Assembly (NCBI GenBank): GCA_001784475.1
Contig: MFRE01000022.1
Coordinates: 44,234-108,233 of the forward strand
DNA length: 64,000 nucleotides
DNA from: Candidatus Magasanikbacteria bacterium RIFOXYD2_FULL_41_14
GTDB lineage: Bacteria > Patescibacteriota > Patescibacteriia > Magasanikbacterales > GWA2-37-8
Direction: 5' to 3'
The notes beneath the pieces were generated by a model. It had not been told where the DNA came from. It made no database searches and saw only the letters and a program-made list of their open reading frames with translations. Within the stretch, counting starts at the first letter, position 1; each line of letters begins with the position of its first letter. The position numbers were made by a program, and so were the translations under genes. Positions 1 to 64,000 of the stretch are shown here, piece by piece.

Positions 1-2430
1 CTTCTTTAAACCGCATCAGTCGGGTGCCTTGGGTGGCGCGACCAGAAGTGGCGATTGATTTGAACGGCAAACGGATTACTTGGCCGTGCGTGGAAATTAA
101 CATTAAATCTTTGGTGTCAGCATCAACCCGGTCAATAACGCGTCCGTGAATAAGCCAACCGGTTTTTTTGGTGATTTCCGTGGTTTTGATACCAGAGCCA
201 CCGCGTCCTTGCAAGCGATATTCTGCGAGTGGCGTGCGTTTGCCAACGCCATTTTCTCCGACAGTTAAAAATTCTAATGATTTGTTTTTGGGATCAACAA
301 TATCCATGCCAATTACTTCGTCATCGCTTTTTAGACGCATCCCGCGGACACCGGCGGCATTACGGCCCATTTCGCGTACATCTTTTTCGCGGAAACGAAT
401 CGCTAAGCCTGCTTTAGTCGCGATCATAATTTCGTCGTCGCCAGTGGAAGGGCGCACCCATTCTAAATTATCATCGGTTCTTAATTTAAGTGCGATTAAA
501 CCATTACGGCGGACATTGGCAAAATCTTCTATCGCAGATTTTTTGATGAGGCCCTTGCGCGTTACCATTACCAAGGATTGGGCGGTGCTTACATCCGACA
601 TGGCGAGCAAAGTGGTAACTTTTTCATTAGGGGATAGTTGCAAGAAATTGACCACTGCTTGGCCTTTGGCCGTGCGACTGGCTACTGGGATATCATAGGC
701 CATGAGTTGAAACACCCGCCCGCGATTGGTGAAAAACAAAATATTATCGTGGGTGTTGGTGGTAAGCAGGTGCTCCACTGTGTCTTCTTCTTTGGTGGTA
801 ACGCCAATCACTCCCTTGCCTCCGCGCGTTTGTTGGCGGAAAGTGTCGGGGTCAAGGCGTTTGATATAGCCATCAGAAGTTACCATTACAATCGCCGGTT
901 CATTGGGAATTAAATCTTCGGTGGTAAATTCCTTGACTCCATGCGCGATTATTTTAGTGCGTCTGGGTGTGGCGTAGCGCTCTTTAATTTCGCTAATTTC
1001 AGTTTTGATTATTTTTGAAATTCTGGATTCTGATGACAAAATTGATTCTAATTCTTTGATTAATTCTTTTTTCTCTTTTAATTCATCTTCTATTTTTTGG
1101 CGCTCTAAATTAGCCAACTGTTGGAGCTTCATTTCCAAAATAGCAGTTGCTTGGCGATCGGAAAATTTAAATTTGCTGATTAAGTTTTTCTTGGCTTCTT
1201 CTTTATCGCTACTGGCGCGAATTGTTTTAATAATTAAGTCAATTTTATCCAGCGCCATTTTTAGACCTTCTAAAATATGAGCGCGATCGCGGGCTTTTTC
1301 TAAATCAAACTCGGTACGACGACGAATAACCACGCGGCGGTGTTTGATAAATTCTTCTAAAATGTTTTTTAAATTCAAAACGCGTGGCTGAATACCATCC
1401 ACTAGCGCCAAGAGATTGACGTGGAAAGAGGTTTGTAAATCAGTGGTTTTGTATAAATGGTTTAATACTTTTTGCGGGTAGGCATCTTTTTTTAAATCAA
1501 TTACCACGCGTACGCCGTCTTTGTTGCTTTCATCGCGCAGATCGCGGATGCCTTCAATTTTCTTTTCTTGTACCAAATTGGCGATTTTTTCAATCATCTC
1601 TGCTTTGTTGACTTGATAGGGGACTTCCGTAACAATGATTTGGAATTGACCAGCTTTTGGTTCTTGAATTTCGGTTTGTGCGCGCATCACGATACCGGCT
1701 TTGCCAGTAGCATAAGCGGCTAAAATATCTTTTTTGTTATAAATAATGCCACCAGTGGGGAAGTCCGGGCCTTTAATAATTTCCGCTAATTCCTCAATAG
1801 TGGTTTTCGGTTCATCAATTAATCGGACAACACCATCGCAGAGTTCTCCTAAATTATGAGGGGGGATTGACGTGGCCATGCCGACCGCGATGCCCATAGT
1901 GCCATTGAGTAGCAAGTTTGGTAATTTTGCCGGCAGGACACTTGGTTCATTGTGCGAACCATCGTAGTTTGGGGTAAAATTAACTGTGTTTCTTTCAATG
2001 TCCGTTAGCATTTCTTCGGCTATGGCTTTTAATTTCGCTTCAGTATAGCGGTAGGCCGCCGCGCTGTCGCCGTCCATTGAACCGAAATTGCCTTGGCCAT
2101 CAACTAATGGGTGGCGCATGGCAAATTCCTGGGCCATACGAACCATAGAATCATAAATAGCGGCATCACCGTGTGGGTGATATTTAGCCATAACTTCACC
2201 GACGACATGCGCGGACTTGCGGTATTTGGCGTTATGGCGCAAACCCATAGTCCACATAGCGTAAAGAATACGGCGGTGAACTGGTTTTAAGCCATCGCGG
2301 ACATCTGGTAAAGCGCGCGCGACAATTACGCTCATGGCATATTCCAAATATGAACGTTTTACTTCGTCAACAATTGGAGTTAAAGTTAGCTTGCCGATGT
2401 CGCCTTTTGGTAGCGGAATTTTTTCTTGCA
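1..2430 (-). CDS. gyrA: DNA gyrase subunit A, N-terminal ~810 aa; 3' end of gene lies beyond window start
   Basis: Minus-strand translation from ATG at 2430 reads [59 protein letters not shown]..., the canonical GyrA N-terminus with the active-site Tyr region. The ORF is open to position 1. Plus-strand ORFs here are antisense artefacts. Confidence 0.9.
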
Positions 2431-2446
2431 TATATCAATTTTGAAA

Positions 2447-2866
2447 TCATTGTTTAAGGGTAGTAGAAACAGTGGCAGTTGCGGTTGTTGGCGTAGAAGA
2501 CGCGCTGGTGGGTGTGTTGGCAGTAGCTGAATTTTTTAGTAATTGAATTATTATTGCTATTTTTTCTTTTACTAATTCTTTTTTGGTGTCGTGATTTTTA
2601 GTCAATTTGAAAGCTTCTTCCCAGCTTTGTTGACCTTGGGTAAAAAGTTGTTTTTCTTTAGATTGGCCAAAATTAAGAATGGAAATTTGATTGTAAATGG
2701 AATAGCCCCAGAGAGTGGCGATAATTGTCCCCACCGCTATCACTAGAAACCAAAGCCAATTAGAAATCGCTTGTTTGGGAGTAGCTAGTTGACGCAAACG
2801 TGCCAAGTCCTCGGTTTTATCTTCGGTCGCCAGCATCTTTTTTTTATTTTTTTTAACAGATGCCAT
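2447..2866 (-). CDS. small membrane protein (one TM helix, Thr/Ala-rich C-terminal tail), unknown function
   Basis: 139-aa ORF in tight tandem with gyrA. Hydrophobic segment WLWFLVIAVGTIIATLWGYSIY. Confidence 0.45.
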   Translation of the reverse strand: MASVKKNKKKMLATEDKTEDLARLRQLATPKQAISNWLWFLVIAVGTIIATLWGYSIYNQISILNFGQSKEKQLFTQGQQSWEEAFKLTKNHDTKKELVKEKIAIIIQLLKNSATANTPTSASSTPTTATATVSTTLKQ

Positions 2867-2877
2867 ATTTGGCTATG

Positions 2878-3492
2878 TCAGTAATTTTTTTCTAAAATAT
2901 ATAATTTTCTGTCGTCTTGCGGTAGGTCTTTCTTTTTTATAATAATTTTTTTATCAGTTATTTCCGGTTTAATCCCCAACTCTTTTACAAAATTCTCAAC
3001 CGGCAATACGTTTTTATCAGTGTCGCAATGATAGGCGATCGGGATGACAATTCGGGGTTCTAATTCGTTGACAGTTTCAGCGGCTTTGTCTGGGTCAAGA
3101 TAAACATTTTTACCACCGACTGGCAATAATAAAATATCAATGTTGCCGAGTTTGTCAATTAAGGAGGTGTCTATTTTAGTTTTAGTTGTTCCCAAATGGA
3201 CAATAGACAACCCTTCGGCGTTAAGTTTGAAAATTATGCCGTCAGCATGTGGGTAGGCGTAAATCATCACTCCTTTAACTTCGCACTCTCCCAAGGTGTC
3301 TAGTACGAAAGGGTTTTGCATCAAGGTTATCGTCCCGTTTGGGCCATGGGAAAATAGGGCGATATTGGCTGCCAAATTTTTGGGGAAATCGCCTTGTTCA
3401 GGACGGTAGGGGTTTATCAGGATTACCACATCTTCGTCCAAGTTTTTGGTTTGGAGTTTGACACAGGTGTTGCCGAGCCAGGAAATATGCAT
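2878..3492 (-). CDS. metallo-beta-lactamase-fold hydrolase
   Basis: 204 aa, general MBL-fold architecture with His/Asp-rich patches (SHGP, YPHAD). No exact motif was verified. Confidence 0.55.
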   Translation of the reverse strand: MHISWLGNTCVKLQTKNLDEDVVILINPYRPEQGDFPKNLAANIALFSHGPNGTITLMQNPFVLDTLGECEVKGVMIYAYPHADGIIFKLNAEGLSIVHLGTTKTKIDTSLIDKLGNIDILLLPVGGKNVYLDPDKAAETVNELEPRIVIPIAYHCDTDKNVLPVENFVKELGIKPEITDKKIIIKKKDLPQDDRKLYILEKNY

Positions 3493-3515
3493 ATATAAAT
3501 ATTTGACATTTTAAC

Positions 3516-3533
3516 TGTGATAATTTTATCACA
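3516..3533. promoter_or_regulatory. 18-bp perfect palindrome TGTGATAATTTTATCACA in divergent promoter region (candidate operator)
   Basis: Read directly from sequence. Lies between the divergent gene starts at 3492(-) and 3592(+), next to a TTGACA hexamer at 3503-3508. Confidence 0.4.
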
Positions 3534-3591
3534 TTATCGGCTTGAAGACAAGGGGGTAATTAGAATATTTAATTGAAGAAATAATGTTTAT

Positions 3592-5751
3592 GTGATAAAA
3601 TATCGGTATAATTTTATGAGCGTTAAATTTAACTTTTTTCAGAATATTAAATCAATCTTAAAATTTTTTTTTGGAGTTGCCATTTTTGCGGTAATTCTTG
3701 TTTGGTTTTATTCTGATGCCAAACCGATTTGGCAAAATCCACGCATACCACCGCAAATTCAAACCGCGCAGGCGGTTACTTGGTATAATACCAGTTGGTT
3801 ATATCGAAAAACAATTACGATTGATTACACCAAGGTTTCTACCACTTTGGCAAATTTTCCAGTAATGGTGAGTACGACTGATGCTAATTTAGTAGCTTAT
3901 GCGTCTTCTACTGGCGCTGATATTTTGTTTACTGATTCAAGTGGTACCAAATTAAATCACGAAATTGAAAGTTATACCAGCGCTACCGGTAAGTTAATCA
4001 CTTGGGTGAAGGTGACGAGCTTGTCTAATTCGGCAAATACTATTCTTTATATGTATTATGGCAATACGGGGGCAGCTGATCAGCAAAATATTACGGGGAC
4101 ATGGGATTCAAATTATGTGGGCGTATGGCACATGAAAGAAAATCCGTCCGGTTCGGCGCCCCAGATGAAAGATAGCACGACTAATGCCAATCATGGCACT
4201 ACTCAAGGTTCAATGCCTTCCGGATCCTTGGTAAACGCGCAGATTGGCGATGGTTTGGATTTTAATGGTTCCAGTTATTATGTCTCTCTTCCGGTTACAT
4301 CCTCGCTTAATATCACCGGGGCGATTACTGTTGAGACCTGGGTTTACGCGGATGCTCTTTCGTCGGCTAGAAGGTTTGTGTCTAAAAACAACACCGTAAC
4401 CAAATCTTGGGAACTTAATTTTGAATCAGCTGTTGGTGGTTTAACTACCATGAGAGTTTTTGATGGCGGAACAATAAAACGTACGCAAGAAGCGGCAGCA
4501 ATGACGGTCGGATCTTGGTTCCATTATGTTGGTGTATTTGATCCCAGCACTGCCGTGATAATTTATAAAAACGGCTCACAAAGCGGAGCTCTAACTTCCG
4601 GAATTCCGGCAGCGCAGAACGACAATCCCAATATCGCGGTATTATTTGCTCGCAGTCCCTATGCTGGCTGTTTAAATTGTTATTTAGATGGCAAAATGGA
4701 TGAAGTGCGCGTTTCCAATGTGGCCCGCTCCGCCGGTTGGATTTTAACCGAATATAACAATCAATATTCACCGTCGACCTTTTATAGTATAGAAAGTACA
4801 GCACAAACCCCACCATTTTATGATCAAATTTATTATAAATTTTTTAATAATACTGATTCTACTGATGTTGGTTTAAAACTGGCGAACCAAAATTTACCAG
4901 CTACTTTATCGTCCGCTGGCGACCCGTTCCGTTTGCGCTTGGGTTTGCATGTAACCGGCAGTCAAATAGACGCTAGTGGCCAAAGTTTTAAATTACAGTT
5001 TGCGGAAAAATCAGGGGATTGTGACGGCACTTTTTCCGGTGAAAGTTATGCTGATGTAACCGGAGCGACCGTAATTGCGTATTATGATAATGCCACCCCT
5101 AATGATGGTGATAGTTTAACTATAAACGCGGGTGACCCAAATATTGGTAATAATGTGATTGAACAGACATATGAAGAGGCCAATAATTTTACCAATTCCG
5201 TGGGCGCAATCGCAATCGGCGAGGAAGGTTTGTGGGATTTTTCTTTATACGATAATGGCGCTACCGCCAATACGTCATATTGTTTGCGGTTAATTAAATC
5301 AGATGGTAATAATATTGATAGTTATACCGAAATACCGGAAATAATCACTGCGTCTGGTGTGTCGCCGATAGTGTCGGTGTCGGTTCAAGATGGCATTATT
5401 AATTATGGGTATTTGCCCGTTGGTTCCAGTACTACCACGATTGCCGTTGCAGATTCTCAAACGGTTACTAACGATGGTAATGTGGATATAGATTTGGGTA
5501 TCAAAGGTTCAACGTCCACGCCGGGCAATTGGACGCTGGGTTCGCAGGCAGGGGCAGACCAATATGTCCATGAATATTCGGTTGACGTCGGTGACACTTG
5601 GGTGCCACTTACTGCCGATTATCAACTTTTGGTTCCGGGAGTGCCGCCAGATGCCGGCGGTGTTATTGATTTTAGAATTCAAGTGCCAAGTTCAACTTCG
5701 GATTATAGCACGCAAAATGTTGATATTACTATTTTGGCGGTTCAGTCATAG
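3592..5751 (+). CDS. large secreted/membrane-anchored protein: N-terminal TM/signal, DUF2341-like region, concanavalin-A/LamG-like lectin region, C-terminal ~130-aa beta-rich module
   Basis: 719 aa. WYNTSWLYRKTITIDYTKVSTTLANFPVMV is typical of DUF2341. The middle part matches LamG/ConA-like glucanase-fold proteins. The start may instead be the second Met at 3616. Confidence 0.55.
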   Translation: MIKYRYNFMSVKFNFFQNIKSILKFFFGVAIFAVILVWFYSDAKPIWQNPRIPPQIQTAQAVTWYNTSWLYRKTITIDYTKVSTTLANFPVMVSTTDANLVAYASSTGADILFTDSSGTKLNHEIESYTSATGKLITWVKVTSLSNSANTILYMYYGNTGAADQQNITGTWDSNYVGVWHMKENPSGSAPQMKDSTTNANHGTTQGSMPSGSLVNAQIGDGLDFNGSSYYVSLPVTSSLNITGAITVETWVYADALSSARRFVSKNNTVTKSWELNFESAVGGLTTMRVFDGGTIKRTQEAAAMTVGSWFHYVGVFDPSTAVIIYKNGSQSGALTSGIPAAQNDNPNIAVLFARSPYAGCLNCYLDGKMDEVRVSNVARSAGWILTEYNNQYSPSTFYSIESTAQTPPFYDQIYYKFFNNTDSTDVGLKLANQNLPATLSSAGDPFRLRLGLHVTGSQIDASGQSFKLQFAEKSGDCDGTFSGESYADVTGATVIAYYDNATPNDGDSLTINAGDPNIGNNVIEQTYEEANNFTNSVGAIAIGEEGLWDFSLYDNGATANTSYCLRLIKSDGNNIDSYTEIPEIITASGVSPIVSVSVQDGIINYGYLPVGSSTTTIAVADSQTVTNDGNVDIDLGIKGSTSTPGNWTLGSQAGADQYVHEYSVDVGDTWVPLTADYQLLVPGVPPDAGGVIDFRIQVPSSTSDYSTQNVDITILAVQS

Positions 5752-5789
5752 TGGTGCTGTGGATAAGTACGCCCGCGCGCGGGGGGGGG

Positions 5790-5818
5790 TTGGAGATAAA
5801 AAAGTTATGTGGTATAAT
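5790..5818 (+). promoter_or_regulatory. sigma70-like promoter (TTGGAG-17-TGgTATAAT) preceded by a G9 tract
   Basis: -35 at 5790-5795, extended -10 TGGTATAAT at 5810-5818, G9 homopolymer at 5781-5789. Confidence 0.5.
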
Positions 5819-5848
5819 ATAGTTGTTAATTATTTAAATTTATTTTTT

Positions 5849-6343
5849 ATGAAAAATAAAAAATTGGATTTAGTTATAGGCGTGTTATTTGTGGTAGCGC
5901 TTGCGTTTGGGGTGTCGGCGCAAGGGGCTGATACCGGCACGGTATCAGCGACAGTAACAGTTCAAAATGTTTCATTAACTGTTTCCGATGGCACTGTTGC
6001 TTATGGCACACAATCAGCCGGTGCTATGACGAGCACGTTACTTACCGGAGATATCCAGACAGTTACTAACAATGGTAATATAACAGAAAATTTTAACATC
6101 AAAGGCCAAGATTCCGCCAACTGGACACTGGCTTCATCTAGTAGCACCGACCAGTATACCCACCAATTTTCCACTACGACTGGTTCCTCTTGGACTTCTC
6201 TAACTACCAGCTATGCCACTTTGGACACAAGCAAAGCGGCTGCCGCCACTTCTACTTTTGATTTGCGCATTTATGTGCCTTCCGCTTCCACCAACTATAC
6301 TTCTCAGAGTGTTGATGTTACCGTACAGGCGGTAGCCAGTTAA
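5849..6343 (+). CDS. small secreted protein (signal peptide), paralogous to the C-terminal module of the 3592-5751 protein
   Basis: ATG at 5849 gives MKNKKLDLVIGVLFVVALAFGVSAQG (signal peptide). The mature part aligns with the last ~130 aa of the upstream protein (TVTNDGN...NWTLxS...DQY.H....DVT.QAV). The listed ORF 5564..6343 is an upstream extension through the intergenic region. Confidence 0.55.
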   Translation: MKNKKLDLVIGVLFVVALAFGVSAQGADTGTVSATVTVQNVSLTVSDGTVAYGTQSAGAMTSTLLTGDIQTVTNNGNITENFNIKGQDSANWTLASSSSTDQYTHQFSTTTGSSWTSLTTSYATLDTSKAAAATSTFDLRIYVPSASTNYTSQSVDVTVQAVAS

Positions 6344-6353
6344 TAACTTTTTT

Positions 6354-6950
6354 ATGCGTAAAATCATAGTAATGGTTGGATTGATAAGTTTAGCTTTGAC
6401 TATACCACTTTTTGTTTCGGCGCGGGTGGGTGTGGGTGTTGGCGCTGGTAAAATTCAAATGACTGAACAATTAAAACCGGGCAAAACTTACGAATTGCCG
6501 GTTTTGCCGATTTTAAATACCGGTGATGAATTTTCCGCGTATGAAGCTACCGTGGAATATCATGAAAATATTCCCCAAATGTGGCCGAAGCGCGAGTGGT
6601 TTAAATTTACTCCTCAAACTTTTGAATTAGAACCGGGGCAGGTAAAAAATGTAAAAGTGGAATTGAGTTTGCCGGTAAACGCCAAGCCGGGAGAATACCG
6701 TGCTTATTTAGAAGGTCATCCGGTTAAAAAAAGTCGCGCTACCGGCGGGGCGGCGGTGGGTGTGGCTGCGGCGGCTGATTTGCGTTTTACGGTGGTGCCG
6801 GCCAATATATTGGCTGCTTGGTATTATAAAATAACAACTTTTTACAGTCGCTATCATCCTTACGATACGATCGGGTTGGCTTTGCTCGCGTCCGCTTATC
6901 TATTTTATTGGGTGAAAAAGAATTTTAAGTTTCAGATCGCGAAAAAGTGA
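6354..6950 (+). CDS. secreted protein with signal peptide and C-terminal TM anchor, unknown function
   Basis: 198 aa. N-terminal MRKIIVMVGLISLALTIPLFVSA, C-terminal hydrophobic helix plus a basic tail. Confidence 0.5.
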   Translation: MRKIIVMVGLISLALTIPLFVSARVGVGVGAGKIQMTEQLKPGKTYELPVLPILNTGDEFSAYEATVEYHENIPQMWPKREWFKFTPQTFELEPGQVKNVKVELSLPVNAKPGEYRAYLEGHPVKKSRATGGAAVGVAAAADLRFTVVPANILAAWYYKITTFYSRYHPYDTIGLALLASAYLFYWVKKNFKFQIAKK

Positions 6951-7016
6951 CATCCAACTCGCGCCGGATGTTATCCTGAGGAGTCATAGTGACGAAGGAT
7001 TTATTATCTTCTGTAC

Positions 7017-8087
7017 ATGAAAAGATTTTTGGTTCAATTCATTTTGTTTGTTTCACCCCTACTGGTTATATCATTAGGGGCTTTTTTTTCTTATCCTCAT
7101 CTGGTTTCGGCCGTGTCCACGGCGACGGTAGTCGCAACCATTAAAATAGAAGTTTGTGGTGATGGTGTAAAAGATGATAGTGAAGAGTGCGATGGCAGTG
7201 ATTTGAACGGCCAAACCTGTACCAATTTTAGTGGGTTCACGGGTGGAACATTATCCTGCTCGGCCGGATGTTTGTTTGCTATCACTGCTTGTACCAGTGG
7301 CGGAACTTCTCCCGGTGGTGGGGGCGGAGGAGGGGGCGGTGGCGGTATTCCACCAACGGAACCGGTAATTACGAGCGCGGTGTTTGTCGGTCGCGCTTAT
7401 CCGGGCAGTTTGGTAACACTTTTAAAAGATGGCCAAATAGCCATACGCACCGTGGCCGGACCGGACGCTAATTTTCAAATGACTTTGGCCGGACTATCTG
7501 CTGGCAATTATATTTTTTCTTTGTACACGACGGATAATATTGGTCGGCAATCATCGGCTTTGACTTTTCCGGTTTTTGTTACTAGTGGCGCGACTACCCG
7601 TGTTTCTGGAATTTTTTTAGCGCCGACCATTGCGGCTGATAAAAGTGAAGTAAAACGCGGAGACACTTTGTCTATTTTTGGCCAGTCTTTACCGCAAAGC
7701 GAAATTACGGTACAAGTGAATTCCACGCAAGAATTTTTTGCTAAAGCCAGAGCCGACAAAGACGGTGTGTATTTATATAATTTAGATACGGCATTTTTGG
7801 AAATCGGCGATCATAGCGCGCGTTCCAAATCCACGGTCGCGAACGAAATTAGCGCTTATAGCGATCGGATTGCTTTTAAAGTCGGGACAAAATCAGTGAA
7901 TGAAGCGGTGGATACAACTTATAAAAAAGCGGACTTAAACCGCGATGGTAGTATTAATTTGGTGGATTTTTCCGTGGCCGCATATTGGTATAAACGGAAG
8001 TCGCCGCCGGCGAAATATGATTTAAATAACGATGGCAAAATTGATTTGGTGGATTTTAGTATCATGGCCTACTACTGGACAGGATGA
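7017..8087 (+). CDS. secreted Cys-rich protein with G11 linker and C-terminal dockerin-type repeats
   Basis: Signal peptide. Cys-rich CGDGVKDDSEECDGSDLNGQTC segment. Poly-Gly run. Two Ca-binding-loop repeats, DLNRDGSINLVDFSVAAYWY and DLNNDGKIDLVDFSIMAYYW, typical of type I dockerin. Confidence 0.6.
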   Translation: MKRFLVQFILFVSPLLVISLGAFFSYPHLVSAVSTATVVATIKIEVCGDGVKDDSEECDGSDLNGQTCTNFSGFTGGTLSCSAGCLFAITACTSGGTSPGGGGGGGGGGGIPPTEPVITSAVFVGRAYPGSLVTLLKDGQIAIRTVAGPDANFQMTLAGLSAGNYIFSLYTTDNIGRQSSALTFPVFVTSGATTRVSGIFLAPTIAADKSEVKRGDTLSIFGQSLPQSEITVQVNSTQEFFAKARADKDGVYLYNLDTAFLEIGDHSARSKSTVANEISAYSDRIAFKVGTKSVNEAVDTTYKKADLNRDGSINLVDFSVAAYWYKRKSPPAKYDLNNDGKIDLVDFSIMAYYWTG

Positions 8088-8104
8088 GGGATTAAATAAT
8101 TAAC

Positions 8105-8177
8105 TGTCATTCCCGCGAAAGCGGGAATCCAGACGTTGGTCGTCGGCCATTGGATCCCCGCTTTCGCGGGGATGACA
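8105..8177. repeat. MITE-like inverted-repeat element (GTCATTCCCGCGAAAGCGGGAATCC...GGATCCCCGCTTTCGCGGGGATGAC)
   Basis: Terminal inverted repeats, two internal hairpins and a GGATCC core. Same family as the copies listed below. Confidence 0.6.
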
Positions 8178-8237
8178 AAAATATTCCCGCCAGAGCGGGT
8201 CGGCCTATGGCGGAAAAATGACAAATAAAATATCAAA

Positions 8238-9137
8238 ATGAAAAATGACAATGTAAAATTTAAAATTAATAAATTACGAAGTGCAGTATTAGTATTTGTA
8301 GTTGCGTTTTTATTTGTTGCGCCTGTGTCGGCCGCATCATTGTATTTTAATTCCCCAAAAACCGATTACAAAGTCGGTGAACAATTTACCGCCAGTGTTT
8401 TGGTGGATTCGGTTGATGAAGCGATTAACGCGTTTGAAGGAAAATTGGTTTTTTCTGATGATCAGTTGGAAGTGAAAGAAATTTTTATTGGTAATTCAGT
8501 GATAAATTTTTGGATTGACACTCCAAAAGTTGGAAATGGCGAAATTCAATTTTCTGGAATTGTTCCAGGCGGATTTCAGGGTGATAAAGGGTTGTTATTT
8601 TCAGCTGTATTTTTAGTTAATTCGATAGGCACGGGGGAAATTAATTTTTCTGATTATAAATTATTATTAAATGATGGTCGGGGGACGGCGGCGTTAACTG
8701 TGGTCGCAAATTTAAAATTAAACATTTTACCGGTTGCGCCCGGAACGGTTGCGCCTGAATATATGCCATTTCCCGATGGCACTTTACCCGAAGAATTTAC
8801 ACCAGAATTGACGCGTTCGTCGGGTGAATTTAATAATCAGTGGTTTTTAGTGTTTGCGACTCAAGACAAGGGTTCGGGGATTGATTATTATGAGGTGTGC
8901 GAGGGCAATCAAGATAATTGTGAAAAAACCGACAGCCCGTATATTTTAAAAGACCAAAATTTAGTTGGTAAAATTTTTGTGAAAGCGGTTGATAAGCGTG
9001 GCAACGGGCGAATGGTTGTTTTAGAACCGCCGGGCGGTTTGGTGTGGTATGAAAAATATCAAAATTATGTTATACTATTCTTAGTATTAGTTGCTTCTGT
9101 TTTGTTAGTCCTCAAAAAATATGCGCGGAGGGTTTAA
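8238..9137 (+). CDS. cohesin-like domain protein with signal peptide and C-terminal TM anchor
   Basis: 299 aa. N-terminal ~140 aa beta-sandwich-like module (SLYFNSPKTDYKVGEQFTASVLVDS...GEINFS) resembles cohesin modules and is paralogous to the N-terminus of the next ORF. C-terminal YVILFLVLVASVLLVL helix. Confidence 0.45.
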   Translation: MKNDNVKFKINKLRSAVLVFVVAFLFVAPVSAASLYFNSPKTDYKVGEQFTASVLVDSVDEAINAFEGKLVFSDDQLEVKEIFIGNSVINFWIDTPKVGNGEIQFSGIVPGGFQGDKGLLFSAVFLVNSIGTGEINFSDYKLLLNDGRGTAALTVVANLKLNILPVAPGTVAPEYMPFPDGTLPEEFTPELTRSSGEFNNQWFLVFATQDKGSGIDYYEVCEGNQDNCEKTDSPYILKDQNLVGKIFVKAVDKRGNGRMVVLEPPGGLVWYEKYQNYVILFLVLVASVLLVLKKYARRV

Positions 9138-10923
9138 ATATGGATTGGCGGTTTTATTTTTTCTTTTATGTCCGGCCTCGGCGCGCGCGGCCAGTTTATA
9201 TTTATCGCCAGCATCCGGTTCGTACGCTTTAAATAGTAATATCGCGGTGAATGTTTACGTTAGTAGCGCCGACAAAGCGATGAACGCCGTTTCGGGCGTG
9301 TTGGATTTTCCGGCGGATAAATTACAGGTGACCTCCATATCTAAATCCGGTTCGGTAATTAATTTATGGGTGGCAGAGCCGTCTTTTTCCAATTCTGCCG
9401 GTACAGTTAATTTTGAGGGTGTTGCTTTAAACCCCGGATATACTGGTACTAGTGGTAAAATTATTACCATAAATTTTAAAGTTAAAGCCACTGGCGCGGG
9501 TTTGCTTAAGTTTTTATCTGGTTCGGTGTTAGCCAATGATGGTCAGGGGACAGAAATATTATCTGGCACCGGCAATGCGCAGTTTGACTTAGGACAAGGA
9601 AAACCAGTGCCGCCACCACCTGTGACCGTTGTTCCGGCTGGTAAACCAGCGGCTCCGACTGTAACTTCTCTCACTCACCCTGACCAGAATAAATGGTATG
9701 CTGTTAAAGATGCTAAGTTTACTTGGAATTTATCAAGTGATATCACTAAAGCACGATTATTAGTGGACAGCAAAGCGGATACAGCTCCCGCAGTAGTGTA
9801 TTCGCCGGCTGTATCTGAAAAAGAAATGCCGGATATTGATGATGGTGTTTGGTATTTTCATGTCCAGTTATATAATAGTCATGGTTGGGGCGGTATTACT
9901 AATTATCGTTTTCAAATTGATTCTGTCGTACCGACCGATTTTTCAGTGGTTGAAATTAAGCGTGTTGATTCAAGCGAACCGCGTGTTGTTTTTTCCCTAT
10001 CGGCAATTGACGTTGGTTCTGGTATTGATTTTTATGAAATTCGGATTGACAGTCAGGAAGCGATTGTTTGGAAAGATGATGGCACTCACCGATATGAAAC
10101 TCCGACCCTTGATCCTGGTAAACATATTTTAACAGTGCGTGTCTTTGATCGTGCTGGCAACGCCGCATTAGAGTCCGTTGATTTTGAGGTGGTACCATTA
10201 GATAAACCAGTTATTGAGAATTATCCGAACAGTCTGAGGACGGGCGAGCCGTTGGTAATAATTGGTAGGACATATTCCAATAGTCAAGTGACAGGTTATC
10301 TCCAACGCGGTGCGGCCGAACCAACCATTCTGACGATAGCAAGCGACGAAACGGGGCGGTTTATATTTGCGCCGAGCGAAGAATTACGTTCTGGCACTTA
10401 CTTGGTTTGGTTCCAAGTGGCTAAAGATAATGGAGCCCGCAGCGAAGTCACGAAAAAATTTGCTATTATTGTTTCCGAGCCAGCTATTTTACGTATCGGA
10501 TCATTGGCAATTAATGTTCTAGCCGTAATTATTCCTCTTTTTGCGCTTGTGCTATTACTTGTAGGCGTGATTTGGTTTGGATTTTATCGCTTCCGTATTG
10601 TCAGTCGTAATTTAAAAGCAAAGACAGCTGAAGCCAGTTTGGCGCGCAAAGCTTTTGAAGCATTGACTGTTCATTTGTCGGCTGAAATAAATATGTTTGA
10701 GCGCACGGCTTTAAAACGCAAATTAACCTTAGAAGAAGAAGATGTTTTGGCCCAAATGACGAAAGATTTGGCTGAGGCCAATAAAATTGTGGGCAAGAAA
10801 GCAATGGCACCAGTGCCTGGACGTTTTTCCATTCGTGAATCAGAGGTAGAAAAGGCAAAAATGGCGCCTTGCGCTCGTCGGGCGACAAAAATAGCCAAAA
10901 GTACCAAAAAACCGCTAATTTAA
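9121..10923 (+). CDS. large cohesin-like surface protein with Pro-rich linker, Ig/Fn-like repeats, C-terminal TM anchor and cytoplasmic tail
   Basis: 600 aa. N-terminal module SLYLSPASGSYALNSNIAVNVYVSS...NFKVKATGAG is similar to the previous ORF. PVPPPPVTVVP linker. TM helix LAINVLAVIIPLFALVLLLVGVIWFGF. Overlaps the upstream ORF by 17 nt. Confidence 0.45.
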   Translation: MRGGFKYGLAVLFFLLCPASARAASLYLSPASGSYALNSNIAVNVYVSSADKAMNAVSGVLDFPADKLQVTSISKSGSVINLWVAEPSFSNSAGTVNFEGVALNPGYTGTSGKIITINFKVKATGAGLLKFLSGSVLANDGQGTEILSGTGNAQFDLGQGKPVPPPPVTVVPAGKPAAPTVTSLTHPDQNKWYAVKDAKFTWNLSSDITKARLLVDSKADTAPAVVYSPAVSEKEMPDIDDGVWYFHVQLYNSHGWGGITNYRFQIDSVVPTDFSVVEIKRVDSSEPRVVFSLSAIDVGSGIDFYEIRIDSQEAIVWKDDGTHRYETPTLDPGKHILTVRVFDRAGNAALESVDFEVVPLDKPVIENYPNSLRTGEPLVIIGRTYSNSQVTGYLQRGAAEPTILTIASDETGRFIFAPSEELRSGTYLVWFQVAKDNGARSEVTKKFAIIVSEPAILRIGSLAINVLAVIIPLFALVLLLVGVIWFGFYRFRIVSRNLKAKTAEASLARKAFEALTVHLSAEINMFERTALKRKLTLEEEDVLAQMTKDLAEANKIVGKKAMAPVPGRFSIRESEVEKAKMAPCARRATKIAKSTKKPLI

Positions 10924-10932
10924 CATAAGCTC

Positions 10933-10970
10933 AATCTGTCAATACCCCTAGTATTGACAGATTTTGTTTT
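10933..10970 (+). terminator. rho-independent terminator (13-bp perfect stem AATCTGTCAATAC/GTATTGACAGATT plus T-tract)
   Basis: Read directly. Follows the stop of the 9121-10923 gene. Confidence 0.6.
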
Positions 10971-10981
10971 TGTGCTATAAT
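10954..10981 (+). promoter_or_regulatory. consensus sigma70 promoter TTGACA-16-TATAAT overlapping the terminator 3' arm
   Basis: -35 at 10954-10959, -10 at 10976-10981. Confidence 0.5.
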
Positions 10982-11126
10982 TAACACATTAATTAAGCCC
11001 GCCTCAATGGCGGACACTCGGCTCTGCCTTATCGGCGGACGGGATAAGAGCGTTTTTTTTGTTTATTTGGAGCAAAGCTAACATTAGCGCGCTCTAAATT
11101 TTCAGATTAAGCGTTTATAAAATTTT

Positions 11127-12347
11127 ATGTTGAGCGACAAAGTCAGCAAGCAAGATTTTAAAAGTATTTTGCAAGACCACCCGATTAATGTTCCCAAAGT
11201 AGGAGATATTGTTACGGGTAAAGTTTTGTCCGTGGACAAGGGCGAGGTTAGAATTGATGTGGAAGGCGTTACTACTGGTATTGTACGTGGTCGCGAATTA
11301 TTCGCGGAATCACGTGAACACGCCAACTTAAAAACAGGCGATGAAGTAGAGGCGACGGTGATGGAAATGGAAAATGAAAATGGCGATATGGAACTTTCTT
11401 TCCGTGTGGCCGGATATCAGCGTGCCTGGGATAATTTGCGCAAGTGGGCTAAGGATTGCCTTACTATTAAAGCTAAAGTTACTGGCGCGAATAAAGGCGG
11501 GCTTATCATGCAGGTGGAGGCTATGCCTGGTTTTATGCCAGTGTCACAACTTGACCCGGAACATTATCCGCGCGTTACTGGCGGTGACAAATCTCGTATT
11601 TTAGAAAAATTACAAGAATTAATCGGCAAGGATTTAGAAGTTAAAGTGATTGATGCCGATGAAAAAGAGGAAAAATTAATTGTTTCCGAACGCGCTGTTT
11701 GGGAAGATGCACAAAAAGCGGTTTTGGAATCATACAAAATTGGCGATATTGTTAATGGCGAAGTGAGTGCGCTTACTTCATTTGGAGCATTTTTGAAATT
11801 TGGCGAAGGTTTGGAAGGTTTGGTTCATATTTCTGAAATCGCTTGGCAGAGAATTGAACATCCACGTGATTTGTTAAAAGTGGGTGATCATGTGAAAGCT
11901 CAGATAATTCAATTAGATAAGTCCAAGATATATCTGTCCTTGAAACGCTTGGTAAGCGATCCGTGGAAACAGGTCGGAGAAAAGTATAAAATTAACGATA
12001 AGGTTAAAGGTAAGATTATCAAAATTGAACCGTTTGGTTTAATGGTGGCGCTCGACGAAGATATTCACGGTTTGGCCCATGTTTCGGAATTATCCGATCA
12101 GCCAGTGGGTAATATTACCGAGAAGTTTAAGATCGGCCAAGAAGTGGAGTTTGAAATTATGAACATTGAAGCGATTGAGCACCGATTGGGCTTGCGTCTC
12201 GCTGGTGTTGCTGGTAAAGCGCCGAAAGCACCAAAGGTAAAGAAATCCGAAAAGGCCAAAGCAAAAGAAGATGAAAAGGATGGAGACAATGTGTTGGCTG
12301 ACGGCGAAGAAAAAGAAGAAAAAAAAGCAGACAAAAAAGCCGAGTGA
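11127..12347 (+). CDS. rpsA: 30S ribosomal protein S1 (short form with Lys-rich C-terminal tail)
   Basis: 406 aa with repeated S1-domain-like units (GDIVTGKV..., GDIVNGEVSALTSFGAFLKF..., GDHVKAQII...). Confidence 0.8.
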   Translation: MLSDKVSKQDFKSILQDHPINVPKVGDIVTGKVLSVDKGEVRIDVEGVTTGIVRGRELFAESREHANLKTGDEVEATVMEMENENGDMELSFRVAGYQRAWDNLRKWAKDCLTIKAKVTGANKGGLIMQVEAMPGFMPVSQLDPEHYPRVTGGDKSRILEKLQELIGKDLEVKVIDADEKEEKLIVSERAVWEDAQKAVLESYKIGDIVNGEVSALTSFGAFLKFGEGLEGLVHISEIAWQRIEHPRDLLKVGDHVKAQIIQLDKSKIYLSLKRLVSDPWKQVGEKYKINDKVKGKIIKIEPFGLMVALDEDIHGLAHVSELSDQPVGNITEKFKIGQEVEFEIMNIEAIEHRLGLRLAGVAGKAPKAPKVKKSEKAKAKEDEKDGDNVLADGEEKEEKKADKKAE

Positions 12348-12491
12348 TATAAAGATCGCGTTGCTAAATACCCCCGAATCAATCGGGGGTATTTAATTGG
12401 CATAAATTGACAAAATCATGTTTTTAGTGTAGGATTTGTTAATAGAGATATAGAAATTAATCTTAAATTATTACTATTCAATATTTCAATT

Positions 12492-14324
12492 ATGCGTAAT
12501 TTTTTCAAGAATTTTTTAATGATTTTTTTGGTTCTGGTCTTAGTAGCCGGAGTTTTGTCTATGACTCAAAATGGGACCAGTAAAAAATCAGAGGAAATAG
12601 ATACTGCAAAACTGGCCCAAGAAATTAACGCCGGACAAGTTAAAAAAGTGACTGTTGCCGGTGATTCGTTGACAGTAGAGCTGCAGGATACCGACGCCCC
12701 TAAACAAACCCTTAAAAAAGAACCAACCGAATCGTTTGGTGAACTTATGAAAAATTATGGTGTTACCGACGAGGCACGCCAGAGTTTAGCGGTGGAAATA
12801 AAAGATGAAAGTGGTTGGAAATTTTGGATGATGAATTTATTGCCAATAATTTTGCCTCTTGTTATCATCATCGGGTTTTTGTATTTTATGACCAGAAGCG
12901 CGCAGGGTATGAACAATAAAGCAATGGGCTTTGGGCAAAGCAATCCGCGTCAAGCTGATAGCCAAGATAAAGATAAAAAAACTTTCAAAGATGTGGCCGG
13001 AGCGGTTGAAGCCAAAGAGGAATTATCTGAAGTTGTTGATTTTTTGAAAGATCCGAAAAAGTTTTCAGTAATGGGGGCAAAAATTCCCAAAGGTGTACTG
13101 CTCATGGGCAATCCAGGTGTGGGTAAAACTCTTTTTGCCAAAGCGGTGGCCGGAGAAGCGGGTGTGCCATTTTTTCACATGTCGGGTTCGGAGTTTGTGG
13201 AAATGTTTGTGGGTGTGGGTGCATCACGCGTGCGTGATTTGTTTGCTAAGGCTAAAAAGGCTGCTCCGGCGATTGTGTTTATTGATGAAATTGATGCGGT
13301 CGGCCGCCGACGTGGTGCCGGTTTAGGTGGAGGGCATGATGAGCGCGAGCAAACTCTAAATCAAATATTAGTTGAAATGGATGGCTTTGAGCCAAATTTG
13401 GGTGTAATTGTAATCGCAGCCACTAACCGCCATGATGTTTTGGATCCGGCCTTGCTCCGCCCCGGTCGTTTTGACCGGCGTGTTACGATTGATTTACCGG
13501 ACATCCGCGATCGCGAAGAAATTTTAAAAATTCACGCGGCTAATAAGCCATTGTCTAAAGAGGTATCGCTTAATCGGTTGGCACAGCGCACGCCTGGTTT
13601 TTCTGGAGCGGATTTGGCCAATCTTTTGAACGAAGCAGCGATTTTGGCAGTGCGACGCAATAAAAAAATCATTGATGAAATTGAAGTGTTAGAATCAGTA
13701 GAAAAGGTATTGCTTGGGCCAGAACGCAGAAGCCGAATAATTTCGGATAAAGACAAAACCATGACCGCCTATCACGAAGCCGGTCATGCTGTTGTGGGGT
13801 ATTTTATGCCTAACTGCGATCCCGTGCGTAAAGTATCTATTATCTCTCGTGGTTCAGCCGGTGGTTATACTTTAAAAATGCCTAGTGAAGACAAGCATTA
13901 TCATACCCTCACCCAGTTTAAAGATGAGATGGCAATGATGATGGGTGGTTATGTAGCCGAGAAAATGATTTACGGCAATGATGAGATTTCCACTGGTCCA
14001 TCGTCTGATTTGCGTAATGCTACCAGTTTAGCTCGTGAGATGGTGACGGCTTATGGTATGAGCGACAAATTAGGTCCGCGTACTTTTGGCAAAAGTGACG
14101 ACATGATATTTTTGGGGCGCGAAATTCACGAACAAGTTGACTATAGTGATAAAACCGCGGAAATGATTGATGCTGAAGTGTTGCATTTGATAAATGAAGC
14201 TCGCGAACGAGCGGAAAAAATGTTGGCGGCCAAACGTCCAGAAATGGAAAAATTAGTAGCCGCGCTTTTGGAGAAGGAAACTATTGAACAGGAAGAAATT
14301 GTGGTGGTATTGGGAGAGAAATAA
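12492..14324 (+). CDS. ftsH: ATP-dependent zinc metalloprotease FtsH
   Basis: N-terminal TM, Walker A GNPGVGKT, second region of homology, HEAGHA zinc motif. 610 aa. Confidence 0.95.
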
Positions 14325-14369
14325 TTTTAGATTTTAGATGTAAGATTTTAGATATAGCGAATTGGAACA

Positions 14370-14400
14370 AACCGTTCGGTGATTGCCGGACGGTTTTTTT
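14370..14400 (+). terminator. rho-independent terminator after ftsH (CCGTTCGG...CCGGACGG hairpin plus T7)
   Basis: Read directly. Confidence 0.55.
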
Positions 14401-14591
14401 ATTAAAATTTTAGCATATGCTATAGCATAGTCTAAATCAAGTAAATAATTAGCGCCTGGTAGCGTTTTTTCTGGCCCAAGTGTTGCAGTGTTTGTTTGTT
14501 TAATTGTTGCATTATCACCGCTTGGCCTATTTTTTCAAAATATGGTATAATACCAATTAACTAATCAACTATTAAACTAATCAACATCACT

Positions 14592-15560
14592 ATGCGCGAA
14601 CCAAATTATCGTCAAGCCTTTCTGCATTCTTGGCAGATTGTGGCAGAGCACAAAATTTTGTGGGTTTTTGGTTTACTATCCGCCTGTTTGGGTCAGTGGG
14701 GGCTAGGGCATTTTTTAGGTGGGCTTAATTTAGCTAGTGTAAATAGTTTAGCATCAGATGGAGACATGCTGTCATTTTGGCACGCAGTTTTGGGTGCCGG
14801 ACATGTCAGTGGAATGTCGGCCATATTTGTCGCTTGGCTTATACTTATTGTGGTCGCTTTAGTAGTTTTATTTATTTTTGTGGCAGTTGTTTCCCGTGGG
14901 GCACTCATTGCGGCTGTAGGCCATTGGTTTGCCAAAGATGGCAAAGTGCCGACCACTCTTGCTTGGCGCTATGGTGTAAAGAATTTTTGGGAGATTTTCT
15001 TTTTGACTATTTTAGCACGCGCATTTGAAGCGGCGCTGTTACTTTTGGCAATACCAGTATTTGTGTATCATACCGGCACGACCGCTGGTGCATTTGTGCA
15101 AGCGCTCTACGGCGCTGTTACTTTGGCTGTCGGCTTGATTGTGGAAGTGTTAACAATCTTTGCTTCCGGGTATGTTGTGATTGACGGAGCAAGCGTGCCA
15201 ACGGCGATTTCGCGTGCTTGGCGACTGCTTGCCCGCCATGTTTTGATAGTACTAGAATTGGGAATATTATTAGTTGTTATTAATTGTTTATTGGTAATTG
15301 GCGTTTTACTATCTTCTTTTGTCGTGTTTATTCCGGCAATTTTAATTTGGTTAGTCGCGGTTGTCACTGGTTGGAACGCCTTGATTGGAGCCGGCGTCAC
15401 TTTGGCGATAATCTTATTTATAATAATTCTCGTTTTATCAGCCGGCATATTTAATGCGTTTAACACCAGCGCTTGGATGTATTTATTTATTAAAATGCAT
15501 CGCGAAAATTATGTGGGCTGGTTACTCAATAGAATAAAAAGTTTGTTTGTAAGAAAATAA
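14592..15560 (+). CDS. polytopic integral membrane protein (about 7 TM), unknown function
   Basis: 322 aa, repeated long hydrophobic stretches. Preceded by an extended -10 TGGTATAAT at about 14548. Confidence 0.5.
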   Translation: MREPNYRQAFLHSWQIVAEHKILWVFGLLSACLGQWGLGHFLGGLNLASVNSLASDGDMLSFWHAVLGAGHVSGMSAIFVAWLILIVVALVVLFIFVAVVSRGALIAAVGHWFAKDGKVPTTLAWRYGVKNFWEIFFLTILARAFEAALLLLAIPVFVYHTGTTAGAFVQALYGAVTLAVGLIVEVLTIFASGYVVIDGASVPTAISRAWRLLARHVLIVLELGILLVVINCLLVIGVLLSSFVVFIPAILIWLVAVVTGWNALIGAGVTLAIILFIIILVLSAGIFNAFNTSAWMYLFIKMHRENYVGWLLNRIKSLFVRK

Positions 15561-15565
15561 TTGCC

Positions 15566-17284
15566 ATGCCATTTCCTTCTATTAATGATTTGCTTAAAAA
15601 AGATGACGTCCCAAAAGCGCCCGATGTTGAGATTGATTGGAATAACCCGGTTTCCAAGTTTAATAAAGGAATAAAAGACATTGATATTCGCGCGAAGGAG
15701 AAAGAAACCAAGCAGATTGCCACAGCATCGGGTATGCCTTATATTAATTTGGATGAGACCCCAATCTCTTCCGAAGCTTTAAAGATTGTTTCAGAGTCAG
15801 TGGCACGTGAAAAGAAATTGGCCTGTTTTTATTTTTCCGCTTCTGAATTGCGTCTGGCTTCCACCAAACCTTTGCCGGCCGATGATGATTTTGTTTATCA
15901 ACTGGGTGAGCGCCATCATTGCAAGGTGGCAACATATCTGGTTTCGGAGCATGGTTTTGAACGAGTATTAAGATTATATTCCACTTTACCGATCGTGTTG
16001 CCTGTCACCAAAGACATTAACATCACCGACGAAGAATTGGCAAAGTTTAGCGCGGAAATAAGTACCATTGCTAGTTTGGCCGAGCATTTTAAAATTGTTT
16101 CCATTACTGATATTTTGTCGCTCATGATTGCGGCGGCTTTACGTTTAAATGCTTCGGATATTCATGTTGAAGCGGAAGAGAACACAATTAAGGTGCGCTA
16201 TCGGGTTGATGGTGTTTTGCACGAGGTGGCGCAATTACCGCGTGAACAATGGGCTAGATTTATTTCGCGTATTAAATTATTGGCCGGTTTAAAAATTAAT
16301 GTTGTTAATAAGCCACAAGACGGTCGGGTGTCATTAAAATTATCACATGAAAGTTTGGATGTGCGTGTATCTACTTTGCCAACCACTTATGGCGAGAGTG
16401 CGGTTTTGAGAATTTTATTTAGTGGCAATAAGGGGGTTAGTTTTGATGATTTAGGAATTCGGGGCGAGGCCTATGTTCGCCTAAAGCGTGAGATGGAGAG
16501 GCCTAACGGCATGATTATCACTACCGGTCCGACTGGCTCTGGCAAAACAACGACTTTGTACGCTATTTTACGTTCTTTAAATAAACCGGGGGTAAACATT
16601 GTCACCATGGAAGATCCGGTAGAAATTAAAATGGAGGGCATAAACCAAAGCCAGGTAGATGTGGAACATGGCTATACTTTTGCCAAGGGCCTGCGCAGTA
16701 TCTTGCGTCAGGATCCGGATATTTGTATGGTCGGCGAAATTCGTGATTTAGAATCAGCGGAAATTGCGGTGCAGGCAGCGCTCACCGGACATTTGATGTT
16801 ATCAACCGTGCATACCAATAGCGCTGCTGGCACGGTACCGCGCTTATTGTCTATGGGGGTGAAGCCATTTTTGTTGGCGCCGGCTTTAAATGCCGTGATG
16901 GGGCAACGTTTGGTGCGTCGCATTTGTGAACATTGCGTGGTAGAAGAGGAGTTGAGCTCGGAAATATTAGAACGAGTCGGGAAAATAATTAACAGTTTGC
17001 CGTCAGACGCGAAGGCCTCTATTAAAGATCGTCCTCTTACTTTTTATAAAGGCAAAGGATGTGCGAAGTGTAGTGGTTTGGGCTATAAGGGTCGGGTTGG
17101 TATTTATGAGTTGTTTACCATGAATAAAGAAATTGAAAGTGTGATTTTGGCGGATAACGCTTCGGAATATACTATTGCTGAAATGGCTGTTAAAGATGGC
17201 ATGATTACAATGGCCCAGGATGGAATTTTGAAAGCAATGGATAAAATTACTACTATTGAAGAAGTATTTAGAGTGTCGGAGTAG
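15566..17284 (+). CDS. pilB: GspE/PilB-family secretion ATPase (type IV pilus/type II secretion assembly ATPase) with N-terminal GspE_N domain
   Basis: 572 aa. Walker A GPTGSGKTTT, Asp box, Walker B DPDICMVGEIRD, His box, C-terminal tetracysteine CEHC...CAKC. Confidence 0.85.
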   Translation: MPFPSINDLLKKDDVPKAPDVEIDWNNPVSKFNKGIKDIDIRAKEKETKQIATASGMPYINLDETPISSEALKIVSESVAREKKLACFYFSASELRLASTKPLPADDDFVYQLGERHHCKVATYLVSEHGFERVLRLYSTLPIVLPVTKDINITDEELAKFSAEISTIASLAEHFKIVSITDILSLMIAAALRLNASDIHVEAEENTIKVRYRVDGVLHEVAQLPREQWARFISRIKLLAGLKINVVNKPQDGRVSLKLSHESLDVRVSTLPTTYGESAVLRILFSGNKGVSFDDLGIRGEAYVRLKREMERPNGMIITTGPTGSGKTTTLYAILRSLNKPGVNIVTMEDPVEIKMEGINQSQVDVEHGYTFAKGLRSILRQDPDICMVGEIRDLESAEIAVQAALTGHLMLSTVHTNSAAGTVPRLLSMGVKPFLLAPALNAVMGQRLVRRICEHCVVEEELSSEILERVGKIINSLPSDAKASIKDRPLTFYKGKGCAKCSGLGYKGRVGIYELFTMNKEIESVILADNASEYTIAEMAVKDGMITMAQDGILKAMDKITTIEEVFRVSE

Positions 17285-17415
17285 TTTTATTTAAAGGTAA
17301 CAGAAAAGCAATCGTTTTGGCGAAATACTGTTGTTAGCGGAAGATTGAAGATTAAAGATTGGAGATTTACTTAGGTAGTCTTCGCTCTTAATTCTTTAAT
17401 TACTTACAAAAATAT

Positions 17416-18558
17416 ATGATTGTACGCCACAGTGAAACTAACGCTCCTTTTGAGCCATCGGTGCGTTTTTACCGCACTATTGCCTTGTCATTTTTGGCAG
17501 TTACCATTATTCTTTTAGGAACAATTATTTTTGTTACCTCTAAAAAAGCGACTCTAATAATCACCGCTAAAGAAGATGTAAAAAGCGCAAACTTGAGTGT
17601 GGGACTGGGCAAGGATAAAACCGATGATGCGGTGCGCGGTATTGTTACCTCCACCGTCTTTAGTTGGACGGAGAAATTTTTTCCTACTACTTATAAATCC
17701 GAAGACAGTGTCGCCGTCGGTTCACTTGTGATTTATAACAAAAGTAATGCCAGCCAGCCCCTAGTAAAAACCACACGCTTTTTAACACCAAACAATATCA
17801 TGTTTCGCTTAACCGACGACGTAGTTGTACCGGCGAATGGTCAAATTACCGCTGAAGTTTACGCAGATCAAATTGGCGCAAATAGCGAAATTGGGCCTAG
17901 CCAGTTTGTTATTCCTGGTTTATCTGCCGACAGACAAAAATTTGTTTATGCCGAAAGTGCGGAAAATATGAAAGGCGGTAGCAATAAGGTGGGTGTTTTG
18001 ACCGACTCTGATTTACAATCCGCTCGAACTATTTATATTGAAAAGTTAAAGCAAAATTTAATAAAGCAGTTACCCCCTTATCAGGATGGCTTTGAAGCAG
18101 TGGTGTCGGTAGTAAGTCAGCAAGTTGATGCCGATTATGCCGTGGGGGATTCAGTAGCCGAGTTTAATTTGTCTGGTTCCAATACGGCGGTAGTGGCGTG
18201 GTACAAAAGTGATGATTTAAAATCAATGATTGCTAAAGAAATTAACAGTAAGGTTGACGTCAGTTTGGAAAAAGTGGTGGCAGTAATCGGAGATCCGCTT
18301 GTCACTTTGACGTCATATGATTTGGCAAAAAATACCGCTCAATTAGCAGTTAGCCAAGAAGCTAAAGTAACCTTGGCAGTGGATGCTGATAAATTGTCAC
18401 CCGGGCGTTTTTTGGGACAGACCAAAGAAGAAATTGAACGCTATGTGCTTGGTTTAGAGCATGTATCAGCGGTAGATGTTAGTTTTTCGCCGTCCTGGGC
18501 CAGAAAATCGCCTACTTCAGTTGATCGTATTAAGGTGGTTGTAAAAAGTATAAAATAA
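17416..18558 (+). CDS. bitopic membrane protein (N-terminal TM, large extracytoplasmic domain), unknown function
   Basis: 380 aa. TM helix IALSFLAVTIILLGTIIFV. Confidence 0.45.
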   Translation: MIVRHSETNAPFEPSVRFYRTIALSFLAVTIILLGTIIFVTSKKATLIITAKEDVKSANLSVGLGKDKTDDAVRGIVTSTVFSWTEKFFPTTYKSEDSVAVGSLVIYNKSNASQPLVKTTRFLTPNNIMFRLTDDVVVPANGQITAEVYADQIGANSEIGPSQFVIPGLSADRQKFVYAESAENMKGGSNKVGVLTDSDLQSARTIYIEKLKQNLIKQLPPYQDGFEAVVSVVSQQVDADYAVGDSVAEFNLSGSNTAVVAWYKSDDLKSMIAKEINSKVDVSLEKVVAVIGDPLVTLTSYDLAKNTAQLAVSQEAKVTLAVDADKLSPGRFLGQTKEEIERYVLGLEHVSAVDVSFSPSWARKSPTSVDRIKVVVKSIK

Positions 18559-18562
18559 TTAT

Positions 18563-18587
18563 TGTCATCCCGACGAAGGTCGGGATC
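18563..18587. repeat. half-copy of the GTCATCCCGA-family element (GTCATCCCGACGAAGGTCGGGATC)
   Basis: Read directly. Confidence 0.45.
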
Positions 18588-18644
18588 TCTGTCCGGTCGG
18601 TTGTTCTGATTTGACAAAAAAATCAGATAATATATAATGTATAC

Positions 18645-18867
18645 ATGGCGATTGAAACGGTTACCAACCGTTTATCCGCAAGGATCCCGATTTAGTCGGG
18701 GCTAAGCCAAATAAAAGTTAAACATTCGGGTGGAACCGTCCTTCGTTCCGACTTGGTCGGAACTACGGCCGGCAAGCCGTCTAGTGCTGTGAAAAGCATT
18801 AACGTTTTTGCCAAATTATTTTGAAGGACCCCGATACCTTTTTTGAGGTATTGGGGTATTTTTTTTA
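18645..18867 (+). ncRNA. candidate small RNA (~220 nt) between a consensus promoter and a strong intrinsic terminator
   Basis: Promoter TTGACA (18611-18616)-16-TATAAT (18633-18638). Several perfect 8-bp hairpins inside (AAACGGTT..AACCGTTT, GTTCCGAC..GTCGGAAC). Terminator ACCCCGATACC...GGTATTGGGGT plus T9 at 18827-18867. No convincing ORF. Confidence 0.3.
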
Positions 18868-18890
18868 AATTACACTTATCGGCAGTAGGC

Positions 18891-18914
18891 ACGTCCGTAC
18901 ACGTGTACGGACAT
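18891..18914. repeat. palindromic repeat copy 1 (ACGTCCGTACACGTGTACGGACAT)
   Basis: One of three copies of the 20-28 bp palindrome with a CACGTG core. Confidence 0.6.
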
Positions 18915-18936
18915 AAATAAGTATTTAAATCATGAT

Positions 18937-19482
18937 ATGAACAAGCCAATAATTTTAAAAGGTCCGCGAGTTACTTTGCGACCGATAAAATTAAGTGATG
19001 CCAAAGATTATGTTGGGTGGTTTCGTGATAAAGAAGTTGTGAAATTTTTAGGCAATAAATTATTGAACATTAAAGAAAAAGGCGTGCGGGATTATTTCAT
19101 TAAAGAAAAAGCAAAAAAAGACGTTATGTTGTGGGCGATTACCGTAGTAGGGGCAGGACAAATTGGCAATGTTCATTTGGGTCTAGATAAAAATAATAAA
19201 CGAGCATCATTAGGACTGGTTATTGCCGATAAGAAATATTGGGGTCAAGGTTATGGGCCAGAAACTTTAAAAATTTTAGGTGATTATGTTTTTAAAAAAT
19301 TAAAATATAATCGATTAGAATTAACAGTATTCACGAATAATAAACGGGCGGTTAGCGCATACAAAAAAGTTGGGTTTAAAGTAGAAGGTACTTTGCGGAA
19401 ATACATTTATGCTTATGTGTTAAAAAAATATTGTGATGAATATGTAATGGGTATTTTAAAAGAAGAATGGCTTACTAAATAA
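18937..19482 (+). CDS. GNAT-family N-acetyltransferase (RimJ/RimL-like)
   Basis: 181 aa, WGQGYGPETLKILGDYVF...RLELTVFTNNKRAVSAYKKVGF. Confidence 0.75.
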   Translation: MNKPIILKGPRVTLRPIKLSDAKDYVGWFRDKEVVKFLGNKLLNIKEKGVRDYFIKEKAKKDVMLWAITVVGAGQIGNVHLGLDKNNKRASLGLVIADKKYWGQGYGPETLKILGDYVFKKLKYNRLELTVFTNNKRAVSAYKKVGFKVEGTLRKYIYAYVLKKYCDEYVMGILKEEWLTK

Positions 19483-19520
19483 ATCTTAAATCTAAAATTA
19501 TAAATCATAAATTAAAAAAT

Positions 19521-21320
19521 ATGGAAAAACAACAATTAGAACAAATTCGTCACTCTTGCGCGCATTTAGTCGCGGCTGCAGTGCAAGCGCTTTACCCGGA
19601 GGCTAAATTTGGCGTCGGTCCGGTAATCGAAAATGGTTTTTATTATGATATTGAATTTCCGGAAAATATTAAGGAAGAAGATTTGGGAAAAATTGAAGCC
19701 AAGGCGCGCGAATTAGCCAAGCAAGGTTTGGCATTTGAAAGAAAAGAAATCAAAATCGACGACGCAATTAAATATTTTGAATCAGTTGGGCAAAATTACA
19801 AAGTAGAATTATTAAATGATTTAAAAACCAAAGGTACGACTAAAATGAGCGCTGAAGAATTGCAAGATGTTGGTGGTGCAGTGGAGAATGTTTCATTGTA
19901 TCAAACTGGTGAGTTTGCTGATTTATGTCGTGGTCCACATATTGAAACAACCAAAGGTTTGAATTTATCTGGTTTGAAATTAATGCGTTTGGCTGGTGCT
20001 TATTGGCGAGGAAAAAGTGATAATCCACAATTGCAACGTATCTATGGCGTATATTTTGAAACAAAAAATGAATTAACCGATTATTTAAATTTATTAGCCG
20101 AAGCCGAGAAACGCGACCATCGTAAAATTGGCGCGGAACAAGAATTATTTTTCTTTGACGACCGCGTTGGTAAGGGCCAGGTTTTGTGGCTTTCAAATGG
20201 CACAATTATTCGCAATGAAGTTGAAAAATTAGCATTAGAAAGTGAAGAGGCGGGAAATTATTTACGCGTGCGTACACCGCACTTGGCCAAAGAAGAATTG
20301 TTTTTGACTTCTGGCCATTTGCCGTATTACAAAGATAGTATGTATCCGCCGATGGTGATGGACGATGGCACGTATTATTTGAAAGCGATGAATTGCCCGC
20401 ATCATCATACGGTATATAATTTCAAACCACATAGTTATCGCGAATTGCCGATGCGTTTGGCAGAATATGGTGAATGTTTTCGCAATGAGTTGTCTGGCAC
20501 TTTGGCAGGGTTGCTCCGCGTGCGCGCGATGGCGATGAACGACGCGCATATATATTGTACGAAAGATCAAATCAAAGACGAATTTAAAAAGGTTATGGAG
20601 ATGGTGATGGAATATTTCCGAATCTTCAAATTAGAAGATTATTGGTTTCGACTTTCTAAGTGGAGTCCGGATCACTTGGAAAAATATGTGAACGAGCCGG
20701 ATAATTGGAATTATTCAGAAGGAATTATTCGCGAGGTCCTGCAGGAAATGAAAGTGAAATTTGTGGAAGCCGAAGATGAGGCGGCCTTCTATGGTCCGAA
20801 AGTTGATGTATTGTTCAAATCGGTCGTAGGACGTGAAGAAACGATGTCCACTATCCAATTGGACTTTGTGGCTAAGGCACGGTTCGGCTTGAAATACACC
20901 GACTGCGAGGGCAAGGAGAACAATGAGGTGTTCGTTATCCACCGCGCGCCGTTATCAACCCACGAACGGTTTATGGCGTTTTTAATTGAGCATTTTGCTG
21001 GTGTTTGGCCAGTTTGGATGTCGCCTGTGCAAATAATGTTCGCGCCGGTAGGTGAAAAACATTGGGAGGGTGCGCAGAAAATGGCGGATGAATTCAAGTT
21101 GGCCGGGGTGCGCGTGGAAGTTGACTCGGCTGATGAAACCGTAGGTAATAAAGTGCGTAAAGCGGTTGGTCGCAAAATTCCATATATTGTCGTAGTGGGG
21201 GATAAGGAATTAGCCGGTGGCGAATTAATGGTGCGTGTGCGCGGAGAAGAAAAACCGGCAAAATTTGCCAAAGAAGAATTTTTGGCGCGCGTTCAACGGG
21301 AAATCAAAGATAGAGTTTAA
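19521..21320 (+). CDS. thrS: threonyl-tRNA synthetase (lacks N-terminal TGS domain)
   Basis: 599 aa. HSCAHL editing-domain start, class II core motifs, C-terminal anticodon-binding domain. Confidence 0.95.
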   Translation: MEKQQLEQIRHSCAHLVAAAVQALYPEAKFGVGPVIENGFYYDIEFPENIKEEDLGKIEAKARELAKQGLAFERKEIKIDDAIKYFESVGQNYKVELLNDLKTKGTTKMSAEELQDVGGAVENVSLYQTGEFADLCRGPHIETTKGLNLSGLKLMRLAGAYWRGKSDNPQLQRIYGVYFETKNELTDYLNLLAEAEKRDHRKIGAEQELFFFDDRVGKGQVLWLSNGTIIRNEVEKLALESEEAGNYLRVRTPHLAKEELFLTSGHLPYYKDSMYPPMVMDDGTYYLKAMNCPHHHTVYNFKPHSYRELPMRLAEYGECFRNELSGTLAGLLRVRAMAMNDAHIYCTKDQIKDEFKKVMEMVMEYFRIFKLEDYWFRLSKWSPDHLEKYVNEPDNWNYSEGIIREVLQEMKVKFVEAEDEAAFYGPKVDVLFKSVVGREETMSTIQLDFVAKARFGLKYTDCEGKENNEVFVIHRAPLSTHERFMAFLIEHFAGVWPVWMSPVQIMFAPVGEKHWEGAQKMADEFKLAGVRVEVDSADETVGNKVRKAVGRKIPYIVVVGDKELAGGELMVRVRGEEKPAKFAKEEFLARVQREIKDRV

Positions 21321-21383
21321 ATTACTGTGGTATGAAGTCAAGTAGAAGAGTGGTTACAATATGTTGGTGCACTGGTTACTTCT

Positions 21384-22640
21384 GTGGCCACTGGTATTGG
21401 TTTTGAAAATAATGCACACGCAGAAGGACAAGTGGATGGTAAAAATGTTGGTAAAAAAGAGAAACCAGATTTAACTTCTCCAGAAGTAATTGGTGGCCAG
21501 GAACAAAAAGAAACAAAGAAGGATTATGAAAAAATTATTGCTGATATTCTGCGGGAAACATTTTTTTGGGTAAATAATCCTGAATATTCAGGAGCTGAAA
21601 CTATAGATGGTGCAGAAAAGATAAATCAAAGAATTCAACAGTTGTTGAAATCTAAAAATCCGTCAATATATATTTTTGGAGAAAATCATCAAAATGATTT
21701 TTGTGAAGATTTTTTTCTTGATATATTAGAAGCTGACCCAGGAGCCAAAACTGTTGTTGAAGAGGCCTTAGACCACCCTGATGAGAAAGAACATGAAGTA
21801 GGGTTGTTATCAACCACTTTCTTTGGGCGCGAAGGTTATGAAGAGAAATTAAAGGAGTTATTATCCAGAAGAAACATCGCTAGGGTAATTTTACAGCATC
21901 CTTTTAATCCAGCCAAAGAGGCAGATAGTAAAATTTTACCATTTATTAAAGAAGGTCGGGTGCATATTCTGGTGGGGGGTGCTCACTCTATGCTTGCGCC
22001 TGGCGAACAAGATACAAAAACACAAACGTCGCAGTTACACCTTGATTCTGATGACGTTCTTTTAAAAACACCCCAGCAAGATTATTTTTTTGATTTATAT
22101 AAAAAATACGGAGCGGTAGCAATTAAGTATATAAATATTTATAATCTAGCGAGGGAGTGTAATATCAGAATATTAGATCAAATATTACCAGCATTAAAGA
22201 CGGGTGAGATTACCGTTGAAAAGGCAGTACAATTTTTAGAAAGACAAATTGGAAGATACACTGATCAATTGAGTTCAACAGATCCGAGGTTGGTTTGGCA
22301 GGATGAGGGTAATAGTGGTTTTGGAATACTGACTTCAAAAATTGAGGAGCTCAATTTTGATATTTTGGAATCTAGCAATCTTGAAGCCTTATTTAATTAT
22401 CCCCCATTTCGGGATTTGTTTATGTCCGGTGATACTAGTTTTGCAATGATTTTAAATGGTGTAAGAGTATCTAGTGGAGATGTCGTTGTAGATTTTGTGG
22501 TTTATGATATTGGTAATAAGCGTATGGTTGTAACATATAATAGAAAAAATCCTAAAGATGGGGTGCTTGAGGTTGATAAAATTGTAAATTTTGATCTAAC
22601 TAATGAAAATGGTAAATGGAAATATAAATTAGTAGATTAG
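21384..22640 (+). CDS. hypothetical protein, possible TraB/ChaN/Tiki-like fold
   Basis: 418 aa, GTG start, AT-rich, no signal peptide. IYIFGENHQND resembles the GxxH motif of that superfamily. Weak evidence. Confidence 0.35.
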   Translation: MATGIGFENNAHAEGQVDGKNVGKKEKPDLTSPEVIGGQEQKETKKDYEKIIADILRETFFWVNNPEYSGAETIDGAEKINQRIQQLLKSKNPSIYIFGENHQNDFCEDFFLDILEADPGAKTVVEEALDHPDEKEHEVGLLSTTFFGREGYEEKLKELLSRRNIARVILQHPFNPAKEADSKILPFIKEGRVHILVGGAHSMLAPGEQDTKTQTSQLHLDSDDVLLKTPQQDYFFDLYKKYGAVAIKYINIYNLARECNIRILDQILPALKTGEITVEKAVQFLERQIGRYTDQLSSTDPRLVWQDEGNSGFGILTSKIEELNFDILESSNLEALFNYPPFRDLFMSGDTSFAMILNGVRVSSGDVVVDFVVYDIGNKRMVVTYNRKNPKDGVLEVDKIVNFDLTNENGKWKYKLVD

Positions 22641-22677
22641 ATTCACTCAATTATAAAGCTGAGTACAGAAAATAATT

Positions 22678-23421
22678 ATGGAGATTATCAAGACAAAATC
22701 GTTTAGTTTGGCAGTTGTAACTACCGGTGATAAAAATTCCAACAAGTTGTCAATTTTAATGCCCGGTAGATTAGACACGAAAGATTATTGGAATTTTGAA
22801 AGCCACGCCAAAGTTTTGGCTGGTAAAGGTTTTTTTGTGGTTGCTTTTGACCCACCCGGCACTTGGGAAAGCCCGGGTGGTATTGAATTGTGTACCGTCA
22901 CTAATTATATTAAAGCGGTTAATGAGCTGATTGAATATTTTGGGAATAAGCCAACCTTGCTTGTTGGTCACAGTCGGGGAGGGGCGACCGCGGCCTTGGT
23001 GGCGGCTTCCAATTTGCTTGTTAAAGGCATGGTTTTGTTAATGGCCAGCTATAGCGCATCTTCTGCACCGCCTGACGAAATCATTGCCAGAGGATTTAAT
23101 CTTGACTATCGCGATTTGCCACCGGGACAATCAAAAAGCAAAGAGCAAAAAGAATTTCGTCTGCCTTTAAATTATCGAAAAGATGGCGAGCAATATAATT
23201 CCGCGCAGGCGCTAAAAAATTGTAGCACTCCTAAATTGTTAGTTTATGCAACTTATGATGAATTTCGTTCTTCTGAAACAGTAGAAGATATTTTTAGGAT
23301 TTTGCCAGAGCCGAAAATGTTAAAAAAGTTTGATTGTAAACATGATTACCGTTATTATCCTGAGGTGGTGGCCGAGGTAAATAAGGGGATTGAAATTTTT
23401 GTGGATAAATTTGTTAATTAA
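22678..23421 (+). CDS. alpha/beta-fold hydrolase
   Basis: 247 aa, nucleophile elbow VGHSRGG. Confidence 0.6.
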   Translation: MEIIKTKSFSLAVVTTGDKNSNKLSILMPGRLDTKDYWNFESHAKVLAGKGFFVVAFDPPGTWESPGGIELCTVTNYIKAVNELIEYFGNKPTLLVGHSRGGATAALVAASNLLVKGMVLLMASYSASSAPPDEIIARGFNLDYRDLPPGQSKSKEQKEFRLPLNYRKDGEQYNSAQALKNCSTPKLLVYATYDEFRSSETVEDIFRILPEPKMLKKFDCKHDYRYYPEVVAEVNKGIEIFVDKFVN

Positions 23422-23437
23422 CAAATTTATTATTGGT

Positions 23438-24709
23438 TTACTGATTATTTTTTTTGAAAATTTCCTCAAAATTTCCAATTGATTTTAAAAATCTTTCCGG
23501 ATGGGCTTTAACTTTTTTTGATAGTTCTTTTCTTTTAAACCATTTAATCGCCGCTACTTCACTTTTTTGAATTTTAAATTGTGAGATCGGTTTATCTATC
23601 GTTGCGAAAAATCTTTGGGAAAAGAAATTGTGTTTGCCGGTATAGCGGATTTTTTCTCCTTTTATTATTTTAACATTTTTTAGTCCAATTTCTTCTTCGG
23701 TTTCTTTGATGATGTTGGATTCGTATGTTTCGCCTTGGTCGTTGGTCCCAGCGACTGCCACACCCCATTTACCAGGGTCGTGACTTTTATTAAACGCTCT
23801 CTGGGCAAGCAAAATATTACCTTTTGAGTTTTGAACCCACAAGGCGGACACGCGATAAATATCTTTTTGTTTTACATCTTCTCGTTTTTTGTGTCCGATA
23901 ATTTTGTCATTTTTATCAACAATAATTATTTTTGGTTTTATGGTTTTTTTATATTCTTCTAGAAATAATTGTAAAGTTTTTTTCAGATTATTTTTTTCTA
24001 TTTTACTTAAATTTAAAACTTTTTTTGTTTGACGTAGGAGTATCGCTTTTTTAACGTATTGGATCCCCAAAAAATTAGGGCAACATTTTGCTAAAGCGCC
24101 AGGGATATTCTTTTTTTTAACGGTTACCCCCTTACTGAGTAAGAGACAATTACTCATGTTAATAATATAATTTATCCATTTTCGCGGTTCTCTATTAAAT
24201 ATATTCCATCCTGGATTTGCGCTGGTTGCGTGTTCGTATTCAAATTGCAGTTCGTTTGTTAGGTCTCGTTGTATTATTTTTTTGACTTCTGGTATTAGTT
24301 TAATAACATTTTTTCCATACAATATTCGTGATTGTTTTTTTAATTTTATTAATCCCAAATTTCCAATGAATCTCGTCGCTTGATTATTATTTTTTATCCT
24401 GTTGTTAAAATCTGCGTCAAGCGTAGTATAGCACTGAATATCAATTGAATATTTTTTTGATAATTTGTCGATTTCTGTTTCAGAAATATTAACAGCACTT
24501 CTAACCAAAGCCATGACATCGTAATCGCTGTAGCCGTCAATAAAGTCATAATTGCCGTAGCTACCAACCGCTAATAAGGAAACTAAATTTTTACCAAGTT
24601 TTTTTCTTAGTAATTTTACAAGCGCTCGTTCCATTTGTTTTAGTTGGGAGCGGTGTGTGTCCATATTTGTAATACACAATGTATCGTTAATTTCTAAGTA
24701 TGAGCCCAT
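23438..24709 (-). CDS. fusion protein: N-terminal minimal nucleotidyltransferase (KNTase-like) plus C-terminal Nudix hydrolase
   Basis: GSYGNYDFIDGYSDYDV (GS...hDhD NTase motif). C-terminal Nudix box GTNDQGETYESNIIKETEEEIGL. The region before the Nudix box resembles IDI-type Nudix. Very AT-rich. Confidence 0.6.
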   Translation of the reverse strand: MGSYLEINDTLCITNMDTHRSQLKQMERALVKLLRKKLGKNLVSLLAVGSYGNYDFIDGYSDYDVMALVRSAVNISETEIDKLSKKYSIDIQCYTTLDADFNNRIKNNNQATRFIGNLGLIKLKKQSRILYGKNVIKLIPEVKKIIQRDLTNELQFEYEHATSANPGWNIFNREPRKWINYIINMSNCLLLSKGVTVKKKNIPGALAKCCPNFLGIQYVKKAILLRQTKKVLNLSKIEKNNLKKTLQLFLEEYKKTIKPKIIIVDKNDKIIGHKKREDVKQKDIYRVSALWVQNSKGNILLAQRAFNKSHDPGKWGVAVAGTNDQGETYESNIIKETEEEIGLKNVKIIKGEKIRYTGKHNFFSQRFFATIDKPISQFKIQKSEVAAIKWFKRKELSKKVKAHPERFLKSIGNFEEIFKKNNQ

Positions 24710-25953
24710 AGTAATTTAAAAAAATTATAAATTGGATGTGAAAAAAATTTATTAAAATTCTTTTTAAGTGTTTTAGAATCTTCGTGGGTTTCGCGTTTGG
24801 CCAATTTAAAGGCGTATTTTTTATTAATTTGCGCCCAAGCGACCGACATCTCGTCGCTTTTAGCAGGTTTTTTGACTTGTATTTTATCGCACTGCCTAAA
24901 TAGATTGTGATTTACGGACAGCCACAGTGAAATTATTCTTACCCCTAAAAAGTTTTCTGGCTCAGCATTTATTAAAGACGGGATTAATAATTTTGGAAAA
25001 ATTAAATCCAAGTCATCTAAATTCCCAAGCACAAAGGCCATATTCCAAGTAATGTACAGACTTGCCCAGTTTTGGCTTGTGTTAACAGTTGGGAATAGGT
25101 TATTTTTTTCAGAGATCGATTGGTAAAAAATATCATCGTTCTTTGTCGGAATAACATTTTTGTTTTTAAACATGGCTAAGGGAGGGTCACACCTTAGATC
25201 TTCGGATAGTGCATAAGCAGAAATCGAATTAGTTTTAAAGTCGTTGTGATATTCGGTAATACCAGCTTCGTAAATATTTATACGCACTAATTCATTTATA
25301 TGTTCTATGTTATTTTTTAAAATTGGTGACAGTAGCTTGTATTCTAAGTAATTTATTTTTTTATCACGTAGCATTTTTTTGGCTTCTCCGATTGTTAAAT
25401 GTGAACCCGCCAGACCACGTCTTATGCGGAAGTAAATCATCAGCGGGTCCAGCGAGAAAGCCTTGGCGATTTTGAAAAAGTCTCTTGAAATTTTTAGCGC
25501 GCGCATAAGAGCATTTAACGAATGGGTAGTGTCAATTCCGCATGCCCTCTCCTTAATTTTGTAATGGTCTTGTACTTCAACAAAGAAGTCGTGGCTATTA
25601 CACATGGTGGCGGTCAAAGCTTCCAGAACGAACATGACGTGCACTGATCGGGCAATATGCTCGAATGGCCGAAACCAATTATTTTTAAGCGCCAAGTCCG
25701 CGAATTCAACTATGGCCGGATGTTTTGATGCCACGCCTTTTTTTATATTATTAAACATTGGTTGCAAATCTTGCGGTTCAGAAATAATATCCTGAAAAAA
25801 TTTGCGCATGCGCTCGTTTTTTGTTTTTAAGTCGTTGAGTTTTAGTTCTGCGATAACCCCCTTCATTATTTGGGGGTTGGTTGTTATATTTTTCTCCAAA
25901 CCAAAAGCTACCATGGTTTTGTCAAAAATTTCGCTCGCTTCTTTTAGTGGCAT
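24694..25953 (-). CDS. hypothetical 419-aa protein, overlaps the downstream NTase-Nudix gene by 16 nt
   Basis: No recognisable motif. Very AT-rich. Co-oriented with the next gene, suggesting translational coupling. Confidence 0.4.
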   Translation of the reverse strand: MPLKEASEIFDKTMVAFGLEKNITTNPQIMKGVIAELKLNDLKTKNERMRKFFQDIISEPQDLQPMFNNIKKGVASKHPAIVEFADLALKNNWFRPFEHIARSVHVMFVLEALTATMCNSHDFFVEVQDHYKIKERACGIDTTHSLNALMRALKISRDFFKIAKAFSLDPLMIYFRIRRGLAGSHLTIGEAKKMLRDKKINYLEYKLLSPILKNNIEHINELVRINIYEAGITEYHNDFKTNSISAYALSEDLRCDPPLAMFKNKNVIPTKNDDIFYQSISEKNNLFPTVNTSQNWASLYITWNMAFVLGNLDDLDLIFPKLLIPSLINAEPENFLGVRIISLWLSVNHNLFRQCDKIQVKKPAKSDEMSVAWAQINKKYAFKLAKRETHEDSKTLKKNFNKFFSHPIYNFFKLLWAHT

Positions 25954-26229
25954 ATTGGCAAAGAGTATTTTTGTTTTAAGTATTTATTTTTTTATCTTCC
26001 GCCCGCACTCCTCCGTCTCATCTGGCCGTTTGTAATCATATTCCGAGCGATAAGTCGTCCCAATTTCGGGCGTGGACACTTCAAAAATATCGCAATCGGT
26101 AATCGCCTGGTAGCGGTGTTTTTAGTCAAATTATGGTATAATGATTTTAAGCTTAGTATATCAATTCTACTATATTTACGAGAAAATCACAATATTTTAT
26201 AAAATTGGTTTGTGTTTTCGAGAATAGAT

Positions 26230-26697
26230 ATGACAGTAAAATTCGTATTAATTTTACCAAATATTAGGAGCGCGCATAATGTGGGCGCGATTTTTCGCAC
26301 AGCTGATGGCGCTGGGGTAGATAAGATATATTTGACTGGGTATACTCCGCGTCCGCCTCATCCGCGTTTGGATAAGGTGTCTTTGGGGGCAGAAAAATCA
26401 GTGCCTTGGGAAGGGGTGGCACAGGCCGGACGGTTGGTTAAAAAATTGAAATTTGAAGGGTATAAAATTGTGGCCTTGGAACAAACCAAAAATAGTGTTA
26501 ATATATATAAGTGGACACCAGTGTTCCCCTTGGCTTTAATTGTTGGCAATGAAAAAACTGGTGTTTCCAAAAGTTTATTGAATTTATGTGATACGGCTGT
26601 GGAATTGCCAATGCTCGGTAAAAAGAAAAGTTTGAATGTGAGTGTGGCGGTTGGCGTGGCGATGTATCAGGTCACCAATCATAAATCTAAAATCTAA
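26230..26697 (+). CDS. SpoU/TrmH-family RNA 2'-O-methyltransferase
   Basis: MTVKFVLILPNIRSAHNVGAIFRTADGAGV... with C-terminal knot motifs. The listed ORF start at 26212 is a GTG upstream extension. Confidence 0.75.
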   Translation: MTVKFVLILPNIRSAHNVGAIFRTADGAGVDKIYLTGYTPRPPHPRLDKVSLGAEKSVPWEGVAQAGRLVKKLKFEGYKIVALEQTKNSVNIYKWTPVFPLALIVGNEKTGVSKSLLNLCDTAVELPMLGKKKSLNVSVAVGVAMYQVTNHKSKI

Positions 26698-26720
26698 AAT
26701 CTAAAATTTGAAATTAATAT

Positions 26721-27443
26721 ATGTCCGAATCAACTCTAAATATTTTCCGTCTATTTCATCGGGATTTGCCACCTTTGTTTCCGGCGGATCGGCGCACAAA
26801 AATTGCCGAGGTTTTGAAGCGGTTGGAAAATAACCCGACAGTGGATGTCACGGAAATTGAAAATGCTTTGGTGGCATTTGGCTACGAGGCCTGGCCGTGG
26901 CACAAAGCCAAGAAACATTTTTGGCAACGCGCTTGGGATAAATTGGGCGAACATTTTTTTGTGCCGAAATTGTCACCAAGTTTGCGTGAAAAATATGGAG
27001 ATTTTACGTTATGTGGTGGGACTTTGCAGGATGTGCACGCGGGTGTGCCGATAGATTATTTTAATATTGAGCAGCGACGCGAATTAATTGATGCCTTAAC
27101 GCAATTAGAAACTGATTTAGCCCGGCATGTTGATACGCAGATTACGGGAGTAGAAAAAGAGCAGTTTTTGAATTTGGTAGATGAATATCGCGCGGTGGCG
27201 GATAAAATAAAAGCGAAATTGGTAGATTTGCGAAAGTTGGCGCAGGGTGAAAATGAGCACGCAAATTTAGCGCGAGAAATTAATGAAAAAATAAAATTAT
27301 TTGAACACGGTTGGTGCTATTTAGCACCCGAGCCCCAGTATCATGATGTCTGCGAGGCCATGGAATTTTTTCAAGGCCGAAAAAAAGATTTGAATCGGAT
27401 GCGTGGGGCGCATTTAATTCCGGAGGTTAATTTTTATAGTTAA
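26721..27443 (+). CDS. hypothetical cytoplasmic protein
   Basis: 240 aa, no motif recognised. Confidence 0.4.
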   Translation: MSESTLNIFRLFHRDLPPLFPADRRTKIAEVLKRLENNPTVDVTEIENALVAFGYEAWPWHKAKKHFWQRAWDKLGEHFFVPKLSPSLREKYGDFTLCGGTLQDVHAGVPIDYFNIEQRRELIDALTQLETDLARHVDTQITGVEKEQFLNLVDEYRAVADKIKAKLVDLRKLAQGENEHANLAREINEKIKLFEHGWCYLAPEPQYHDVCEAMEFFQGRKKDLNRMRGAHLIPEVNFYS

Positions 27444-27449
27444 AGCGTT

Positions 27450-27551
27450 TGTCATTCCGAGTGAAGCGAAGCGCAACCGAGGAATCCCTTGAAGCTGATA
27501 ATCACACAGATGGCTGCGTTAAGGGATCCCTCGGCTACGCTCGGGATGACA
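27450..27551. repeat. MITE-like element (GTCATTCCGAG...AAGGGATCCCTCGGCTACGCTCGGGATGAC)
   Basis: Right arm is identical over ~36 bp to the copy at 30212-30247. Confidence 0.6.
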
Positions 27552-27562
27552 ATTGGAAAAAT

Positions 27563-28078
27563 ATGTTTAAAAAAATTTTATTAATTATCGCGAGCGAAGG
27601 ATTTAGGCAAGAAGAATATTTTGAAACCAAAAAGGTGCTAGAGTCCGTTGGTTTTGTGGTCGTGACGGCTAGTGATGCGATGGGAAAGGCCGTTGCCAAA
27701 GATGGTTCTTTGGCTAGCGTTGATTTGTTGGTCGGGGATGTGAATGTCGCGGATTATGATGGGATATTTTTTGTAGGTGGCCCGGGGGCATTGGCGCATT
27801 TGGATAATGAAAAGTCATATCAAATTGCTAATTTATCGGTAAATAAACCGCACGGCGCTATTTGCATCTCGCCACGTATTTTGGCGCACGCCGGAATTTT
27901 GAAAAATAAAAAAGTGACTGGTTGGGATAAAGACGAAGAATTAGCTGGAATTTTAGATAGTGTCGGCGCGGAATATGTTAAAAAATCGGTAGTGGTGGAT
28001 GGTAATTTGATTACCGCCAATGGCCCGGAAGCGGCTAAGGAATTTGGCGAGGCGATTGTGAAATTGTTAAAAACTTAA
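27563..28078 (+). CDS. DJ-1/PfpI (ThiJ) family protein
   Basis: MFKKILLIIASEGF...GAICISPRILAHAGIL fits the DJ-1/PfpI nucleophile-elbow Cys-based fold. The listed ORF 27449.. is extended through the repeat element. Confidence 0.7.
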   Translation: MFKKILLIIASEGFRQEEYFETKKVLESVGFVVVTASDAMGKAVAKDGSLASVDLLVGDVNVADYDGIFFVGGPGALAHLDNEKSYQIANLSVNKPHGAICISPRILAHAGILKNKKVTGWDKDEELAGILDSVGAEYVKKSVVVDGNLITANGPEAAKEFGEAIVKLLKT

Positions 28079-28083
28079 ATTTT

Positions 28084-28671
28084 ATGGCTAATCGCGATTT
28101 AGAATTTTTATTTGAAATTGCCTCTTTGCGCAATGTTCCGCGCGGTTGGCGTCAACACCTGGGCGTTGACTGTGCTAGTGTTTTGGAGCATGTGGTACGC
28201 ACCGCATTTTTGGCCTTGATAATTGCTAGGCGTGAGGGGGGGGCAGATGAAAATAAAGTCATGAAAATGGCCTTATTTCACGATTTACCGGAAGCCCGAG
28301 TATCAGATTTGAGTTATGTGCAAAAAGTGTACGCGAGCGCCGACGAAGATCGTGCCACAACCGATATGTTAGCCGAAACGAGCCTAGAAGATTTTGCGGC
28401 TTTGTTTCGCGAGACCGAAGCGCACGAAAGCATAGAAGCAAAAATAGTGAAAGACGCTGATAATTTGGATCTAGAGCTGGAGATACGCGAATTAGATAGT
28501 TTGGGCTCACCTTTGCCAAAAAAGTGGGAACATATTCGTCGGGCAGTGCGTGATAATAAATTATTTACTGAATCAGCCAAACAAATTTGGGACGAGATTC
28601 AAGTTTCTGATCCCCATAGTTGGCATTTGAATATGAATAAATATTTGTCCGGCAAAGATAAAATTATATAA
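28084..28671 (+). CDS. HD-domain phosphohydrolase (YfbR-like 5'-deoxynucleotidase)
   Basis: H...ALFHDLPE motif. Contains a G8 run at 28236-28243. Confidence 0.65.
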   Translation: MANRDLEFLFEIASLRNVPRGWRQHLGVDCASVLEHVVRTAFLALIIARREGGADENKVMKMALFHDLPEARVSDLSYVQKVYASADEDRATTDMLAETSLEDFAALFRETEAHESIEAKIVKDADNLDLELEIRELDSLGSPLPKKWEHIRRAVRDNKLFTESAKQIWDEIQVSDPHSWHLNMNKYLSGKDKII

Positions 28672-28711
28672 ATAAAAAAGTGGCCGATTGGCCACTTTTG
28701 ATTTTGTTTTT

Positions 28712-29698
28712 TTAATTTATTTTCTCCGATTTAATATTGGAGTATTTTTTTATCATTTTTTCCAATTCTTTACGATTTAATAATCCGGCTTGCGCGCCCA
28801 CGGCGGAAATTACCCCGCAACTATTGGCAATACCCCATTGCAGGGCGACTTGGGGTGAGTGACCATTGATTTTGGCGGCTAAATATCCGGAAGAAAACGC
28901 ATCGCCGGCACCGGTTTTGCTCACTACTTTTATTGGGAAACTTTCTAAATGATACACATCATCAATATTGCCGGCATACGCCCCGCGCGCGGCATCGGTA
29001 ATTACCACTTCGTCCGGCCCCAGTTTTAAAAGTTCGTGAATTAGCGCAGCGACAGTCTTTTCTTTTTTCAAAGTGGTGTTTAAAATTTTTTCTGCTTCTT
29101 CTAAATTTACAATTAATGTATCCACGGCCGGTAGTAGCGCGCGGATATCGGCCACGCTATGTTTTAATTGGTGCGAGCCGGGCGTATAGGCCAAGCACAC
29201 GGTCGCGTGTTTGGCAATATATTTTAAAAGTGTTTCGTGAAGTGGTTTTAGGCCTTCGGATAAACCGGTTAAATAAATCCAATCGGTCGGGGGGAAATTT
29301 TTGGGCCAAACATAATCGCGTTTGCTATGCTGTGATAAAATTGTGCGTTCGCCTTTAAAGTTTAATACCACTGAGTATCGAGTTGGTGTCTTTTTGCTGA
29401 TGGAAATTAAATTAGTATCAACTTTGGCTTTTTTTAAAGTGCTTAAAATAATTTGGCCATTGGAATCAGCGCCAATATCAGTTAGAAGAGCAGTGGAGAA
29501 TCCTAGTTTAGACACACCCACCGCCACATTGGCACCGTCACCGCCAACAGTTTGAAAACTTTCTTTTACCGGCACTTTGGCAGCGTAATCTAAACATAGC
29601 CGGCAGCGTCCGTGATCAAAGTCGCATTCAACAGATGCGTCGTCGATCATCACCTGTGTATCAATGACCGCGTCGCCGATGATAATAAGTTGTTTCAT
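28712..29698 (-). CDS. PfkB-family carbohydrate kinase
   Basis: 328 aa, C-terminal GAGDAFSSGYLAA signature. Confidence 0.8.
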   Translation of the reverse strand: MKQLIIIGDAVIDTQVMIDDASVECDFDHGRCRLCLDYAAKVPVKESFQTVGGDGANVAVGVSKLGFSTALLTDIGADSNGQIILSTLKKAKVDTNLISISKKTPTRYSVVLNFKGERTILSQHSKRDYVWPKNFPPTDWIYLTGLSEGLKPLHETLLKYIAKHATVCLAYTPGSHQLKHSVADIRALLPAVDTLIVNLEEAEKILNTTLKKEKTVAALIHELLKLGPDEVVITDAARGAYAGNIDDVYHLESFPIKVVSKTGAGDAFSSGYLAAKINGHSPQVALQWGIANSCGVISAVGAQAGLLNRKELEKMIKKYSNIKSEKIN

Positions 29699-29705
29699 AA
29701 ATTTT

Positions 29706-29791
29706 TGTCATTGCGAGGAGTCATTACGACGAAGCAATCTCATGAAATATGGGATTGCCACGTCCCGACTAAGTCGGGACTCGCAATGACA
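29706..29791. repeat. MITE-like element (GTCATTGCGAG...CTCGCAATGAC with internal GTCCCGACTAAGTCGGGAC hairpin)
   Basis: Read directly. Confidence 0.6.
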
Positions 29792-29814
29792 ATTAGTAAA
29801 TTATTTTTTTGTAT

Positions 29815-30123
29815 TTATTTTTTATCACCGTGATCTTTGTGATAGCCAATCATAATTTCAATAAGTTCAATAAAACTTGCAGCGGCCAGTCCGGCCATAG
29901 CAATAGTGAACATAATGTTGCCAATGTAAACAGCATAAACTAATAGACAACCAGCTCCGATAAAAAATACCGCATCTTGGCGTTTTTCCGCTTCCAAAAA
30001 AATAGCGTAGGTGATTAGAATCGCTCCGACCATCGCCACTACTTCTACGATGACTTTAAATAATGGCCAGGGGAGGGTGGGAAGGAAATTTGCGAGAGGC
30101 ATAATTTTAAAATTAAAAATCAA
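29815..30123 (-). CDS. small membrane protein (3 TM), unknown function
   Basis: 102 aa, hydrophobic. Confidence 0.4.
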   Translation of the reverse strand: MIFNFKIMPLANFLPTLPWPLFKVIVEVVAMVGAILITYAIFLEAEKRQDAVFFIGAGCLLVYAVYIGNIMFTIAMAGLAAASFIELIEIMIGYHKDHGDKK

Positions 30124-30155
30124 ATATCAAAATGTAAAATTTGTGATTGCACAAT

Positions 30156-30247
30156 TGTCATGCTGAGCGTAGTCGAAGTATCCCTTAAATTTGACAGCAA
30201 ATTAAATGTTGGCGTTAAGGGATCCCTCGGCTACGCTCGGGATGACA
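30156..30247. repeat. MITE-like element (GTCATGCTGAGCGTAGTCGAAGTATCCCTT...AAGGGATCCCTCGGCTACGCTCGGGATGAC)
   Basis: Imperfect ~30-bp TIRs. The overlapping plus ORF 30160..30618 is spurious and antisense to trxB. Confidence 0.6.
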
Positions 30248-30252
30248 GCGTC

Positions 30253-31197
30253 CTATTCCCATCTATTAATATACTCTATCGTGGCAAGCGACGCAATAAT
30301 TCCCTGCCCAACCGAAATGCCGATTTGTTTGTAGGGGATATTAGTAACATCACCCGCGGCAAATACTCCCGGCAAATTGGTTTTACATTTAGCATCTACA
30401 ATAATTTCGCCACCTGTATTTTTTTCCAGTCCAGCATCAAAATTAGAATTGGGAATTTGACCGATGTGGACCATAACGCCTTGTACTTCAATAGTATTGG
30501 TAGCACCGTGATTGTCCGTGTAATCCAGCGATACAACTCGGTCGGTGCCATTAATTTTGGTAGTGGTAGCGCCGTAAATTACTTCAATATTTGGCAAAGA
30601 TTTTACTTTGTCCACTAAAATTGTTTCACCTTTTGGAAAGCCACCCTTGTTTTCTGGTGTGTCGGTGTATTTGCTAATTAAATAAACTTTGGTAGCGATG
30701 CCGGCCATCATCAAAGCTGATTCCAAAGCAGAATTACCAGAGCCAATTGTTGCTGTCACTTTGTTTTTAAACAATGGTCCGTCGCAAACCGTGCAATAAG
30801 TGACACCTTTACGATTTAATTCTTCTTCGCCTGGGACTTTTAAGTGGCGGGGATGAATGCCAGTTGCGATAATTACTGTTTTGGTTTCGTAGGTATTGAT
30901 TTTGTCGGACGCATTTTTGGCTGATACAATATAATAATTGTCTTTCGCCTCTATTTTTTCCACGCGCCAACCTTCATCAATTTCAACTCCATATGAACGC
31001 ACATGCTCGGTAAATTTTTGCGCCAATTCAAACCCTTGAATTTCAATAATTCCGGGCCAGTTATTAACTACACCAGATAAAGCGACTTCGCCACCAAGTT
31101 CGGTGGCAACCATTTTAAAATTTAGTTTACGGCGCGCGGCATAAATTGCAGCAGCATTGCCGGCGGCAGATCCGCCGATGATAATTAGGTCTAGCAT
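30253..31197 (-). CDS. trxB: thioredoxin-disulfide reductase
   Basis: FAD motif LDLIIIGGSAAGNAAAIYAARR, redox CTVC, NADPH motif. Confidence 0.9.
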   Translation of the reverse strand: MLDLIIIGGSAAGNAAAIYAARRKLNFKMVATELGGEVALSGVVNNWPGIIEIQGFELAQKFTEHVRSYGVEIDEGWRVEKIEAKDNYYIVSAKNASDKINTYETKTVIIATGIHPRHLKVPGEEELNRKGVTYCTVCDGPLFKNKVTATIGSGNSALESALMMAGIATKVYLISKYTDTPENKGGFPKGETILVDKVKSLPNIEVIYGATTTKINGTDRVVSLDYTDNHGATNTIEVQGVMVHIGQIPNSNFDAGLEKNTGGEIIVDAKCKTNLPGVFAAGDVTNIPYKQIGISVGQGIIASLATIEYINRWE

Positions 31198-31260
31198 AAG
31201 TGATTTAATAATTGAAGATTAAAGATTGAAGATTGATGGTGGTCGCGCAATCTTTAATCT

Positions 31261-31938
31261 TTAGTATTCAATCTTTTTTATTAAATTATTGTATGCTATT
31301 TTCATATCAGGTGCTTTCGTTAATGCACTCCCCACGTAAAATCGTTCCACGCCCCAAGATTTGATTTGTTGAATAGTATTTTCATTAACCGAGCCGTCCA
31401 CTGCCAGTGTCGGGCGCTTTTTCGGCAATTGTTTTATTTTTTCACCCACGTCCGGCCGAAACGAATTTCCTTGTTTGCCCGGCACAACTGTTAAAAACAA
31501 TAGCATATCTATGTCCGTACACGTGTACGGACATAATTTTTTAATATCTGTGTCCGGACTAATCGCAATACCGACCGCGTATCCCATTTTTTTAATTTTA
31601 GCGATTACTGCTTGCGGGTCATCCGCTCCTTCAATATGAAAAATTACCCGAAAAACATTTTTTACTGATTTCCATTTATCTAATTCCGCCAGTGGGTGTT
31701 TTACCATTAAGTGTAGCTCCCATTTGAGCGGGCTGTTTAACAAATTTATTTCTGTTCGTTCAGAAAAGGAGACATTGTCCACCAATTCACCATCCATGAC
31801 ATCAATTTGTACGTAATCAGAAAATTCTTCGGCTTGTTTGGCCTGCTTGGTAAATTCGTTAAAATCATTGGTCAGAATTGTTAAAATGATTTTACTTTTT
31901 GTTTTCAAATTCAGTAATTTTTTTAATACGTCTAGCAT
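31261..31938 (-). CDS. rpe: ribulose-phosphate 3-epimerase
   Basis: IDVMDGELVDNVSF, HLMV, VVPGKQGNSF motifs. Contains palindrome copy 2 in-frame. Overlaps rpiB by 47 nt. Confidence 0.8.
   Translation of the reverse strand: MLDVLKKLLNLKTKSKIILTILTNDFNEFTKQAKQAEEFSDYVQIDVMDGELVDNVSFSERTEINLLNSPLKWELHLMVKHPLAELDKWKSVKNVFRVIFHIEGADDPQAVIAKIKKMGYAVGIAISPDTDIKKLCPYTCTDIDMLLFLTVVPGKQGNSFRPDVGEKIKQLPKKRPTLAVDGSVNENTIQQIKSWGVERFYVGSALTKAPDMKIAYNNLIKKIEY
31510..31535. repeat. palindromic repeat copy 2 (TATGTCCGTACACGTGTACGGACATA) inside rpe coding sequence
   Basis: Perfect 26-bp palindrome, encodes LCPYTCTDI in rpe. Confidence 0.6.
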
Positions 31939-32344
31939 ATTTTGGGTTATCAGAACGCATTTCTGTTTCTAAAAATTTTTTGACTATTGCGTAGGCGTGG
32001 TCAGTTGATAATACTTTGCCGGCTAAACACAAAACATTAGCATCACTATCGCGCCGGGCCATTTCTGCACCTTCGATACTGTAGCCCATACCCGCACGTA
32101 TGCCTTTGACTTTATTAGCCGAAAAACACATGCCCTGGCCGGAACCGCAAATTAGTATTCCGATAGCATTTTTGTTCGATGCCACTTTCCCCCCTAATTT
32201 AAAAGCATAATCCGGATAGTCATCTTCTGGGTCAAATTTATCTGGACCTAAATCTTCCACTTTTTTGTTTAATTGAGTGGTTAAATAGGTGACGAGGTGC
32301 TTTTTAAGCTGAAAACCACCGTGGTCTGAGGCAATATATATCAT
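31892..32344 (-). CDS. rpiB: ribose-5-phosphate isomerase B
   Basis: MIYIASDHGGFQLK...GILICGSGQGM, RpiB/LacAB family. Confidence 0.85.
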   Translation of the reverse strand: MIYIASDHGGFQLKKHLVTYLTTQLNKKVEDLGPDKFDPEDDYPDYAFKLGGKVASNKNAIGILICGSGQGMCFSANKVKGIRAGMGYSIEGAEMARRDSDANVLCLAGKVLSTDHAYAIVKKFLETEMRSDNPKYARRIKKITEFENKK

Positions 32345-32480
32345 ATTTTGCTATTATTTTTAGTGTTTTAATTATACCATTTTTGCTATTTTGATTCAAA
32401 TGTCAAAACAAGTATATTATGATTGACCGGATTGGCATTTTTAGGTACAATAATAGTATAAAATTATTCTCTATATTTTT

Positions 32481-33848
32481 ATGAAAAATCATCACATGGT
32501 TTTATTGCGCGTTTTAGGATTAGCGGTTGTAGTTTTAGTATTTTCCCCAGTGGCTGTATTTTGCTACGACGTTTATGGTGGCGGTTATGATTCTTACACT
32601 GGCTCTTATGATTCCTATGGTGTGGATTATGATAACTCAGCCTGGACCCCGTCAGTGCCGTCTACCGACAATTCTTATTCGTCCGGAGACACAGCAGGCA
32701 TTAGCGGACCAACTGGCTCGGGTAGTTCCAGTGGTGTGGCAGTTAACGCCACTACTAAAGTGGATTTTAAAGACACCAGTGGTTCTGGCTATGGAGCGGT
32801 TTTTTATAATTCTTCGGGTGCTTTGGAAAGTCGCGCGTTGGTTGATTGGGATAAACGCTTGGTATATGTTAAATCTGGCTCTAAACCAGATTACACAAAA
32901 GTGGTGGGGGAAGTTAAAGCAATCAATTGGATTACTGATGGCTATGAGGGTAGTTGGGGGTATATTGATACTACGGCTTTAGAAAATTATTTTAAACCAG
33001 TTACTCCGGCGCCTGCTTCGACTCCAGCAGTTTCTTCGGGGCCTAATTTTGCATCATCTGCCCCGACGGGTGCGCGTTTGGTGACAATTAGTAATGGCTA
33101 TGTTTATGATACCAATACTAAAGCGGAAATTAGTTACGCGATGCCAGAAGAATCCAGCGGAAAAATATACAATCGTGAGAGTAGTGCGGAAATTGGTAAA
33201 ATGTTGTCGGTGACAACTGGGTATTTAGATGAATATACTAATGTGTCATCTGGTTCCGTCGCTACTGGTTCCAATAACTCCGGCACGGGGACACAATCAT
33301 CCAGTGCAACAACACCAACGGCCGGTACAGTGTCTAATAACATTGCTAATACTGCCACTAAAGTTGCCACGCCAGTTACAGCAAGCAACAATTCGTCAGG
33401 TGCAATGTCGGCGACAGTGGCTAACGAAGCCGTTTCGGTAGAAAATTCTAATACTTCAATTCCAACCGGAGCCCAAGAGGTGTTTGCTAAATATGCGGAC
33501 GGCTCTTATGTTGTTTATGATAAAGCCACGGGTGCACCAATACCAGAGGCCTACTATAATGGTACTGATAAAACTATTTATTATGGAAATTCCGATCAGA
33601 CATATGGGAAAATATTGGCCAATAATGCTGGATATGTGGAACCAAACATGTTTGATGTTGCGACTAGTGGTGAGGCGATGATAGCGACTAGAAGTACTGA
33701 AGAGGCGACTTCAAATAGTGCGTCGCCTGATTCTAGTAAAAAAGTTCAAGCGGTTGGGATTGGAGCGGCGATGGGAAATTTAGTAAAAGCAGTGACAAAT
33801 GTTTTTTCAGAATTATTTAAATCAATATTTAGTATTTTTAAAAAGTAA
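32481..33848 (+). CDS. secreted Ser/Thr/Gly/Tyr-rich low-complexity protein
   Basis: 455 aa, signal peptide MKNHHMVLLRVLGLAVVVLVFSPVAVFC. Confidence 0.45.
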   Translation: MKNHHMVLLRVLGLAVVVLVFSPVAVFCYDVYGGGYDSYTGSYDSYGVDYDNSAWTPSVPSTDNSYSSGDTAGISGPTGSGSSSGVAVNATTKVDFKDTSGSGYGAVFYNSSGALESRALVDWDKRLVYVKSGSKPDYTKVVGEVKAINWITDGYEGSWGYIDTTALENYFKPVTPAPASTPAVSSGPNFASSAPTGARLVTISNGYVYDTNTKAEISYAMPEESSGKIYNRESSAEIGKMLSVTTGYLDEYTNVSSGSVATGSNNSGTGTQSSSATTPTAGTVSNNIANTATKVATPVTASNNSSGAMSATVANEAVSVENSNTSIPTGAQEVFAKYADGSYVVYDKATGAPIPEAYYNGTDKTIYYGNSDQTYGKILANNAGYVEPNMFDVATSGEAMIATRSTEEATSNSASPDSSKKVQAVGIGAAMGNLVKAVTNVFSELFKSIFSIFKK

Positions 33849-33854
33849 AATTAT

Positions 33855-34274
33855 ATGAGTGATCATGAAGGCGGTAGTCAAGGCGGTAATCTAGTGGGTG
33901 GCGCAGACGCGGCGCCCGTGCGGGATTTGCCCAAAGGACGTTTGGTGACAATAGATGAGTTTTATACTCCTGATCCAGCTGAGCCGGCTCGCGCTTGGCA
34001 TAATTTTGTGGCTCATTTTGCCGGTGGAATGTTTGGTGATTCACATCACTCTAAAAAATATTATCAGGAATTTGCTGCTGAATATCCAGATTTGGCGGCC
34101 AAGTTATGTGATGCCGTTCAGGAAATGCGTAAGCAAAAAGTTAATCATTTAGCTCAAATAAAAAGTGATTCACAATTAAGACAGATGGTCTATGATGCCT
34201 ATGCAATAATGAAAAGGCATGGGGCCAATGATCAGGAATTGTTTGGCTTTGGTTTTGAAACTTTAAAAGATTAA
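33855..34274 (+). CDS. hypothetical protein
   Basis: 139 aa, no motif. Confidence 0.4.
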   Translation: MSDHEGGSQGGNLVGGADAAPVRDLPKGRLVTIDEFYTPDPAEPARAWHNFVAHFAGGMFGDSHHSKKYYQEFAAEYPDLAAKLCDAVQEMRKQKVNHLAQIKSDSQLRQMVYDAYAIMKRHGANDQELFGFGFETLKD

Positions 34275-34301
34275 TCTATATAAAACTTAGAATACAATTT
34301 T

Positions 34302-34943
34302 ATGTCTGTAAATAAATATTTAAGTGTGGTTGTAGCTGGTATTTTTTTAGTTGGTGTCGGGTGCCAGAGAAACGCGCCGTTATCCGCCGATTTACCACCC
34401 GCACCAGTTAGTCAAGTCCCGAGCGCCGTATCATTACCACAGGCAGTGGTGCCTTCAGCCCCGATTCAATCCGCTCCGGCCAGTCAAACTACTGTAGTTG
34501 CGGCCCCATTTTGTCCATTAACAGTGGATCTAGTTAGTCAATTTTGCACTGTTAAAGGTGGGTTAGAAATTGGTGCATATGGATGTTCGTTAAACAGCAA
34601 AGTATCTGGTATGCCGTTTGTTTTGTTTGCTACCCAAGGTTGGGCGGATAATATGCGCGAACAAATGGCAGGCGCTTATAATGCCGCAAAATTTGGAGAT
34701 GTACCAATGCCAACGTGGAACGAAAGCGGAGTGGGAGATTTAGCTTTTTTAACACCGCTAATTGGCCTTAATGAGGATGCGGCCAGGTCCACTGTTGAAA
34801 GCAAAGGTTATAATTTGTATATTAAAAAAGGTGGCACACTCTATCAATTTGTAGGTTATGGCAAGGATTTCCCCAGTCAGGATGCTGGAAATTGTTCGGT
34901 AGAACAGATGAAAAAAATGGCGCAGAAGATATTGAGTGAGTAA
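34302..34943 (+). CDS. putative lipoprotein
   Basis: 213 aa, signal peptide with lipobox LVGVGC. Confidence 0.5.
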   Translation: MSVNKYLSVVVAGIFLVGVGCQRNAPLSADLPPAPVSQVPSAVSLPQAVVPSAPIQSAPASQTTVVAAPFCPLTVDLVSQFCTVKGGLEIGAYGCSLNSKVSGMPFVLFATQGWADNMREQMAGAYNAAKFGDVPMPTWNESGVGDLAFLTPLIGLNEDAARSTVESKGYNLYIKKGGTLYQFVGYGKDFPSQDAGNCSVEQMKKMAQKILSE

Positions 34944-34972
34944 TATTTTTTTATTCGTTTATTTAAATATTT

Positions 34973-35752
34973 ATGTCTGAACGCGGACCAAAATTTATTC
35001 CTCCAGTGGAAAAAAGTTTGCTTAGAAAAAATGTTGAAAGAGTCGGCGTTGGTTTGGCGGTGGTGCTGGCCGGTTTAGGGGTTAAGAAATTTAGTGAATC
35101 TGGAACAGAAATTGTACGAGCCAATATTCCACCACAGCCTGCCAAATTGGTGGGGGAAGCAACAGGCGTAAATGAAAGTAAACAAGCGGTCCTTGCTGAT
35201 TTGCGTCGGAAAATCAAGAATGATTCATTGGGAGGCAACGCTGGTGATGTTTTTGGCGGAGGACTTCCGCCAGAAGACGGCGAGGCAGTGATTGAAACTC
35301 CCGTAGAAAAGCAAGCGCGGTTATTTAAAAATGTTTTTGAAGAAGTTAAAAAAGTCTTTCCTAATGCTGTTTTGCGATCGGAATTGGATGATGCTATGGC
35401 AGAGGTGTTGGATTCTGATCCTGATGATTCGGCGGCAACAGCCAGAGGGCGCGAATTGGAAAATAGAGAAAGGGAATCTGTGGTGGTCGGGGATTATTCA
35501 GATTTTGCTAATCACGATAAGTATCAGATTAAAATTTCTATGCCTGTTGCAGAACAGCAGTTGGCTGGTAGTAGGATGTATTTTTTCTTAGATCCATTAG
35601 TAGACGAAGGTAAGGTGTCAGTATCTTTTTCAGGGGGTGGGTCTGAAAAAAAAGTGGTGGATCCGAAAGATTTGCCAAGTTTAATGCAGGATGCTTATGT
35701 CGCTTATGTGGCGCATTTAGAAGAGGTTAAAGAGCGAGAAAGCGCAGAGTGA
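34973..35752 (+). CDS. membrane-anchored hypothetical protein
   Basis: 259 aa, N-terminal TM VGVGLAVVLAGLGV. Confidence 0.45.
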   Translation: MSERGPKFIPPVEKSLLRKNVERVGVGLAVVLAGLGVKKFSESGTEIVRANIPPQPAKLVGEATGVNESKQAVLADLRRKIKNDSLGGNAGDVFGGGLPPEDGEAVIETPVEKQARLFKNVFEEVKKVFPNAVLRSELDDAMAEVLDSDPDDSAATARGRELENRERESVVVGDYSDFANHDKYQIKISMPVAEQQLAGSRMYFFLDPLVDEGKVSVSFSGGGSEKKVVDPKDLPSLMQDAYVAYVAHLEEVKERESAE

Positions 35753-35756
35753 TAAG

Positions 35757-35986
35757 TTGACTTTTTATTAGATTTATATTAGTATTAATATATAAGCGCC
35801 ACACCCGTTATCAGCGGGAAATTCCCACATTGGATGCGTTAGAGGCAGAAGTCCCGGCTGGGTCGGGATGTAGAACCTCTCGGGCAAGCCCGTTAAAGCT
35901 GTAAATAAGTTAAAGCCACAGATGGTACCGTCCGCCGAATAGGCGCGACTCTGGGCACGCATTTTTTGCGTGTTTTTATTTTTTAC
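35757..35986 (+). promoter_or_regulatory. promoter plus ~190-nt structured leader with terminator upstream of ileS (candidate T-box-like riboswitch)
   Basis: TTGACT (35757-62)-17-TAGTAT. 5' hairpin CCCG-UUAUCAG-CGGG with AUC (Ile codon) in the loop at 35810-12. UGGUACCG at 35923-30 matches the T-box core. Terminator hairpin plus U-tract at 35954-35986. Confidence 0.3.
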
Positions 35987-36054
35987 TGTCATGCTGAACT
36001 TGTTTCAGCATCCCTTAAATGGCCTGGGATCCTGAAGCAAGTTCAGGATGACAA
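35987..36054. repeat. MITE-like element (GTCATGCTGAACTTGTTTCAGCATCCCTT...GGGATCCTGAAGCAAGTTCAGGATGAC)
   Basis: Read directly. Lies between the leader terminator and the ileS start. Confidence 0.6.
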
Positions 36055-36069
36055 CTATAACTAGTTTTT

Positions 36070-38973
36070 ATGTATAACGCCGATCAAAACGAACTCGAAA
36101 TATTAAAATATTGGCAAGACCACCAATGTTTTGAAAAATCAGTCGAACAACGTCCGGAAGATAAGCCCTATGTTTTTTATGATGGACCACCGTTTGCGAC
36201 CGGTCTGCCACATTATGGGCATATTTTGAGTTCGGTAATTAAAGATGTGGTGCCACGTTATTGGACCATGAAGGGCTATCGCGTGCGCCGGCGTTGGGGT
36301 TGGGATTGTCACGGGCTTCCAATTGAAAATATTATCGAAAAGGAATTAAAGATTTCTGGCAAGAAAGATATTGAAAATAAGTTGGGAGTTGATAAATTCA
36401 ACGATGCCTGTCGTTCCAAGGTTTTGACGTACACCAAAGAATGGAAAAAAATGGTGGACCGTGAAGGGCGCTGGATTGAATTTGATAATGCTTACAAAAC
36501 CATGGATCCCACTTATATGGAATCGGTTTGGTGGGCTTTGAAAACCATGTGGGACAAAAATTTGATCTACAAAGGCCGTAAAATGCTGATGTTTTGTCCG
36601 CGTTGTGAAACTCCGGTATCAAAAGCGGAAATCGCAATGGATAATAGTTATAAGGATATTACCGAATTGTCATTGACTGTCAGATTTAAATTGTTGGATG
36701 AGCCTGACACCTTTTTATTAGCTTGGACCACAACTCCTTGGACATTGCCAGCCCACATGTTTATTGCCGTTGGGCCAAAGATTGAATATGTAAAAGTAAA
36801 ATATAATAATGAATTTTATATTGTCGGTAAAAAACTGTTGGGTAATGTTTTTAAAGGTAAGGATTATGAGGTGGTACAAGATTTGTCCGCCAAGGATTTG
36901 GTCGGTAAAGAATATGAAGCTTTGTTTCCGTTTTATGCTAATATTAAAAACGGTTTGAAAGTTTGGGAGTATGAGAATGTGAGCGACGAAGAGGGGACAG
37001 GTCTAGTACATATGGCTGCGTTTGGCGATCAGGAAGAATTGGAATTTATGAACAAGAACGAGATTGAGACAATAGTTCATTTAAGTACCAAGGGGGAATT
37101 TGTTGAAGGTACTGGTTTTCTCACAGGTAAAAATATGAAGTCGCAGGATCGTGAAATCCGGAAATATTTGGAAGAGAATGACAAACTTTTTAGCGCTGTA
37201 AACTATACCCACTCCTATCCGTTTTGTTGGCGTTGTGATACACAGCTATTTTATAATCCAACAGTGGCTTGGTTTATCAACATCCAAAAAGTAAAATCAC
37301 GTCTGAGTGAGCTGAACGAGAAAATTAATTGGTTCCCAGATCATTTAAAACATGGGCGATTTTTGAATATTTTAGAGACCGCACCCGATTGGAATATTTC
37401 GCGTAATCGTTATTGGGCCACACCCTTGCCTTTTTGGCAATGTGAAAATGAAAAATGTGGCGAGTATGTTTGTGTGGGTAGTGTCAGCAAATTAAAAGAA
37501 ATGGCAGTTAATTTTAGTGAAGTTTATCAAACCGATAAAGTGGCAGATTTGGATTTGCATAAAGACAAAATGGATAAAATAAAATTAAAATGTGCGAAAT
37601 GCGAGAGCCAAATGACCCGCATACCTGAAGTAATTGATTGTTGGGTGGAAGCGGCCTCGATGCCTTTTGCTGAATTTCATTATCCTTTTGAAAATAGGGA
37701 AGTTTTTGAAAAACGTTTTCCGGGTCAGTTTATTGCTGAGTACATTGCTCAAACACGTGCTTGGTTTTATTATATGCACGCGATGTCGGTATTATTGTTC
37801 GATAACATTAGTTTTGAGAATGTGGTTTGTACCGGCACGATTTTAAATGATAAGGGCGAAAAGTTGTCTAAGTCAAAAATGAATTATACTGATCCTTGGG
37901 TGATTATTGAGCAGTATGGCGTAGATGCTTTGCGATATTATTTACTGACGAGCGTAGTTTTGCAGGCCGAGAATTTATTTTTTAATGACCGCGAAGTAAA
38001 AGAAATTTACAACAAGGTCGTTAATATGCTGTGGAACGTGGTGGAGTTTTATAAGATGTATGCGGTGGAGCCGGACGTATCTGATGAAAAAGCGAGAAAA
38101 CAAGTCAGTGATAATATTTTGGACAAATGGATTTTGACCAAAGTGTCGGTGCTTGTCAAAGAAGTGACGGAAAATATGGATAATTATGACACAGTGAAAG
38201 CCGGCCGTCCACTTAAGGAGTTTATTGATGAATTATCTACTTGGTATGTCCGCCGTTCACGTGATCGGTTTAAGGGCGAAGATATGGCTGATAAAATAAA
38301 CGCGAGTAATACCTTGCGCCACGTTTTAGTTTTGTTATCTAAATTAATGGCGCCGTTTACGCCATTTATCGCGGAAAAAATTTATTTGGAATTAACCGGT
38401 GGTAGGTACAAGGAATCAGTACATTTGGAAGATTGGCCAGAAATTAGAAAATCGGATGAAGAAGTTTTAGCGAATATGACCACAGTACGTAAAGTGGTAG
38501 AATTGGGCCTGTCACTTCGCGCTGAAGCTGGTGTAAAAGTTAGGCAAGTTTTGGGTCGGGCGGCTTTGGAAGAAAATAAGTTATCACTGGAGTATTTAGA
38601 AATTGTTAAGGACGAATTAAATGTAAAAGAAGTGGTGGCAGAAATTAACCAAAAAGGTGTATGGGTTTCTAAAGAGGAAGGTGGGTTAAAAGTTTCCCTA
38701 GATATGGAGCTAACTCCAGAGTTAAAAAGAGAAGGATTGGTGCGCGAAGTGGTGCGCGCCATAAATCAATTGCGTAAGGAAAGTGGCCTGACAGTGAGCG
38801 ATCAGGTTAATTTGGTTTATGAGACAACTGATGAAGATCTATCTAGCGTCCTCGTGCAGTATGGCGATACTGTTAAAACCGCTGTTCTGGCCGCTTCTTT
38901 GGAGCCTGGCGTTGGCCAAACCGATTTGTTGGTAGATGGGCGCGCTTTGCGAGTTAGTTTGACTAAAATTTAG
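36070..38973 (+). CDS. ileS: isoleucyl-tRNA synthetase
   Basis: 967 aa. HYGH (PHYGHIL) and KMSKS (KLSKS) class I motifs, CP1 editing domain, C-terminal zinc-finger region. Confidence 0.95.
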   Translation: MYNADQNELEILKYWQDHQCFEKSVEQRPEDKPYVFYDGPPFATGLPHYGHILSSVIKDVVPRYWTMKGYRVRRRWGWDCHGLPIENIIEKELKISGKKDIENKLGVDKFNDACRSKVLTYTKEWKKMVDREGRWIEFDNAYKTMDPTYMESVWWALKTMWDKNLIYKGRKMLMFCPRCETPVSKAEIAMDNSYKDITELSLTVRFKLLDEPDTFLLAWTTTPWTLPAHMFIAVGPKIEYVKVKYNNEFYIVGKKLLGNVFKGKDYEVVQDLSAKDLVGKEYEALFPFYANIKNGLKVWEYENVSDEEGTGLVHMAAFGDQEELEFMNKNEIETIVHLSTKGEFVEGTGFLTGKNMKSQDREIRKYLEENDKLFSAVNYTHSYPFCWRCDTQLFYNPTVAWFINIQKVKSRLSELNEKINWFPDHLKHGRFLNILETAPDWNISRNRYWATPLPFWQCENEKCGEYVCVGSVSKLKEMAVNFSEVYQTDKVADLDLHKDKMDKIKLKCAKCESQMTRIPEVIDCWVEAASMPFAEFHYPFENREVFEKRFPGQFIAEYIAQTRAWFYYMHAMSVLLFDNISFENVVCTGTILNDKGEKLSKSKMNYTDPWVIIEQYGVDALRYYLLTSVVLQAENLFFNDREVKEIYNKVVNMLWNVVEFYKMYAVEPDVSDEKARKQVSDNILDKWILTKVSVLVKEVTENMDNYDTVKAGRPLKEFIDELSTWYVRRSRDRFKGEDMADKINASNTLRHVLVLLSKLMAPFTPFIAEKIYLELTGGRYKESVHLEDWPEIRKSDEEVLANMTTVRKVVELGLSLRAEAGVKVRQVLGRAALEENKLSLEYLEIVKDELNVKEVVAEINQKGVWVSKEEGGLKVSLDMELTPELKREGLVREVVRAINQLRKESGLTVSDQVNLVYETTDEDLSSVLVQYGDTVKTAVLAASLEPGVGQTDLLVDGRALRVSLTKI

Positions 38974-38978
38974 CGATG

Positions 38979-39119
38979 TTGACAGCCCGTGTTCGGAGAG
39001 GTATAATAGGTATTGTTAATTTAATTTAAATATGGAACCAGAGCCTCCTTCGGTGGCGACGGAATACAATTATAATAATTTTTTAACCCAAGACCAATAA
39101 AATGGCCCTTGGGTTTTTT
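38979..39119 (+). promoter_or_regulatory. consensus promoter plus short leader with possible 22-codon uORF and terminator-like hairpin immediately upstream of the ATP-grasp gene
   Basis: TTGACA (38979-84)-17-TATAAT (39002-07). uORF ATG at 39032 (MEPEPPSVATEYNYNNFLTQDQ). Hairpin AACCCAAG...CTTGGGTT plus T6 at 39085-39119, ending 5 nt before the ATG at 39125. Confidence 0.35.
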
Positions 39120-39124
39120 AATCT

Positions 39125-41548
39125 ATGAATGCTCATAATTACAAAAAAGATTTTGGCGGTAAAACGGTTTTAATTCTTAGTTCCGGCACAGAACGCAACC
39201 GCTTTGTTTTTAATGTTGTCAATCGTTTGGGTTTAAAAACAGTTGTGCTGAACGACCGTGTTAATTGGAGTAAGCGTTTAGCAGATGATTTTATTCTGGC
39301 AGATAATTTTAATCACGCGCAAGTTTTAAATGTCCTGCGTTCTTATTTTTTAAAACACAAAGTGGCCGGTGTTGTTACTTTTTCCGAAGAAAATGTTGAA
39401 CTTCTAACTAAAGTTTGTCATGAATTTAATTTTATTGGCAACGGTCGCACTACTGCCGGTTACTTGCGTAATAAATACGCGATGCGGCAACGGTTCGCGG
39501 CTTGGCAGATTGACCAGCCAAACTTCGCGCTGGTTACGAACGATAGTGAATTGCAGATTGCCATTGCCAAGGTTGGCTTTCCAGCGATTATAAAACCGGT
39601 GGCTGGCACTGGCGGCGATTTTGTAGTTAAGGTTACTGATAAACATAATGCTCAAGAAATTTTTGATTTTATTAAAAAAAATGCCACTCCTAAATTTGAT
39701 CCCATATTTTTTCAAAATCAATATCAATTTTTGTACGAAAAATATTTACCGGGGGCCGAGGTTAGCGTGGAGGCGGTAACTCAAAACGGTCAAACTGATG
39801 TGGTAGCGATTGTGGATAAGCAGACCGGAGATGAGCCTTATTTTGTGGATTATAAACACAGTTTGCCTTCAAAATTAGATAGCGAAGAGCAAGAGATGGT
39901 AGAACGGCTAGTGTTTGCGGCGCATCGCGCTTTGGGGATTATGAACGGGATAACTCATACGGAGATTATAATGAGAAAAGACCGGCCGGCAATAATTGAG
40001 GTGGCCGGACAGATGGGCAGTCAATATATTTGGGATGGGGTGCGTACTACCTGGGGAGTTGATTTGGTGGAGCAGGCGTTTCGGGTTGCTTTGGGGCTGC
40101 CTATTACTACTCATCAACGGGCTTTGGAGCCAAAAAAATACTGGGCTTGTCAATATTTAGAAATTGAAAAATCAGGGATTGTGGCGGCCATTCACGGTGC
40201 CGATGAGGTGGCCAAGATAAAAGGCGTAAGAGATTTGTATTTAGACAAAGAAGTTGGTGACGCGGTTTTAGTTCCGCCCTTAAGTTTTGACACGATTGGT
40301 TGGCTAGCGGCAGAAGGGGAGAGCCATTCGGAGGTGGATGATGTGGTGAGCGCAGGAGTGGATAAATTAGAAATCCAAACCATTTCTTTTGATGCTGAAT
40401 CATCTGTTGGCCAAAGTGAACGTCGGAATAATTTTTCATCGGCGTTTGTAATGAAGAAAAAATATCTGGCGCAGGCACGGGTGGAAAAATTGCGCCGTTT
40501 GGATATTAAAAATTTGCGCGGGTTGCACGTGGGTATTTTAGGCAATGTTTATAAAAATAATTCTAAAACCACGGAAAAAAATGAAATCGCCGGCGAACTT
40601 ATGTCGGTTGGCTACGGCGTTCAGAAAGTTTTGCAAGAGCGTGGTTACCGAGTGAGCTTTTTTGATATGAATGAAAGCCCTTTGCCTTTGGAAAAAATCC
40701 AAAAATCAGGTGTGGATATTATTTTTAATGTTTGTGAGCGTATTAATGATTCTAGCTTGCTTGAACCACACGCTGCGGCGGTTTTGGATATTTTACAGGT
40801 GCCTTATACCGGTTCCAACCCCTTAACTTTGGCTTTTTGTATTGATAAAATTAAAGTAAAAAAATTATTGTCTTATCATAATATTCCTACTGCCAAATTT
40901 GATGTGGCCTACACCATGGACGATAAAATTGACAGTGAGTTACGCTATCCGCTGATTGTTAAACCGGCTAACACTGACAATAGTATTGGTATTACCAATA
41001 AATCAGTTGTTAAAAATATAAAAGAATTAAACACGCAACTTCACGAGGTGATAGTGAAAGCCGGTCGGCCGGCGCTGGTGGAAGAATATATTGAAGGCGA
41101 CGAGTTTGATGTCTCTATTATTGGTAATGAGCAAGGTTTGGAAGTTTTACCATTATCGCGTTCTATTTTTGATAAAATGCCGAAAGGTTATTGGCATATT
41201 TATCCGTTTGAATCAAAGTTTGGTGATGTTCCCGCTTATGATCAAATTAAATTGCAACGGCCAGCGAAGGTGGTCACTAAATTATCTAAATTAATCACTG
41301 AAATTGCGATTGATACTTATAATATTCTAGGGGCGCATGATTACGCGCGGGTGGAGATGCGGATAGATAAAGATCACAATCCATATGTGATTGAGTTAAA
41401 CCCTAATCCGTCTATTGGCGCTGATACTTGCACTGCAAAATGTGCGGCTTTGGCTGGTTATGATTATGGTGATTTTTTGGAGTTGATTTTAAGTTCAGCC
41501 ATTAAACGTTATCAAAATAGGCCACCTTTTTCTCATTTGAGCAATTAA
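39125..41548 (+). CDS. tandem ATP-grasp ligase fusion; C-terminal half is D-Ala-D-Ala-ligase-like
   Basis: 807 aa. First half FPAIIKPVAGTGGDFVVKV... is ATP-grasp. Second half resembles the Ddl N-terminal domain (HVGILG...) plus ATP-grasp (PLIVKPAN...YARVEMRIDKDHNPYVIELNPNPSIG). Confidence 0.6.
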   Translation: MNAHNYKKDFGGKTVLILSSGTERNRFVFNVVNRLGLKTVVLNDRVNWSKRLADDFILADNFNHAQVLNVLRSYFLKHKVAGVVTFSEENVELLTKVCHEFNFIGNGRTTAGYLRNKYAMRQRFAAWQIDQPNFALVTNDSELQIAIAKVGFPAIIKPVAGTGGDFVVKVTDKHNAQEIFDFIKKNATPKFDPIFFQNQYQFLYEKYLPGAEVSVEAVTQNGQTDVVAIVDKQTGDEPYFVDYKHSLPSKLDSEEQEMVERLVFAAHRALGIMNGITHTEIIMRKDRPAIIEVAGQMGSQYIWDGVRTTWGVDLVEQAFRVALGLPITTHQRALEPKKYWACQYLEIEKSGIVAAIHGADEVAKIKGVRDLYLDKEVGDAVLVPPLSFDTIGWLAAEGESHSEVDDVVSAGVDKLEIQTISFDAESSVGQSERRNNFSSAFVMKKKYLAQARVEKLRRLDIKNLRGLHVGILGNVYKNNSKTTEKNEIAGELMSVGYGVQKVLQERGYRVSFFDMNESPLPLEKIQKSGVDIIFNVCERINDSSLLEPHAAAVLDILQVPYTGSNPLTLAFCIDKIKVKKLLSYHNIPTAKFDVAYTMDDKIDSELRYPLIVKPANTDNSIGITNKSVVKNIKELNTQLHEVIVKAGRPALVEEYIEGDEFDVSIIGNEQGLEVLPLSRSIFDKMPKGYWHIYPFESKFGDVPAYDQIKLQRPAKVVTKLSKLITEIAIDTYNILGAHDYARVEMRIDKDHNPYVIELNPNPSIGADTCTAKCAALAGYDYGDFLELILSSAIKRYQNRPPFSHLSN

Positions 41549-41662
41549 CAGTAGATCGTCTGTTCGGTTTCAAAAAAATTTGACTTTTATCCATATATAT
41601 TGTATAAAAAGTATAGGGATTTTGCTTATTCCGAGTTTTTAATTCACAATAATCATATTTTT

Positions 41663-42649
41663 ATGAAAGTTGCCGAAGTATTTGACTTAGCGATTAAATT
41701 AGGTACGGCCGCTGATCCGCGCGGACAAAAGGGCGTGGCCCGTCATTTGGCACGCATGAAGAAACAATTTGACCGCCTTAGTGCCAAAGAGAAAGAGTTT
41801 TTTGATAAGGAAAAATTAACTAATCCGTACGCGGATTGCGCGATTAATTTTGACGATGGTAAGACCCAGGTTAAACGGGTTTTGGCTGGCATTGATATTG
41901 GTGGTTCAGAGATTTTACTCGCCAGTCAATTAAATGAACGTGGTAAAAAAATTGATTTGGTTAATGCACATCATCCCCAAGGCAAGGCGTTGGCAAATCT
42001 CCACGAAGTAATGGAAATGTTTACTGATGTTTATATTCAAAACGGTGTGCCGACACATATTGCGGAAAAAGTTACGGAAGAACGCTTAAAGGAAGTCGGG
42101 CGTGGCACTCACCCCATTAATCATTTTCAAGCGGTTGATGTCGCTCGTCATTTGGGCATTAATTTTATTAATACTCATACTATTACCGATAACATGGTTG
42201 ATAAATTTGTCGGAGATTATTTGGCGAAGCGGAAGCCGGATACTTTGGGCGATGTGGTGGAGTGTTTGATGGAATTACCGGAATATCAACAGGCCAAGAA
42301 AAACGGCGCTGGACCAAAAATTATTGCTGGCGCTCCCAATCATCGCGTTGGAAAAATGTTTATGGAAATGACCGGTGGCACTAATCCTTCGCCAAAAATT
42401 TATGAGCAATTTTCACGCTTTGGTATTAGCACAATTATCGGAATGCATATGCGCGATGAGTCCATGAAAAATGCTTCGGATGTTCACATGAATATTGTGA
42501 TTGCTGGACATATGGCGTCTGATTCGTTGGGTATGAATTTGTGGTTGGATGAATTGGAAAAACGCGGGATTGAAATCGTACCTTGTGGTGGTTTGATTCG
42601 GGTAAGTCGAAACAAATCCGCTCGAGGCGGACAGGAAAAGAAAAAATAG
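41663..42649 (+). CDS. NIF3/YqfO-family dinuclear metal centre protein
   Basis: MKVAEVFDLAIKLG..., NAHHP and AGHMASDSLGMN motifs. The listed ORF starts 63 nt upstream, but the second Met fits the family N-terminus. Confidence 0.65.
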   Translation: MKVAEVFDLAIKLGTAADPRGQKGVARHLARMKKQFDRLSAKEKEFFDKEKLTNPYADCAINFDDGKTQVKRVLAGIDIGGSEILLASQLNERGKKIDLVNAHHPQGKALANLHEVMEMFTDVYIQNGVPTHIAEKVTEERLKEVGRGTHPINHFQAVDVARHLGINFINTHTITDNMVDKFVGDYLAKRKPDTLGDVVECLMELPEYQQAKKNGAGPKIIAGAPNHRVGKMFMEMTGGTNPSPKIYEQFSRFGISTIIGMHMRDESMKNASDVHMNIVIAGHMASDSLGMNLWLDELEKRGIEIVPCGGLIRVSRNKSARGGQEKKK

Positions 42650-42675
42650 TTCTAAAAATTAATAAAAATAATACC

Positions 42676-42726
42676 TCCCGTAGGCCACTAAATGCTTTAT
42701 GGGGGTATTTTTTTTGATTTACATGT
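42676..42726 (+). terminator. intrinsic terminator after the NIF3 gene (AATACCTCCC...GGGGGTATT plus T8)
   Basis: Read directly. Confidence 0.5.
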
Positions 42727-42754
42727 TACGGTTTTTTTGCTATTATAACAATGT

Positions 42755-43318
42755 ATGATTTCACTTATCAACGGGCAAGTTGTCAGCAACAAAGACGGAC
42801 AAGTAGTTGTGAAAACCACTGGCGGGGTGGGGTATTTGGTTTTTGCGAGTTTGTCTGGTTTGAAAGAATGGGTAGTGGGGAAAGAAGCAGAAGTTTTGAC
42901 GTATTTGTCCGTGCGCGAAAATGCTTTGGATTTATTTGGATTTACCACTGAAGCCGAGCGAGGGTTATTTAAAAAATTACTAGATGTTTCTGGTATTGGT
43001 CCGAAGTCGGCTTTACATATTTTATCATTAGGCAGTGTGGAAGATATTAGCGCGGCGATTAATCGCGGTGATGTGGGGTATTTAACGCAAGTATCTGGCA
43101 TTGGCAAAAAAACCGCGGAAAGAATCGCGGTGGAATTAAAAAATAAATTAGCTGATTTAGGCGTGGTTGATGATGGTGGCCCAGTGGGGGACGCGGTAGC
43201 TGGTTTGGTGTCGCTCGGATATTCAGCCACAGACGCGCGAGTAGTAGTGAAAGGATTAAACCCATCTGGAAAATCTAGCGAAGCTTTGTTGAAAGAGGCA
43301 TTGCAGAAGATAAAGTAG
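42755..43318 (+). CDS. ruvA: Holliday junction DNA helicase subunit RuvA
   Basis: MISLINGQVV...GVGYLVF, two HhH motifs. Confidence 0.9.
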   Translation: MISLINGQVVSNKDGQVVVKTTGGVGYLVFASLSGLKEWVVGKEAEVLTYLSVRENALDLFGFTTEAERGLFKKLLDVSGIGPKSALHILSLGSVEDISAAINRGDVGYLTQVSGIGKKTAERIAVELKNKLADLGVVDDGGPVGDAVAGLVSLGYSATDARVVVKGLNPSGKSSEALLKEALQKIK

Positions 43319-43419
43319 TTTGTTAATTATAGAATTATATCTATAATTAAATTGATAACTGTTTTAGTTATTCAGTAGAAGTTTAGTAAGTAATAAAAAA
43401 ATCGACCGCAAGGCCGATT

Positions 43420-43447
43420 TTTATGTCCGTACACGTGTACGGACATA
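43420..43447. repeat. palindromic repeat copy 3 (TTATGTCCGTACACGTGTACGGACATAA), perfect 28-bp palindrome
   Basis: Read directly. Sits next to a bidirectional terminator hairpin between the convergent ruvA and pyrF. Confidence 0.6.
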
Positions 43448-43490
43448 AGTATATATTGGTATATATCATGGTATATACCAAATTTTATCT

Positions 43491-44261
43491 TCAATCTTCA
43501 TTCTTTAATTTTTCATACGCTTCCCAACCGGCTCGGCGATATTTTTTTGCTTCTGCTACCGGGTCGGGAGCGGAAATTATTCCTCGTCCAACTATTATTA
43601 CATCTGTTCCAGCGTTTATAGCTGTTTTTGGGGTATTATATTGTTGACCCAGCGTATCATTGCCAACCGATAGTTGAACGCCCGGGGTTATATTGATAAA
43701 GCAGGGGTTGTCACTTAATTTTCGCTGGGTAACAAAGCCAATAACAAAATCTAAATTATCCTCTGCCATTTCCAAGGTTTTTTGGGCGTATAATTTATCA
43801 GTTAGAGCGCCCTTGGCGCTCATTTCTGCGAGTAGCAAGAGACCGCGCCTTTTGGAAAGGCCCGCTTCTCTAAGTCCATCAATAATACCCGGTCCAGGCA
43901 AAGAGTGAGCATTGATAATATGGGCCCAATCGGCAATACAATAGATCCCGTTTTGGTATTGCTTTTGCACAGTGGCGCCAATATCGGCAAATTTACGATC
44001 TTCAAAAATTAAAAAATTATGTTTTTCCGCGAGCCGTTGTAATTCAGCGACAAGATTGGCGTCAAAATCTTCGACAATGTCAATGTGTGTTTTTATTACA
44101 CAAATTTCTGGGCCAATACTGTCGGCCAGTTGGAGAATTTCCGATTTAGTGGTGACATCCGCCGCCAAACAAAGATTAGTTTGTTTTGAATCCATCAAAT
44201 ACAAAAGTTGTTTAGCAGTTGGATTGGCGCACAGAGTAGAGCGTTGGGAATAGGATAGCAT
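43491..44261 (-). CDS. pyrF: orotidine-5'-phosphate decarboxylase
   Basis: 256 aa, [11 protein letters not shown] motif. Confidence 0.85.
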
Positions 44262-44270
44262 AATATAATT

Positions 44271-44903
44271 TTAAACAGTCCAGGTCTCCGGGTCTTTATT
44301 CCATTTCATAGCAATTTCTTTGTCTTCGGGTTTTAAGTAATCGTTTTTTGAAGCGGTTTCAATTAATGTGGTAAAGTCGCTTAAATTATAGAGAGGGATA
44401 TTGGCTTGCTCAAAACTGATTTTTGATTTGTTCATCTGGTAATTAAATATTGCCAATACTCCCACTACTATTGCGTCATATTCGTCTTGGCAGGCCTGAG
44501 CTGATCGCAGAGAACTCCCGCCCGTTGATATTAGGTCTTCTACTATTAAAACTCTAGAATTTTTTGGCATTGTGCCTTCTACCATTTGACCGCGTCCATG
44601 GCCTTTAGGTTGGGGCCGCACATAAACCATCGGCTTATTAAGTTCGTTCGCTAAAAAAGCAGCCCATGGTATGCCAGCAGTGGCAGTGCCGGCAATTATA
44701 TCAAATTCTAGTTTTTTTTGCAATATTAAATCTATAAAAAATTTTATTATTTTATTTCTTTCATCCGGATAAGAAATTAATAAGCGATTGTCGCAATAAA
44801 TTGGTGCTTTAATTCCCGAAGTCCAAGTGTAGGGCGGGTCAACACTTAATGTTACAGCTTTGACTTCTAGCAAAATATTAGCTACCTCTTCAGCAACGTT
44901 CAT
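44271..44903 (-). CDS. pyrE: orotate phosphoribosyltransferase
   Basis: 210 aa, PRPP-binding VLIVEDLISTGGS. Confidence 0.9.
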   Translation of the reverse strand: MNVAEEVANILLEVKAVTLSVDPPYTWTSGIKAPIYCDNRLLISYPDERNKIIKFFIDLILQKKLEFDIIAGTATAGIPWAAFLANELNKPMVYVRPQPKGHGRGQMVEGTMPKNSRVLIVEDLISTGGSSLRSAQACQDEYDAIVVGVLAIFNYQMNKSKISFEQANIPLYNLSDFTTLIETASKNDYLKPEDKEIAMKWNKDPETWTV

Positions 44904-44913
44904 AAATTTAAAT

Positions 44914-45705
44914 TTAAAATTTAATAATATTTCCCGTTTTATCGCGGTGGTATTTACCTAATTCAAAAATTTGATTGGCGATTGTTCGGCTCATAACCGG
45001 ACCGTCCATGCAAGTACAAATTCCCAAATCATCTACCACGCATTGTCCGCAGACGCCAAAACCGCATTTCATATGGCGTTCCACGCTTACCTCGCATTTG
45101 GTATCATATTTATTAGCCAATGCCAGCACGGCCGTCTGCATTAATTCCGGACCGCAGGTGACAAGGATTCTCTTGTCGTCGTTTTGGTTTTCTAATAATT
45201 TTTCCAACACATCGGTCACGCGTCCTTTGGTTCCAGCCGAGCCGTCATCGGTAGTAATATGTAAATTTAAATTGGGGATTTTTTTTAAACGGTCTTCAAA
45301 TAATAATAAATCATGAGAGCGCGCGCCGACGATGAAATCTATTTTAGCACCATTAATTCGCTCTGCCAAATTTCCGAGTGGTGCCGCTCCGTATCCGCCG
45401 GCTACCATATAATAGTGATAGTCCGGTTTAATTGAATAGCTCGTTCCGAATGGGCCGGTAATGCCCACGCGGTCGCCCAAATTCAATTCAAATAATTTTT
45501 CGGTAAGTGGTCCCCGTTTAAAAACCGTCAAACCGAAAGTTTTGCCGTCATCAAACGAAATTGAAAATGGTTTTTGATCAACGTCCGGAATCCAGAGCAT
45601 AACAAATTGGCCGGGTTGGCTTTTTAAGTTGTAATCAAAGTAGAACGTCTTTATTGACGTATTTTCATCAATTATCTTGGAAATTTTTATAGTAAATGGT
45701 TGCAC
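44914..45705 (-). CDS. pyrK: dihydroorotate dehydrogenase electron-transfer subunit
   Basis: FAD/NAD-binding domain plus C-terminal 2Fe-2S Cys cluster CGFGVCGQCVV. Confidence 0.85.
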   Translation of the reverse strand: MQPFTIKISKIIDENTSIKTFYFDYNLKSQPGQFVMLWIPDVDQKPFSISFDDGKTFGLTVFKRGPLTEKLFELNLGDRVGITGPFGTSYSIKPDYHYYMVAGGYGAAPLGNLAERINGAKIDFIVGARSHDLLLFEDRLKKIPNLNLHITTDDGSAGTKGRVTDVLEKLLENQNDDKRILVTCGPELMQTAVLALANKYDTKCEVSVERHMKCGFGVCGQCVVDDLGICTCMDGPVMSRTIANQIFELGKYHRDKTGNIIKF

Positions 45706-45772
45706 GTTTTAATTTTAGATTTAAAATTTAACCAATTGGATATGTGTCGTGTTGTGTGTTTTGTGTGTCATG

Positions 45773-46678
45773 TTAATGCGCCGTTCCTCTAATTTCTTCT
45801 AGTGATGTTATATTCTCCGCTTTCATAAATTCTTCCATTTCCGCGGTGATTTTAGAAAAGCAGGTGCCTTTATTGTAATACATCGCCGAGCCCACGCCGA
45901 GCAATGTGGCGCCGGCCATAATCATGGCAATGCCATCACGGCCGGTAGTTATGCCACCGGTGCCGATTATGGGAATTTTAACAGCTTTGTATATATCATA
46001 CACACATTTAAGGGCAATGGGGAATAGTGCTGGGCCTGACACCCCGCCCACTTTATTGGATAACACTGGTTGGCGCGACTCAATATCTATCATCATGCCG
46101 GCAGCGGTATTAATCGCGGTAATGGCATCGGCACCCGCAGATTCAGCCGCTTTGGCAATCTCAGCAATATTCCAAGCGTTGGGCGATAACTTCATAATTA
46201 CCGGCACAGTTGATTTTGTTTTTACAATTTTGGTAATCGTTTCAACCGCTTCGGTGGAATAAGCAAATGGTCGGCCAAATTCGGCGCCCACATTGGGGCA
46301 AGAAATATCCACTTCCAAAAAATCAATCGGACCGGTACAAATTTTTTCTGCCACTACGCCAAATTCTTCGGCCGTGCCAGCAAAAATACTGCCGATAATT
46401 GGCGCGTCAGTAAGCGAACGCAGTTTAGCAATTTCCGGTAAGGCATTTTCTATTCCCGGGTTAGAAAGTCCAACCGCATTTAAAAAGAAATGGTCATTAC
46501 CCATCATTACCGGGTTTTTATGCCCTTCGCGTGGCTCTAATGAGATTGATTTAGTGGTAACCCCACCGGCACCAATTTTAATTATATTGGCCAATCCCGC
46601 TCCGGTAACACCCAAAATACCCGATGCCAAAACAATGGGGTTTTTAAATTGTTTATTTAAAAAAGTAGTGTTTAGCAT
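45773..46678 (-). CDS. pyrD: dihydroorotate dehydrogenase catalytic subunit (class 1B)
   Basis: 301 aa, TIM-barrel FMN motifs (GGITTGRD). Confidence 0.9.
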   Translation of the reverse strand: MLNTTFLNKQFKNPIVLASGILGVTGAGLANIIKIGAGGVTTKSISLEPREGHKNPVMMGNDHFFLNAVGLSNPGIENALPEIAKLRSLTDAPIIGSIFAGTAEEFGVVAEKICTGPIDFLEVDISCPNVGAEFGRPFAYSTEAVETITKIVKTKSTVPVIMKLSPNAWNIAEIAKAAESAGADAITAINTAAGMMIDIESRQPVLSNKVGGVSGPALFPIALKCVYDIYKAVKIPIIGTGGITTGRDGIAMIMAGATLLGVGSAMYYNKGTCFSKITAEMEEFMKAENITSLEEIRGTAH

Positions 46679-46679
46679 T

Positions 46680-48305
46680 TTATTGGAAGCGTGCGTCTTT
46701 AATACTTTGAACAGTATGTTTAGCTACATCTACACTTGTCACCAGCAAAACATTATTCTTTACAGTTAATTTGCGGATGGCTTCGCCGTCGGTGTCAGAT
46801 TGGAAGTTTTTTTCGGCCGACGGGATATTAATTACTAAATCAAAACGGCGTTCGCGTAATAATGTTTCGATGTTGGGACGTTCGGTGGAAGAAATTTTGT
46901 GTACCAAGCGATTACTAATTTTATTTTCATCCAAAAATTGACTGGTATGTAAGGTCGCATACAACACACAACCTAATTTGGATAGTTCGGTGATGGCCGG
47001 CAATAAAACTTTTTTATTGTCTAACCCACCAATCGTCACCAAAATATTTTTCTTGGTTTGTTTTGCCATTTTCATCTGCAGTGTCCAGAGTTCAATAAAT
47101 CCAGGTGAAGCATTTTGATTGAACAAATCATTTTTATTAAACGTTGCCAATTTTTCGTCAAAGATCGCGTCCGGAGTTTTTAGAGCGACCACTTCGCAGT
47201 TACCTTTATACAATCGCAAAGTAACAGTGCCGTTAACCTTTTCATTTAAAGTATCAATAAAGCCGGACAGGTCTTTCATTAAAGGTTCGTACCAAAGCGC
47301 ACCATAGCACAAGTAGGCCCACTCTTGGTCCACTAATTCTTTGAATTTATTTTCTACCCGTGTGCAAACATATTTTTCCAATTGTTTGTGTGCCAAAATT
47401 ATCGCGTGCGCGGCTGGTTGTTCATATAGACCGCGAACTTTTAAACCAACAATTCGGTCTTCAATATGGTGGACAATGCCGATGCCATGGCATCCACCAA
47501 TGGCATTTAATTTAATAATTAAGTCGGCCAATTTCATTTCGTGGCCGTTTAAAGCGGTCGGCAAGCCTTTGACAAATTCAATTTCTACCAGCTCGGATTC
47601 GTCCGGCGCGTTTTGAGGTAAAGTGGTGATTTGTAAAATATTTTCCAAAGGGGGGATTAATTCCGGATTTTCAATTTCACCGCCTTCGCTCGTTACTCCC
47701 CACATATTGTCGTCGTGCGAATAAGGTTTGGCTTGAGTGTGCGAAATTGGAATACCGTGTTTTTCGGCGTAGGCGATTTCCTCGTCTCTACCCATGCCCC
47801 ATTCGCGTACTGGGGCAATTACCTTAATATCTGGGTTTAACGTCACCATGGTGCCTTCCAAGCGCACCTGGTCGTTGCCTTTGCCGGTGCAACCGTGGGC
47901 GATAGTGTCCGCTTTTTCCTCTTCTGCCACCTTTACGGCTAATTTGGCGAGTAGCGGTCGGCCTAGGGGGGTGCTTAGATGATAATTTCCTTGATAGCAA
48001 GCGTTGGCTTTAATGCCGTGAGCAATATATTTTTCCGCGAACTCATCTTTGGCATCCAGCACAATTGATTTAATTGCGCCTAATTTTAAGGCCTTTTGGC
48101 GCACTGCTTCTAAATCATCGGCCAGTTGGCCAATATCAATACACAGGGCAATTACTTCGGCGTGATAAACATCTTGAATCCATTTTAACATTACGGAAGT
48201 GTCTAATCCGCCTGAATACAAAAGCACCACTCGCTTTACTTCCTCCTTGGTTTTGGGTTCGTAGGTGGCGATGTGGGTGTAGGTTGATATTGGTTCTGGG
48301 GTCAT
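46680..48305 (-). CDS. argG: argininosuccinate synthase fused to a C-terminal MGS-like domain
   Basis: N-terminal VLLYSGGLDTS PP-loop and ArgG core (~400 aa). C-terminal ~130 aa (ILVTIGGLDNKK...LGCVLYATLHTSQFL...FDLVINIPSAEKN) resembles the MGS-like domain of CarB. Confidence 0.8.
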   Translation of the reverse strand: MTPEPISTYTHIATYEPKTKEEVKRVVLLYSGGLDTSVMLKWIQDVYHAEVIALCIDIGQLADDLEAVRQKALKLGAIKSIVLDAKDEFAEKYIAHGIKANACYQGNYHLSTPLGRPLLAKLAVKVAEEEKADTIAHGCTGKGNDQVRLEGTMVTLNPDIKVIAPVREWGMGRDEEIAYAEKHGIPISHTQAKPYSHDDNMWGVTSEGGEIENPELIPPLENILQITTLPQNAPDESELVEIEFVKGLPTALNGHEMKLADLIIKLNAIGGCHGIGIVHHIEDRIVGLKVRGLYEQPAAHAIILAHKQLEKYVCTRVENKFKELVDQEWAYLCYGALWYEPLMKDLSGFIDTLNEKVNGTVTLRLYKGNCEVVALKTPDAIFDEKLATFNKNDLFNQNASPGFIELWTLQMKMAKQTKKNILVTIGGLDNKKVLLPAITELSKLGCVLYATLHTSQFLDENKISNRLVHKISSTERPNIETLLRERRFDLVINIPSAEKNFQSDTDGEAIRKLTVKNNVLLVTSVDVAKHTVQSIKDARFQ

Positions 48306-48334
48306 AATTTAAATTTTAATATAAATAATATATT

Positions 48335-49621
48335 TTATAATGGTCGATCAATTTTATAACGGTCCAAGGCCAGATTTCCCGGGCCTCCGAGCGATACAAT
48401 TTCTTTTAATGCTTCCACTGGATCCGGGACTTGGAGTTTATCTAAATTTTCTTTAACATTTTGATAGGCCTCGCGAAATGGCATGCCGTTTTTCACCATT
48501 TTTAAGGCCTCATTGGCGGCAAATAATTCCGGTGAAAGTGATTTCATTAGTACGTCAACTTTGGGGGTGACTTTGTCCATCACGAGCGCCAATACTTCCA
48601 AACTACGGCGGGTAATGCCAAGCGCTTTAATTAGTGGCTCCTTGGTTAATTGCGTGTCGCGGTTATAGCCAGAAATTAAATTTTTGCAAATATCTTTGAC
48701 TTGAGTTTGGAGACCCACAATCACATTCACATTACTGCGCACGATTTCAAAAATATCCGGATTGCGTTTTTGGGGCATAATTGACGAGCCAGTCGTAAAT
48801 TCGTAGGGCAAATCAAAGAAGTTAAACTCCGGAGTGGTAAACCAAATCATCTCATTGGCTAAGCGTCCTAACGTCATCATAATTTGGGTGAGAACGGATA
48901 GAATATAACTTTCGGTAACACCGCGCGAATTAACACAGTAGAGAGAATTGATTTGGGTGCGTTCAAAACCCAACTCTTTACTCACAAATTCTCGCTCTAA
49001 AGGTAAATTTACCCCAAAACCGGCGGCTGCGCCCAACGGATTTTGGTCATTTAATTTATAGGCAGTTTCCAACAGCATAAAGTTGTTGATAAGTTCTTCT
49101 AGATAGGCGGCAGACCAGTGGCCAATAGACGAAGGCATCGCTCGGCGGGTATGGGTATAGCCGGGTAGGGGAATGAACTCGTATTTTTTGGCAAAGTTTA
49201 AAAATACTTCTTCCAATTTTATCATTTCCACGCTAATTTGTTTTAATTTTTTGCGCGTATATAGGCGGGTTGCCACGAGCACCTGATCATTGCGTGATCG
49301 GCCAGTATGAATTTTTTTACCAACGTCGCCCAGTTTTGTTACCAAATAATTTTCAATGGCGGTATGACAATCTTCGTCAGATTGTTCAATTTTAAACTCT
49401 CCCGCTGAATGCATTACCAAAATTTCGTTTAGTCCGACTGTTAAATCATTTAATTCCGTGTCGGTTAAAAGACCGATTTTGTTAAGTCCTTTAGCATGGG
49501 CGATAGAGGCCTCCACGTCAAAAGGTAACAAACTTTTGTCCAATTCATAATCTTTGCCCACAGTATATTTTTCTACAAGTGGGTGTAATTTAATATTGCT
49601 TGCTTGCCAAAGTTTTGCCAT
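48335..49621 (-). CDS. argH: argininosuccinate lyase
   Basis: 428 aa, fumarate-lyase signature GSSIMPQKRNPD. Confidence 0.9.
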   Translation of the reverse strand: MAKLWQASNIKLHPLVEKYTVGKDYELDKSLLPFDVEASIAHAKGLNKIGLLTDTELNDLTVGLNEILVMHSAGEFKIEQSDEDCHTAIENYLVTKLGDVGKKIHTGRSRNDQVLVATRLYTRKKLKQISVEMIKLEEVFLNFAKKYEFIPLPGYTHTRRAMPSSIGHWSAAYLEELINNFMLLETAYKLNDQNPLGAAAGFGVNLPLEREFVSKELGFERTQINSLYCVNSRGVTESYILSVLTQIMMTLGRLANEMIWFTTPEFNFFDLPYEFTTGSSIMPQKRNPDIFEIVRSNVNVIVGLQTQVKDICKNLISGYNRDTQLTKEPLIKALGITRRSLEVLALVMDKVTPKVDVLMKSLSPELFAANEALKMVKNGMPFREAYQNVKENLDKLQVPDPVEALKEIVSLGGPGNLALDRYKIDRPL

Positions 49622-49762
49622 AGGTTTGTAATTAGCTAGGTGTTTAAGAGTGCGTCCGTTCGACTATCGTTTAGAAAGCGTAGGCACGGCCGAGTGGCCA
49701 AGAGCGTCTTTCTAAATGATGGTCGAGCGGTGAGCAAATGATCCTATTATTTTAATAATTAA

Positions 49763-50734
49763 CTATTTAATACTTAATATTTTCTGACCGTTGCTAGTGG
49801 CGATATTTACCAAATCATCAAAATTATAATATCGACAGGCCTCTTGGAGCATACGCAGTTCGGTCCACATATCGCCGTCCACAAAGGGCTGATAGTAATC
49901 ATACACATTATCCACTCCGAGCGCAACCGTGATACCGGCCGCAAGCATTTCCGGTACATTGGCTATGGAATTATGCACTGGAGCGCTAAATTGGTCTAAT
50001 TGGCGCATAGCCAAAGCCGCTGAGGGGCAGACTACCACTCCGATGCCGGCGTCTGCCATTTTCTTATAAATTTCTTGTCGGTATTCTTTGGGTTGGGCTG
50101 AAACTGAGATGCCGTGAATGGCGACCACTCGGCCTTCGTAGCCGTGTTTAACTGTAGTGGTGATTAGTTTTTCCATGTCGCGTTCGTTGGGATTATTTTC
50201 TTGGTCAATGTGAATGTGTAAGGGCTTATTTAAATTTTTGGCAATGCTAAATAAAATGTCGTAATTTTCTGCGTCATTGGGGCGATCTTTGGATGGCAGT
50301 CCACCGGCGATATCGGCTTTGGCGGTAACTGCTTCATAGAGTGCGGCTGCCTCGGGGTTAACTAGCCCGCCCAAGGGCTGAGTGATTGTCAAAAAATTTA
50401 TTTTATCTTTGTATTCTTCTTTAACGCGGTTGGCCGCATCAATTGCTTTGTGTCCGACCGCTTCGTAGGCGTCAATAAAACTGCAGGTTAGTTTACAGCC
50501 TTGCGCCACTAAAATATCCAATCCGGTTTTGATTCTCTCTTTAATTTCACTTTCTGTGGAACGGCGTTTGATGTCATCAGACATGTTCCATTTTACTTCC
50601 ATATTCACCATAGATTTATCCAAGCCATCTTTGGTAATGTAAAAAGCCTTGTCAAAATGCGCATGGCAATTAACAAACCCGCCTTTGTCCGCGATGGCCG
50701 TCAGCATTTGTTCTTTTAGATTCCAGGGTTGCAT
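49763..50734 (-). CDS. metal-dependent amidohydrolase, cytosine-deaminase (CodA)-like catalytic barrel without the N-terminal beta-sandwich
   Basis: HAHFDK, HIHIDQ, AIHG and VALGVDNVYDYYQPFVDGDMW align with the CodA TIM-barrel motifs. Confidence 0.5.
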   Translation of the reverse strand: MQPWNLKEQMLTAIADKGGFVNCHAHFDKAFYITKDGLDKSMVNMEVKWNMSDDIKRRSTESEIKERIKTGLDILVAQGCKLTCSFIDAYEAVGHKAIDAANRVKEEYKDKINFLTITQPLGGLVNPEAAALYEAVTAKADIAGGLPSKDRPNDAENYDILFSIAKNLNKPLHIHIDQENNPNERDMEKLITTTVKHGYEGRVVAIHGISVSAQPKEYRQEIYKKMADAGIGVVVCPSAALAMRQLDQFSAPVHNSIANVPEMLAAGITVALGVDNVYDYYQPFVDGDMWTELRMLQEACRYYNFDDLVNIATSNGQKILSIK

Positions 50735-50895
50735 ATTTATATAAGTATTAAAAAAAATCCCGATTAAATCGGGATTATATAAATGATAAAAATTGTTGGC
50801 GGTGAACAGGAGACGATTTTGTTAGAGTAAATTTCATATCCGGATTAGTTTAACATCTTTTTGTTTAATTGGCAAGTAGGAGTTTGGGGATAAAA

Positions 50896-52335
50896 TTAAT
50901 TCATTTCTATCTCTTTCTTGCCATGGTATATTCGTATCGTTTTTACAGCGTTAACAATGTCATTGATTTTTGCAGTTTCTTCCGGATTTGCTTCGGCATA
51001 TGGTACTAATTCACCGTTTTTGGTTTTTACCAAGATATTAGTCCTAGGATTAAAACCTTTAGTATAATCTGCTTCTCCTAATATTACTCGGCCTTGTTTA
51101 GCAATTTTGTCGCGATATTCTTCTGCCTGTTTGGGTGTTTGGTATTCGTAAAAACTTATATCCATTTCGTTTATTTGTTGAGCTAAATGCACGTTTAACA
51201 TCGTTGTACCACCAGACACATCTAAACGCTGTGCAATAACACTTTTTAGTTGGTCCAATCCATTGTTTAGTAGAAAATCAATGTCTATTGTTTTTTCTGA
51301 AGTCACTTTTCCTGATTGTTCGGCCCAGATTTTTTTGAGTATTGGAACAATCACTGCAATTTCTACCATTTGTGCGTTGGGGTCGAGATAGAGTTCGTGG
51401 TGGAGAAGCGCGCGTAATCTTAAATATCTTGTGAGTCGGTCTTGATCTTCGCAATAAAGTTGTCCGGAAGCCGAATCAATTTTCATTGAGAATATCAAAT
51501 CCATTAAGTGCGGGTCGTGTTCAAGTAGTTCTTTTATTTGCACACCCTTACCAGCAGGTAGTTCATCATAACTACCGAATGCTTTATATGCGTCGGTTAC
51601 AGCATAGCCAAATTGATCACAAAAATCTAATATCTGCCCAAGCTGACCATCGCCGTCAATAATAGCCTGTATTCTCTCGGGAGACGTACCGTTTTCTTGA
51701 AGTACTGTCGCCATTTCTTCACCTTCTAATATGCGTTTTACCAATTTTTCTTCATCAAATAATTTTTTATCAACCATCTTAGTAGTGTCACCACCTGCTA
51801 CAGTTGCGCTATCATGTAGTAGTCCGGCGATCGATATTTCGGAAGCATCTTTAGCGGTTAGGTTGTTATTTACTATTACAATCTCTGCCAGGGCTGCCAC
51901 AACATTGCTATGGAAAAAACGAGAATGCGAGGTGTACATTTCTATGTTGGCATCGACGAATTCATTTGGGTGTACGCCGGGCATGGTAAGAACGTAGAGT
52001 TGAGGCAAGTCGTGAAGGCGCCCAAGTTTAGCAGCATCGTGTACTTGCGAATATGCTGATTGCTGATGTTCATCGCGTTCCATGGCGATTATTGGTACAG
52101 AACAATAGTAAAGTGGTATAAATGGGCCGTCGTATTCATCATAATCTGAGCGATTGCCTAAAAAATGTAAACTACCGCATTTTATGTCAGCGGTTTCAAG
52201 CGTTTGTCGAATTGCGGTGCCCGTATCTGTGGACTTGCCGTTTTCGTCAGTTGATTTTGCGTCATTAAAATCAACAACCGGTCGATATTGTGGGTGTAAA
52301 ATATCTTGTATATCGGACGGGGATCTTTCGACCAT
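50896..52335 (-). CDS. large HD-domain phosphohydrolase, unknown specificity
   Basis: 479 aa, H...H...GLLHDSA(T) HD motif in the middle. Confidence 0.45.
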   Translation of the reverse strand: MVERSPSDIQDILHPQYRPVVDFNDAKSTDENGKSTDTGTAIRQTLETADIKCGSLHFLGNRSDYDEYDGPFIPLYYCSVPIIAMERDEHQQSAYSQVHDAAKLGRLHDLPQLYVLTMPGVHPNEFVDANIEMYTSHSRFFHSNVVAALAEIVIVNNNLTAKDASEISIAGLLHDSATVAGGDTTKMVDKKLFDEEKLVKRILEGEEMATVLQENGTSPERIQAIIDGDGQLGQILDFCDQFGYAVTDAYKAFGSYDELPAGKGVQIKELLEHDPHLMDLIFSMKIDSASGQLYCEDQDRLTRYLRLRALLHHELYLDPNAQMVEIAVIVPILKKIWAEQSGKVTSEKTIDIDFLLNNGLDQLKSVIAQRLDVSGGTTMLNVHLAQQINEMDISFYEYQTPKQAEEYRDKIAKQGRVILGEADYTKGFNPRTNILVKTKNGELVPYAEANPEETAKINDIVNAVKTIRIYHGKKEIEMN

Positions 52336-52347
52336 ATTTATATATAT

Positions 52348-54006
52348 TTATTTCATCTTCTCTCGCAACAATTTCTCCGCCACCACCGGATCGGCGTTGC
52401 CTTCGGTCGTTTTCATCACCATTCCTTTTAAAAATTGCAACAGTGGTTCTTTGCCCGCTTTAAATTTGGACACTTGCTCGGGATAACTTTTAATTACTTC
52501 ATCCACTACCGCGCCTAGTGCACCCTCATCACTCATTTGGCCATAACCCTTTTCTTCCATAATATGCGTTGGGTCAATGTCGGTATTGGCGTCTAGCATC
52601 TCATTTAAAATTTTGGTGGCGTTAGTGGAATTAACGCGGTTGGTATAAAATAACGCCAATAATTCCGAAAAATTTTCCGGTGATAATTTTAAAATTCGGA
52701 TATCAATTTTTCGTTCGGCCATGGCACCCATCAATTTGGAGGTGAGCCAGTTACCGGTTAATTTTGCTAATGCTGATTTTTTATTATCTAAAATCTCCGA
52801 AGTAGTTTTTTTATTTTCGGGCTTGCCCGGCGTAGTCCCACTTGGTGGGACGGAGACGGGTAGAGAATGTAGCCACTCCACCAAATCAGAATATACATCT
52901 TCGGCATAAGCGGCCCAATACGGGTCGGTCGCGAGAATTGCGGAATCAGCATAAGAAAAGCCGTATTCGGTGTGGAAACGGGCGCGTTTTTGGGTAGGCA
53001 ATTCTGGTAGCACAATATCGCCGGCAATTTTTTGCGGATTAAATGGTGGAATATCTGGTTCGGGGAAATAACGATAATCAGCCGAAGTTTCTTTAATGCG
53101 TTGCATCACGGTTTCGCCTTTGTCATCGCTCCAACCGCGGGTTTGCTGAGGCCACGTTTCATCTTTTTCAATTATTTCGGTTTGGCGTTTAATTTCAAAA
53201 TCAATTGCTTTTTCCACCGCGCGGAAAGAATTAATATTTTTAACTTCTACTTTATTATTTAATTTATAATCACCAATTGGTTTAATCACACCATCTTCAT
53301 CAACAAATTTTCCGGTTTCCTGTACCGAAATATTGGCCTCACAACGCATTTGGCCTTTTTCCATGTCAGCGTTACTCACGCCTAGATAGCGAAAAATGGT
53401 TTGTAGTTCTTGGCAATATGCTTTGGCTTCAATTCCACTTTGCACATCTGGGTCAGAGACAATTTCCACGAGTGGCACGCCGGCGCGGTTAAAATCGACA
53501 AAACTGAAGGTTTTGTCGCCCCGGACTTGTTCCGGGGACCCCTGAATCCCCGCTTGCACGGGGATGACACCCACGCCTGCTGGTGCGTGTGTCAATTTGG
53601 CCGTATCTTCTTCCATGTGTACACGCGTGATGCCAATTATGGCACTGTCGCGATGGTTTTTGGTGCCAATTAGATTTAATTCAATTTTTCCGTGTTCTCC
53701 CACTGGTTCATCAAATTGGGAAATTTGGTATGCCTTGGGTAAATCAGGATAAAAATAGTGCTTGCGATCAAACTTGCTTTCAGTCGCGATTTTGCACCCT
53801 AAAGCGGTAGCGATTTTTACAATATCACAAATGGCACCGGCGTTTGGGACTGGTAATGTGCCAGGGTGTGCTAAGCAGACCGGACAGATATTGGTGTTAG
53901 GGGAGCCATGGTCCGGATCATTTTTGCAAGCACAAAACATTTTGGACTTGGTTTTGAGTTCAACATGGATTTCCATGCCGATAATTGCAGTATATTTTGT
54001 TTTCAT
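52348..54006 (-). CDS. gatB: Asp-tRNA(Asn)/Glu-tRNA(Gln) amidotransferase subunit B, carrying a repeat-derived in-frame insertion
   Basis: MKTKYTAIIGMEIHVELKT..., FDRKHYFYPDLPKAYQISQ, DFNRAGVPLVEIVSDPD, YRYFPEPD, C-terminal YqeY-like domain. About 22 extra residues lie between KLTH and SFVDFNR. Confidence 0.9.
   Translation of the reverse strand: MKTKYTAIIGMEIHVELKTKSKMFCACKNDPDHGSPNTNICPVCLAHPGTLPVPNAGAICDIVKIATALGCKIATESKFDRKHYFYPDLPKAYQISQFDEPVGEHGKIELNLIGTKNHRDSAIIGITRVHMEEDTAKLTHAPAGVGVIPVQAGIQGSPEQVRGDKTFSFVDFNRAGVPLVEIVSDPDVQSGIEAKAYCQELQTIFRYLGVSNADMEKGQMRCEANISVQETGKFVDEDGVIKPIGDYKLNNKVEVKNINSFRAVEKAIDFEIKRQTEIIEKDETWPQQTRGWSDDKGETVMQRIKETSADYRYFPEPDIPPFNPQKIAGDIVLPELPTQKRARFHTEYGFSYADSAILATDPYWAAYAEDVYSDLVEWLHSLPVSVPPSGTTPGKPENKKTTSEILDNKKSALAKLTGNWLTSKLMGAMAERKIDIRILKLSPENFSELLALFYTNRVNSTNATKILNEMLDANTDIDPTHIMEEKGYGQMSDEGALGAVVDEVIKSYPEQVSKFKAGKEPLLQFLKGMVMKTTEGNADPVVAEKLLREKMK
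53517..53571. repeat. GTCATCCCCG-family element copy embedded in-frame in gatB
   Basis: CCCCGGACTTGTTCCGGGG plus GAATCCCCGCTTGCACGGGGATGAC. Encodes ...GVGVIPVQAGIQGSPEQV... on the coding strand. Confidence 0.55.
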
Positions 54007-54075
54007 AATATAAAAAACTGATAGATTTTCATCTACCAGTTTATCAGTTTTGGGCTATTTTGGCAAATTACAATT

Positions 54076-54828
54076 TTATGAAATTGGCACTGTTTTATTC
54101 ACCGGAGTAGATTTCAAATTTTCATAAAGGATTAGCCCGGCTATTATCAGGAGAGGTAATAATAATAAGCTGATTATATTATTTGAGAATATTGTCACTG
54201 TGTTTGATGGTGCCAGCGACATTGTTGGTAATAAGTTCAAAATTTGGCCAATTATCCATTGCAATATGCCAGCCGCGATAGCGAATAGTACGCTAGGCGC
54301 AAACAATCTCCACAACACTGCCCACCACCGTCCGGTTACTAAGTTTTTGCTCATTTTCATTGCTTCAATTCCTTTGGTGTTATCGGTAGCTAAAGAGTAA
54401 ATGCTAAACTGAAACCAAACTGTGAAAATAATACCCGGGATTATGAATAAGATTGAGCCGGCCAAGATTGTTAAGCCGACAATAATAGATAACCAAATTC
54501 CCGATAGGATTATTGTTTTGGCGGAGATAAAATTTTCTTTCCAATCTCCTGGCAGTTGGTTTTTCAAAATTCGGTCGCATCCCTTAATAAGCGCGAGATA
54601 TGCCCAAAGTGACAAAATTAGTCCGGCGATAAATACTATTAAAAGTACAATATCGTTGGCAATTTTAGGCGTTACCATATGTACTTCTAAACTAATCTCG
54701 GTAAGAGTAATAATAGTGAGTGTTATTGTTGGGATAAGTGAAATCGCCAAATATACCCAAATTTGTTTAAAATGTTTGAGGTACAATTCTACGCTTTGAT
54801 TAATGATGTCGGTAGCTTTGATAAGCAT
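54076..54828 (-). CDS. polytopic membrane protein, unknown function
   Basis: 250 aa, about 6 TM. Confidence 0.45.
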   Translation of the reverse strand: MLIKATDIINQSVELYLKHFKQIWVYLAISLIPTITLTIITLTEISLEVHMVTPKIANDIVLLIVFIAGLILSLWAYLALIKGCDRILKNQLPGDWKENFISAKTIILSGIWLSIIVGLTILAGSILFIIPGIIFTVWFQFSIYSLATDNTKGIEAMKMSKNLVTGRWWAVLWRLFAPSVLFAIAAGILQWIIGQILNLLPTMSLAPSNTVTIFSNNIISLLLLPLLIIAGLILYENLKSTPVNKTVPIS

Positions 54829-54838
54829 ACGGTTTTAA

Positions 54839-55540
54839 TTAAGTTAATAATTGTTTAAGAAGTGTTATAGCCTCGCTATTCATTATACCAATTTTTTCGT
54901 TTCCGTTCAAATGGTGGACAACGGTGCCACGGTCGGCGAAGAATTTTTGATACTCTGGGGATAGAAAGATGCCCGACTCTTTTTTCAAATTTTCTAATTG
55001 CTCATAGAAGCTATTGTCATTTTTTCCGCTCCGTCCTTGTAGTCGTTTGACACTTTCTAATGGGTCGGTATTGACTATAACCAAGTGATCGGGGCGAAAT
55101 TCAAGCGCCAGTTTGTTGCCGGACAAAATCGCATTTTCTTCAAATGGCACGGCGTTATCAATTGATTGATAGCAGATGGAGCTGGATACGCCCCGATCTT
55201 GAATTATAACGCGGTTGTCACGGAGTAGGGGGATTATCATTTTGGTATAAAGGACGAGTCGGTCCAAAGAATAGGCCTCGGCCAACGCGCGAATTGGATA
55301 GTTGGTTCCTTTTTTTATCAGTTCATCACGGATAACTTTGCCAATGCCGGCAAAGGTTGGTTCAGCGGAAAAAATAAAATCATACTTGCTTGGTTCGGAT
55401 AATTCTGGGAATTGCCCGGTATCTTTAATATACTTTTTTAAATCAAAAATCGCGTTGCCTTGGTCAGACAAATATTTTTTCCAGCTCTCAATGATTGTGC
55501 CTTTGCCAGAGCCATCAATGCCGTCTACCATTATTAACAT
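54839..55540 (-). CDS. tmk: thymidylate kinase
   Basis: P-loop VDGIDGSGKGT, DRGVSSSICYQ (DRY-like), LID region. Confidence 0.85.
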   Translation of the reverse strand: MLIMVDGIDGSGKGTIIESWKKYLSDQGNAIFDLKKYIKDTGQFPELSEPSKYDFIFSAEPTFAGIGKVIRDELIKKGTNYPIRALAEAYSLDRLVLYTKMIIPLLRDNRVIIQDRGVSSSICYQSIDNAVPFEENAILSGNKLALEFRPDHLVIVNTDPLESVKRLQGRSGKNDNSFYEQLENLKKESGIFLSPEYQKFFADRGTVVHHLNGNEKIGIMNSEAITLLKQLLT

Positions 55541-55607
55541 ATTTAAATTGCAGATTTATGATTTTAGATTCTTGATATGTAATTAGTTATTTTTCTGAAT
55601 TATTAAT

Positions 55608-56078
55608 TTATTTCTTATAAATTACAAAATCAAAGCCATCGTGTGATTCGCGCCAGGTTTCTTTCCAGATGTTCTTATTAATTTCAGGGAAAAATGTGTC
55701 GCCCTCTGGTGACATGTGCACGAGAGTGATATAAAGCGTGTTCACGCGGTCAATGGTTTGGCGGTAGATGCTTGCGCCTCCGCAAATAAACACATCTTCG
55801 TCTTTTAATTTATTAAAAATATCGTCTAGCGATGTAAATTGACGCACGTTCTCAGGTAAACTAGGTACTAATTCACGAGTTATCACAACAGTTTTTCTGC
55901 CTGGTAGCGGTTTGCCAATATAACTGACAATTGATTCGTAAGTTATCAAACCCATAACGCAAGTTTTACCCAAAGTCGTATTTTTAAAATAGGCAAAATC
56001 TTCGGGAATATTCCAAGGAATTTTATTATTCTTGCCAATACAATTGTTGTCGGCCACGGCGGCGATGAGGGAAAACAT
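55608..56078 (-). CDS. folA: dihydrofolate reductase
   Basis: MFSLIAAVADNNCIGKNNKIPW is the canonical DHFR N-terminus. The listed ORF extends 12 codons upstream into an inverted repeat. Confidence 0.85.
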   Translation of the reverse strand: MFSLIAAVADNNCIGKNNKIPWNIPEDFAYFKNTTLGKTCVMGLITYESIVSYIGKPLPGRKTVVITRELVPSLPENVRQFTSLDDIFNKLKDEDVFICGGASIYRQTIDRVNTLYITLVHMSPEGDTFFPEINKNIWKETWRESHDGFDFVIYKK

Positions 56079-56137
56079 AATGATAATTTCAAAATCCAAA
56101 TTTCCAATTTCCAATCAATGTCAAAGCTCAAATTTTC

Positions 56138-56254
56138 GTTGTCATCCCGACCGTAGTGGAGGGATCCCTTAACGCCATCATTTTACGTATTAACTAATTT
56201 AAGGGATTCTTCCCCGACGCAAGGTCGGGATAAACTGTTACACTCAGAATGACA
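56138..56254. repeat. MITE-like element (GTCATCCCGACCGTAGTGGAGGGATCCCTT...AAGGGATTCTTCCCCGACGCAAGGTCGGGAT...AATGACA), itself flanked by a 22-bp inverted repeat
   Basis: Flanking IR: TCCAATTTCCAATCAATGTCAAA (56101-23) and TTTGACATTGATTGGAAATTGGA (56287-309). Confidence 0.55.
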
Positions 56255-56345
56255 ATTTGTTATTTGATCTTTGAAATTTGGGTTTGATTTGACATTGATT
56301 GGAAATTGGAAATTTTACATTAATAATATTTATTTTAATTGAGTT

Positions 56346-57218
56346 CTACACTGCTATTGGAAATGAAATTTTTGGATGGCTCTGGTAATTCATCAATTCC
56401 GTATCCGCATATTGCCAATCAAAAATATTGGTGAACTTATCGGTTTTAATTTGAGGTAGGTGATATGTGTTCGGGTCACGGGCTAATTGTTCGCGTGCGC
56501 CTTCCATATGGTTGGAATAAATATGCACGTCCGCCAAAAATCCCACTAGTTTGCCTTCTTTTAGGCCAGTTTCTTTGGCAAGCAGATGCAACAAAGTTGC
56601 ATATGAAGCAATGTTAAATGGCAGTCCAAGCATCGTGTCAACCGAGCGTTGGTTCCAGAGTAAATTCAGTCGGCCTTTAATTACTGTCACCTGAAAACAA
56701 TAGTGGCAAGGTGGTAAAGCCATTTCCGAGATTTTGGATGGGTTCCAGGCCGAAACAATCATTCGACGGTCAGTGGGATTGGATTTAATTTTCTCCACTA
56801 GGTTGTTAAATTGATCAATACCTTGGCCGGAATAGTCGGTGTCGTAAGAAATATAGTCAGCATTGAAATGTCGCCATTGAAAACCATAAATTGGTCCGAG
56901 GTCGCGTTCTTCGGCCATTTTTTGTTTAGTTTCTTCATCATGGGCATAAGGAACTTTTTTTGGATTACACCACTCGTCCCAAATATGGCAATTTCGTTCT
57001 TTTAGCCATTCTTTGTCGGTAAGCCCTTTGATAAAAAATTCTAATTCGGAAGTTATAACTTTAAATGGCATTTTTTTGGTAGTCAAAAGCGGAAAGCCGG
57101 CTGCCATGTCATGTTCAAACATTGCGCCAGCAATTGCCAAAGTGCCGGTACCAGTGCGATCATCTTTTTGTTCGCCTTTTTCCAAAATTGTTTTGACGAT
57201 GTTTAGGTATGATTGCAT
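56346..57218 (-). CDS. thyA: thymidylate synthase (ThyA type)
   Basis: MQSYLNIVKTILEKGEQKDDRTGTGT..., catalytic ALPPCHYCFQ. The listed ORF, extended to 57299, runs through the upstream repeat element. Confidence 0.9.
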   Translation of the reverse strand: MQSYLNIVKTILEKGEQKDDRTGTGTLAIAGAMFEHDMAAGFPLLTTKKMPFKVITSELEFFIKGLTDKEWLKERNCHIWDEWCNPKKVPYAHDEETKQKMAEERDLGPIYGFQWRHFNADYISYDTDYSGQGIDQFNNLVEKIKSNPTDRRMIVSAWNPSKISEMALPPCHYCFQVTVIKGRLNLLWNQRSVDTMLGLPFNIASYATLLHLLAKETGLKEGKLVGFLADVHIYSNHMEGAREQLARDPNTYHLPQIKTDKFTNIFDWQYADTELMNYQSHPKISFPIAV

Positions 57219-57235
57219 ATATTTATTTTGTTTAC

Positions 57236-57313
57236 TGTCATTTCGGACTAGATCCGAAATCCAGTCGTTGTTTTTATTGACCGCTGGATCCCCGATCAAG
57301 TCGGGGATGACAG
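57236..57313. repeat. MITE-like element (GTCATTTCGGACTAGATCCGAAATCCAG...CTGGATCCCCGATCAAGTCGGGGATGAC)
   Basis: Lies between the dut stop and the thyA start. Confidence 0.6.
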
Positions 57314-57329
57314 TTGAATCTTGCGATGT

Positions 57330-57752
57330 TTATTTTCCTGTACTTCCGAAACTTCCTAGCCCGCGGGATGCTTCTGATAATTCCCCAACCTCTTGAAGTT
57401 TGGCGATAGCCACAGGATAAATTATCAATTGCGCGATTTTATGGCCGGTTTCAATTTTATATGGTTCTTGGCCTAAATTTATCAGTTGTACATTGTATTC
57501 ACCGCGATAGCCAGCGTCAAATACTCCGCCCATTGTATGAATGCCGCCGTTTTTTGGTAAAGAACTTTTATCTTTCACAATCGCCGCGTAGCCGGTTTCA
57601 AACTCCAGCGCAAAACCAATAAAAAAAATTTTTCGTTCGCCTGGTTGTAAATTGTAGTCCTCAAGCGAATACAAATCCATGCCCACATCACCTGGGTAGG
57701 CGTAGGTGGGTAATATTGCGTCTGGTTTTAAGCGTTTAATTTTAACTTGCAT
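57330..57752 (-). CDS. dut: dUTP diphosphatase
   Basis: 140 aa, conserved dUTPase motifs (GYAAIVKDKSS..., GGVFDAGYRGE, RGLGSFGSTG). Confidence 0.9.
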   Translation of the reverse strand: MQVKIKRLKPDAILPTYAYPGDVGMDLYSLEDYNLQPGERKIFFIGFALEFETGYAAIVKDKSSLPKNGGIHTMGGVFDAGYRGEYNVQLINLGQEPYKIETGHKIAQLIIYPVAIAKLQEVGELSEASRGLGSFGSTGK

Positions 57753-58296
57753 ATTTTTTGACCAGCGCGTCCAACTGGGCGTGTAGATTTTCCATTGAGC
57801 CGTTATTATCGATGTGTTCGGTCGCGTGTTTTACTACGTCTAATATGCTCAATTCCGTAGAACGTTTATGGTCCTCTAAAAATTGTTCGTAAGTTTTGGT
57901 GTTGTCGTCTGAATTTTCACCACGTTTTGTCAGTCGTTCGTAACGAGTTTTTGGTTCGGCAAAAATTTCTATTAAGACAAAATTTGGTAATTGTGATAAA
58001 TATTCAATATCAGCCATTCGACGGATTCCTTCCACCACCACTAAATTATTGGTAGCGGCTTGCGCGTCGCCGGCAATGGCTTTGGCCAAGGTATTTTCAC
58101 CAAAAGTTGTGCGGATACATTCCGACATTTTAATCAAAAAATCACGCGATTGTTCCAGATAAATGCGATTTAGCAGGTCGCGCAAAATTGTGGAATAGCG
58201 GAAAGTATCGGCTTGATATTTTGTTTCTAAATATTTTGCCACCGTGCCCTTACCGCTTGATAGTAATCCGGTAAATCCTAAAATTATTTTATTCAT
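57742..58296 (-). CDS. P-loop nucleoside/nucleotide kinase (putative dNMP kinase)
   Basis: 184 aa, P-loop GLLSSGKGTV. Embedded in the dNTP-metabolism cluster. Confidence 0.5.
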   Translation of the reverse strand: MNKIILGFTGLLSSGKGTVAKYLETKYQADTFRYSTILRDLLNRIYLEQSRDFLIKMSECIRTTFGENTLAKAIAGDAQAATNNLVVVEGIRRMADIEYLSQLPNFVLIEIFAEPKTRYERLTKRGENSDDNTKTYEQFLEDHKRSTELSILDVVKHATEHIDNNGSMENLHAQLDALVKKYAS

Positions 58297-58302
58297 AAAT
58301 TT

Positions 58303-58773
58303 TTATTTAGCCCAATCCGACACATACTGTCGGCATTTAATTCCGGCGGCGTCAAACAACCGGCGGGCGGCGGTAAACGCATCCACCCCGTGGTATTTAT
58401 CGCTTTCAAAGATCACTTCAGTAATGCCGTTTTGAATGATGGTTTTAGCGCATTCGTTGCAAGGATAGAGACAAGAATATACCCGCCCGCCTTTGACCGA
58501 CATGTTGGCGTTATAAATCGCATTTTCTTCCGCGTGGCACATGTAGGCATATTTGGTCTCTAAAAATCCACCTTCGCGTTCCCAAGGGAGCTGGTCGGCT
58601 TCAATTCCGCGCGGAAATCCATTGTAGCCCATGCCAAGTACAACATTGTTCGTGTCAACAACCACAGCACCCACTTGTGAAGAAGGGTCTTTGGAGCGTT
58701 CGGCAATCACATGCGCCATGCGCATAAAACATTCATCCCAAGAAATAGTATTTTCACGAGGAGAAATAGTCAT
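58303..58773 (-). CDS. dCMP deaminase (CMP/dCMP-type zinc deaminase)
   Basis: HAEENAI...PCNECAKTII zinc-binding motifs. Confidence 0.85.
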   Translation of the reverse strand: MTISPRENTISWDECFMRMAHVIAERSKDPSSQVGAVVVDTNNVVLGMGYNGFPRGIEADQLPWEREGGFLETKYAYMCHAEENAIYNANMSVKGGRVYSCLYPCNECAKTIIQNGITEVIFESDKYHGVDAFTAARRLFDAAGIKCRQYVSDWAK

Positions 58774-58802
58774 AAAACTTGTTTAGTTTAATAATGAAAT
58801 TG

Positions 58803-58838
58803 TATCAAAAAACCGCCATTGGGGCAAGGGGCGGTTTT
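58803..58838. terminator. bidirectional hairpin terminator (AAAACCGCC...GGCGGTTTT)
   Basis: Read directly. T-tract on the minus strand follows the 58858-59940 gene. Confidence 0.5.
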
Positions 58839-58857
58839 TAAAGTAGATAAAATGGAA

Positions 58858-59940
58858 TTATAGTGATACTTTTATCAAGCCGTTATTAGCATTTAGTTTT
58901 ATTGTCACCCCATTTTTTATTTTGCTTTTTTCAATTTCTGGGCAAATAATGTAAGGTTTTTTTAGTTCACGAGCGATAATTGACATATGCGAAAGACAGT
59001 TGCCATTTTTGGTGATAACACCGGCTGCTTTTCTTAGGAAAGGCAAATGTTTTAATGTCATGAGTGGGCATACTAATATGTCATTTTTGTTAATTGAATC
59101 TTTGCTGGGATCTTTGATGGTTCTTTTTTTTCCGATTGCGACTCCTGGGCTGGCGCTAGTTCCACTAAGATAAATTGATTTTTCTTTTGGGATTTGTGTG
59201 TAAGTAAAAACTTTTTTTATTTCTCTATCGTAATCATTTAAAATAAATTTGTTATTGGTATAAATTCTGAATTCAAAGTATCCCTCAATATATTTTTTTT
59301 GATTAAATTTAATGTGCGATTTTTTTAGAAGATTTCTTTTTGAAATACTATTCGCCTGGAGACGTTGTGCGATTCTCATCACCCGTTTTTTTTCTATCAG
59401 TGGGATGTTTTGAGAAAAATACCATTTTTTAAAGTTGTAAATAAAATATGTCGGTTTATGATTTTGCGTTCCATAAATTAGTTGCCACAAATCGCCGCTG
59501 ATTATTTCCCCAACTATTTGGTTCTTTGTTATTACGATAATGCCGGAATAAGCAATTTTATGATAGGGGAATATATGTAGCGGGCCGTAGTTTTTGGATG
59601 TTATATTTTGTTTTTTAATCCAAAGCAAAGCTTCTTTAACTGTTTTTTGTCTAGCGCGTTTTTTGTAAAAGTTTTTTTTGTTTGGAAGTATTCGCCAGTC
59701 AAATATTTTTGTTTTCTTTATCTTCTCTAATATTTTTGGATTGTTTATAAAAGTCTCCAGTTCTATTTTAAGGCAGTGTTTACACTCAAACCCTAAAATT
59801 TTTGACAGTTTTTCCAGTCGAATTTCTTTAGTGCGATCTTCATACTCAATCGACTTGGCCCGTTTACTGCCAATAATTTTAAATAATTCTGTTAAAGGCG
59901 GTATTGACTCTCTGAGAATTTTTTCAGGCGTTAATTTCAT
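58858..59940 (-). CDS. protein with C-terminal PEP-utilizing-enzyme mobile (swivel His) domain; N-terminal ~250 aa unknown
   Basis: C-terminal GTSASPGVAIG...NGNCLSHMSIIARELKKPYIICPE matches the PEP-utilizers motif. Extremely Lys/AT-rich. The start overlaps the upstream gene stop (ATGA). Confidence 0.55.
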   Translation of the reverse strand: MKLTPEKILRESIPPLTELFKIIGSKRAKSIEYEDRTKEIRLEKLSKILGFECKHCLKIELETFINNPKILEKIKKTKIFDWRILPNKKNFYKKRARQKTVKEALLWIKKQNITSKNYGPLHIFPYHKIAYSGIIVITKNQIVGEIISGDLWQLIYGTQNHKPTYFIYNFKKWYFSQNIPLIEKKRVMRIAQRLQANSISKRNLLKKSHIKFNQKKYIEGYFEFRIYTNNKFILNDYDREIKKVFTYTQIPKEKSIYLSGTSASPGVAIGKKRTIKDPSKDSINKNDILVCPLMTLKHLPFLRKAAGVITKNGNCLSHMSIIARELKKPYIICPEIEKSKIKNGVTIKLNANNGLIKVSL

Positions 59941-60965
59941 ATTTTATGCAAAATTGTCATGTGTTTCTCTGTTTCTTTGATTATTTTTCTGGCGTTGGCT
60001 ATTGTATAGGCAGGGCGTCTGCCGAAAGCTGTTTCGTGGCATAGCATTATGCCGTCAACACCAGCCATTACCATGTTAGTCAAGTCGGATATTTCTGATC
60101 GATTAGGTATATATGAATTTATCGTACTGTCTAATATTTGAGTAGAGATTATTATTTTTTTTTGTTTTTTCTTGATCAAGCTAATTATATTTTTTTGTAG
60201 TATTCCCATTTGTTCAAATGGTACACTGACACCGACATCGCCTCTTTCCCACAATATCATAGAGTAATTATTATCATCACAGATGGTATCTAATTCTTCC
60301 GAAGTAATTTTTTTGGTAATCTTGATAATTATTTTTATGTGTTCTTTGTTCGGAATCATTGCTTTTAGCGCTTCATTAATTTTGAGGTTAAAAAATGGAA
60401 TCGCGATGTAGTTTGGGCGTGTATCTAAGGCCAAAGGAACAGTTTTTTGGTAAAAATTCAAAATATGTTTTTCATCCAGATATTGAAAGCCAAAGATATT
60501 AAATGGTTTTTTGAAAAAAATCGTTCCCGTATTTAATATTTTAGCTTTCACTGTGTCTTGGTCGATAATGTTAATTATTTGTATGGCTATTTCTCCATCG
60601 CCAATAGTTATTGTCTGATTAAGTTTAACAATTTCTCCCAGCCTGGCCACATTAACAGGGACGAACTCATTGCAATCCATTGTGTGGCTTGCTGATTTAA
60701 ACAAAAATTCTTCATTTTCTTGGACGGCGAACGACTTTGTTTCAAAATCTCCCAAACGCGGTTTTAACGCGGGAAGATCAATTAAAATTTTAGTATCGGC
60801 ATTAAGGCTATAAATTATCTCTTGGCTGTTTTTAATATTGGTTCTATTTTCTTCTAATGTTCGATAAGCAAAATTATACCTAAGAACATCAGCTCCGGCG
60901 AGAATTATTTTTTTTATTTTATCTTCAGATAGCGAGTTGACCCCGAGTGAGGCAATTATAAGCAT
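59937..60965 (-). CDS. pyruvate-kinase-like TIM-barrel domain protein (no C-terminal PK domain)
   Basis: ILAGADVLRYNFAY, MILWERGDVGVSVPFEQ and ISTQILDSTINSYIPNRSEISDLTNMVMAGVDGIMLCHETAFGRRP align with the PK A-domain motifs. Confidence 0.6.
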   Translation of the reverse strand: MLIIASLGVNSLSEDKIKKIILAGADVLRYNFAYRTLEENRTNIKNSQEIIYSLNADTKILIDLPALKPRLGDFETKSFAVQENEEFLFKSASHTMDCNEFVPVNVARLGEIVKLNQTITIGDGEIAIQIINIIDQDTVKAKILNTGTIFFKKPFNIFGFQYLDEKHILNFYQKTVPLALDTRPNYIAIPFFNLKINEALKAMIPNKEHIKIIIKITKKITSEELDTICDDNNYSMILWERGDVGVSVPFEQMGILQKNIISLIKKKQKKIIISTQILDSTINSYIPNRSEISDLTNMVMAGVDGIMLCHETAFGRRPAYTIANARKIIKETEKHMTILHKI

Positions 60966-61014
60966 GCTGTTATGCTTAAAACACCCCTGTAAGAAGGGGT
61001 GTTAAGTTTATTAA

Positions 61015-61689
61015 CTATTGAGCGACTTTGATGGCTGGACCCATTGTAGTACACAAGGACAAGCTTTGAATGTAAGTGCCCTTAGCAGTGGCCGGCTTGG
61101 CCTTGTTTAAAGTTTCCAGAAAGGCCGTCAAGTTTTCTTTAAGTTGTGTTGGTGTAAAACTTACCCGACCAACGAGCTGATGAATATTAGCTCCGTCGTC
61201 GTTTTTAAAGGTTACTTTTCCTTTTTTTAATTCTTCAATCATTTTTTTCAGATTCGGTCCGACAGTTTCAGTTTTCGGATTAGGCATCAAACCTTTCGGG
61301 CCAAGCACTTTGGCGGCTACGGCTAATTTCGGCATCATATCTGGGGTAGTAACAGCGATTTCAAAATTTATTTTACCGGTGTCTTTGATTTTTTTAATGT
61401 CTTCTTCGCCATAAACGAAATCTGCGCCCGCTTCTTTGGCTTCTTTTTCTTTATCCGCGCTGACAAAAGCGGCGACTGTTTTGGTTTTACCAGTTCCGTG
61501 TGGTAATACCACGGTCGCGCGTACCTGTTGTTCACCTTTTTTGGTGTCAATGCCCAAATGAGCATGTACCTCAATACCAGCGTCAAATTTGACTCCGGAA
61601 GTTTCCTGGGCGAGTTTAATCGCCTCATCTAAACTATAAACCTTGTCCTTCTCCACTTTGGAGGCAAAACCTTGCAGTCTTTTTCCCAT
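61015..61689 (-). CDS. rplA: 50S ribosomal protein L1
   Basis: 224 aa, MGKRLQGFASKVEKDKVYSLDEAI..., L1 family. Confidence 0.9.
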   Translation of the reverse strand: MGKRLQGFASKVEKDKVYSLDEAIKLAQETSGVKFDAGIEVHAHLGIDTKKGEQQVRATVVLPHGTGKTKTVAAFVSADKEKEAKEAGADFVYGEEDIKKIKDTGKINFEIAVTTPDMMPKLAVAAKVLGPKGLMPNPKTETVGPNLKKMIEELKKGKVTFKNDDGANIHQLVGRVSFTPTQLKENLTAFLETLNKAKPATAKGTYIQSLSLCTTMGPAIKVAQ

Positions 61690-61911
61690 ACGATTTAATT
61701 TTCAGTGGTACAAACTCCAGCCCGCCGGATGGCGGGGGCCAGATCCCACCTGTAATAAGTATATAGGATTTTAGCTCATTTTACGATTTTTGTCAAGCCC
61801 TTGGTGTAGTCAGGGGGCTTGACAAAATGGCCAATTTGTGCATATTCGCCCGCGCTAAACTGCCCCAAACGCCAAAGCTTGGCTTTTGGAAACAAAGGTG
61901 GTAGAATAAGG

Positions 61912-63192
61912 CCTATGGAACGCATAGTACAACTAACAATTGAAAAAATGGTATTTGGCGGGCAAGGCCTGGCGCGCTTAAATGGCAAGGCCTATTTTGT
62001 TTGGAATGCTTTGCCAGGTGAGGTAGTGGAGGCGCGCTTAATCAAAAGCAAGAAGGATTACTGTGAGGCGCAAGCTATTAGAATTTTGTCGCCTTCGCCT
62101 GACCGGATTGAACCTTTGGAAGCCCACTATTTATCGTGCAGTCCTTGGCAAGTAGCGGTTTGGGATAAAGAAAATGAGTGGAAGCAGTTGATGTCCATTG
62201 AAACTTATCGCAAGGTAGGTGGTTTGGATTTAACGCCGGATATATTTTATCTGGATGAATTTCAAACGGGCTATCGCAACAAAATGGAATATAGCTTTAC
62301 TGATTTGCCGAGTGGCAAGATGTCGTTAGCGTTTTTTAATCGCGGCGAGCACGGCCGCGCCGCCCATGAGGGGTGTATGTTGGCTGATCCGGCGATTAAC
62401 GAAGTAGCCGAAAAAATACTAAAGTGGGTTAATAAATATAAAATTCCTTACCGCTCTTTAAAAAGTTTGATTGTACGTTCTAATAATTTGGGCGAAACTA
62501 TCGCTGGATTATTTATTAAAGACCGGCTGGATTTTAAAGACTATCCGGAGTTAACGAAAAAGTTTTTAGGTTTTCAAATATATTTTTCTATTTATAACTC
62601 TCCAGCATCAGTGCCGACTGAATCGCTTTACCAAAGTGGTCAGGATTTTTTGACCGCACAAATTTTGGGGACAAAATTAAAGTTTGGCTTGTTAAGTTTT
62701 TTTCAGGTGCATATTCCTGTTTTTGAAAAAGCCTTGGCTGATATGAATGAGTGGGTGGAAAAAGGGGATACAGCCGTGGATTTTTATTCGGGCGTCGGGG
62801 CGATTAGTTTGCCTTTGCGCGACAAGTTGGCCGGGGCAATTTTAGTGGATAACAATAGTGAGGCAATAGAATACGCCAAATTAAATATTAAATTAAATAA
62901 GGCGAAAAATTTTTCAGCTGAGTGTGTGCCGGCGGAAAAAATAACAGAACTAATTGAGTCCGATAAAGTTTTAATTTTGGATCCACCTCGGGCGGGGTTG
63001 CATCAAGATGTGACCGCAAAAATTTTAGCAGAAAAACCAAAAAAGATTTTATATTTGTCTTGTAATTTATCCACACAGGCGCGTGATTTAAAGGCGCTCA
63101 CTGCCGGGGGGTACAAAATTAAATTCTCACGACTTTATAATTTCTTCCCGCGCACGCCTCATGTGGAGGGTTTGGTGGTATTGGAGATATAG
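61912..63192 (+). CDS. rlmD: 23S rRNA (uracil-5-)-methyltransferase RlmD/RumA-like (TRAM plus SAM methyltransferase)
   Basis: MERIVQLTIEKMVFGGQGLAR (TRAM), DPPRAG motif, C-terminal nucleophile region. The listed ORF starts 93 nt upstream, but Met at 61912 fits the family. Confidence 0.75.
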   Translation, partial: PMERIVQLTIEKMVFGGQGLARLNGKAYFVWNALPGEVVEARLIKSKKDYCEAQAIRILSPSPDRIEPLEAHYLSCSPWQVAVWDKENEWKQLMSIETYRKVGGLDLTPDIFYLDEFQTGYRNKMEYSFTDLPSGKMSLAFFNRGEHGRAAHEGCMLADPAINEVAEKILKWVNKYKIPYRSLKSLIVRSNNLGETIAGLFIKDRLDFKDYPELTKKFLGFQIYFSIYNSPASVPTESLYQSGQDFLTAQILGTKLKFGLLSFFQVHIPVFEKALADMNEWVEKGDTAVDFYSGVGAISLPLRDKLAGAILVDNNSEAIEYAKLNIKLNKAKNFSAECVPAEKITELIESDKVLILDPPRAGLHQDVTAKILAEKPKKILYLSCNLSTQARDLKALTAGGYKIKFSRLYNFFPRTPHVEGLVVLEI

Positions 63193-63207
63193 AAGCACGA
63201 CATTGAT

Positions 63208-63236
63208 TGTCATCCCCGTGACAACGGGGATCCAGT
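63208..63236. repeat. half-copy of the GTCATCCCCG-family element (GTCATCCCCGTGACAACGGGGATCCAG)
   Basis: Read directly. Followed by an ATGTCAAGTTTGACAT hairpin plus T6 terminator at 63276-63298. Confidence 0.5.
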
Positions 63237-63296
63237 CGTCTGGTATAATTATTAATTTCAAAATCAAAATTTCTAATGTCAAGTTTGACATTTTTT

Positions 63297-63902
63297 CTAA
63301 AAATTCCCATCTTTTAGGAATTTTTTTGTTGCATTAATTACATCATTCGCATAAGTAATAAACGTGTGAGCGTGGGGAGTGATTATAAATTTTTTGGTAT
63401 TTTTTAGGAGAGCCAATTGCAATGGCACTTTGTGATCATATTTTCCGGCGATAATTCCGTACTCATAATCGGGTTCGGGTAGCGTGTTTGATAAACTAGT
63501 TTCAGCAGTTTTCAGTTGTTTTAAAACTGGTCCGAAGATTAAATGGGCTATTTTAAATTTGCTTAAAATGTCGGCGTATTTTGAACCATGATTAGGTGTG
63601 GCAATCATCACTACCCGACCAACATTTTTTAGTGGGTGGTGAGTTAAAAAATATCGCACGATTATACCGCCCAACGAATAGGTGACAAAATTAATTTTTT
63701 TGGTCGCGTCTGGGCAATTTTTTAGTAGGGAAGTGCTTAAGTATTTTTCCGCGAGTTCTTCCACTGGAGCGCGATAAGATGGGTAGGGAACGTTGATGGC
63801 TGTGTAACCTTCTTTGGCGAGTGCTTTTTCTAAACGGCGCATTGTTCTTGTCGTGCGCCAAAGGCCATGCAATAAGACAGCATAATCTTTTTGGTTTGGC
63901 AT
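63297..63902 (-). CDS. alpha/beta-fold hydrolase (esterase/lipase-like)
   Basis: 201 aa, nucleophile elbow YSLGG. Confidence 0.6.
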   Translation of the reverse strand: MPNQKDYAVLLHGLWRTTRTMRRLEKALAKEGYTAINVPYPSYRAPVEELAEKYLSTSLLKNCPDATKKINFVTYSLGGIIVRYFLTHHPLKNVGRVVMIATPNHGSKYADILSKFKIAHLIFGPVLKQLKTAETSLSNTLPEPDYEYGIIAGKYDHKVPLQLALLKNTKKFIITPHAHTFITYANDVINATKKFLKDGNF

Positions 63903-64000
63903 ATTACTGTTTTTTTAACCACCATTTTTAATAATTGGTACTGTCATGGTTGAGAGCACAAAGCCCAGAGTCGGCACAATAGCATTAATAAATGGCTTAG

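Follow-up and report, generated by a model that had tools for sequence, protein, structure and literature searches.

Within the 64-kb stretch of DNA analysed here (the window), positions 3592-10923 hold six co-oriented genes on the + strand, g1 to g6, whose products are all exported or membrane-anchored, as an earlier note on this DNA had said. The source organism, tiny and probably host-dependent, is a Patescibacterium (CPR), the nearest locus being from Candidatus Magasanikbacteria. The six genes are a single operon present throughout Patescibacteria, and recurrence of identical gene order in dozens of species-level genomes means that it is not a chance arrangement. Housekeeping genes surround the operon here, and its flanking genes vary from locus to locus. 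Just 5′ of g2, a consensus scan yields a putative promoter-like site (TGGAGA, 16 nt, TG-TATAAT; 5791..5818, +), a match to consensus only, and the g1-g2 spacer is nearly identical in a related species (alignment with L009, L083 and L084). There is no sign of phase variation at the G9 tract 5′ of g2, tract length being equal in three near-identical environmental contigs. A terminator-like hairpin, with a 13-bp stem and then a T run (10933..10963, +), ends the operon and overlaps a perfect sigma-70-type promoter of the next gene, rpsA.

The product of g1 (719 aa; 3592..5751, +), delineated by Pfam domains and paralogy with g2, begins with a long leader that contains a hydrophobic helix (residues 18-40). 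An alternative start, ATG at 3616, is possible, and the long helix may remain in the membrane unless cut at a conserved AxA some 20 residues downstream. Next come DUF2341 (nt 3913-4101; Pfam 44.3 bits, cut-off 23.4) and a LamG-like lectin fold (nt 4264-4743; Laminin_G_3 74.2 bits, cut-off 27.6), confirming the domains first proposed, followed by a middle domain and a C-terminal g2-like module (nt 5371-5748) without the N-terminal strand of g2. Identification of g1 as TafC (NCBIfam NF052521) was rejected, as the score, 30.5 bits, is far below the cut-off of 410 and comes from the LamG region only.

The small secreted g2 protein (164 aa; 5849..6343, +) has its true start at ATG 5849; the ORF list gives a longer ORF starting at 5564. 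Its signal peptide (residues 1-26) is followed straight away by a candidate donor strand, ADTGTVSATVTVQN (residues 27-40, nt 5927-5968), and then by an Ig-like pilin-type module (residues 41-164), whose supposed paralogy to the C-terminal module of g1 is secure (42% identity to g1 residues 594-719, E 3e-24). When the AlphaFold model of g2 is compared by Foldseek with the whole PDB, E ≤ 1e-3 is reached only by seven structures of FimA, from which the rod of chaperone-usher pili is mainly built. They include monomers of the wild type, two chains that are explicitly self-complemented and two variants reversed at the N-terminus, and the best match is 5lp9 (E 7e-6, probability 1.0). In chaperone-usher pili the donor strand pairs with the last strand of the acceptor, and the most conserved 12-residue windows of g2 are its N-terminal strand (0.90) and its last strand (0.88).

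Among the best 150 matches of an exhaustive g2-family profile search there are 78 short proteins, nearly all of which (75) align from the profile start, and 66 long proteins that resemble g1 in carrying the module at the extreme C-terminus behind variable heads. In g1-like proteins homology to g2 starts only at 'VSVSVSDG', and inspection of the 66 long proteins shows the TATVTATVTVQN strand in none. The heads differ among genomes, with lectin-like DUF2341/LamG, subtilase, DUF7483 and glycine-rich domains represented. When clustered at 50% identity the g2 family forms no fewer than 1,543 clusters, with loci from all major classes of Patescibacteria; the databases searched hold no informative name for it, just 'hypothetical protein' and one evidently spurious 'Wsc4p'. 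Identity of g2 between classes of the phylum is 50-60%, and such conservation is unusually high for an exposed pilin, which counts against its being part of a fibre. A very widespread family with a highly conserved core, encoded among housekeeping genes, could instead contribute to a structural part of the envelope, e.g. a connector of the wall or an S-layer to the membrane, that serves cell integrity and not adhesion. We consider this highly improbable, given that the g1-type heads are variable and swapped (lectin-like, protease, DUF7483) in a manner typical of surface interaction modules.

For g3 (6354..6950, +), the AlphaFold model (pLDDT 85) has a signal peptide (residues 1-23), an Ig-like sandwich (residues 32-147) and a C-terminal helix with membrane anchor (residues 152-190, nt 6807-6923), followed by a basic tail, in keeping with the beta-rich anchored protein that had been expected. 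The conserved N-terminus, RVGVGVGAGKI (nt 6423-6461), is near-invariant in the mature proteins of the family (IGVGVGxGKI) and disordered in the monomer model. Structural matches of g3 are PapD-like, with WxLIP among the top, and one annotation source labels a homolog a PapD chaperone. Profile searches of PDB sequences gave no meaningful match for either g2 or g3, and hhalign no signal of a relationship between the two.

The WxL clusters of Lactobacillales and Bacillales consist of a small WxL, a large WxL and a WxLIP protein (PMC10599100) and have a three-gene logic identical to that of g1-g3. The operon could on that analogy encode a display platform with no polymer, where g2 and the C-terminal module of g1 would bind the wall non-covalently, g3 would act as the WxLIP, capturing these modules at the membrane and stabilising them by an inserted strand, the LamG head would be single, and the cohesin-dockerin pair described below would be a second tether. 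This is unlikely in our estimation. No recurrent Pfam family was found among 68 g2 members at E ≤ 10 (no WxL, TasA/Peptidase_M73 or DUF1102), and g3, with its single Ig domain, does not match DUF916 or DUF3324 even at a permissive threshold (E ≤ 1). Only one Trp-x-Leu motif (W-T-L) is conserved, whereas a WxL domain has two; the significant Foldseek matches of g2 are FimA pilins, and WxL clusters are without cohesin and dockerin.

The g4 protein (7017..8087, +), identified by Pfam and by PDB sequence match, starts with a signal peptide, after which come an N-terminal strand, VSTATVVATIKIE (nt 7113-7151), that aligns with the N-terminus of g2, a six-Cys module (nt 7152-7295), a G11 linker (residues 100-110, nt 7314-7346), an Ig-like Big_6 region (nt 7380-7574 and beyond; 31.2 bits) and a dockerin of two Ca-loop repeats (residues 304-356, nt 7926-8084). 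Its earlier description as Cys-rich with two dockerin repeats stands, but these do not lie directly behind the G11 linker, some 190 residues of Ig-like domain intervening. Pfam Dockerin_1 (dockerin type I, PF00404) scores 30.8 bits with the whole protein and 38.2 bits with the tail alone (cut-off 22.9); the tandem Ca-binding loops are DLNRDGSINLVD and DLNNDGKIDLVD, and the best PDB sequence match is dockerin 2y3n_B. Across the family, 28 of 36 tails match Dockerin_1. The short-form tails, a hybrid of the pattern FDxNGDGxI...E ... CDxNxDxxC, score higher against calmodulin EF-hand pairs than against dockerins, and a combined profile of long-form and short-form tails matches calmodulin at E 5e-17; the g4 tail of the window itself scores top as a dockerin. 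At the other end of the protein, the mature N-termini of g4 and g2 align at equal distance from the signal peptide (hhalign, 9 columns, E 0.025). The motif concerned, which is short and was defined after both families had been seen, is present in 96% of g2 and 69% of g4 proteins, against 1.5% of other ORFs.

Cohesin-like modules are found in the last two genes. The g5 protein (8238..9137, +), assigned by paralogy with g6, family profile and hydropathy, has a signal peptide, a cohesin-like module (nt 8337-8732) with a small beta domain behind it, and a C-terminal membrane helix (nt 9045-9113; hydropathy). The first 17 nt of g6 (9121..10923, +) overlap the end of g5, and its product comprises a signal peptide, a cohesin (nt 9190-9600; Pfam), a Pro-rich linker, Big_13/OmpL47-type beta domains (a weak match to NCBIfam barrel_OmpL47), a membrane helix (nt 10504-10590; hydropathy) and a charged cytoplasmic tail of 110 aa (nt 10591-10920). 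Pfam Cohesin (PF00963) gives 25.4 bits with whole g6 and 29.4 bits with the module alone (cut-off 24.1); g5 on its own reaches only 13 bits. The two N-terminal modules are 34% identical (E 4e-21). Both the common module and the C-terminal anchors attributed to the pair hold. The HMM check suggested in the earlier note thus finds its cohesin in g6 and its dockerin in g4. A family profile of the cohesin-like modules retrieves only cohesins from the PDB (best E 5e-4), and for 14 of 21 family modules Cohesin is the sole family matched.

Conservation of the arrangement was examined in 71 distinct loci of Patescibacteria that include a short g2 gene. Next to g2 lies g3 in 68, with g4 as well in 57 and a cohesin protein in addition in 52; all five gene types are together in 35. 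Nine loci keep g2-g3 and have no adjoining g4 on the contig fetched despite enough room, implying either that the fibre can do without a cohesin-dockerin tether or that the genes for it lie at another site of the genomes concerned. The more conserved core is g1-g2-g3 and the cohesin-dockerin pair is the accessory half, which is why the earlier interpretation, centred on that pair, was only partly right; it had missed the resemblance of g1, g2 and g3 to a tip adhesin, a pilin and a chaperone or anchor of PapD-like kind. In all 49 loci compared (17/17 and 32/32) the type of the dockerin goes with that of the cohesin protein, and the two partners are kept together, good indirect evidence for binding between the g4 dockerin and the g5 and g6 cohesins, as predicted from sequence. 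That the pair is always retained or lost together, with co-varying types and with both domain assignments standing, would also suit a scaffold of g4 on g5/g6 as the functional unit, g1-g3 being co-expressed with it and physically unlinked. Such independence appears distinctly unlikely, since the fixed order of g4 and a cohesin gene after g2-g3 in 52 of the 71 loci, phylum-wide, argues for a joint function. In addition, the outer end of g4 offers a conserved strand and a Cys knot only, with no enzyme and no known binding head, and one dockerin faces two cohesins in the window.

The explanation that we favour, with moderate confidence, is that the six genes build a Sec-exported, usher-less, thin donor-strand surface fibre or short stalk that is tethered to the cytoplasmic membrane by cohesin-dockerin pairing. 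It most likely carries a sugar-binding tip, and a putative role in attachment to a host cell is plausible. Repeating or connecting subunits would be supplied by g2, the N-terminal strand of which (residues 27-40) would enter the fold of the preceding module. With no donor strand before its module, g1 could only accept a strand, and would be at the distal end, displaying a DUF2341/LamG lectin-like head that is exchanged in other genomes. Held in the membrane by its C-terminal helix, g3 would receive exported modules on its PapD-like Ig domain as a chaperone, and may serve as an anchor too. At the base, g4 would present its g2-like strand, then the disulfide knot, with the Gly linker and Ig domains spanning the wall and the Ca-binding dockerin plugging into the cohesins that g5 and g6 hold at the membrane. 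Donor-strand exchange, polymerisation and polymer length, the g4-g2 contact, cohesin-dockerin binding and host attachment are what we infer in this scheme.

Parallels to chaperone-usher pili (type 1 and P, with FimA/PapA, FimH/PapG and FimC/PapD) are partial. The modelled fold of g2 resembles FimA, and g1 is two-part like FimH/PapG, with a lectin-like head at the N-terminus and, at the other end, a pilin-type module lacking a donor strand. The PapD-like Ig fold of g3 recalls FimC/PapD, though it has one Ig domain rather than two and is membrane-anchored. Unlike those systems, there is here no usher, no outer membrane and an extra cohesin-dockerin pair; no gene for an usher-sized beta-barrel is in or beside the operon, and profile searches detect no sequence homology of g2 or g3 to chaperone-usher proteins.

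Beside these and the WxL clusters, the nearest precedent is the Pam system of Ca. Mycosynbacter amalyticus, itself a member of the CPR, for which usher-less donor-strand pili have been solved (2026 preprint, bioRxiv 10.64898/2026.03.03.709456). They involve Sec-exported Ig-fold subunits, PapD-like proteins with C-terminal membrane helices, an acceptor-only tip, PamT, and a membrane-anchored terminator, PamR, with an N-terminal strand; the pilins PamA and PamB (39 and 55 kDa) consist of two domains each and use the linker between these as the donated strand, two domains also make up PamC and PamD, and the pam operon lies beside ATP synthase genes, mainly in Saccharimonadia and Microgenomatia, with no mention of cohesin, dockerin or LamG in the text of the paper (bioRxiv 10.64898/2026.03.03.709456). 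Compared by description, a CPR origin, absence of an usher, Sec-exported Ig-fold proteins and a PapD-like membrane-helix protein are shared; joining by donor strands, an acceptor-only tip and a membrane-held end with an N-terminal strand would be shared as well. In contrast to the Pam pilins, g2 is single-domain with an N-terminal strand, and the 66 long proteins of its family that were inspected have no conserved strand before the module. PDB entries 25PZ and 25QA were not among the fold or sequence matches, probably because the copies of the PDB that were searched lack them. Among the matches listed for a search with a Saccharibacterial g2 homolog there was no Mycosynbacter protein, which does not show that such a homolog is lacking. 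Also pertinent are the Tafi fimbriae of archaea and further fibres of the donor-strand type, among them TasA and bundling pili (PMC11821415, PMC12337348). The Tafi tip protein, TafC, combines LamG with a subunit-like domain, the major subunits are small, and the terminator, TafF, is anchored in the membrane. The subunit-like domain of TafC is, however, N-terminal, and export of Tafi is by the Tat pathway, with a signal peptidase of their own, TafD, no counterpart of which is encoded within this operon.

A cellulosome-like frame, as proposed earlier, does not fit. The type-I-like dockerin with two Ca-binding repeats and the cohesins on cell-anchored proteins are shared features, but each anchor protein has one cohesin, the dockerin of g4 is the single one in the 64-kb window, there is no set of dockerin-bearing subunits or enzymes, no multi-cohesin scaffoldin and no glycoside hydrolase in the operon, anchoring is by a membrane helix and not by an SLH domain or sortase signal, and the pair is embedded in a pilus-like operon. 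The accompanying suggestion of a purpose other than cellulose degradation is upheld, no carbohydrate-active enzyme being involved. Cohesin-dockerin pairs reportedly do exist outside cellulose degradation, going by Peer et al. in FEMS Microbiol Lett in 2009. The dockerin protein SEML1_0315 of Southlakia epibionticum, essential by Tn-seq, was considered as a counterpart and set aside as a stand-alone 927-aa gene in another context; the supplementary data examined for this link hold no cohesin or dockerin Pfam entries. We found no published description of the present pilus-like and cohesin-dockerin combination.

Much of bacterial diversity belongs to Patescibacteria, most of which live attached to other cells, with the manner of attachment known for only a few cultured strains. 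Tentatively, and with more doubt than conviction, the operon may specify a second phylum-wide Patescibacteria pilus, an usher-less donor-strand fibre with interchangeable tips and a base adaptor that directs a pilin-like strand into the last subunit and a dockerin onto membrane cohesins. The base of such a pilus would be neither a sortase product nor a transmembrane pilin, and it would be the first example of pilus anchorage by cohesin and dockerin. The parts of the operon are small, soluble domains amenable to in vitro testing. If the model is true, the operon would identify stalk, anchor and swappable tips for host binding in a surface organelle general to Patescibacteria, the donor-strand principle of Pam pili would be extended, and cohesin-dockerin pairs would gain a structural role apart from cellulosomes.

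Six + strand genes occupy 3592-10923 of the window, and the earlier note's observation of these six is confirmed, far beyond chance. The first, g1 (3592-5751), has DUF2341 and Laminin_G_3 matches that both exceed Pfam cut-offs, and the last 126 residues of its product have a paralog in g2 (5849-6343, with 5849 the true start; 164 aa; 42% identity, E 3e-24). The product of g3 (6354-6950) carries a beta-rich domain between its signal peptide and a C-terminal anchor. In the g4 product (7017-8087), a six-Cys module and a G11 run are accompanied by Ig-like domains and by a dockerin that exceeds the Pfam cut-off, its best PDB sequence match also being a dockerin. The products of g5 (8238-9137) and g6 (9121-10923) have an N-terminal module in common (34% identity, E 4e-21) and each ends with a membrane helix; that the module is a cohesin is supported by Pfam in g6 and by a family profile that matches nothing but cohesins in the PDB. 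The genes are closely packed, with gaps of, in order, 97, 10, 66 and 150 nt, with the last pair overlapping by 17 nt. The block ends in a strong terminator-like hairpin (10933-10963), after which there is a perfect sigma-70-type promoter for rpsA, and the neighbors are housekeeping in character (a metallo-beta-lactamase-fold protein, rpsA, ftsH, a T2SSE ATPase and tRNA synthetases). The ATPase, of T2SSE/PilB type (15566-17284, 414 bits), is encoded 4.6 kb downstream of the operon, between genes for a polytopic membrane protein (14592-15560) and a 380-aa protein without a Pfam match (17416-18558). Elsewhere in the window, an 807-aa protein with two ATP-grasp units (39125-41548; D-Ala-D-Ala ligase C-terminus, ATP-grasp_4, LAL_C2) appears to be a fused double ligase.

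The six genes form an operon that is conserved among Patescibacteria. Homologs of g2, about 165-175 aa long and 50-60% identical, carry no Pfam domain; the named sources are Minisyncoccales, WS6, Uhrbacteria, WWE3 and Daviesbacteria. When 1.84 billion representative proteins were searched exhaustively with a profile, the g2 module turned up in 1,543 clusters at E <= 1e-3 and in 887 at E <= 1e-10. Scanning a single genome for each GTDB species yielded 76 loci, whose informative record titles are all Patescibacterial (Microgenomates and Parcubacteria groups, WWE3, WS6/Dojkabacteria and Saccharibacteria); the labels Gammaproteobacteria, Pseudomonadales, Bdellovibrionales or Kapaibacterium on some third-party assemblies are taken for placeholder or mistaken titles. 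To survey gene order, the six window proteins were used as queries against every ORF of the loci; the counts refer to 71 distinct loci that carry a short g2 gene. In 68 of the 71, g3 is directly 3' of g2; g4 accompanies the pair in 57 and a cohesin protein is present as well in 52, a long g1-type protein is within the fetched stretch in 45, all five gene types are found in 35, and nine have g2-g3 with no adjoining g4 despite room on the contig. Given these counts, and flanking genes that vary from locus to locus, the core is g2-g3 plus a g1-type protein, with g4 and cohesin being a frequent accessory pair. In a Minisyncoccales locus (L003), three small 23S_rRNA_IVP (PF05635) genes are in operon spacers, 5' of g1 (6663-6863), between g1 and g2 (9409-9753) and in the gap that separates g4 from the first cohesin gene (12405-12626).

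The nearest relative of the window locus is from a Candidatus Magasanikbacteria genome (L009). The g1-g2 spacer of the window (5752-5848), with a GC-rich palindrome CCCGCGCGCGGG, a G9 run, a promoter-like site directly 5' of g2 (5791-5818) and a leader, is, together with the g2 signal peptide, nearly the same in L009 (8906-9000), in contrast to the diverged mature proteins. The G9 run is equally long in three near-identical contigs and so gives no hint of phase variation.

The g1-g2-g3 core looks like a tip adhesin, a pilin and a PapD-like protein. The most conserved 12-residue window of the g2 family is the strand directly after the signal peptide (consensus A-x-TATVTATVTVQN, mean column identity 0.90), followed by the last strand (0.88); the acceptor's last strand is the one with which a donor strand pairs in chaperone-usher pili. 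Homology of g1-type proteins to g2 begins only at 'VSVSVSDG', directly past the N-terminal strand, and the sequence before it is variable. Among the best 150 representatives from the g2-module profile search are 66 long proteins, every one of which has the g2-like module at its extreme C-terminus; 46 of their matches begin at profile position 35 or later and the g2 N-terminal strand motif is absent from all 66 inspected, while 75 of the 78 short proteins match from the profile start. With a variable head and then what would be an acceptor-only pilin module, g1-type proteins are akin to FimH and PapG, the head being, depending on the genome, DUF2341 plus LamG (window and L009), DUF7483, subtilase plus PPC, a glycine-rich domain or nothing recognizable. 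As to g3, a homolog is labeled 'P pilus assembly chaperone PapD' in one source, and the sequence at the mature N-terminus, (R/K)IGVGVGxGKI, hardly varies across the family yet is disordered in the monomer model (pLDDT < 50), as would be expected of a segment acting on another protein.

The leader of g1-type proteins is unusually long, a hydrophobic helix being followed by a conserved (S)GWPxIWQNPxIPPxIxxAxA. It is present in the window (3592-3777, residues 1-62, where the stretch reads SDAKPIWQNPRIPPQIQTAQA with the AxA at its end about 20 residues past the helix), in L003 (6876-7060), in a further locus (L006, 8365-8560) and in numerous g1-type genes besides. Of 49 g1-type proteins, 13 have the strict core motif and about ten more show looser forms, while none was found in other ORFs of the 82 loci. 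The stretch may act as a dedicated signal for sorting or processing.

In all g4 homologs the signal peptide is followed by a conserved N-terminus (consensus VnATVKISVCGN), which runs into the six-Cys module, and then by a low-complexity linker and a C-terminal pair of Ca-binding loops. The long form, which occurs in Parcubacteria and the window, includes Ig domains and a canonical dockerin with a WTG end; with it come one to three proteins made up of signal peptide, cohesin and C-terminal membrane helix. In the short form the tail is divergent (FDxNGDGxI ... CDxNxDxxCxLxDFSILLYY), and the accompanying protein is a single one with three N-terminal membrane helices and then cohesin. Because g4 form and cohesin-protein type are completely associated (17/17 and 32/32 loci), which is indirect but good evidence, the dockerin and cohesin modules are probably binding partners. 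Pfam Dockerin_1 matches 28 of 36 family tails and EF-hand_1 matches 20. A joint tail profile (alignment A5) gives stronger matches to calmodulin EF-hand pairs (E about 1e-12 to 5e-17) than to solved dockerins, so that the short-form tail, with an EF-hand-like Glu at loop position 12 of its first repeat and two Cys in the second loop, is, as judged by sequence, borderline dockerin/EF-hand; the window's own g4 tail (7926-8084) scores best as dockerin. The earlier note's interpretation is partly supported: its cohesin and dockerin are real, but its cellulosome-like complex, in the sense of an assembly of many dockerin-bearing subunits, is unsupported since the window has a single dockerin, along with two cohesins, two g2 modules and one g3; the whole is better viewed as pilus-like or stalk-like than as a cellulosome analog. 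Past its membrane helix g6 has a highly charged, probably helical, cytoplasmic tail of 110 residues (491-600; 10591-10920), and long-form homologs of about 580-700 aa may also carry one; the tail could link the surface assembly to something intracellular.

A possible connection between the two halves comes from comparing the g2 and g4 family profiles, whose best local alignment is of the mature N-termini (tatVtATVT with s-tV-ATvk, 9 columns, E 0.025), at equal distance from the signal peptide in both families. A motif written from the two families, and so defined after the fact, is in 96% of g2, 69% of g4 and 1.5% of other locus ORFs; N-terminal kinship of g2 and g4 is suggestive only. In the favored reading, g4 would supply the last g2 module, or g1 itself, with a pilin-like strand, its Cys knot acting as a stop, its linker and Ig domains crossing the wall, and its dockerin fixing the assembly to the membrane proteins g5 and g6, while g3 would hold newly exported modules. 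Where a locus is without g4, g3 would double as anchor, like the membrane-anchored terminators PamR and TafF.

Among published systems, the Pam pilus of the CPR bacterium Ca. Mycosynbacter amalyticus (bioRxiv 10.64898/2026.03.03.709456) comes closest. By its published description it has in common with the assembly proposed here donor-strand exchange, the lack of an usher, membrane helices on PapD-like proteins, a tip that only accepts strands and a terminator anchored in the membrane. However, its pilins are two-domain and donate a linker strand, its chaperones are also two-domain, and the text of that paper has no mention of cohesin, dockerin or LamG. The three-gene logic recurs in WxL clusters of Firmicutes, and WxLIP ranks among the top structural matches of g3, though there is no WxL, DUF916 or DUF3324 signal. 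Archaeal Tafi are similar in their LamG-bearing tip and membrane terminator; g1 is not to be identified as TafC, the match being confined to LamG and far under the cut-off. Literature on cohesin or dockerin with Patescibacteria, CPR or Saccharibacteria yielded no description of the operon, and the essential dockerin protein of Southlakia is not a counterpart, being encoded by a different, stand-alone gene. The operon is a variation on two known themes, donor-strand fibers and non-cellulosomal cohesin-dockerin pairs, and the best view of the system is of a display organelle that resembles a pilus or stalk and is tethered by cohesin and dockerin.

Follow-up and report, generated by a model that had tools for sequence, protein, structure and literature searches.

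The locus examined here lies in a 64,000-nt stretch (the window) of contig MFRE01000022.1 from Candidatus Magasanikbacteria bacterium RIFOXYD2_FULL_41_14. Two adjoining ORFs are read in the same direction from its minus strand: gene A (24694..25953), which encodes 419 aa, and ORF B (23438..24709), whose longest form of 423 aa is a chimera of a relic 5' end, a nucleotidyltransferase (NTase) and a Nudix domain. Both ORFs, and a 16-nt overlap between their longest forms, are present in the ORF list as an earlier note on this DNA had described them. Identical A and B proteins were recovered from independent re-assemblies (Logan, JGI and ENA), and among 5.8 billion proteins B matches over its full length only itself. 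A divergent intergenic region without strand assignment (25954..26211) lies between A and trmH; it holds a cupin relic, discussed below, as well as two minus-strand promoter-like sites (26063-26035 and 26192-26164), which are consensus matches only. On the other side of the pair, at a distance of 17 nt from B and converging on it, is a gene for a 247-aa alpha/beta hydrolase (22678..23421, plus strand; Pfam Abhydrolase_1, 1.4e-14), the product of which is 41% identical over its full length to residues 174-417 of P0062, the hydrolase half of a Nudix-alpha/beta-hydrolase fusion. Beyond it is an AT-rich 418-aa ORF (21384..22640, plus strand) to which none of the libraries assigns a function; its PDB, Pfam, NCBIfam and PHROG matches were no better than noise, and we saw no sign that this ORF acts with A or B.

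The domain assignment originally proposed for B, an NTase with a helical extension followed by a Nudix hydrolase, is correct. The NTase cassette (B residues 16-255; 23945..24664, minus strand) consists of a Pol-beta-type NTase domain and a helical domain, and is ANT(3'')(9)-like; this two-domain fold superposes on AadA/AAD(9). Its catalytic motif, at 24515-24565, follows the Pol-beta-like pattern hG[GS]-x9-13-Dh[DE]h, with a third carboxylate on the next strand (D90, within 24431-24457). G49, S50 and the D62-Y-D64 triplet are invariant in 13/13 members of the NTase family, all 13 of which have D or E at position 90. Standalone homologues begin at the position equal to M16 of B, and B residues 1-16 have a pLDDT below 50 in the predicted structure, which covers the NTase half rather than full-length B; the true start of B is likely to be M16, the ATG at 24662-24664. 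With this start there is no overlap with A, and a 29-nt gap follows the A stop codon. Most standalone relatives are 50-59% identical to the NTase half, and the most distant one, P0030, is 39% identical. The family is small, with about 20 proteins in 5.8 billion, among which B is the sole Nudix fusion; the member with a named source comes from a bacterium of the Candidate Phyla Radiation (CPR). The closest relative of all, P0339, is joined to a fragment of ribosome-recycling factor (RRF), and since this protein is also chimeric, in-frame chimeras around the NTase gene may be accidental.

The Nudix domain (B residues 256-423; 23438..23944, minus strand) has Pfam, NCBIfam and PDB matches and belongs to a YfcD/DR0079/IDI-like subfamily. 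Pfam PF00293 (NUDIX) matches residues 287-407 with 58.7 bits against a cut-off of 21.1. The Nudix box (GTNDQGETYESNIIKETEEEIGL; residues 321-343, at 23681-23749) reads G-TNDQG-E-TYESNII-K-E-T-E-EE-I-G-L, that is, GX5EX7REUXEEXGU with R changed to K. The resemblance to IDI-type Nudix proteins remarked on earlier holds: the nearest proteins by sequence are IDI, YfcD and DR0079 (best matches 3hyq, 2fkb, 1q27 and NF002995), and these share with B an N-terminal 'IIVDxxDxxIG' preamble. YfcD has REAEEE where B has KETEEE, the hydrolase box being intact in B. The NCBIfam scores of B for this group are, however, all under the cut-offs, including those of the IDI equivalogs (59.6 bits versus 127 for NF002995; 37.1 versus 105.8 for TIGR02150). 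We considered whether B could be a type-1 isopentenyl-diphosphate isomerase and rejected this identity; the NSVCGHP segment is VAVAGTN in B, with the catalytic Cys replaced by Ala and the metal-binding His by Thr. Many fusion proteins of CPR bacteria have a Nudix module with 55-62% identity to the Nudix half; the module is promiscuous there, and its partners are alpha/beta hydrolase, GDSL, peptidase S51, cupin, CYTH and kinase domains. Fusions of peptidase E to Nudix are widespread.

The closest syntenic relative, L065, served as the reference for reconstructing the locus. The Nudix domain of B is orthologous to the Nudix part of a resident peptidase-E-Nudix gene: its 5' and 3' ends have about 87% and 92.6% DNA identity, respectively, to the L065 Nudix, which is internally deleted. 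At the NTase/Nudix junction of B (23915-23959), where ...EEYKKTI is followed by KPKIIIVD, the similarity to L065 stops exactly between KTI and KPK. A second patch of resident DNA, 44 nt long (24668..24711, minus strand), supplies B codons 1-14 (MGSYLEINDTLCIT) together with the stop region of A, the last five codons of which (LWAHT and stop, 24694-24711) are read from it. This patch is 75% identical in nucleotides to the start of the p125 ORF of L065, and nowhere beyond, with 12/14 residues identical; by tblastn, B residues 1-34 match L065 positions 12589-12458 with an E value of 0.002. Given that B codons 1-14 are a relic of the 5' end of p125, the 16-nt overlap provides no evidence for the translational coupling of A and B that had been claimed. 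In L065, p125 lies directly downstream of a cupin gene, and a relic of that gene is also found in the window, upstream of A (26012..26132, minus strand). This cupin-like pseudogene corresponds to the C-terminal 37 residues of a 174-aa gene, which L065 has in intact form (86% nucleotide identity over 121 nt by blastn; 92% identity over the 37 aa), the cupin assignment having been made from the sequence itself rather than from a family scan. The relic delimits the A insertion on its upstream side (at about 26011) and also indicates a second breakpoint toward trmH (at about 26133). Synteny with relatives is kept upstream of thrS, where PilB-like, g380, GNAT and thrS genes are conserved in several of them, and ends at the 3' end of thrS. 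Gene A, the NTase, the 418-aa gene (g418) and the hydrolase gene are all missing from the relatives with conserved upstream synteny, L065 included.

These comparisons bear on the proposal that the region is an AT-rich, horizontally acquired island, part of which stands. B (31.8% GC, z -2.66) and the 418-aa gene (34.5%, z -1.86) are AT-rich, but the hydrolase gene is not (39.9%), and the AT-richness of A is weak (36.6%, z -1.26, with normal GC3). Moreover, the GNAT gene at 18937-19482 is as AT-rich (31.9% GC) but is syntenic in relatives, so composition alone is no sign of foreign origin; nor can it distinguish resident from imported DNA, because the Nudix and NTase halves of B are alike (33.1% and 31.0% GC; the cupin relic has 44.7%). 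The synteny break and the genes missing from L065 do indicate that the region has been horizontally remodelled, but we found no mark of a discrete island: there is no tRNA gene or Rfam match in the window, no meaningful repeats flank the block, and no recombinase or integrase ORF is among the ORFs listed for 17-32 kb. Searches of phage, plasmid and IMG/VR collections returned no homologue of A or of the NTase.

For gene A, described before as without a recognisable motif, Pfam, NCBIfam, PADLOC and PHROG all gave no match; a PDB profile search likewise gave nothing meaningful, and the fold has no match among the PDB and viral structures searched. The AF2 model (pLDDT 88.6, pTM 0.90) is that of a soluble all-alpha protein of an uncharacterised family, and no transmembrane segment is predicted. 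Motifs of the family are NIYEAG (25261-25278), WxSLYxTWNMAF (25033-25068), FPKLLIPS (24976-24999) and RxISLWLS (24916-24939). We collected 163 homologues of equal length and 37-63% identity, from CPR bacteria, DPANN archaea, gammaproteobacteria and others; the family is well conserved, makes up 617 clusters in a representative library clustered at 50% identity, and was located at 48 loci, in 41 of 185,579 species genomes. A Pfam scan of 10 long, distant relatives yielded one weak Pkinase match and nothing else, and the names of distant clusters are uninformative. Since the protein is predicted to be soluble and all-alpha and has many invariant polar residues, it is probably an enzyme or a ligand-binding protein. 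We infer that A moves among CPR bacteria, DPANN archaea and members of a few further phyla, marine gammaproteobacteria among them.

No conserved partner of A emerged from BLAST clustering of 566 neighbouring ORFs or from Pfam scans of 123, 10 and 10 neighbours; the neighbours are heterogeneous housekeeping, transport or redox genes. Upstream genes of 530-576 aa that seemed to recur are mutually unrelated, encoding Wzy, ArgRS, DNA ligase, NhaP, an aromatic hydroxylase and ABC1 kinases, and the Nudix genes found near A (in L003, L029 and the P0073 contig) occur at about the rate expected by chance. We infer that A is an independent accessory gene. Eight of the 11 gammaproteobacterial loci have A within copper-resistance islands, and this context points to a stress- or metal-related role rather than to a partnership with B. 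In the window itself, as neighbours read in one direction, A and B may be co-transcribed and may have an ad hoc functional link.

The earlier note had interpreted A and B as a module resembling defence and toxin systems. An acquired nucleotide-based defence or toxin-antitoxin module would have the NTase make or attach a nucleotide signal, the Nudix domain remove it, and A act as effector or sensor, with a logic likened to that of Hailong (HalA/HalB), MNT-HEPN or CBASS. We consider such a module highly improbable here. There is no B-type NTase beside A in any of the 48 A-family loci, and no A in any of seven NTase contexts; the neighbours of A are not defence genes; there is no convincing defence signal, PADLOC giving nothing for A and only weak domain-level matches for B; and both proteins are missing from the phage, plasmid and viral collections. 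The 44-nt relic of a resident gene that separates A from the NTase further indicates that the two were not imported as one contiguous block. HalA is a transmembrane DNA-gated channel (PMC13434031), whereas A is soluble and has no match to HalA; Nudix is no part of Hailong, and the pairing of A with the NTase is not conserved across genomes as a two-gene operon of the Hailong type would be. By structure, the NTase comes closest to ANT enzymes rather than to HalB, MNT or CD-NTases. Unlike in MNT-HEPN, the NTase and helical halves of B are fused, as they are in ANT enzymes, B being twice the size of MNT, and the Rx4-6H RNase motif of HEPN proteins is neither present in B residues 1-258 nor conserved across the NTase family. 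A CBASS CD-NTase was also considered and rejected, B not combining a cGAS/DncV-like fold with a significant profile match.

Likeness to ANT enzymes could instead mean that the NTase half is an O-nucleotidyltransferase of antibiotics or xenobiotics, of the type that confers aminoglycoside or lincosamide resistance, with the Nudix half being an unrelated house-cleaning domain of the resident gene. We think this unlikely. Identity of the B NTase to ANT(9)/ANT(3'')(9) (AadA family; PDB 6sxj and 7uy4) is only 15-18%; with the ANT(3'')-I NCBIfam model, NF045972, B scores 15.2 bits where 500 are required (E value 0.013), which does not reach family membership; and the plasmid collection yielded no homologues. 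This explanation also leaves unaccounted for a feature that sets the roughly 20 sequences of the B family apart from ANT enzymes, namely their association with Nudix or HD hydrolase genes. Such a gene lies upstream of the standalone NTase in 4/7 contexts: a Nudix gene is immediately upstream in L048/49 and two genes upstream in L001 and L053, and in L050 an HD_4 gene, for a SpoT-type HD hydrolase, overlaps the NTase gene. A 167-aa gene upstream of the NTase in L056 was considered as a further HD_4 gene and discarded, not being homologous to that of L050. The Nudix partners differ in subfamily, being MutT-like in L048 and L001 and IDI/YfcD-like in L053, and 3/7 contexts have no hydrolase gene; hence a partnership between the NTase and a pyrophosphohydrolase is plausible, and the evidence for it suggestive. 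Nothing relevant on fusions of NTase and Nudix domains in CPR bacteria came up in literature searches.

On balance, a gene-turnover hot spot immediately downstream of thrS explains the locus better, in our view, than a dedicated two-gene system does. The ancestral operon order, which we read from one close relative, L065, would have been cupin, p125, peptidase-E-Nudix; an intact operon of this kind was not found, and the context of P0014, a peptidase-E-Nudix protein, is non-syntenic. The comparison with L065 shows that, in the lineage of the window, a segment of about 1.3 kb carrying gene A alone was inserted, separating the cupin gene from the start codon of p125, and that an NTase gene took the place of the p125 body and of the peptidase-E domain. 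Both junctions are in frame, and the linker between the domains is where the NTase now meets the resident Nudix domain, which is complete. A further rearrangement, which brought in the trmH side, shortened the cupin gene to 121 nt.

The same series of events might have left B as a non-functional scar, a chance in-frame chimera from illegitimate recombination that is now decaying, with selection acting on A alone or on neither gene. In favour of this, the locus retains remnants of more than one gene (a piece of cupin and the beginning of p125), the orthologous gene of L065 has already lost its Nudix core, the nearest NTase relative is itself a chimera with an RRF fragment, and the NTase-Nudix fusion is unique to the window genome. 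We nonetheless regard decay as rather unlikely, given that an ORF of 423 codons is unbroken in stop-rich DNA of 32% GC, that the catalytic residues of both domains are all intact, and that the fusion point coincides exactly with the linker between the domains, leaving the Nudix domain complete. The invariant positions are kept in an NTase half that is still 50-59% identical to most standalone relatives, and the adjacency of NTase and Nudix genes recurs elsewhere, which provides a functional rationale for the fusion.

In the hot-spot view, B is probably translated from M16 and probably works as a bifunctional enzyme. The ANT(3'')(9)-like half is predicted to hold two Mg2+ through D62, D64 and D90, and to move NMP from an NTP to a hydroxyl or phosphate group on a small molecule, a protein acceptor being less likely; the Nudix half (box GX5EX7KETxEExGL) is predicted to cleave a nucleoside-diphosphate-X compound. 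Because Nudix or SpoT-type HD genes recur upstream of standalone NTases, the two activities would most likely form a make/break or make/clean-up pair that works on one and the same nucleotide-containing compound. The fusion, accidental in origin, may then have been tolerated or favoured because it recreated an NTase-hydrolase pairing. Bifunctional nucleotide enzymes of this make-and-break kind include NadM-Nudix (NF003791), GlnD (NTase plus HD) and Rel/SpoT (an NTase-fold synthetase plus an HD hydrolase). B shares with them the combination of a nucleotidyl- or pyrophosphoryl-transferring domain with a phosphohydrolase that acts on nucleotide-linked products, both activities being held within one polypeptide or operon. 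More speculatively, and in our estimate improbably, the NTase family, which would be specific to CPR bacteria, and its recurrent Nudix or HD partner could constitute a new enzymatic writer/eraser pair, of which B would be the first single-chain version, with A separately representing a new fold family involved in copper or redox stress. Such a pair may work as Rel/SpoT does, or as toxSAS toxins do with their small-alarmone-hydrolase antitoxins, and its substrate, in ultra-small bacteria that live as symbionts, may be a nucleotide signal or a nucleotidylated target; the A family may move between bacteria and archaea.

If the reconstruction is right, the locus would be a clean, base-resolved case of the birth of a bifunctional gene in a streamlined CPR genome, in which an imported NTase cassette displaced a domain of a resident fusion gene and gained the Nudix domain as a partner. 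A further lesson is that, in CPR genomes, genes that adjoin, overlap and are AT-rich should not for those reasons be read as a defence module. Lastly, the analysis flags two unstudied families: the NTase family, whose neighbourhood predicts coupled nucleotidyl transfer and pyrophosphohydrolysis, and the A family, for which the copper-island setting of its gammaproteobacterial members is a concrete, testable lead.

Taken as longest ORFs, gene A (24694-25953, minus strand, 419 aa) and gene B (23438-24709, minus strand, 423 aa) do overlap by 16 nt, and records from Candidatus Magasanikbacteria RIFOXYD2_FULL_41 are 100% identical to both proteins. The pair is convergent with thrS, the 418-aa ORF (21384-22640) and the alpha/beta-hydrolase gene (22678-23421), and divergent from the SpoU/TrmH-type methylase gene. 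The earlier note interpreted this arrangement as an AT-rich, translationally coupled defence or toxin module; its observations are largely correct, but a coupled two-gene module is unsupported. AT-richness holds for B (GC 31.8%, z -2.66) and the 418-aa ORF (34.5%, z -1.86), but is weak for A (36.6%, z -1.26, with normal GC3) and absent from the hydrolase gene (39.9%, ordinary). A GNAT acetyltransferase gene (18937-19482; GC 31.9%, z -2.63) equals B in AT-richness and is syntenic beside thrS in several relatives, with 77% amino acid identity in L065, the closest syntenic relative of the window; hence, in this genome low GC does not identify DNA as foreign. Two neighbouring minus-strand ORFs of 360 and 342 aa at 58858-60965 are the most GC-poor in the window (31.5% and 33.6%) and are a candidate for a further accessory block. 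Separately, an AT-rich palindrome, ATAAATTTGTTAATTAACAAATTTAT, at 23402-23432 covers the hydrolase stop codon and the 16-nt spacer before the stop of B; this may be a bidirectional terminator, and was not called by a consensus terminator scan.

We compared the locus with thrS-anchored loci from metagenomes. Synteny upstream of thrS is kept (PilB-like, g380, GNAT, thrS), and the window genes downstream of thrS are absent from every one of these relatives, the 418-aa ORF and hydrolase being absent from L065 as well. The thrS DNA of L065 is 80.7% identical to that of the window, and its minus strand carries, in order, a cupin gene (174 aa), a gene we call p125 that begins MGSYLEINDALRIT, and a peptidase-E gene with an internally deleted Nudix domain at its end. 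Four traces of the L065-type arrangement are left in the window. A 121-nt cupin relic lies just upstream of A (26012-26132; 86% DNA identity, with 37 aa at 92%). A 44-nt patch at 24668-24711 is 75% identical to the start of p125; it codes for B residues 1-14, of which 12 are identical, and also contributes the last codons and stop of A, and similarity to L065 is lost on either side of it. At the NTase-Nudix junction within B (EEYKKTI/KPKIIIVD), the DNA is ~87% identical to L065 from KPK on, and the 3' end of the Nudix sequence is 92.6% identical over 27 nt. We infer from these traces that A would have arrived by insertion of ~1.3 kb between the cupin gene and p125, that the NTase gene would have replaced the p125 body and peptidase-E domain in frame, and that a further rearrangement, on the trmH side, would have removed the 5' part of the cupin gene. 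The NTase's own N-terminus corresponds to M16 of B, and a start there leaves a 29-nt gap after the stop of A, such that the overlap taken for translational coupling stems from a relic start codon. Overall, this is a remodelled hot spot into which two genes were inserted independently.

In L065, the orthologous peptidase-E-Nudix gene (11442-12206, minus strand) lacks the Nudix core, retaining, joined in frame, ~20 residues from the start of the domain and ~15 from its end, so both lineages show instability at this locus. Between thrS and this gene, L065 has 699 nt (10744-11442) with a GC content of 55% versus 43% for the locus, in which we found no convincing ORF and no Rfam match. We detected no tRNA gene, integrase or flanking repeat at the window locus, and the plasmid, phage and IMG/VR collections searched contain neither A nor the NTase. 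Elsewhere in the window, we found three copies of a 34-nt repeat, GTTAAGGGATCCCTCGGCTACGCTCGGGATGACA (0 expected by chance), at 27518-27551 (+), 30214-30247 (+) and 56140-56173 (-), with 0, 0 and 3 mismatches, respectively. Upstream of two of the sites lies an inverted partner, TGTCAT[TC]C[CT]GAG, near 27452 and 30159, and the pairs form MITE/REP-like palindromic elements of about 90-100 nt that artificially lengthen the ORFs starting at 27449 and 30160, to which the peptide VKGSLGYARDD is common.

Gene neighbourhoods do not support a conserved A-B module. For 48 A-family loci, we extracted and clustered ORFs and scanned 143 neighbours with Pfam; no neighbour is conserved across lineages, none of the 48 loci has a B-type NTase, and Nudix genes occur near A at about the chance rate. 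Conversely, A is found in none of seven independent contexts of standalone NTase relatives. A Nudix gene is directly upstream of the NTase in L048/L049 and two genes upstream in L001 and L053; a SpoT-type HD_4 hydrolase gene overlaps the NTase on its upstream side in L050. Thus, the NTase is linked to nucleotide pyrophosphohydrolases, not to A, with the caveats that the partner Nudix genes come from different subfamilies and that three of the seven contexts (L051/52, L054/55 and L056) have no upstream hydrolase. On the L001 contig, from a CPR bacterium, nucleotide-enzyme genes form a same-strand run (2081-6735: NTP_transf_2, 230 aa; DUF2164; Nudix, 138 aa; two unknowns; Nudix, 149 aa; a 210-aa unknown; the B-type NTase P0002) that could represent an extended NTase/Nudix gene cluster.

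A is most reasonably regarded as an accessory gene in its own right, belonging to an uncharacterised family. It has no match in Pfam, NCBIfam, PADLOC or PHROGs, and no relatives among the solved and viral structures searched. The family is well conserved, with proteins of ~420 aa that are 37-63% identical to A and many invariant polar and aromatic residues, including NIYEAG and WxSLYxTWNMAF. It comprises 617 clusters in a representative library (E <= 1e-3), is present in 41 of 185,579 species genomes, and occurs in CPR bacteria, DPANN archaea, marine gammaproteobacteria, Gemmatimonadota and a few other groups. The sole recurrent contextual lead is copper or redox stress: in eight of 11 gammaproteobacterial loci (L030/L031/L032/L044, from Oleispira and Bermanella; L005/L006/L019; L041), A lies inside a copper-resistance cluster, either between genes for a CueR-like MerR regulator and amine oxidase and a P-type ATPase with YHS and HMBD domains, or between multicopper oxidase-CopB-cytochrome c and DUF411/CusC-CusB(CusF)-CusA. 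Genes for ABC1/UbiB-type atypical kinases lie within ~2 kb of an A-family gene in three distant lineages (L026, Peribacteraceae; L035, Gemmatimonadota; L039, Longimicrobiales), and P0303, an A-family relative of 1425 aa, has a weak protein-kinase match.

The description of the N-terminal half of B as KNTase-like with a helical extension is correct. Its motif is G49-S50-x11-D62-x-D64; in a 13-member alignment these four residues are invariant and position 90 is D/E throughout, with eight of the 13 matching PF01909. Structural matches are best to ANT(9) (13.7) and ANT(3'')(9) (13.5), spanning both subdomains over ~203 residues, and lower for HalB (10.6), MNT (about 10) and KNTase (10.0); HEPN domains (8-10) match the C-terminal helical half only. 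ANT resistance enzymes are thus matched at the level of fold, but in sequence B scores below their family-level thresholds. MNT-HEPN differs from B in architecture and RNase motif, Rx4-6H being absent from the window protein, and CD-NTases differ in profile and fold. In Hailong, the HalB NTase partners a transmembrane HalA channel (PMC13434031), and both the effector and the conservation of the pairing set it apart from A and B.

The C-terminal part of B is a bona fide Nudix domain (residues 287-407; PF00293, 58.7 bits versus a cut-off of 21.1), and the proposed IDI-type resemblance holds, the closest matches being IDI, YfcD and DR0079. Unlike type-1 IDI, B has Ala and Thr in place of the catalytic Cys and neighbouring His (residue-level alignment), and its Nudix box is intact (KETEEE versus REAEEE in YfcD); we predict a hydrolase-type enzyme with no isomerase activity. 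The ~160-aa module is promiscuous, being fused in many CPR proteins (41-68% identical, mostly 55-62%) to partners that include alpha/beta hydrolases, GDSL esterases, peptidase S51, cupins, CYTH and kinases. Along its full length, the window hydrolase shares 41% identity with the hydrolase half of P0062, a Nudix-alpha/beta-hydrolase fusion, which gives a Rosetta-stone link between the hydrolase and the adjoining Nudix module.

The NTase-half family has 20 members among 5.8 billion proteins, the others being standalone (~240 aa) or fragments, and a Nudix domain is found only in B. B is a lineage-specific chimera. The nearest relative of its NTase, P0339 (77% identity; 998-nt ENA contig), is also chimeric, consisting of the NTase minus its last ~15 residues, joined to ~50 residues from the C-terminus of ribosome recycling factor; chimeras around the NTase gene can therefore be accidental, and the gene has been found at rearrangement junctions twice. 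Nonetheless, B is probably functional, because its ORF runs uninterrupted through stop-rich DNA, the catalytic sites of both domains are complete, the junction falls exactly at the domain linker, and the fusion recreates an NTase and hydrolase pairing found elsewhere as separate genes. Our best guess is that the NTase half would catalyse ANT-like NMP transfer onto a small-molecule hydroxyl or phosphate, and that the Nudix half, coupled to it, would cleave a nucleoside-diphosphate-linked product or by-product, a logic akin to that of NadM-Nudix, GlnD or Rel/SpoT. Of the two inserted genes, one thus encodes a unique chimeric NTase-Nudix enzyme and the other a member of the uncharacterised A family.

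What the first reader, a model, noticed from the sequence alone, without database searches (positions are those of the whole stretch)
31510..31535. Three-copy perfect palindrome with CACGTG core, one copy inside the rpe coding sequence
TGTCCGTACACGTGTACGGACA (20-28 bp perfect palindrome) occurs at 18891-18914, 31510-31535 and 43420-43447. Two copies are intergenic and share the right flank ATAAGTAT. The third lies inside rpe and encodes LCPYTCTDI. The protein length between the conserved SPDT and VVPG motifs is the same as in E. coli Rpe (19 residues), so the palindrome has replaced rather than expanded the coding sequence. A long perfect palindrome repeated this way looks like a binding site for a dimeric regulator or a nucleic-acid enzyme. 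Candidates include a restriction or homing-type target, a recombination site or an uptake-like signal.
Basis: seen in the sequence. Interest (0 to 1): 0.5.

Follow-up and report, generated by a model that had tools for sequence, protein, structure and literature searches.

The report
Tiny palindromic repeat inserted into genes
A 28-base perfect DNA palindrome has been copied to at least nine places in the genome of one uncultured groundwater bacterium, mostly between genes but twice in-frame inside working genes. It behaves like a very small mobile repeat, not like a regulator's binding site.

Summary
GTCCGTACACGTGTACGGAC occurs three times in the window as perfect palindromes of 20, 26 and 28 bp, where none is expected by chance. 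One copy lies inside rpe.

The window comes from Candidatus Magasanikbacteria bacterium RIFOXYD2_FULL_41_14, a member of the Candidate Phyla Radiation (CPR). Six more copies lie on other contigs of the same genome. No copy was found in 25 kb of the nearest relative, in the reference genomes of 185,579 species, or in viral contigs.

- **Location:** seven of the nine loci are intergenic. Three start exactly 7 nt after a TAA stop codon.
- **Copies inside genes:** two copies are in-frame. In rpe the element replaces 24 nt with 27 nt. In a GT4 glycosyltransferase it is a clean 30-nt insertion.
- **Signs of copying:** an identical 40-bp "1.5-copy" variant sits at two loci. No degenerate copy or isolated half-site exists.
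- **Strain differences:** the ruvA–pyrF copy is present or absent between near-identical strains, as a precise 49-bp indel with no target-site duplication.

Best reading: a species-private, REP/MITE-like mini-palindrome spread by copy-and-paste. It is tolerated inside genes because it has no stop codon in any frame, much like Rickettsia palindromic elements. The enzyme that mobilises it is unknown.

The regulator, uptake-signal, restriction-target and parS readings are poorly supported.

The parts
18893..18912 (.). Palindrome copy 1. It is a 20-bp perfect palindrome whose left outer arm is degenerate (CAC in place of TAT). It is intergenic, 27 nt after the terminator of a candidate sRNA and 24 nt before the ATG of a GNAT acetyltransferase gene (18937-19482).
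   Evidence: Identical in all six strain contigs aligned, of 12 contigs found, including the strain that is 95.5% identical.
31510..31535 (.). Palindrome copy 2, a 26-bp perfect palindrome inside rpe. On the minus strand it encodes L135-I143 (LCPYTCTDI).
   Evidence: The DNA alignment shows TTA TGT CCG TAC ACG TGT ACG GAC ATA in place of ATC TTA CCA TAT TTA AAT CAA GTT. A same-species strain carries it with one mismatch, which changes Cys to Tyr.
43421..43448 (.). Palindrome copy 3, a 28-bp perfect palindrome in the spacer between the convergent genes ruvA and pyrF.
   Evidence: Present in the window and L010, absent from L009 and L011.
43401..43449 (.). A 49-bp segment that is present or absent between strains: ATCGACCGCAAGGCCGATTTTTATGTCCGTACACGTGTACGGACATAAG. 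It consists of a GC hairpin followed by the palindrome. The boundaries are unambiguous and there is no target-site duplication.
   Evidence: One search gives the alignment. The flanks are 99.3-99.6% identical. One search shows two adjacent hairpins.
43397..43422 (-). A terminator-like hairpin (AAAAATCGGCCTTGCGGTCGATTTTT followed by a T-rich tail), oriented for pyrF. It lies inside the 49-bp polymorphic segment and touches the palindrome.
   Evidence: The sequence is unique in the window and in the loci held.
31261..31938 (-). The rpe gene (ribulose-phosphate 3-epimerase, 225 aa), which hosts copy 2. The ORF is intact.
   Evidence: The AlphaFold model has mean pLDDT 92.8. The palindrome-encoded peptide forms the C-terminal half of helix 132-138 and the loop before strand 145-149.

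Best explanation
The palindrome is a member of a small repeat family private to one species. The consensus is about 28-32 bp: (TT)TTATGTCCGTACACGTGTACGGACATAA(GT). The host is Candidatus Magasanikbacteria bacterium RIFOXYD2_FULL_41_14. The family works like a miniature REP or MITE-type element.

**Shown**
- The same unit has been copied to at least nine non-homologous places. A 40-bp variant with an extra half-site has been copied too.
- Copies accumulate in short AT-rich spacers directly behind stop codons.
- A copy can also land inside a gene, because the unit has no stop codon in any reading frame. It is read as CPYTCTD in rpe and as MSVHVYGH in a GT4 glycosyltransferase, and in rpe it falls on a surface helix end and loop (the GT4 site is inferred to be a variable loop from the alignment).
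- At least one copy is gained or lost between nearly identical strains, without a target-site duplication.

**Inferred**
- Copies are made in trans by an enzyme encoded elsewhere in the genome that recognises the hairpin or the 10-bp half-site TGTCCGTACA. A candidate is a HUH/Y1 single-strand transposase of the RAYT/IS200-IS605 kind, which leaves no duplication. The alternative is template switching or ectopic gene conversion between copies. That would explain the rpe case, where conserved Pro-Tyr codons (CCN TAY) offer microhomology to CCGTAC and the sequence was replaced, not lengthened.
- When transcribed, the element forms an 11-13-bp hairpin of about -17 kcal/mol. It may incidentally protect mRNA 3' ends or hinder terminating ribosomes. 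No host function needs to be assumed.
For: 1. All copies come from one genome. The window has 3 exact copies. Five more exact copies and one with a CATGTG centre lie on Ga0156808 contigs. Proteins on those contigs carry the same NCBI locus-tag prefix (A2538_) and organism name as the window's Rpe.
2. The family is restricted. The 20-mer has no match in the GTDB species representatives or in viral contigs. The 16-mer core gives 87 loci against about 139 expected by chance; none is from Magasanikbacteria and none has the outer arms. Nothing within 5 mismatches occurs in 25 kb of the nearest relative, whose PyrF is 82% identical.
3. The copies are discrete. The half-site TGTCCGTACA, allowing 1 mismatch, occurs at or next to full copies plus a single 1-mismatch match (window 24911).
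4. A variant has itself been copied. The rarA-queH and proB-proC spacers carry the same 40-bp unit TTTGTCCGTACATATGTCCGTACACGTGTACGGACAT, in the same orientation relative to transcription.
5. One copy is a clean insertion. In the GT4 gene (L005:1270-2490, OGH94374.1) the palindrome is a 10-codon, 30-nt insertion relative to 10 orthologues.
6. There is strain polymorphism. The ruvA-pyrF copy is part of a precise 49-bp indel between strains with 99.3-99.6% identical flanks. The rpe copy has one mismatch, and the extra half-site at rarA-queH has a 1-nt deletion, in the divergent strain.
7. The distribution is biased. Seven of 9 loci are intergenic in a window that is 93% coding (P = 3e-7). Three copies start exactly 7 nt after a TAA stop codon.
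8. All three frames are open, and Rpe still models as an intact TIM barrel.
9. The same genome holds other small structured repeats that also show indels between strains and in-frame insertions.
Against: - No transposase or recombinase of a suitable kind was found in the roughly 170 kb of this genome examined. The only IS, of the IS256 family, has unrelated terminal repeats.
- Only about 9 copies are known. Classical REP families have hundreds.
- There is no target-site duplication, and 28 bp is far below the size of any described MITE.
- The single polymorphic site cannot be polarised. It may be a hairpin-mediated deletion and not an insertion, and the 49-bp unit also contains a unique terminator hairpin.
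- The rpe event is a near length-neutral replacement, which simple insertion does not explain.
- Eight copies are identical over the 20-bp core (most over 26-28 bp). That could also reflect selection on a protein-binding site.
Confidence: 0.55

Rival explanations
1. The palindrome is a cis-acting binding site for a dimeric or tetrameric DNA-binding protein and is kept by selection at each place. The protein could be a global regulator with a TetR/QacR-style 28-bp operator, or a chromosome-organising protein of the ParB/Noc/MatP type, whose sites often lie inside genes.
For: - It is a perfect two-fold symmetric site of 2 x 10-14 bp, at a low copy number (about 9) typical of such sites.
- Eight copies are identical in the 20-bp core.
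- Six copies (five exact, plus the CATGTG-centre copy 63 nt upstream of tpiA) lie upstream of a gene or tRNA start, the five exact ones 6-24 nt away.
- It has a CACGTG core, as in parS.
- The GNAT and rarA-queH copies are conserved in the divergent strains.
Against: - The neighbouring genes share no function.
- Two copies are inside genes and one lies between convergent gene ends.
- The ruvA-pyrF copy is dispensable in strains that are 99.3-99.6% identical in the flanks.
- The nearest relative has no such site in 25 kb, including at the same spacer.
- Canonical parS has no match in the window even with 3 mismatches, and the half-site is 3 bp longer.
- This organism uses sigma-70-like promoters, with a perfect consensus at 18611, and the palindrome does not resemble one.
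- A site that evolved in place would be accompanied by degenerate versions, and none are seen.
- The 30-nt clean insertion and the copied 40-bp variant point to copying.
Confidence: 0.15
2. The element is kept for an RNA-level role. It would be a stable hairpin placed just behind stop codons that protects mRNA 3' ends, sets processing sites between cistrons, or stalls terminating ribosomes, as described for E. coli REP sequences.
For: - The hairpin is about -17 kcal/mol, with z-scores of -2.5 to -7 against shuffles.
- Three copies start exactly 7 nt after TAA.
- The two 1.5-copy variants fill whole spacers between cistrons, in the same orientation relative to transcription.
- From my own knowledge, not a tool result: Liang, Rudd and Deutscher (Mol Cell 2015) reported that REPs within 15 nt of a stop codon reduce expression of the upstream gene.
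Against: - There is no U-tract on either side, so it is not an intrinsic terminator.
- The copies inside rpe and GT4, and the copy 6 nt before a tRNA, have no obvious RNA role.
- The ruvA-pyrF copy is absent from one strain.
- No expression data are available.
- This reading is compatible with the main explanation as a side effect and does not exclude it.
Confidence: 0.15
3. It is a DNA uptake signal (DUS/USS-like), enriched by biased uptake followed by recombination.
For: CPR bacteria generally carry competence-type uptake genes (general knowledge, not tested here). Uptake signals do occur inside genes without changing their length, which would fit the rpe copy.
Against: - There are about 9 copies, against roughly one per kb for known uptake signals.
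- There is no spectrum of near-matches or isolated half-sites.
- One copy is a clean 30-nt insertion.
- The 28 bp are perfectly conserved, whereas uptake signals have a 9-12-bp core.
Confidence: 0.03
4. It is the target or footprint of a restriction, homing or site-specific recombination enzyme.
For: It is a long perfect palindrome containing the common restriction sites CACGTG and GTAC. A core site for a tyrosine recombinase would have a similar arm-spacer-arm layout.
Against: - CACGTG (6 outside the copies, 5.9 expected) and GTAC (111 observed, 115 expected) are not avoided.
- No restriction-modification, homing-endonuclease or recombinase gene is near any copy.
- Many fully symmetric recombination sites in one chromosome would promote deletions and inversions.
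Confidence: 0.05

Closest known systems
REP / REPIN sequences mobilised by RAYT (REP-associated tyrosine transposases), as in E. coli and Pseudomonas
   Same: It is a short palindrome of 20-40 bp that forms a hairpin. It is mostly extragenic, often directly behind stop codons and between co-transcribed genes. The family is species-specific. There is no target-site duplication. Variants with extra repeat units occur (PMC3337134, PMC3116915).
   Different: The palindrome is perfect, not imperfect. About 9 copies are known, not hundreds. There is no REP doublet with a spacer. No RAYT gene was found in about 170 kb. Two copies are inside genes.
Rickettsia palindromic elements (RPEs)
   Same: These are palindromic repeats that insert in-frame into unrelated housekeeping genes and are translated as extra peptide segments compatible with the fold (PMC10969869). 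Here the hosts are rpe and GT4.
   Different: RPEs are about 100-150 bp and encode 30-50 residues, whereas this unit is 26-30 bp and encodes 9-10. RPEs are an alphaproteobacterial family with no sequence relation to this one. The rpe copy here replaces sequence and does not simply add it.
MITEs (for example Correia, RUP, BOX) and the terminator-like SPRITE element
   Same: All are non-autonomous, structured, intergenic repeats that show presence/absence between strains. Some carry or mimic terminators (PMC10969869). The 49-bp polymorphic unit here couples the palindrome to a terminator hairpin.
   Different: There is no target-site duplication, no spacer between the inverted arms, and a length far below 50-500 bp. 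The only IS seen (IS256 family) has unrelated ends.
parS / ParB partition sites (TGTTNCACGTGNAACA)
   Same: Both are palindromes with a CACGTG centre. Both occur in a handful of copies per chromosome and may lie inside genes.
   Different: The half-site is 11 nt, not 8, and differs in sequence. The window has no canonical parS. The site is not conserved in the nearest relative, and one copy is dispensable between strains.

Membership tests
REP/REPIN-RAYT system | Short palindromic, hairpin-forming repeat that is mostly extragenic | tested here: met
   It is a 20-28-bp palindrome forming a hairpin of about -17 kcal/mol. Seven of 9 loci are intergenic, P = 3e-7. The palindrome is perfect, whereas classical REPs are imperfect.
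REP/REPIN-RAYT system | High copy number (tens to hundreds per genome), usually as inverted doublets (REPINs) | tested here: not met
   Nine loci are known: 3 in 64 kb of window and 5 exact plus 1 near-exact on the other JGI contigs. All are single palindromes or 1.5-copy units, with no doublets separated by a spacer. The complete genome could not be counted.
REP/REPIN-RAYT system | A single-copy RAYT (Y1 HUH transposase, PF01797) flanked by the repeats | tested here: inconclusive
   None was found in about 170 kb of the genome (Pfam; precomputed Pfam).
MITE | Terminal inverted repeats flanked by a target-site duplication | tested here: not met
   The 49-bp indel has unambiguous boundaries and no duplication. 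The 30-nt GT4 insertion has no consistent duplication. The flanks of the nine copies share only AT-richness.
MITE | Derived from a parent IS that shares its terminal repeats; size about 50-500 bp | tested here: not met
   The unit is 26-32 bp. The only IS found (IS256 family, TIR GTTACCGTTCGGTTTTGGGTGC, 9-bp duplication) is unrelated.
Rickettsia palindromic elements (RPE) | In-frame insertion into protein-coding genes, translated as part of the protein | tested here: met
   In rpe the element is read as LCPYTCTDI, and in GT4 as KSMSVHVYGH. Both ORFs are intact, and the Rpe model has pLDDT 92.8.
Rickettsia palindromic elements (RPE) | Element of about 100-150 bp belonging to one of the described RPE sequence families of Rickettsia | tested here: not met
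   It is 26-30 bp and from a CPR bacterium. The sequence does not appear in the literature library.
DNA uptake sequence (DUS/USS) | A 9-12-bp core at about one per kb, with many near-matches | tested here: not met
   There are 3 copies in 64 kb. The half-site, allowing 1 mismatch, occurs at or beside full copies plus a single 1-mismatch match.
parS (ParB binding site) | 16-bp consensus TGTTNCACGTGNAACA, conserved across species | tested here: not met
   The window has no match even with 3 mismatches. The palindrome shares only the TGT...CAC ends of the half-site. It is absent from the nearest relative.
Intrinsic (Rho-independent) terminator | GC-rich stem-loop immediately followed by a U-tract | tested here: not met
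   The copies are followed by ATAA(A/G)... and preceded by ...TTAT, with no run of T downstream on either strand. The one scanner hit at 43420 relies on a TATATATT tail.
Restriction-modification target | Genome-wide avoidance of the core site, or a cognate enzyme nearby | tested here: not met
   CACGTG occurs 9 times (6 outside the copies) against 5.9 expected, and GTAC 111 times against 115 expected. No restriction-modification genes were found in the regions examined.

The most novel reading that the evidence does not exclude
A CPR bacterium has a so far undescribed way of writing a 28-30-bp perfect palindrome into its chromosome. This could be an unrecognised hairpin-specific enzyme or a palindrome-driven gene-conversion process. 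It leaves no target-site duplication, and it can either insert the unit cleanly (GT4, +30 nt) or overwrite an equal length of coding sequence at a microhomology (rpe, 24 nt replaced by 27 nt). That would make this the smallest mobile DNA unit known to remodel proteins in-frame.
Probability: 0.2. Interest if true: 0.7.

Novelty: new variant of a known kind. Interest (0 to 1): 0.45.

Why it matters
Small repeats have not, as far as the searched literature shows, been described for Magasanikbacteria or other CPR bacteria. The genomes of these bacteria are thought to be streamlined.

This genome carries at least three families of tiny structured repeats. They move or decay between strains and are repeatedly found in-frame inside housekeeping genes. 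One glycosyltransferase carries three of them.

If the copying mechanism can be identified, it would show how very short palindromes spread without a visible transposase. It would also show how they create protein variation in reduced genomes.

In practice, such repeats are useful strain markers. They are also a source of mis-annotated start codons and spurious small ORFs.

Tried and rejected
- **A second host organism.** I first took the five Ga0156808 loci for a different organism that shared the element. Exact protein look-ups showed they belong to the same assembly as the window, so I withdrew the inference of horizontal spread.
- **Wider searches for the family.** The 20-mer has no match in the GTDB representatives or viral contigs. 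The 16-mer core gave 87 loci, about chance level. These included unrelated repeat families in a Prevotella MAG, a Planctomycetota MAG, Ralstonia and Streptomyces.
- **Promoter reading.** The organism has sigma-70-type promoters and the palindrome does not match one.
- **Shine-Dalgarno mimic (GGAC 6-9 nt before three ATGs).** None of 48 window genes has a Shine-Dalgarno motif, so this is irrelevant.
- **IS256-family element as the parent.** An IS256-family element lies about 1 kb from the rarA-queH copy, but its terminal repeats are unrelated.
- **Other known motifs.** There is no canonical parS. The centre resembles the cyanobacterial LexA box (GTAC-N4-GTAC), but the neighbouring genes are not SOS genes and the copies lie downstream of ruvA and rarA.
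- **Rfam.** There are no hits at gathering thresholds.
- **Polarising the 49-bp indel with an outgroup.** The spacer in the relative whose PyrF is 82% identical holds a different repeat and cannot be aligned.
Full report
**1. The observation**

The 20-mer GTCCGTACACGTGTACGGAC is exact at window positions 18893, 31513 and 43425. No dinucleotide-preserving shuffle gave a match, even with three mismatches allowed.

Extension gives perfect palindromes of 20 bp (18893-18912), 26 bp (31510-31535) and 28 bp (43421-43448). These are among the four longest perfect palindromes in the window; a 26-bp AT-rich one lies at 23405-23430.

The 31510 copy lies inside an intact 225-aa ORF on the minus strand (31261-31938). 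That ORF is ribulose-phosphate 3-epimerase (PF00834) and is identical to OGH93760.1. The palindrome is read there as LCPYTCTDI.

- The 22-mer with outer T/A is not exact at 18892.
- The distance from SPDT to VVPG is 20 residues here. It is 19 in 23 orthologues and in human RPE.
- The shared flank ATAAGTAT lies at different offsets in the two intergenic copies.

**2. Which organism, and how many copies**

The closest Rpe, PyrF and glycosyltransferase homologues are from Candidatus Magasanikbacteria, a lineage of the Candidate Phyla Radiation (CPR).

A scan of JGI metagenome contigs found five more exact copies, all on contigs of one project, Ga0156808. A sixth copy with a CATGTG centre lies nearby.

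I first treated these contigs as a second organism. Exact protein look-ups then showed that their proteins are OGH939xx to OGH946xx, with locus tag A2538_ and the organism name Candidatus Magasanikbacteria bacterium RIFOXYD2_FULL_41_14. That is the same assembly as the window's Rpe. All nine loci therefore belong to one species.

Searches elsewhere were negative.
- The 20-mer is absent from the species representatives of GTDB and from IMG/VR.
- The 16-mer core gave 87 loci, against about 139 expected by chance. None is from Magasanikbacteria and none has the outer arms.
- In the closest available relative, whose PyrF is 82% identical, 25 kb contains nothing within five mismatches.
- Neither the sequence nor any account of small repeats in this lineage appears in the literature library.

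**3. Anatomy of the family**

The consensus over the nine loci is (T)TTTATGTCCGTACACGTGTACGGACATAA(A/G)(T).

The unit is built from the 10-bp half-site TGTCCGTACA. Allowing one mismatch, that half-site occurs at or beside full copies plus a single 1-mismatch match (window 24911).

Two loci, the rarA-queH and proB-proC spacers, carry an identical 40-bp version with a third half-site: TTTGTCCGTACA-TA-TGTCCGTACA-CG-TGTACGGACAT. In both spacers the arrangement is the same:
- a TAA stop codon;
- then 7 nt;
- then the palindrome and the extra half-site;
- then 6-8 nt;
- then the ATG of the next gene.

The element therefore makes up nearly the whole 46-48-nt spacer, in the same orientation relative to transcription.

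As RNA the unit folds into an 11-13-bp stem with an ACGU loop, at about -17 kcal/mol. No U-tract follows on either strand, so it is not an intrinsic terminator.

The 26-mer has no stop codon in any of its three frames, which are the same on both strands: YVRTRVRT, MSVHVYGH and CPYTCTDI.

**4. Where the copies lie**

Seven loci are intergenic:
- upstream of a GNAT acetyltransferase gene (window 18893);
- between the convergent genes ruvA and pyrF (window 43425);
- between rarA and queH;
- between proB and proC;
- 6 nt before a tRNA-Arg gene;
- after a holin-like gene;
- between an M16 peptidase gene and tpiA.

With 93% of the window coding, seven of nine intergenic has P = 3e-7. In three loci the 20-bp core starts exactly 7 nt after a TAA stop codon.

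Two loci are intragenic. One is rpe.

The second I first took for intergenic. The Pfam match showed that the GT4 glycosyltransferase gene L005:1270-2490 (OGH94374.1) starts upstream of the palindrome. The palindrome is read there as KSMSVHVYGH.

Against ten orthologues this is a clean gap of 10 codons. Against the DNA of the closest orthologue it is a 30-nt gap.

The same gene carries two further in-frame insertions. One is 30 nt around a GGCGGGCCCGCC palindrome. The other is about 57 nt and belongs to a second repeat family (TGTCAT...ATGACA).

**5. The rpe copy**

The DNA alignment with a 72%-identical orthologue shows TTA TGT CCG TAC ACG TGT ACG GAC ATA in place of ATC TTA CCA TAT TTA AAT CAA GTT. 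That is a net gain of 3 nt, with almost no base identity except the Pro-Tyr codons, which stay in register.

Strains of the same species with 96-100% identical Rpe all carry the copy. One strain has a G-to-A change that turns Cys into Tyr.

An AlphaFold model is a confident TIM barrel, with mean pLDDT 92.8. Residues 135-143 form the end of helix 132-138 and the loop before strand 145-149, which is a tolerant position.

A near length-neutral replacement is not what a simple insertion gives. The conserved CCN TAY codons offer microhomology to CCGTAC. This suggests (inference) either ectopic conversion or template switching from another copy, or an insertion accompanied by a deletion and filtered by selection.

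**6. Turnover between strains**

Four contigs carry an identical RuvA.
- Two have the ruvA-pyrF palindrome.
- Two lack a 49-bp segment: ATCGACCGCAAGGCCGATTTTTATGTCCGTACACGTGTACGGACATAAG.

The boundaries are unambiguous, there is no duplication, and the flanks are 99.3-99.6% identical.

The segment is the palindrome plus a unique GC hairpin. On the minus strand that hairpin reads as a terminator for pyrF. The outgroup spacer holds a different repeat, so the event cannot be polarised as insertion or deletion.

The strain that lacks this copy keeps two others.
- It has the rpe copy with one mismatch.
- It has the rarA-queH copy with a 1-nt deletion in the extra half-site.

The GNAT copy is identical in all six strain contigs aligned (of 12 contigs found), including a strain that is 95.5% identical.

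**7. Search for a partner enzyme**

The searches covered:
- Pfam scans of 56 window ORFs;
- ORFs around the other copies;
- the precomputed annotation of a further 20-kb and 13-kb stretch.

They show housekeeping genes only. There is no HUH/Y1 transposase, recombinase, restriction-modification system or homing endonuclease.

An IS256-family element is present or absent between strains about 1 kb from the rarA-queH copy. Its terminal repeats (GTTACCGTTCGGTTTTGGGTGC, with a 9-bp duplication) are unrelated.

The rest of the genome could not be reached with the tools.

**8. Interpretation**

Several features together point to copy-and-paste spread of a defined DNA unit, and not to independent evolution of binding sites:
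- the copies are discrete and identical;
- the family is private to one species;
- a variant has itself been copied;
- one copy is a clean 30-nt insertion;
- one copy is gained or lost between strains;
- all reading frames are open;
- the copies favour spacers behind stop codons.

In behaviour it is closest to REP elements in location and hairpin, in having no duplication and in being species-specific (PMC3337134). It is closest to Rickettsia palindromic elements in being inserted and translated in-frame (PMC10969869).

It fails the membership tests for each family:
- its copy number is too low for REPs, it has no doublets, and no RAYT was found;
- it is too short for a MITE and has no duplication;
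- it is five times shorter than an RPE and unrelated to RPEs in sequence.

I therefore file it as a new variant of the small palindromic repeat kind. The mobilising mechanism is inferred, not shown.

**9. Rival explanations**

- **Selected protein-binding site (regulator or ParB/Noc-like).** This is not excluded, because the copy number is low and the symmetry perfect. Against it:
  - the neighbouring genes have nothing in common;
  - two copies are inside genes and one lies between convergent gene ends;
  - one copy is dispensable between strains;
  - the nearest relative has no such site;
  - there are no degenerate sites;
  - the window has no canonical parS.
- **RNA-level role.** This is compatible with the main reading as a side effect.
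- **Uptake signal.** The copy density and the lack of near-matches speak against it.
- **Restriction target.** The lack of CACGTG and GTAC avoidance speaks against it.

**10. Verdict**

It is of moderate interest. It is a new variant of a known kind, in a lineage where such repeats have not been described, and its copying mechanism is unresolved.

Noticed in passing
window 18611-18868: A perfect sigma-70 consensus promoter (TTGACA-16-TATAAT, 12/12) at 18611-18638 is followed by a strongly structured stretch of about 220 nt (MFE -84 kcal/mol, z = -5.4). It ends in a 13-bp-stem terminator plus T8 at 18828-18866. There is no Rfam match. The region is 100% conserved in six strain contigs. It is a candidate unannotated small RNA.
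   Followed up: partly
window 8103-8179, 18563-18600, 27450-27551, 30152-30245, 56140, 63208; L001:2255-2340; L003:3707-3788; L026:10810-10905: A second, more abundant MITE-like repeat family has hairpin ends TGTCATYCCG...CGGRATGACA, which fit the dRS3-like pattern ATTCCC-N8-GGGAAT. The right half of the 30152-30245 copy is missing in strain L006, a deletion of about 50 bp. A related element fills the ruvA-pyrF spacer of the relative whose PyrF is 82% identical.
   Followed up: partly
L005:1270-2490 (GT4 glycosyltransferase, OGH94374.1): This gene is 406 aa, against 364-367 aa in close orthologues, because of three in-frame insertions. The first is 30 nt around the palindrome GGCGGGCCCGCC (SDLGGPASGG). 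The second is the 30-nt CACGTG palindrome (KSMSVHVYGH). The third is about 57 nt from the TGTCAT repeat family (REARRRSNLSFDQQRDCCT).
   Followed up: partly
L121:11139-12293, compared with L123: An IS256-family insertion sequence of about 1.15 kb is present or absent between strains next to tsaE. Its terminal repeats are GTTACCGTTCGGTTTTGGGTGC and its target duplication is the 9-bp CTCGGCCGA. Its transposase ORF is short (273-292 aa).
   Followed up: yes
window 31553-31615 (rpe codons 108-129), compared with L006 and L008: The rpe alleles are mosaic. The window differs from strain L006 mainly in a patch of about 80 nt that ends inside the left arm of the palindrome. In that patch L006 resembles the distant orthologue L008. 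A recombination tract boundary therefore coincides with the palindrome.
   Followed up: no
window, upstream of 48 start codons: None of 48 genes has a Shine-Dalgarno-like motif (GGAG, GAGG, AGGA or AAGG) in the 20 nt before the start. The leaders are A/T-rich, so this organism appears not to use Shine-Dalgarno-led initiation.
   Followed up: partly
window 23405-23430: A 26-bp perfect AT-rich palindrome, ATAAATTTGTTAATTAACAAATTTAT, overlaps the end of ORF 22678-23421 and lies just before the end of the convergent ORF 23438-24709. It may be a bidirectional terminator-like structure.
   Followed up: no
window 21320-21384, compared with L014:4227-4322: In a strain that is 95.5% identical, the gene after thrS is a nucleoside-diphosphate kinase. 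In the window it is a 418-aa ORF with no Pfam match. Similarity breaks near window position 21034. This is a structural difference between strains.
   Followed up: no
L033, L043, L049, L062, L113 (Prevotella MAG CAJPTO01); L032, L068, L074, L084, L088 (Streptomyces and Actinacidiphila); several Ralstonia loci: Unrelated genomes reuse the core CCGTACACGTGTACGG. A Prevotella MAG has 22-bp tandem and palindromic repeats, GTGTCTGGCATATGCCGTACAC. Streptomycetes and Ralstonia each have a conserved site with its own shared flanks, possibly operators.
   Followed up: partly
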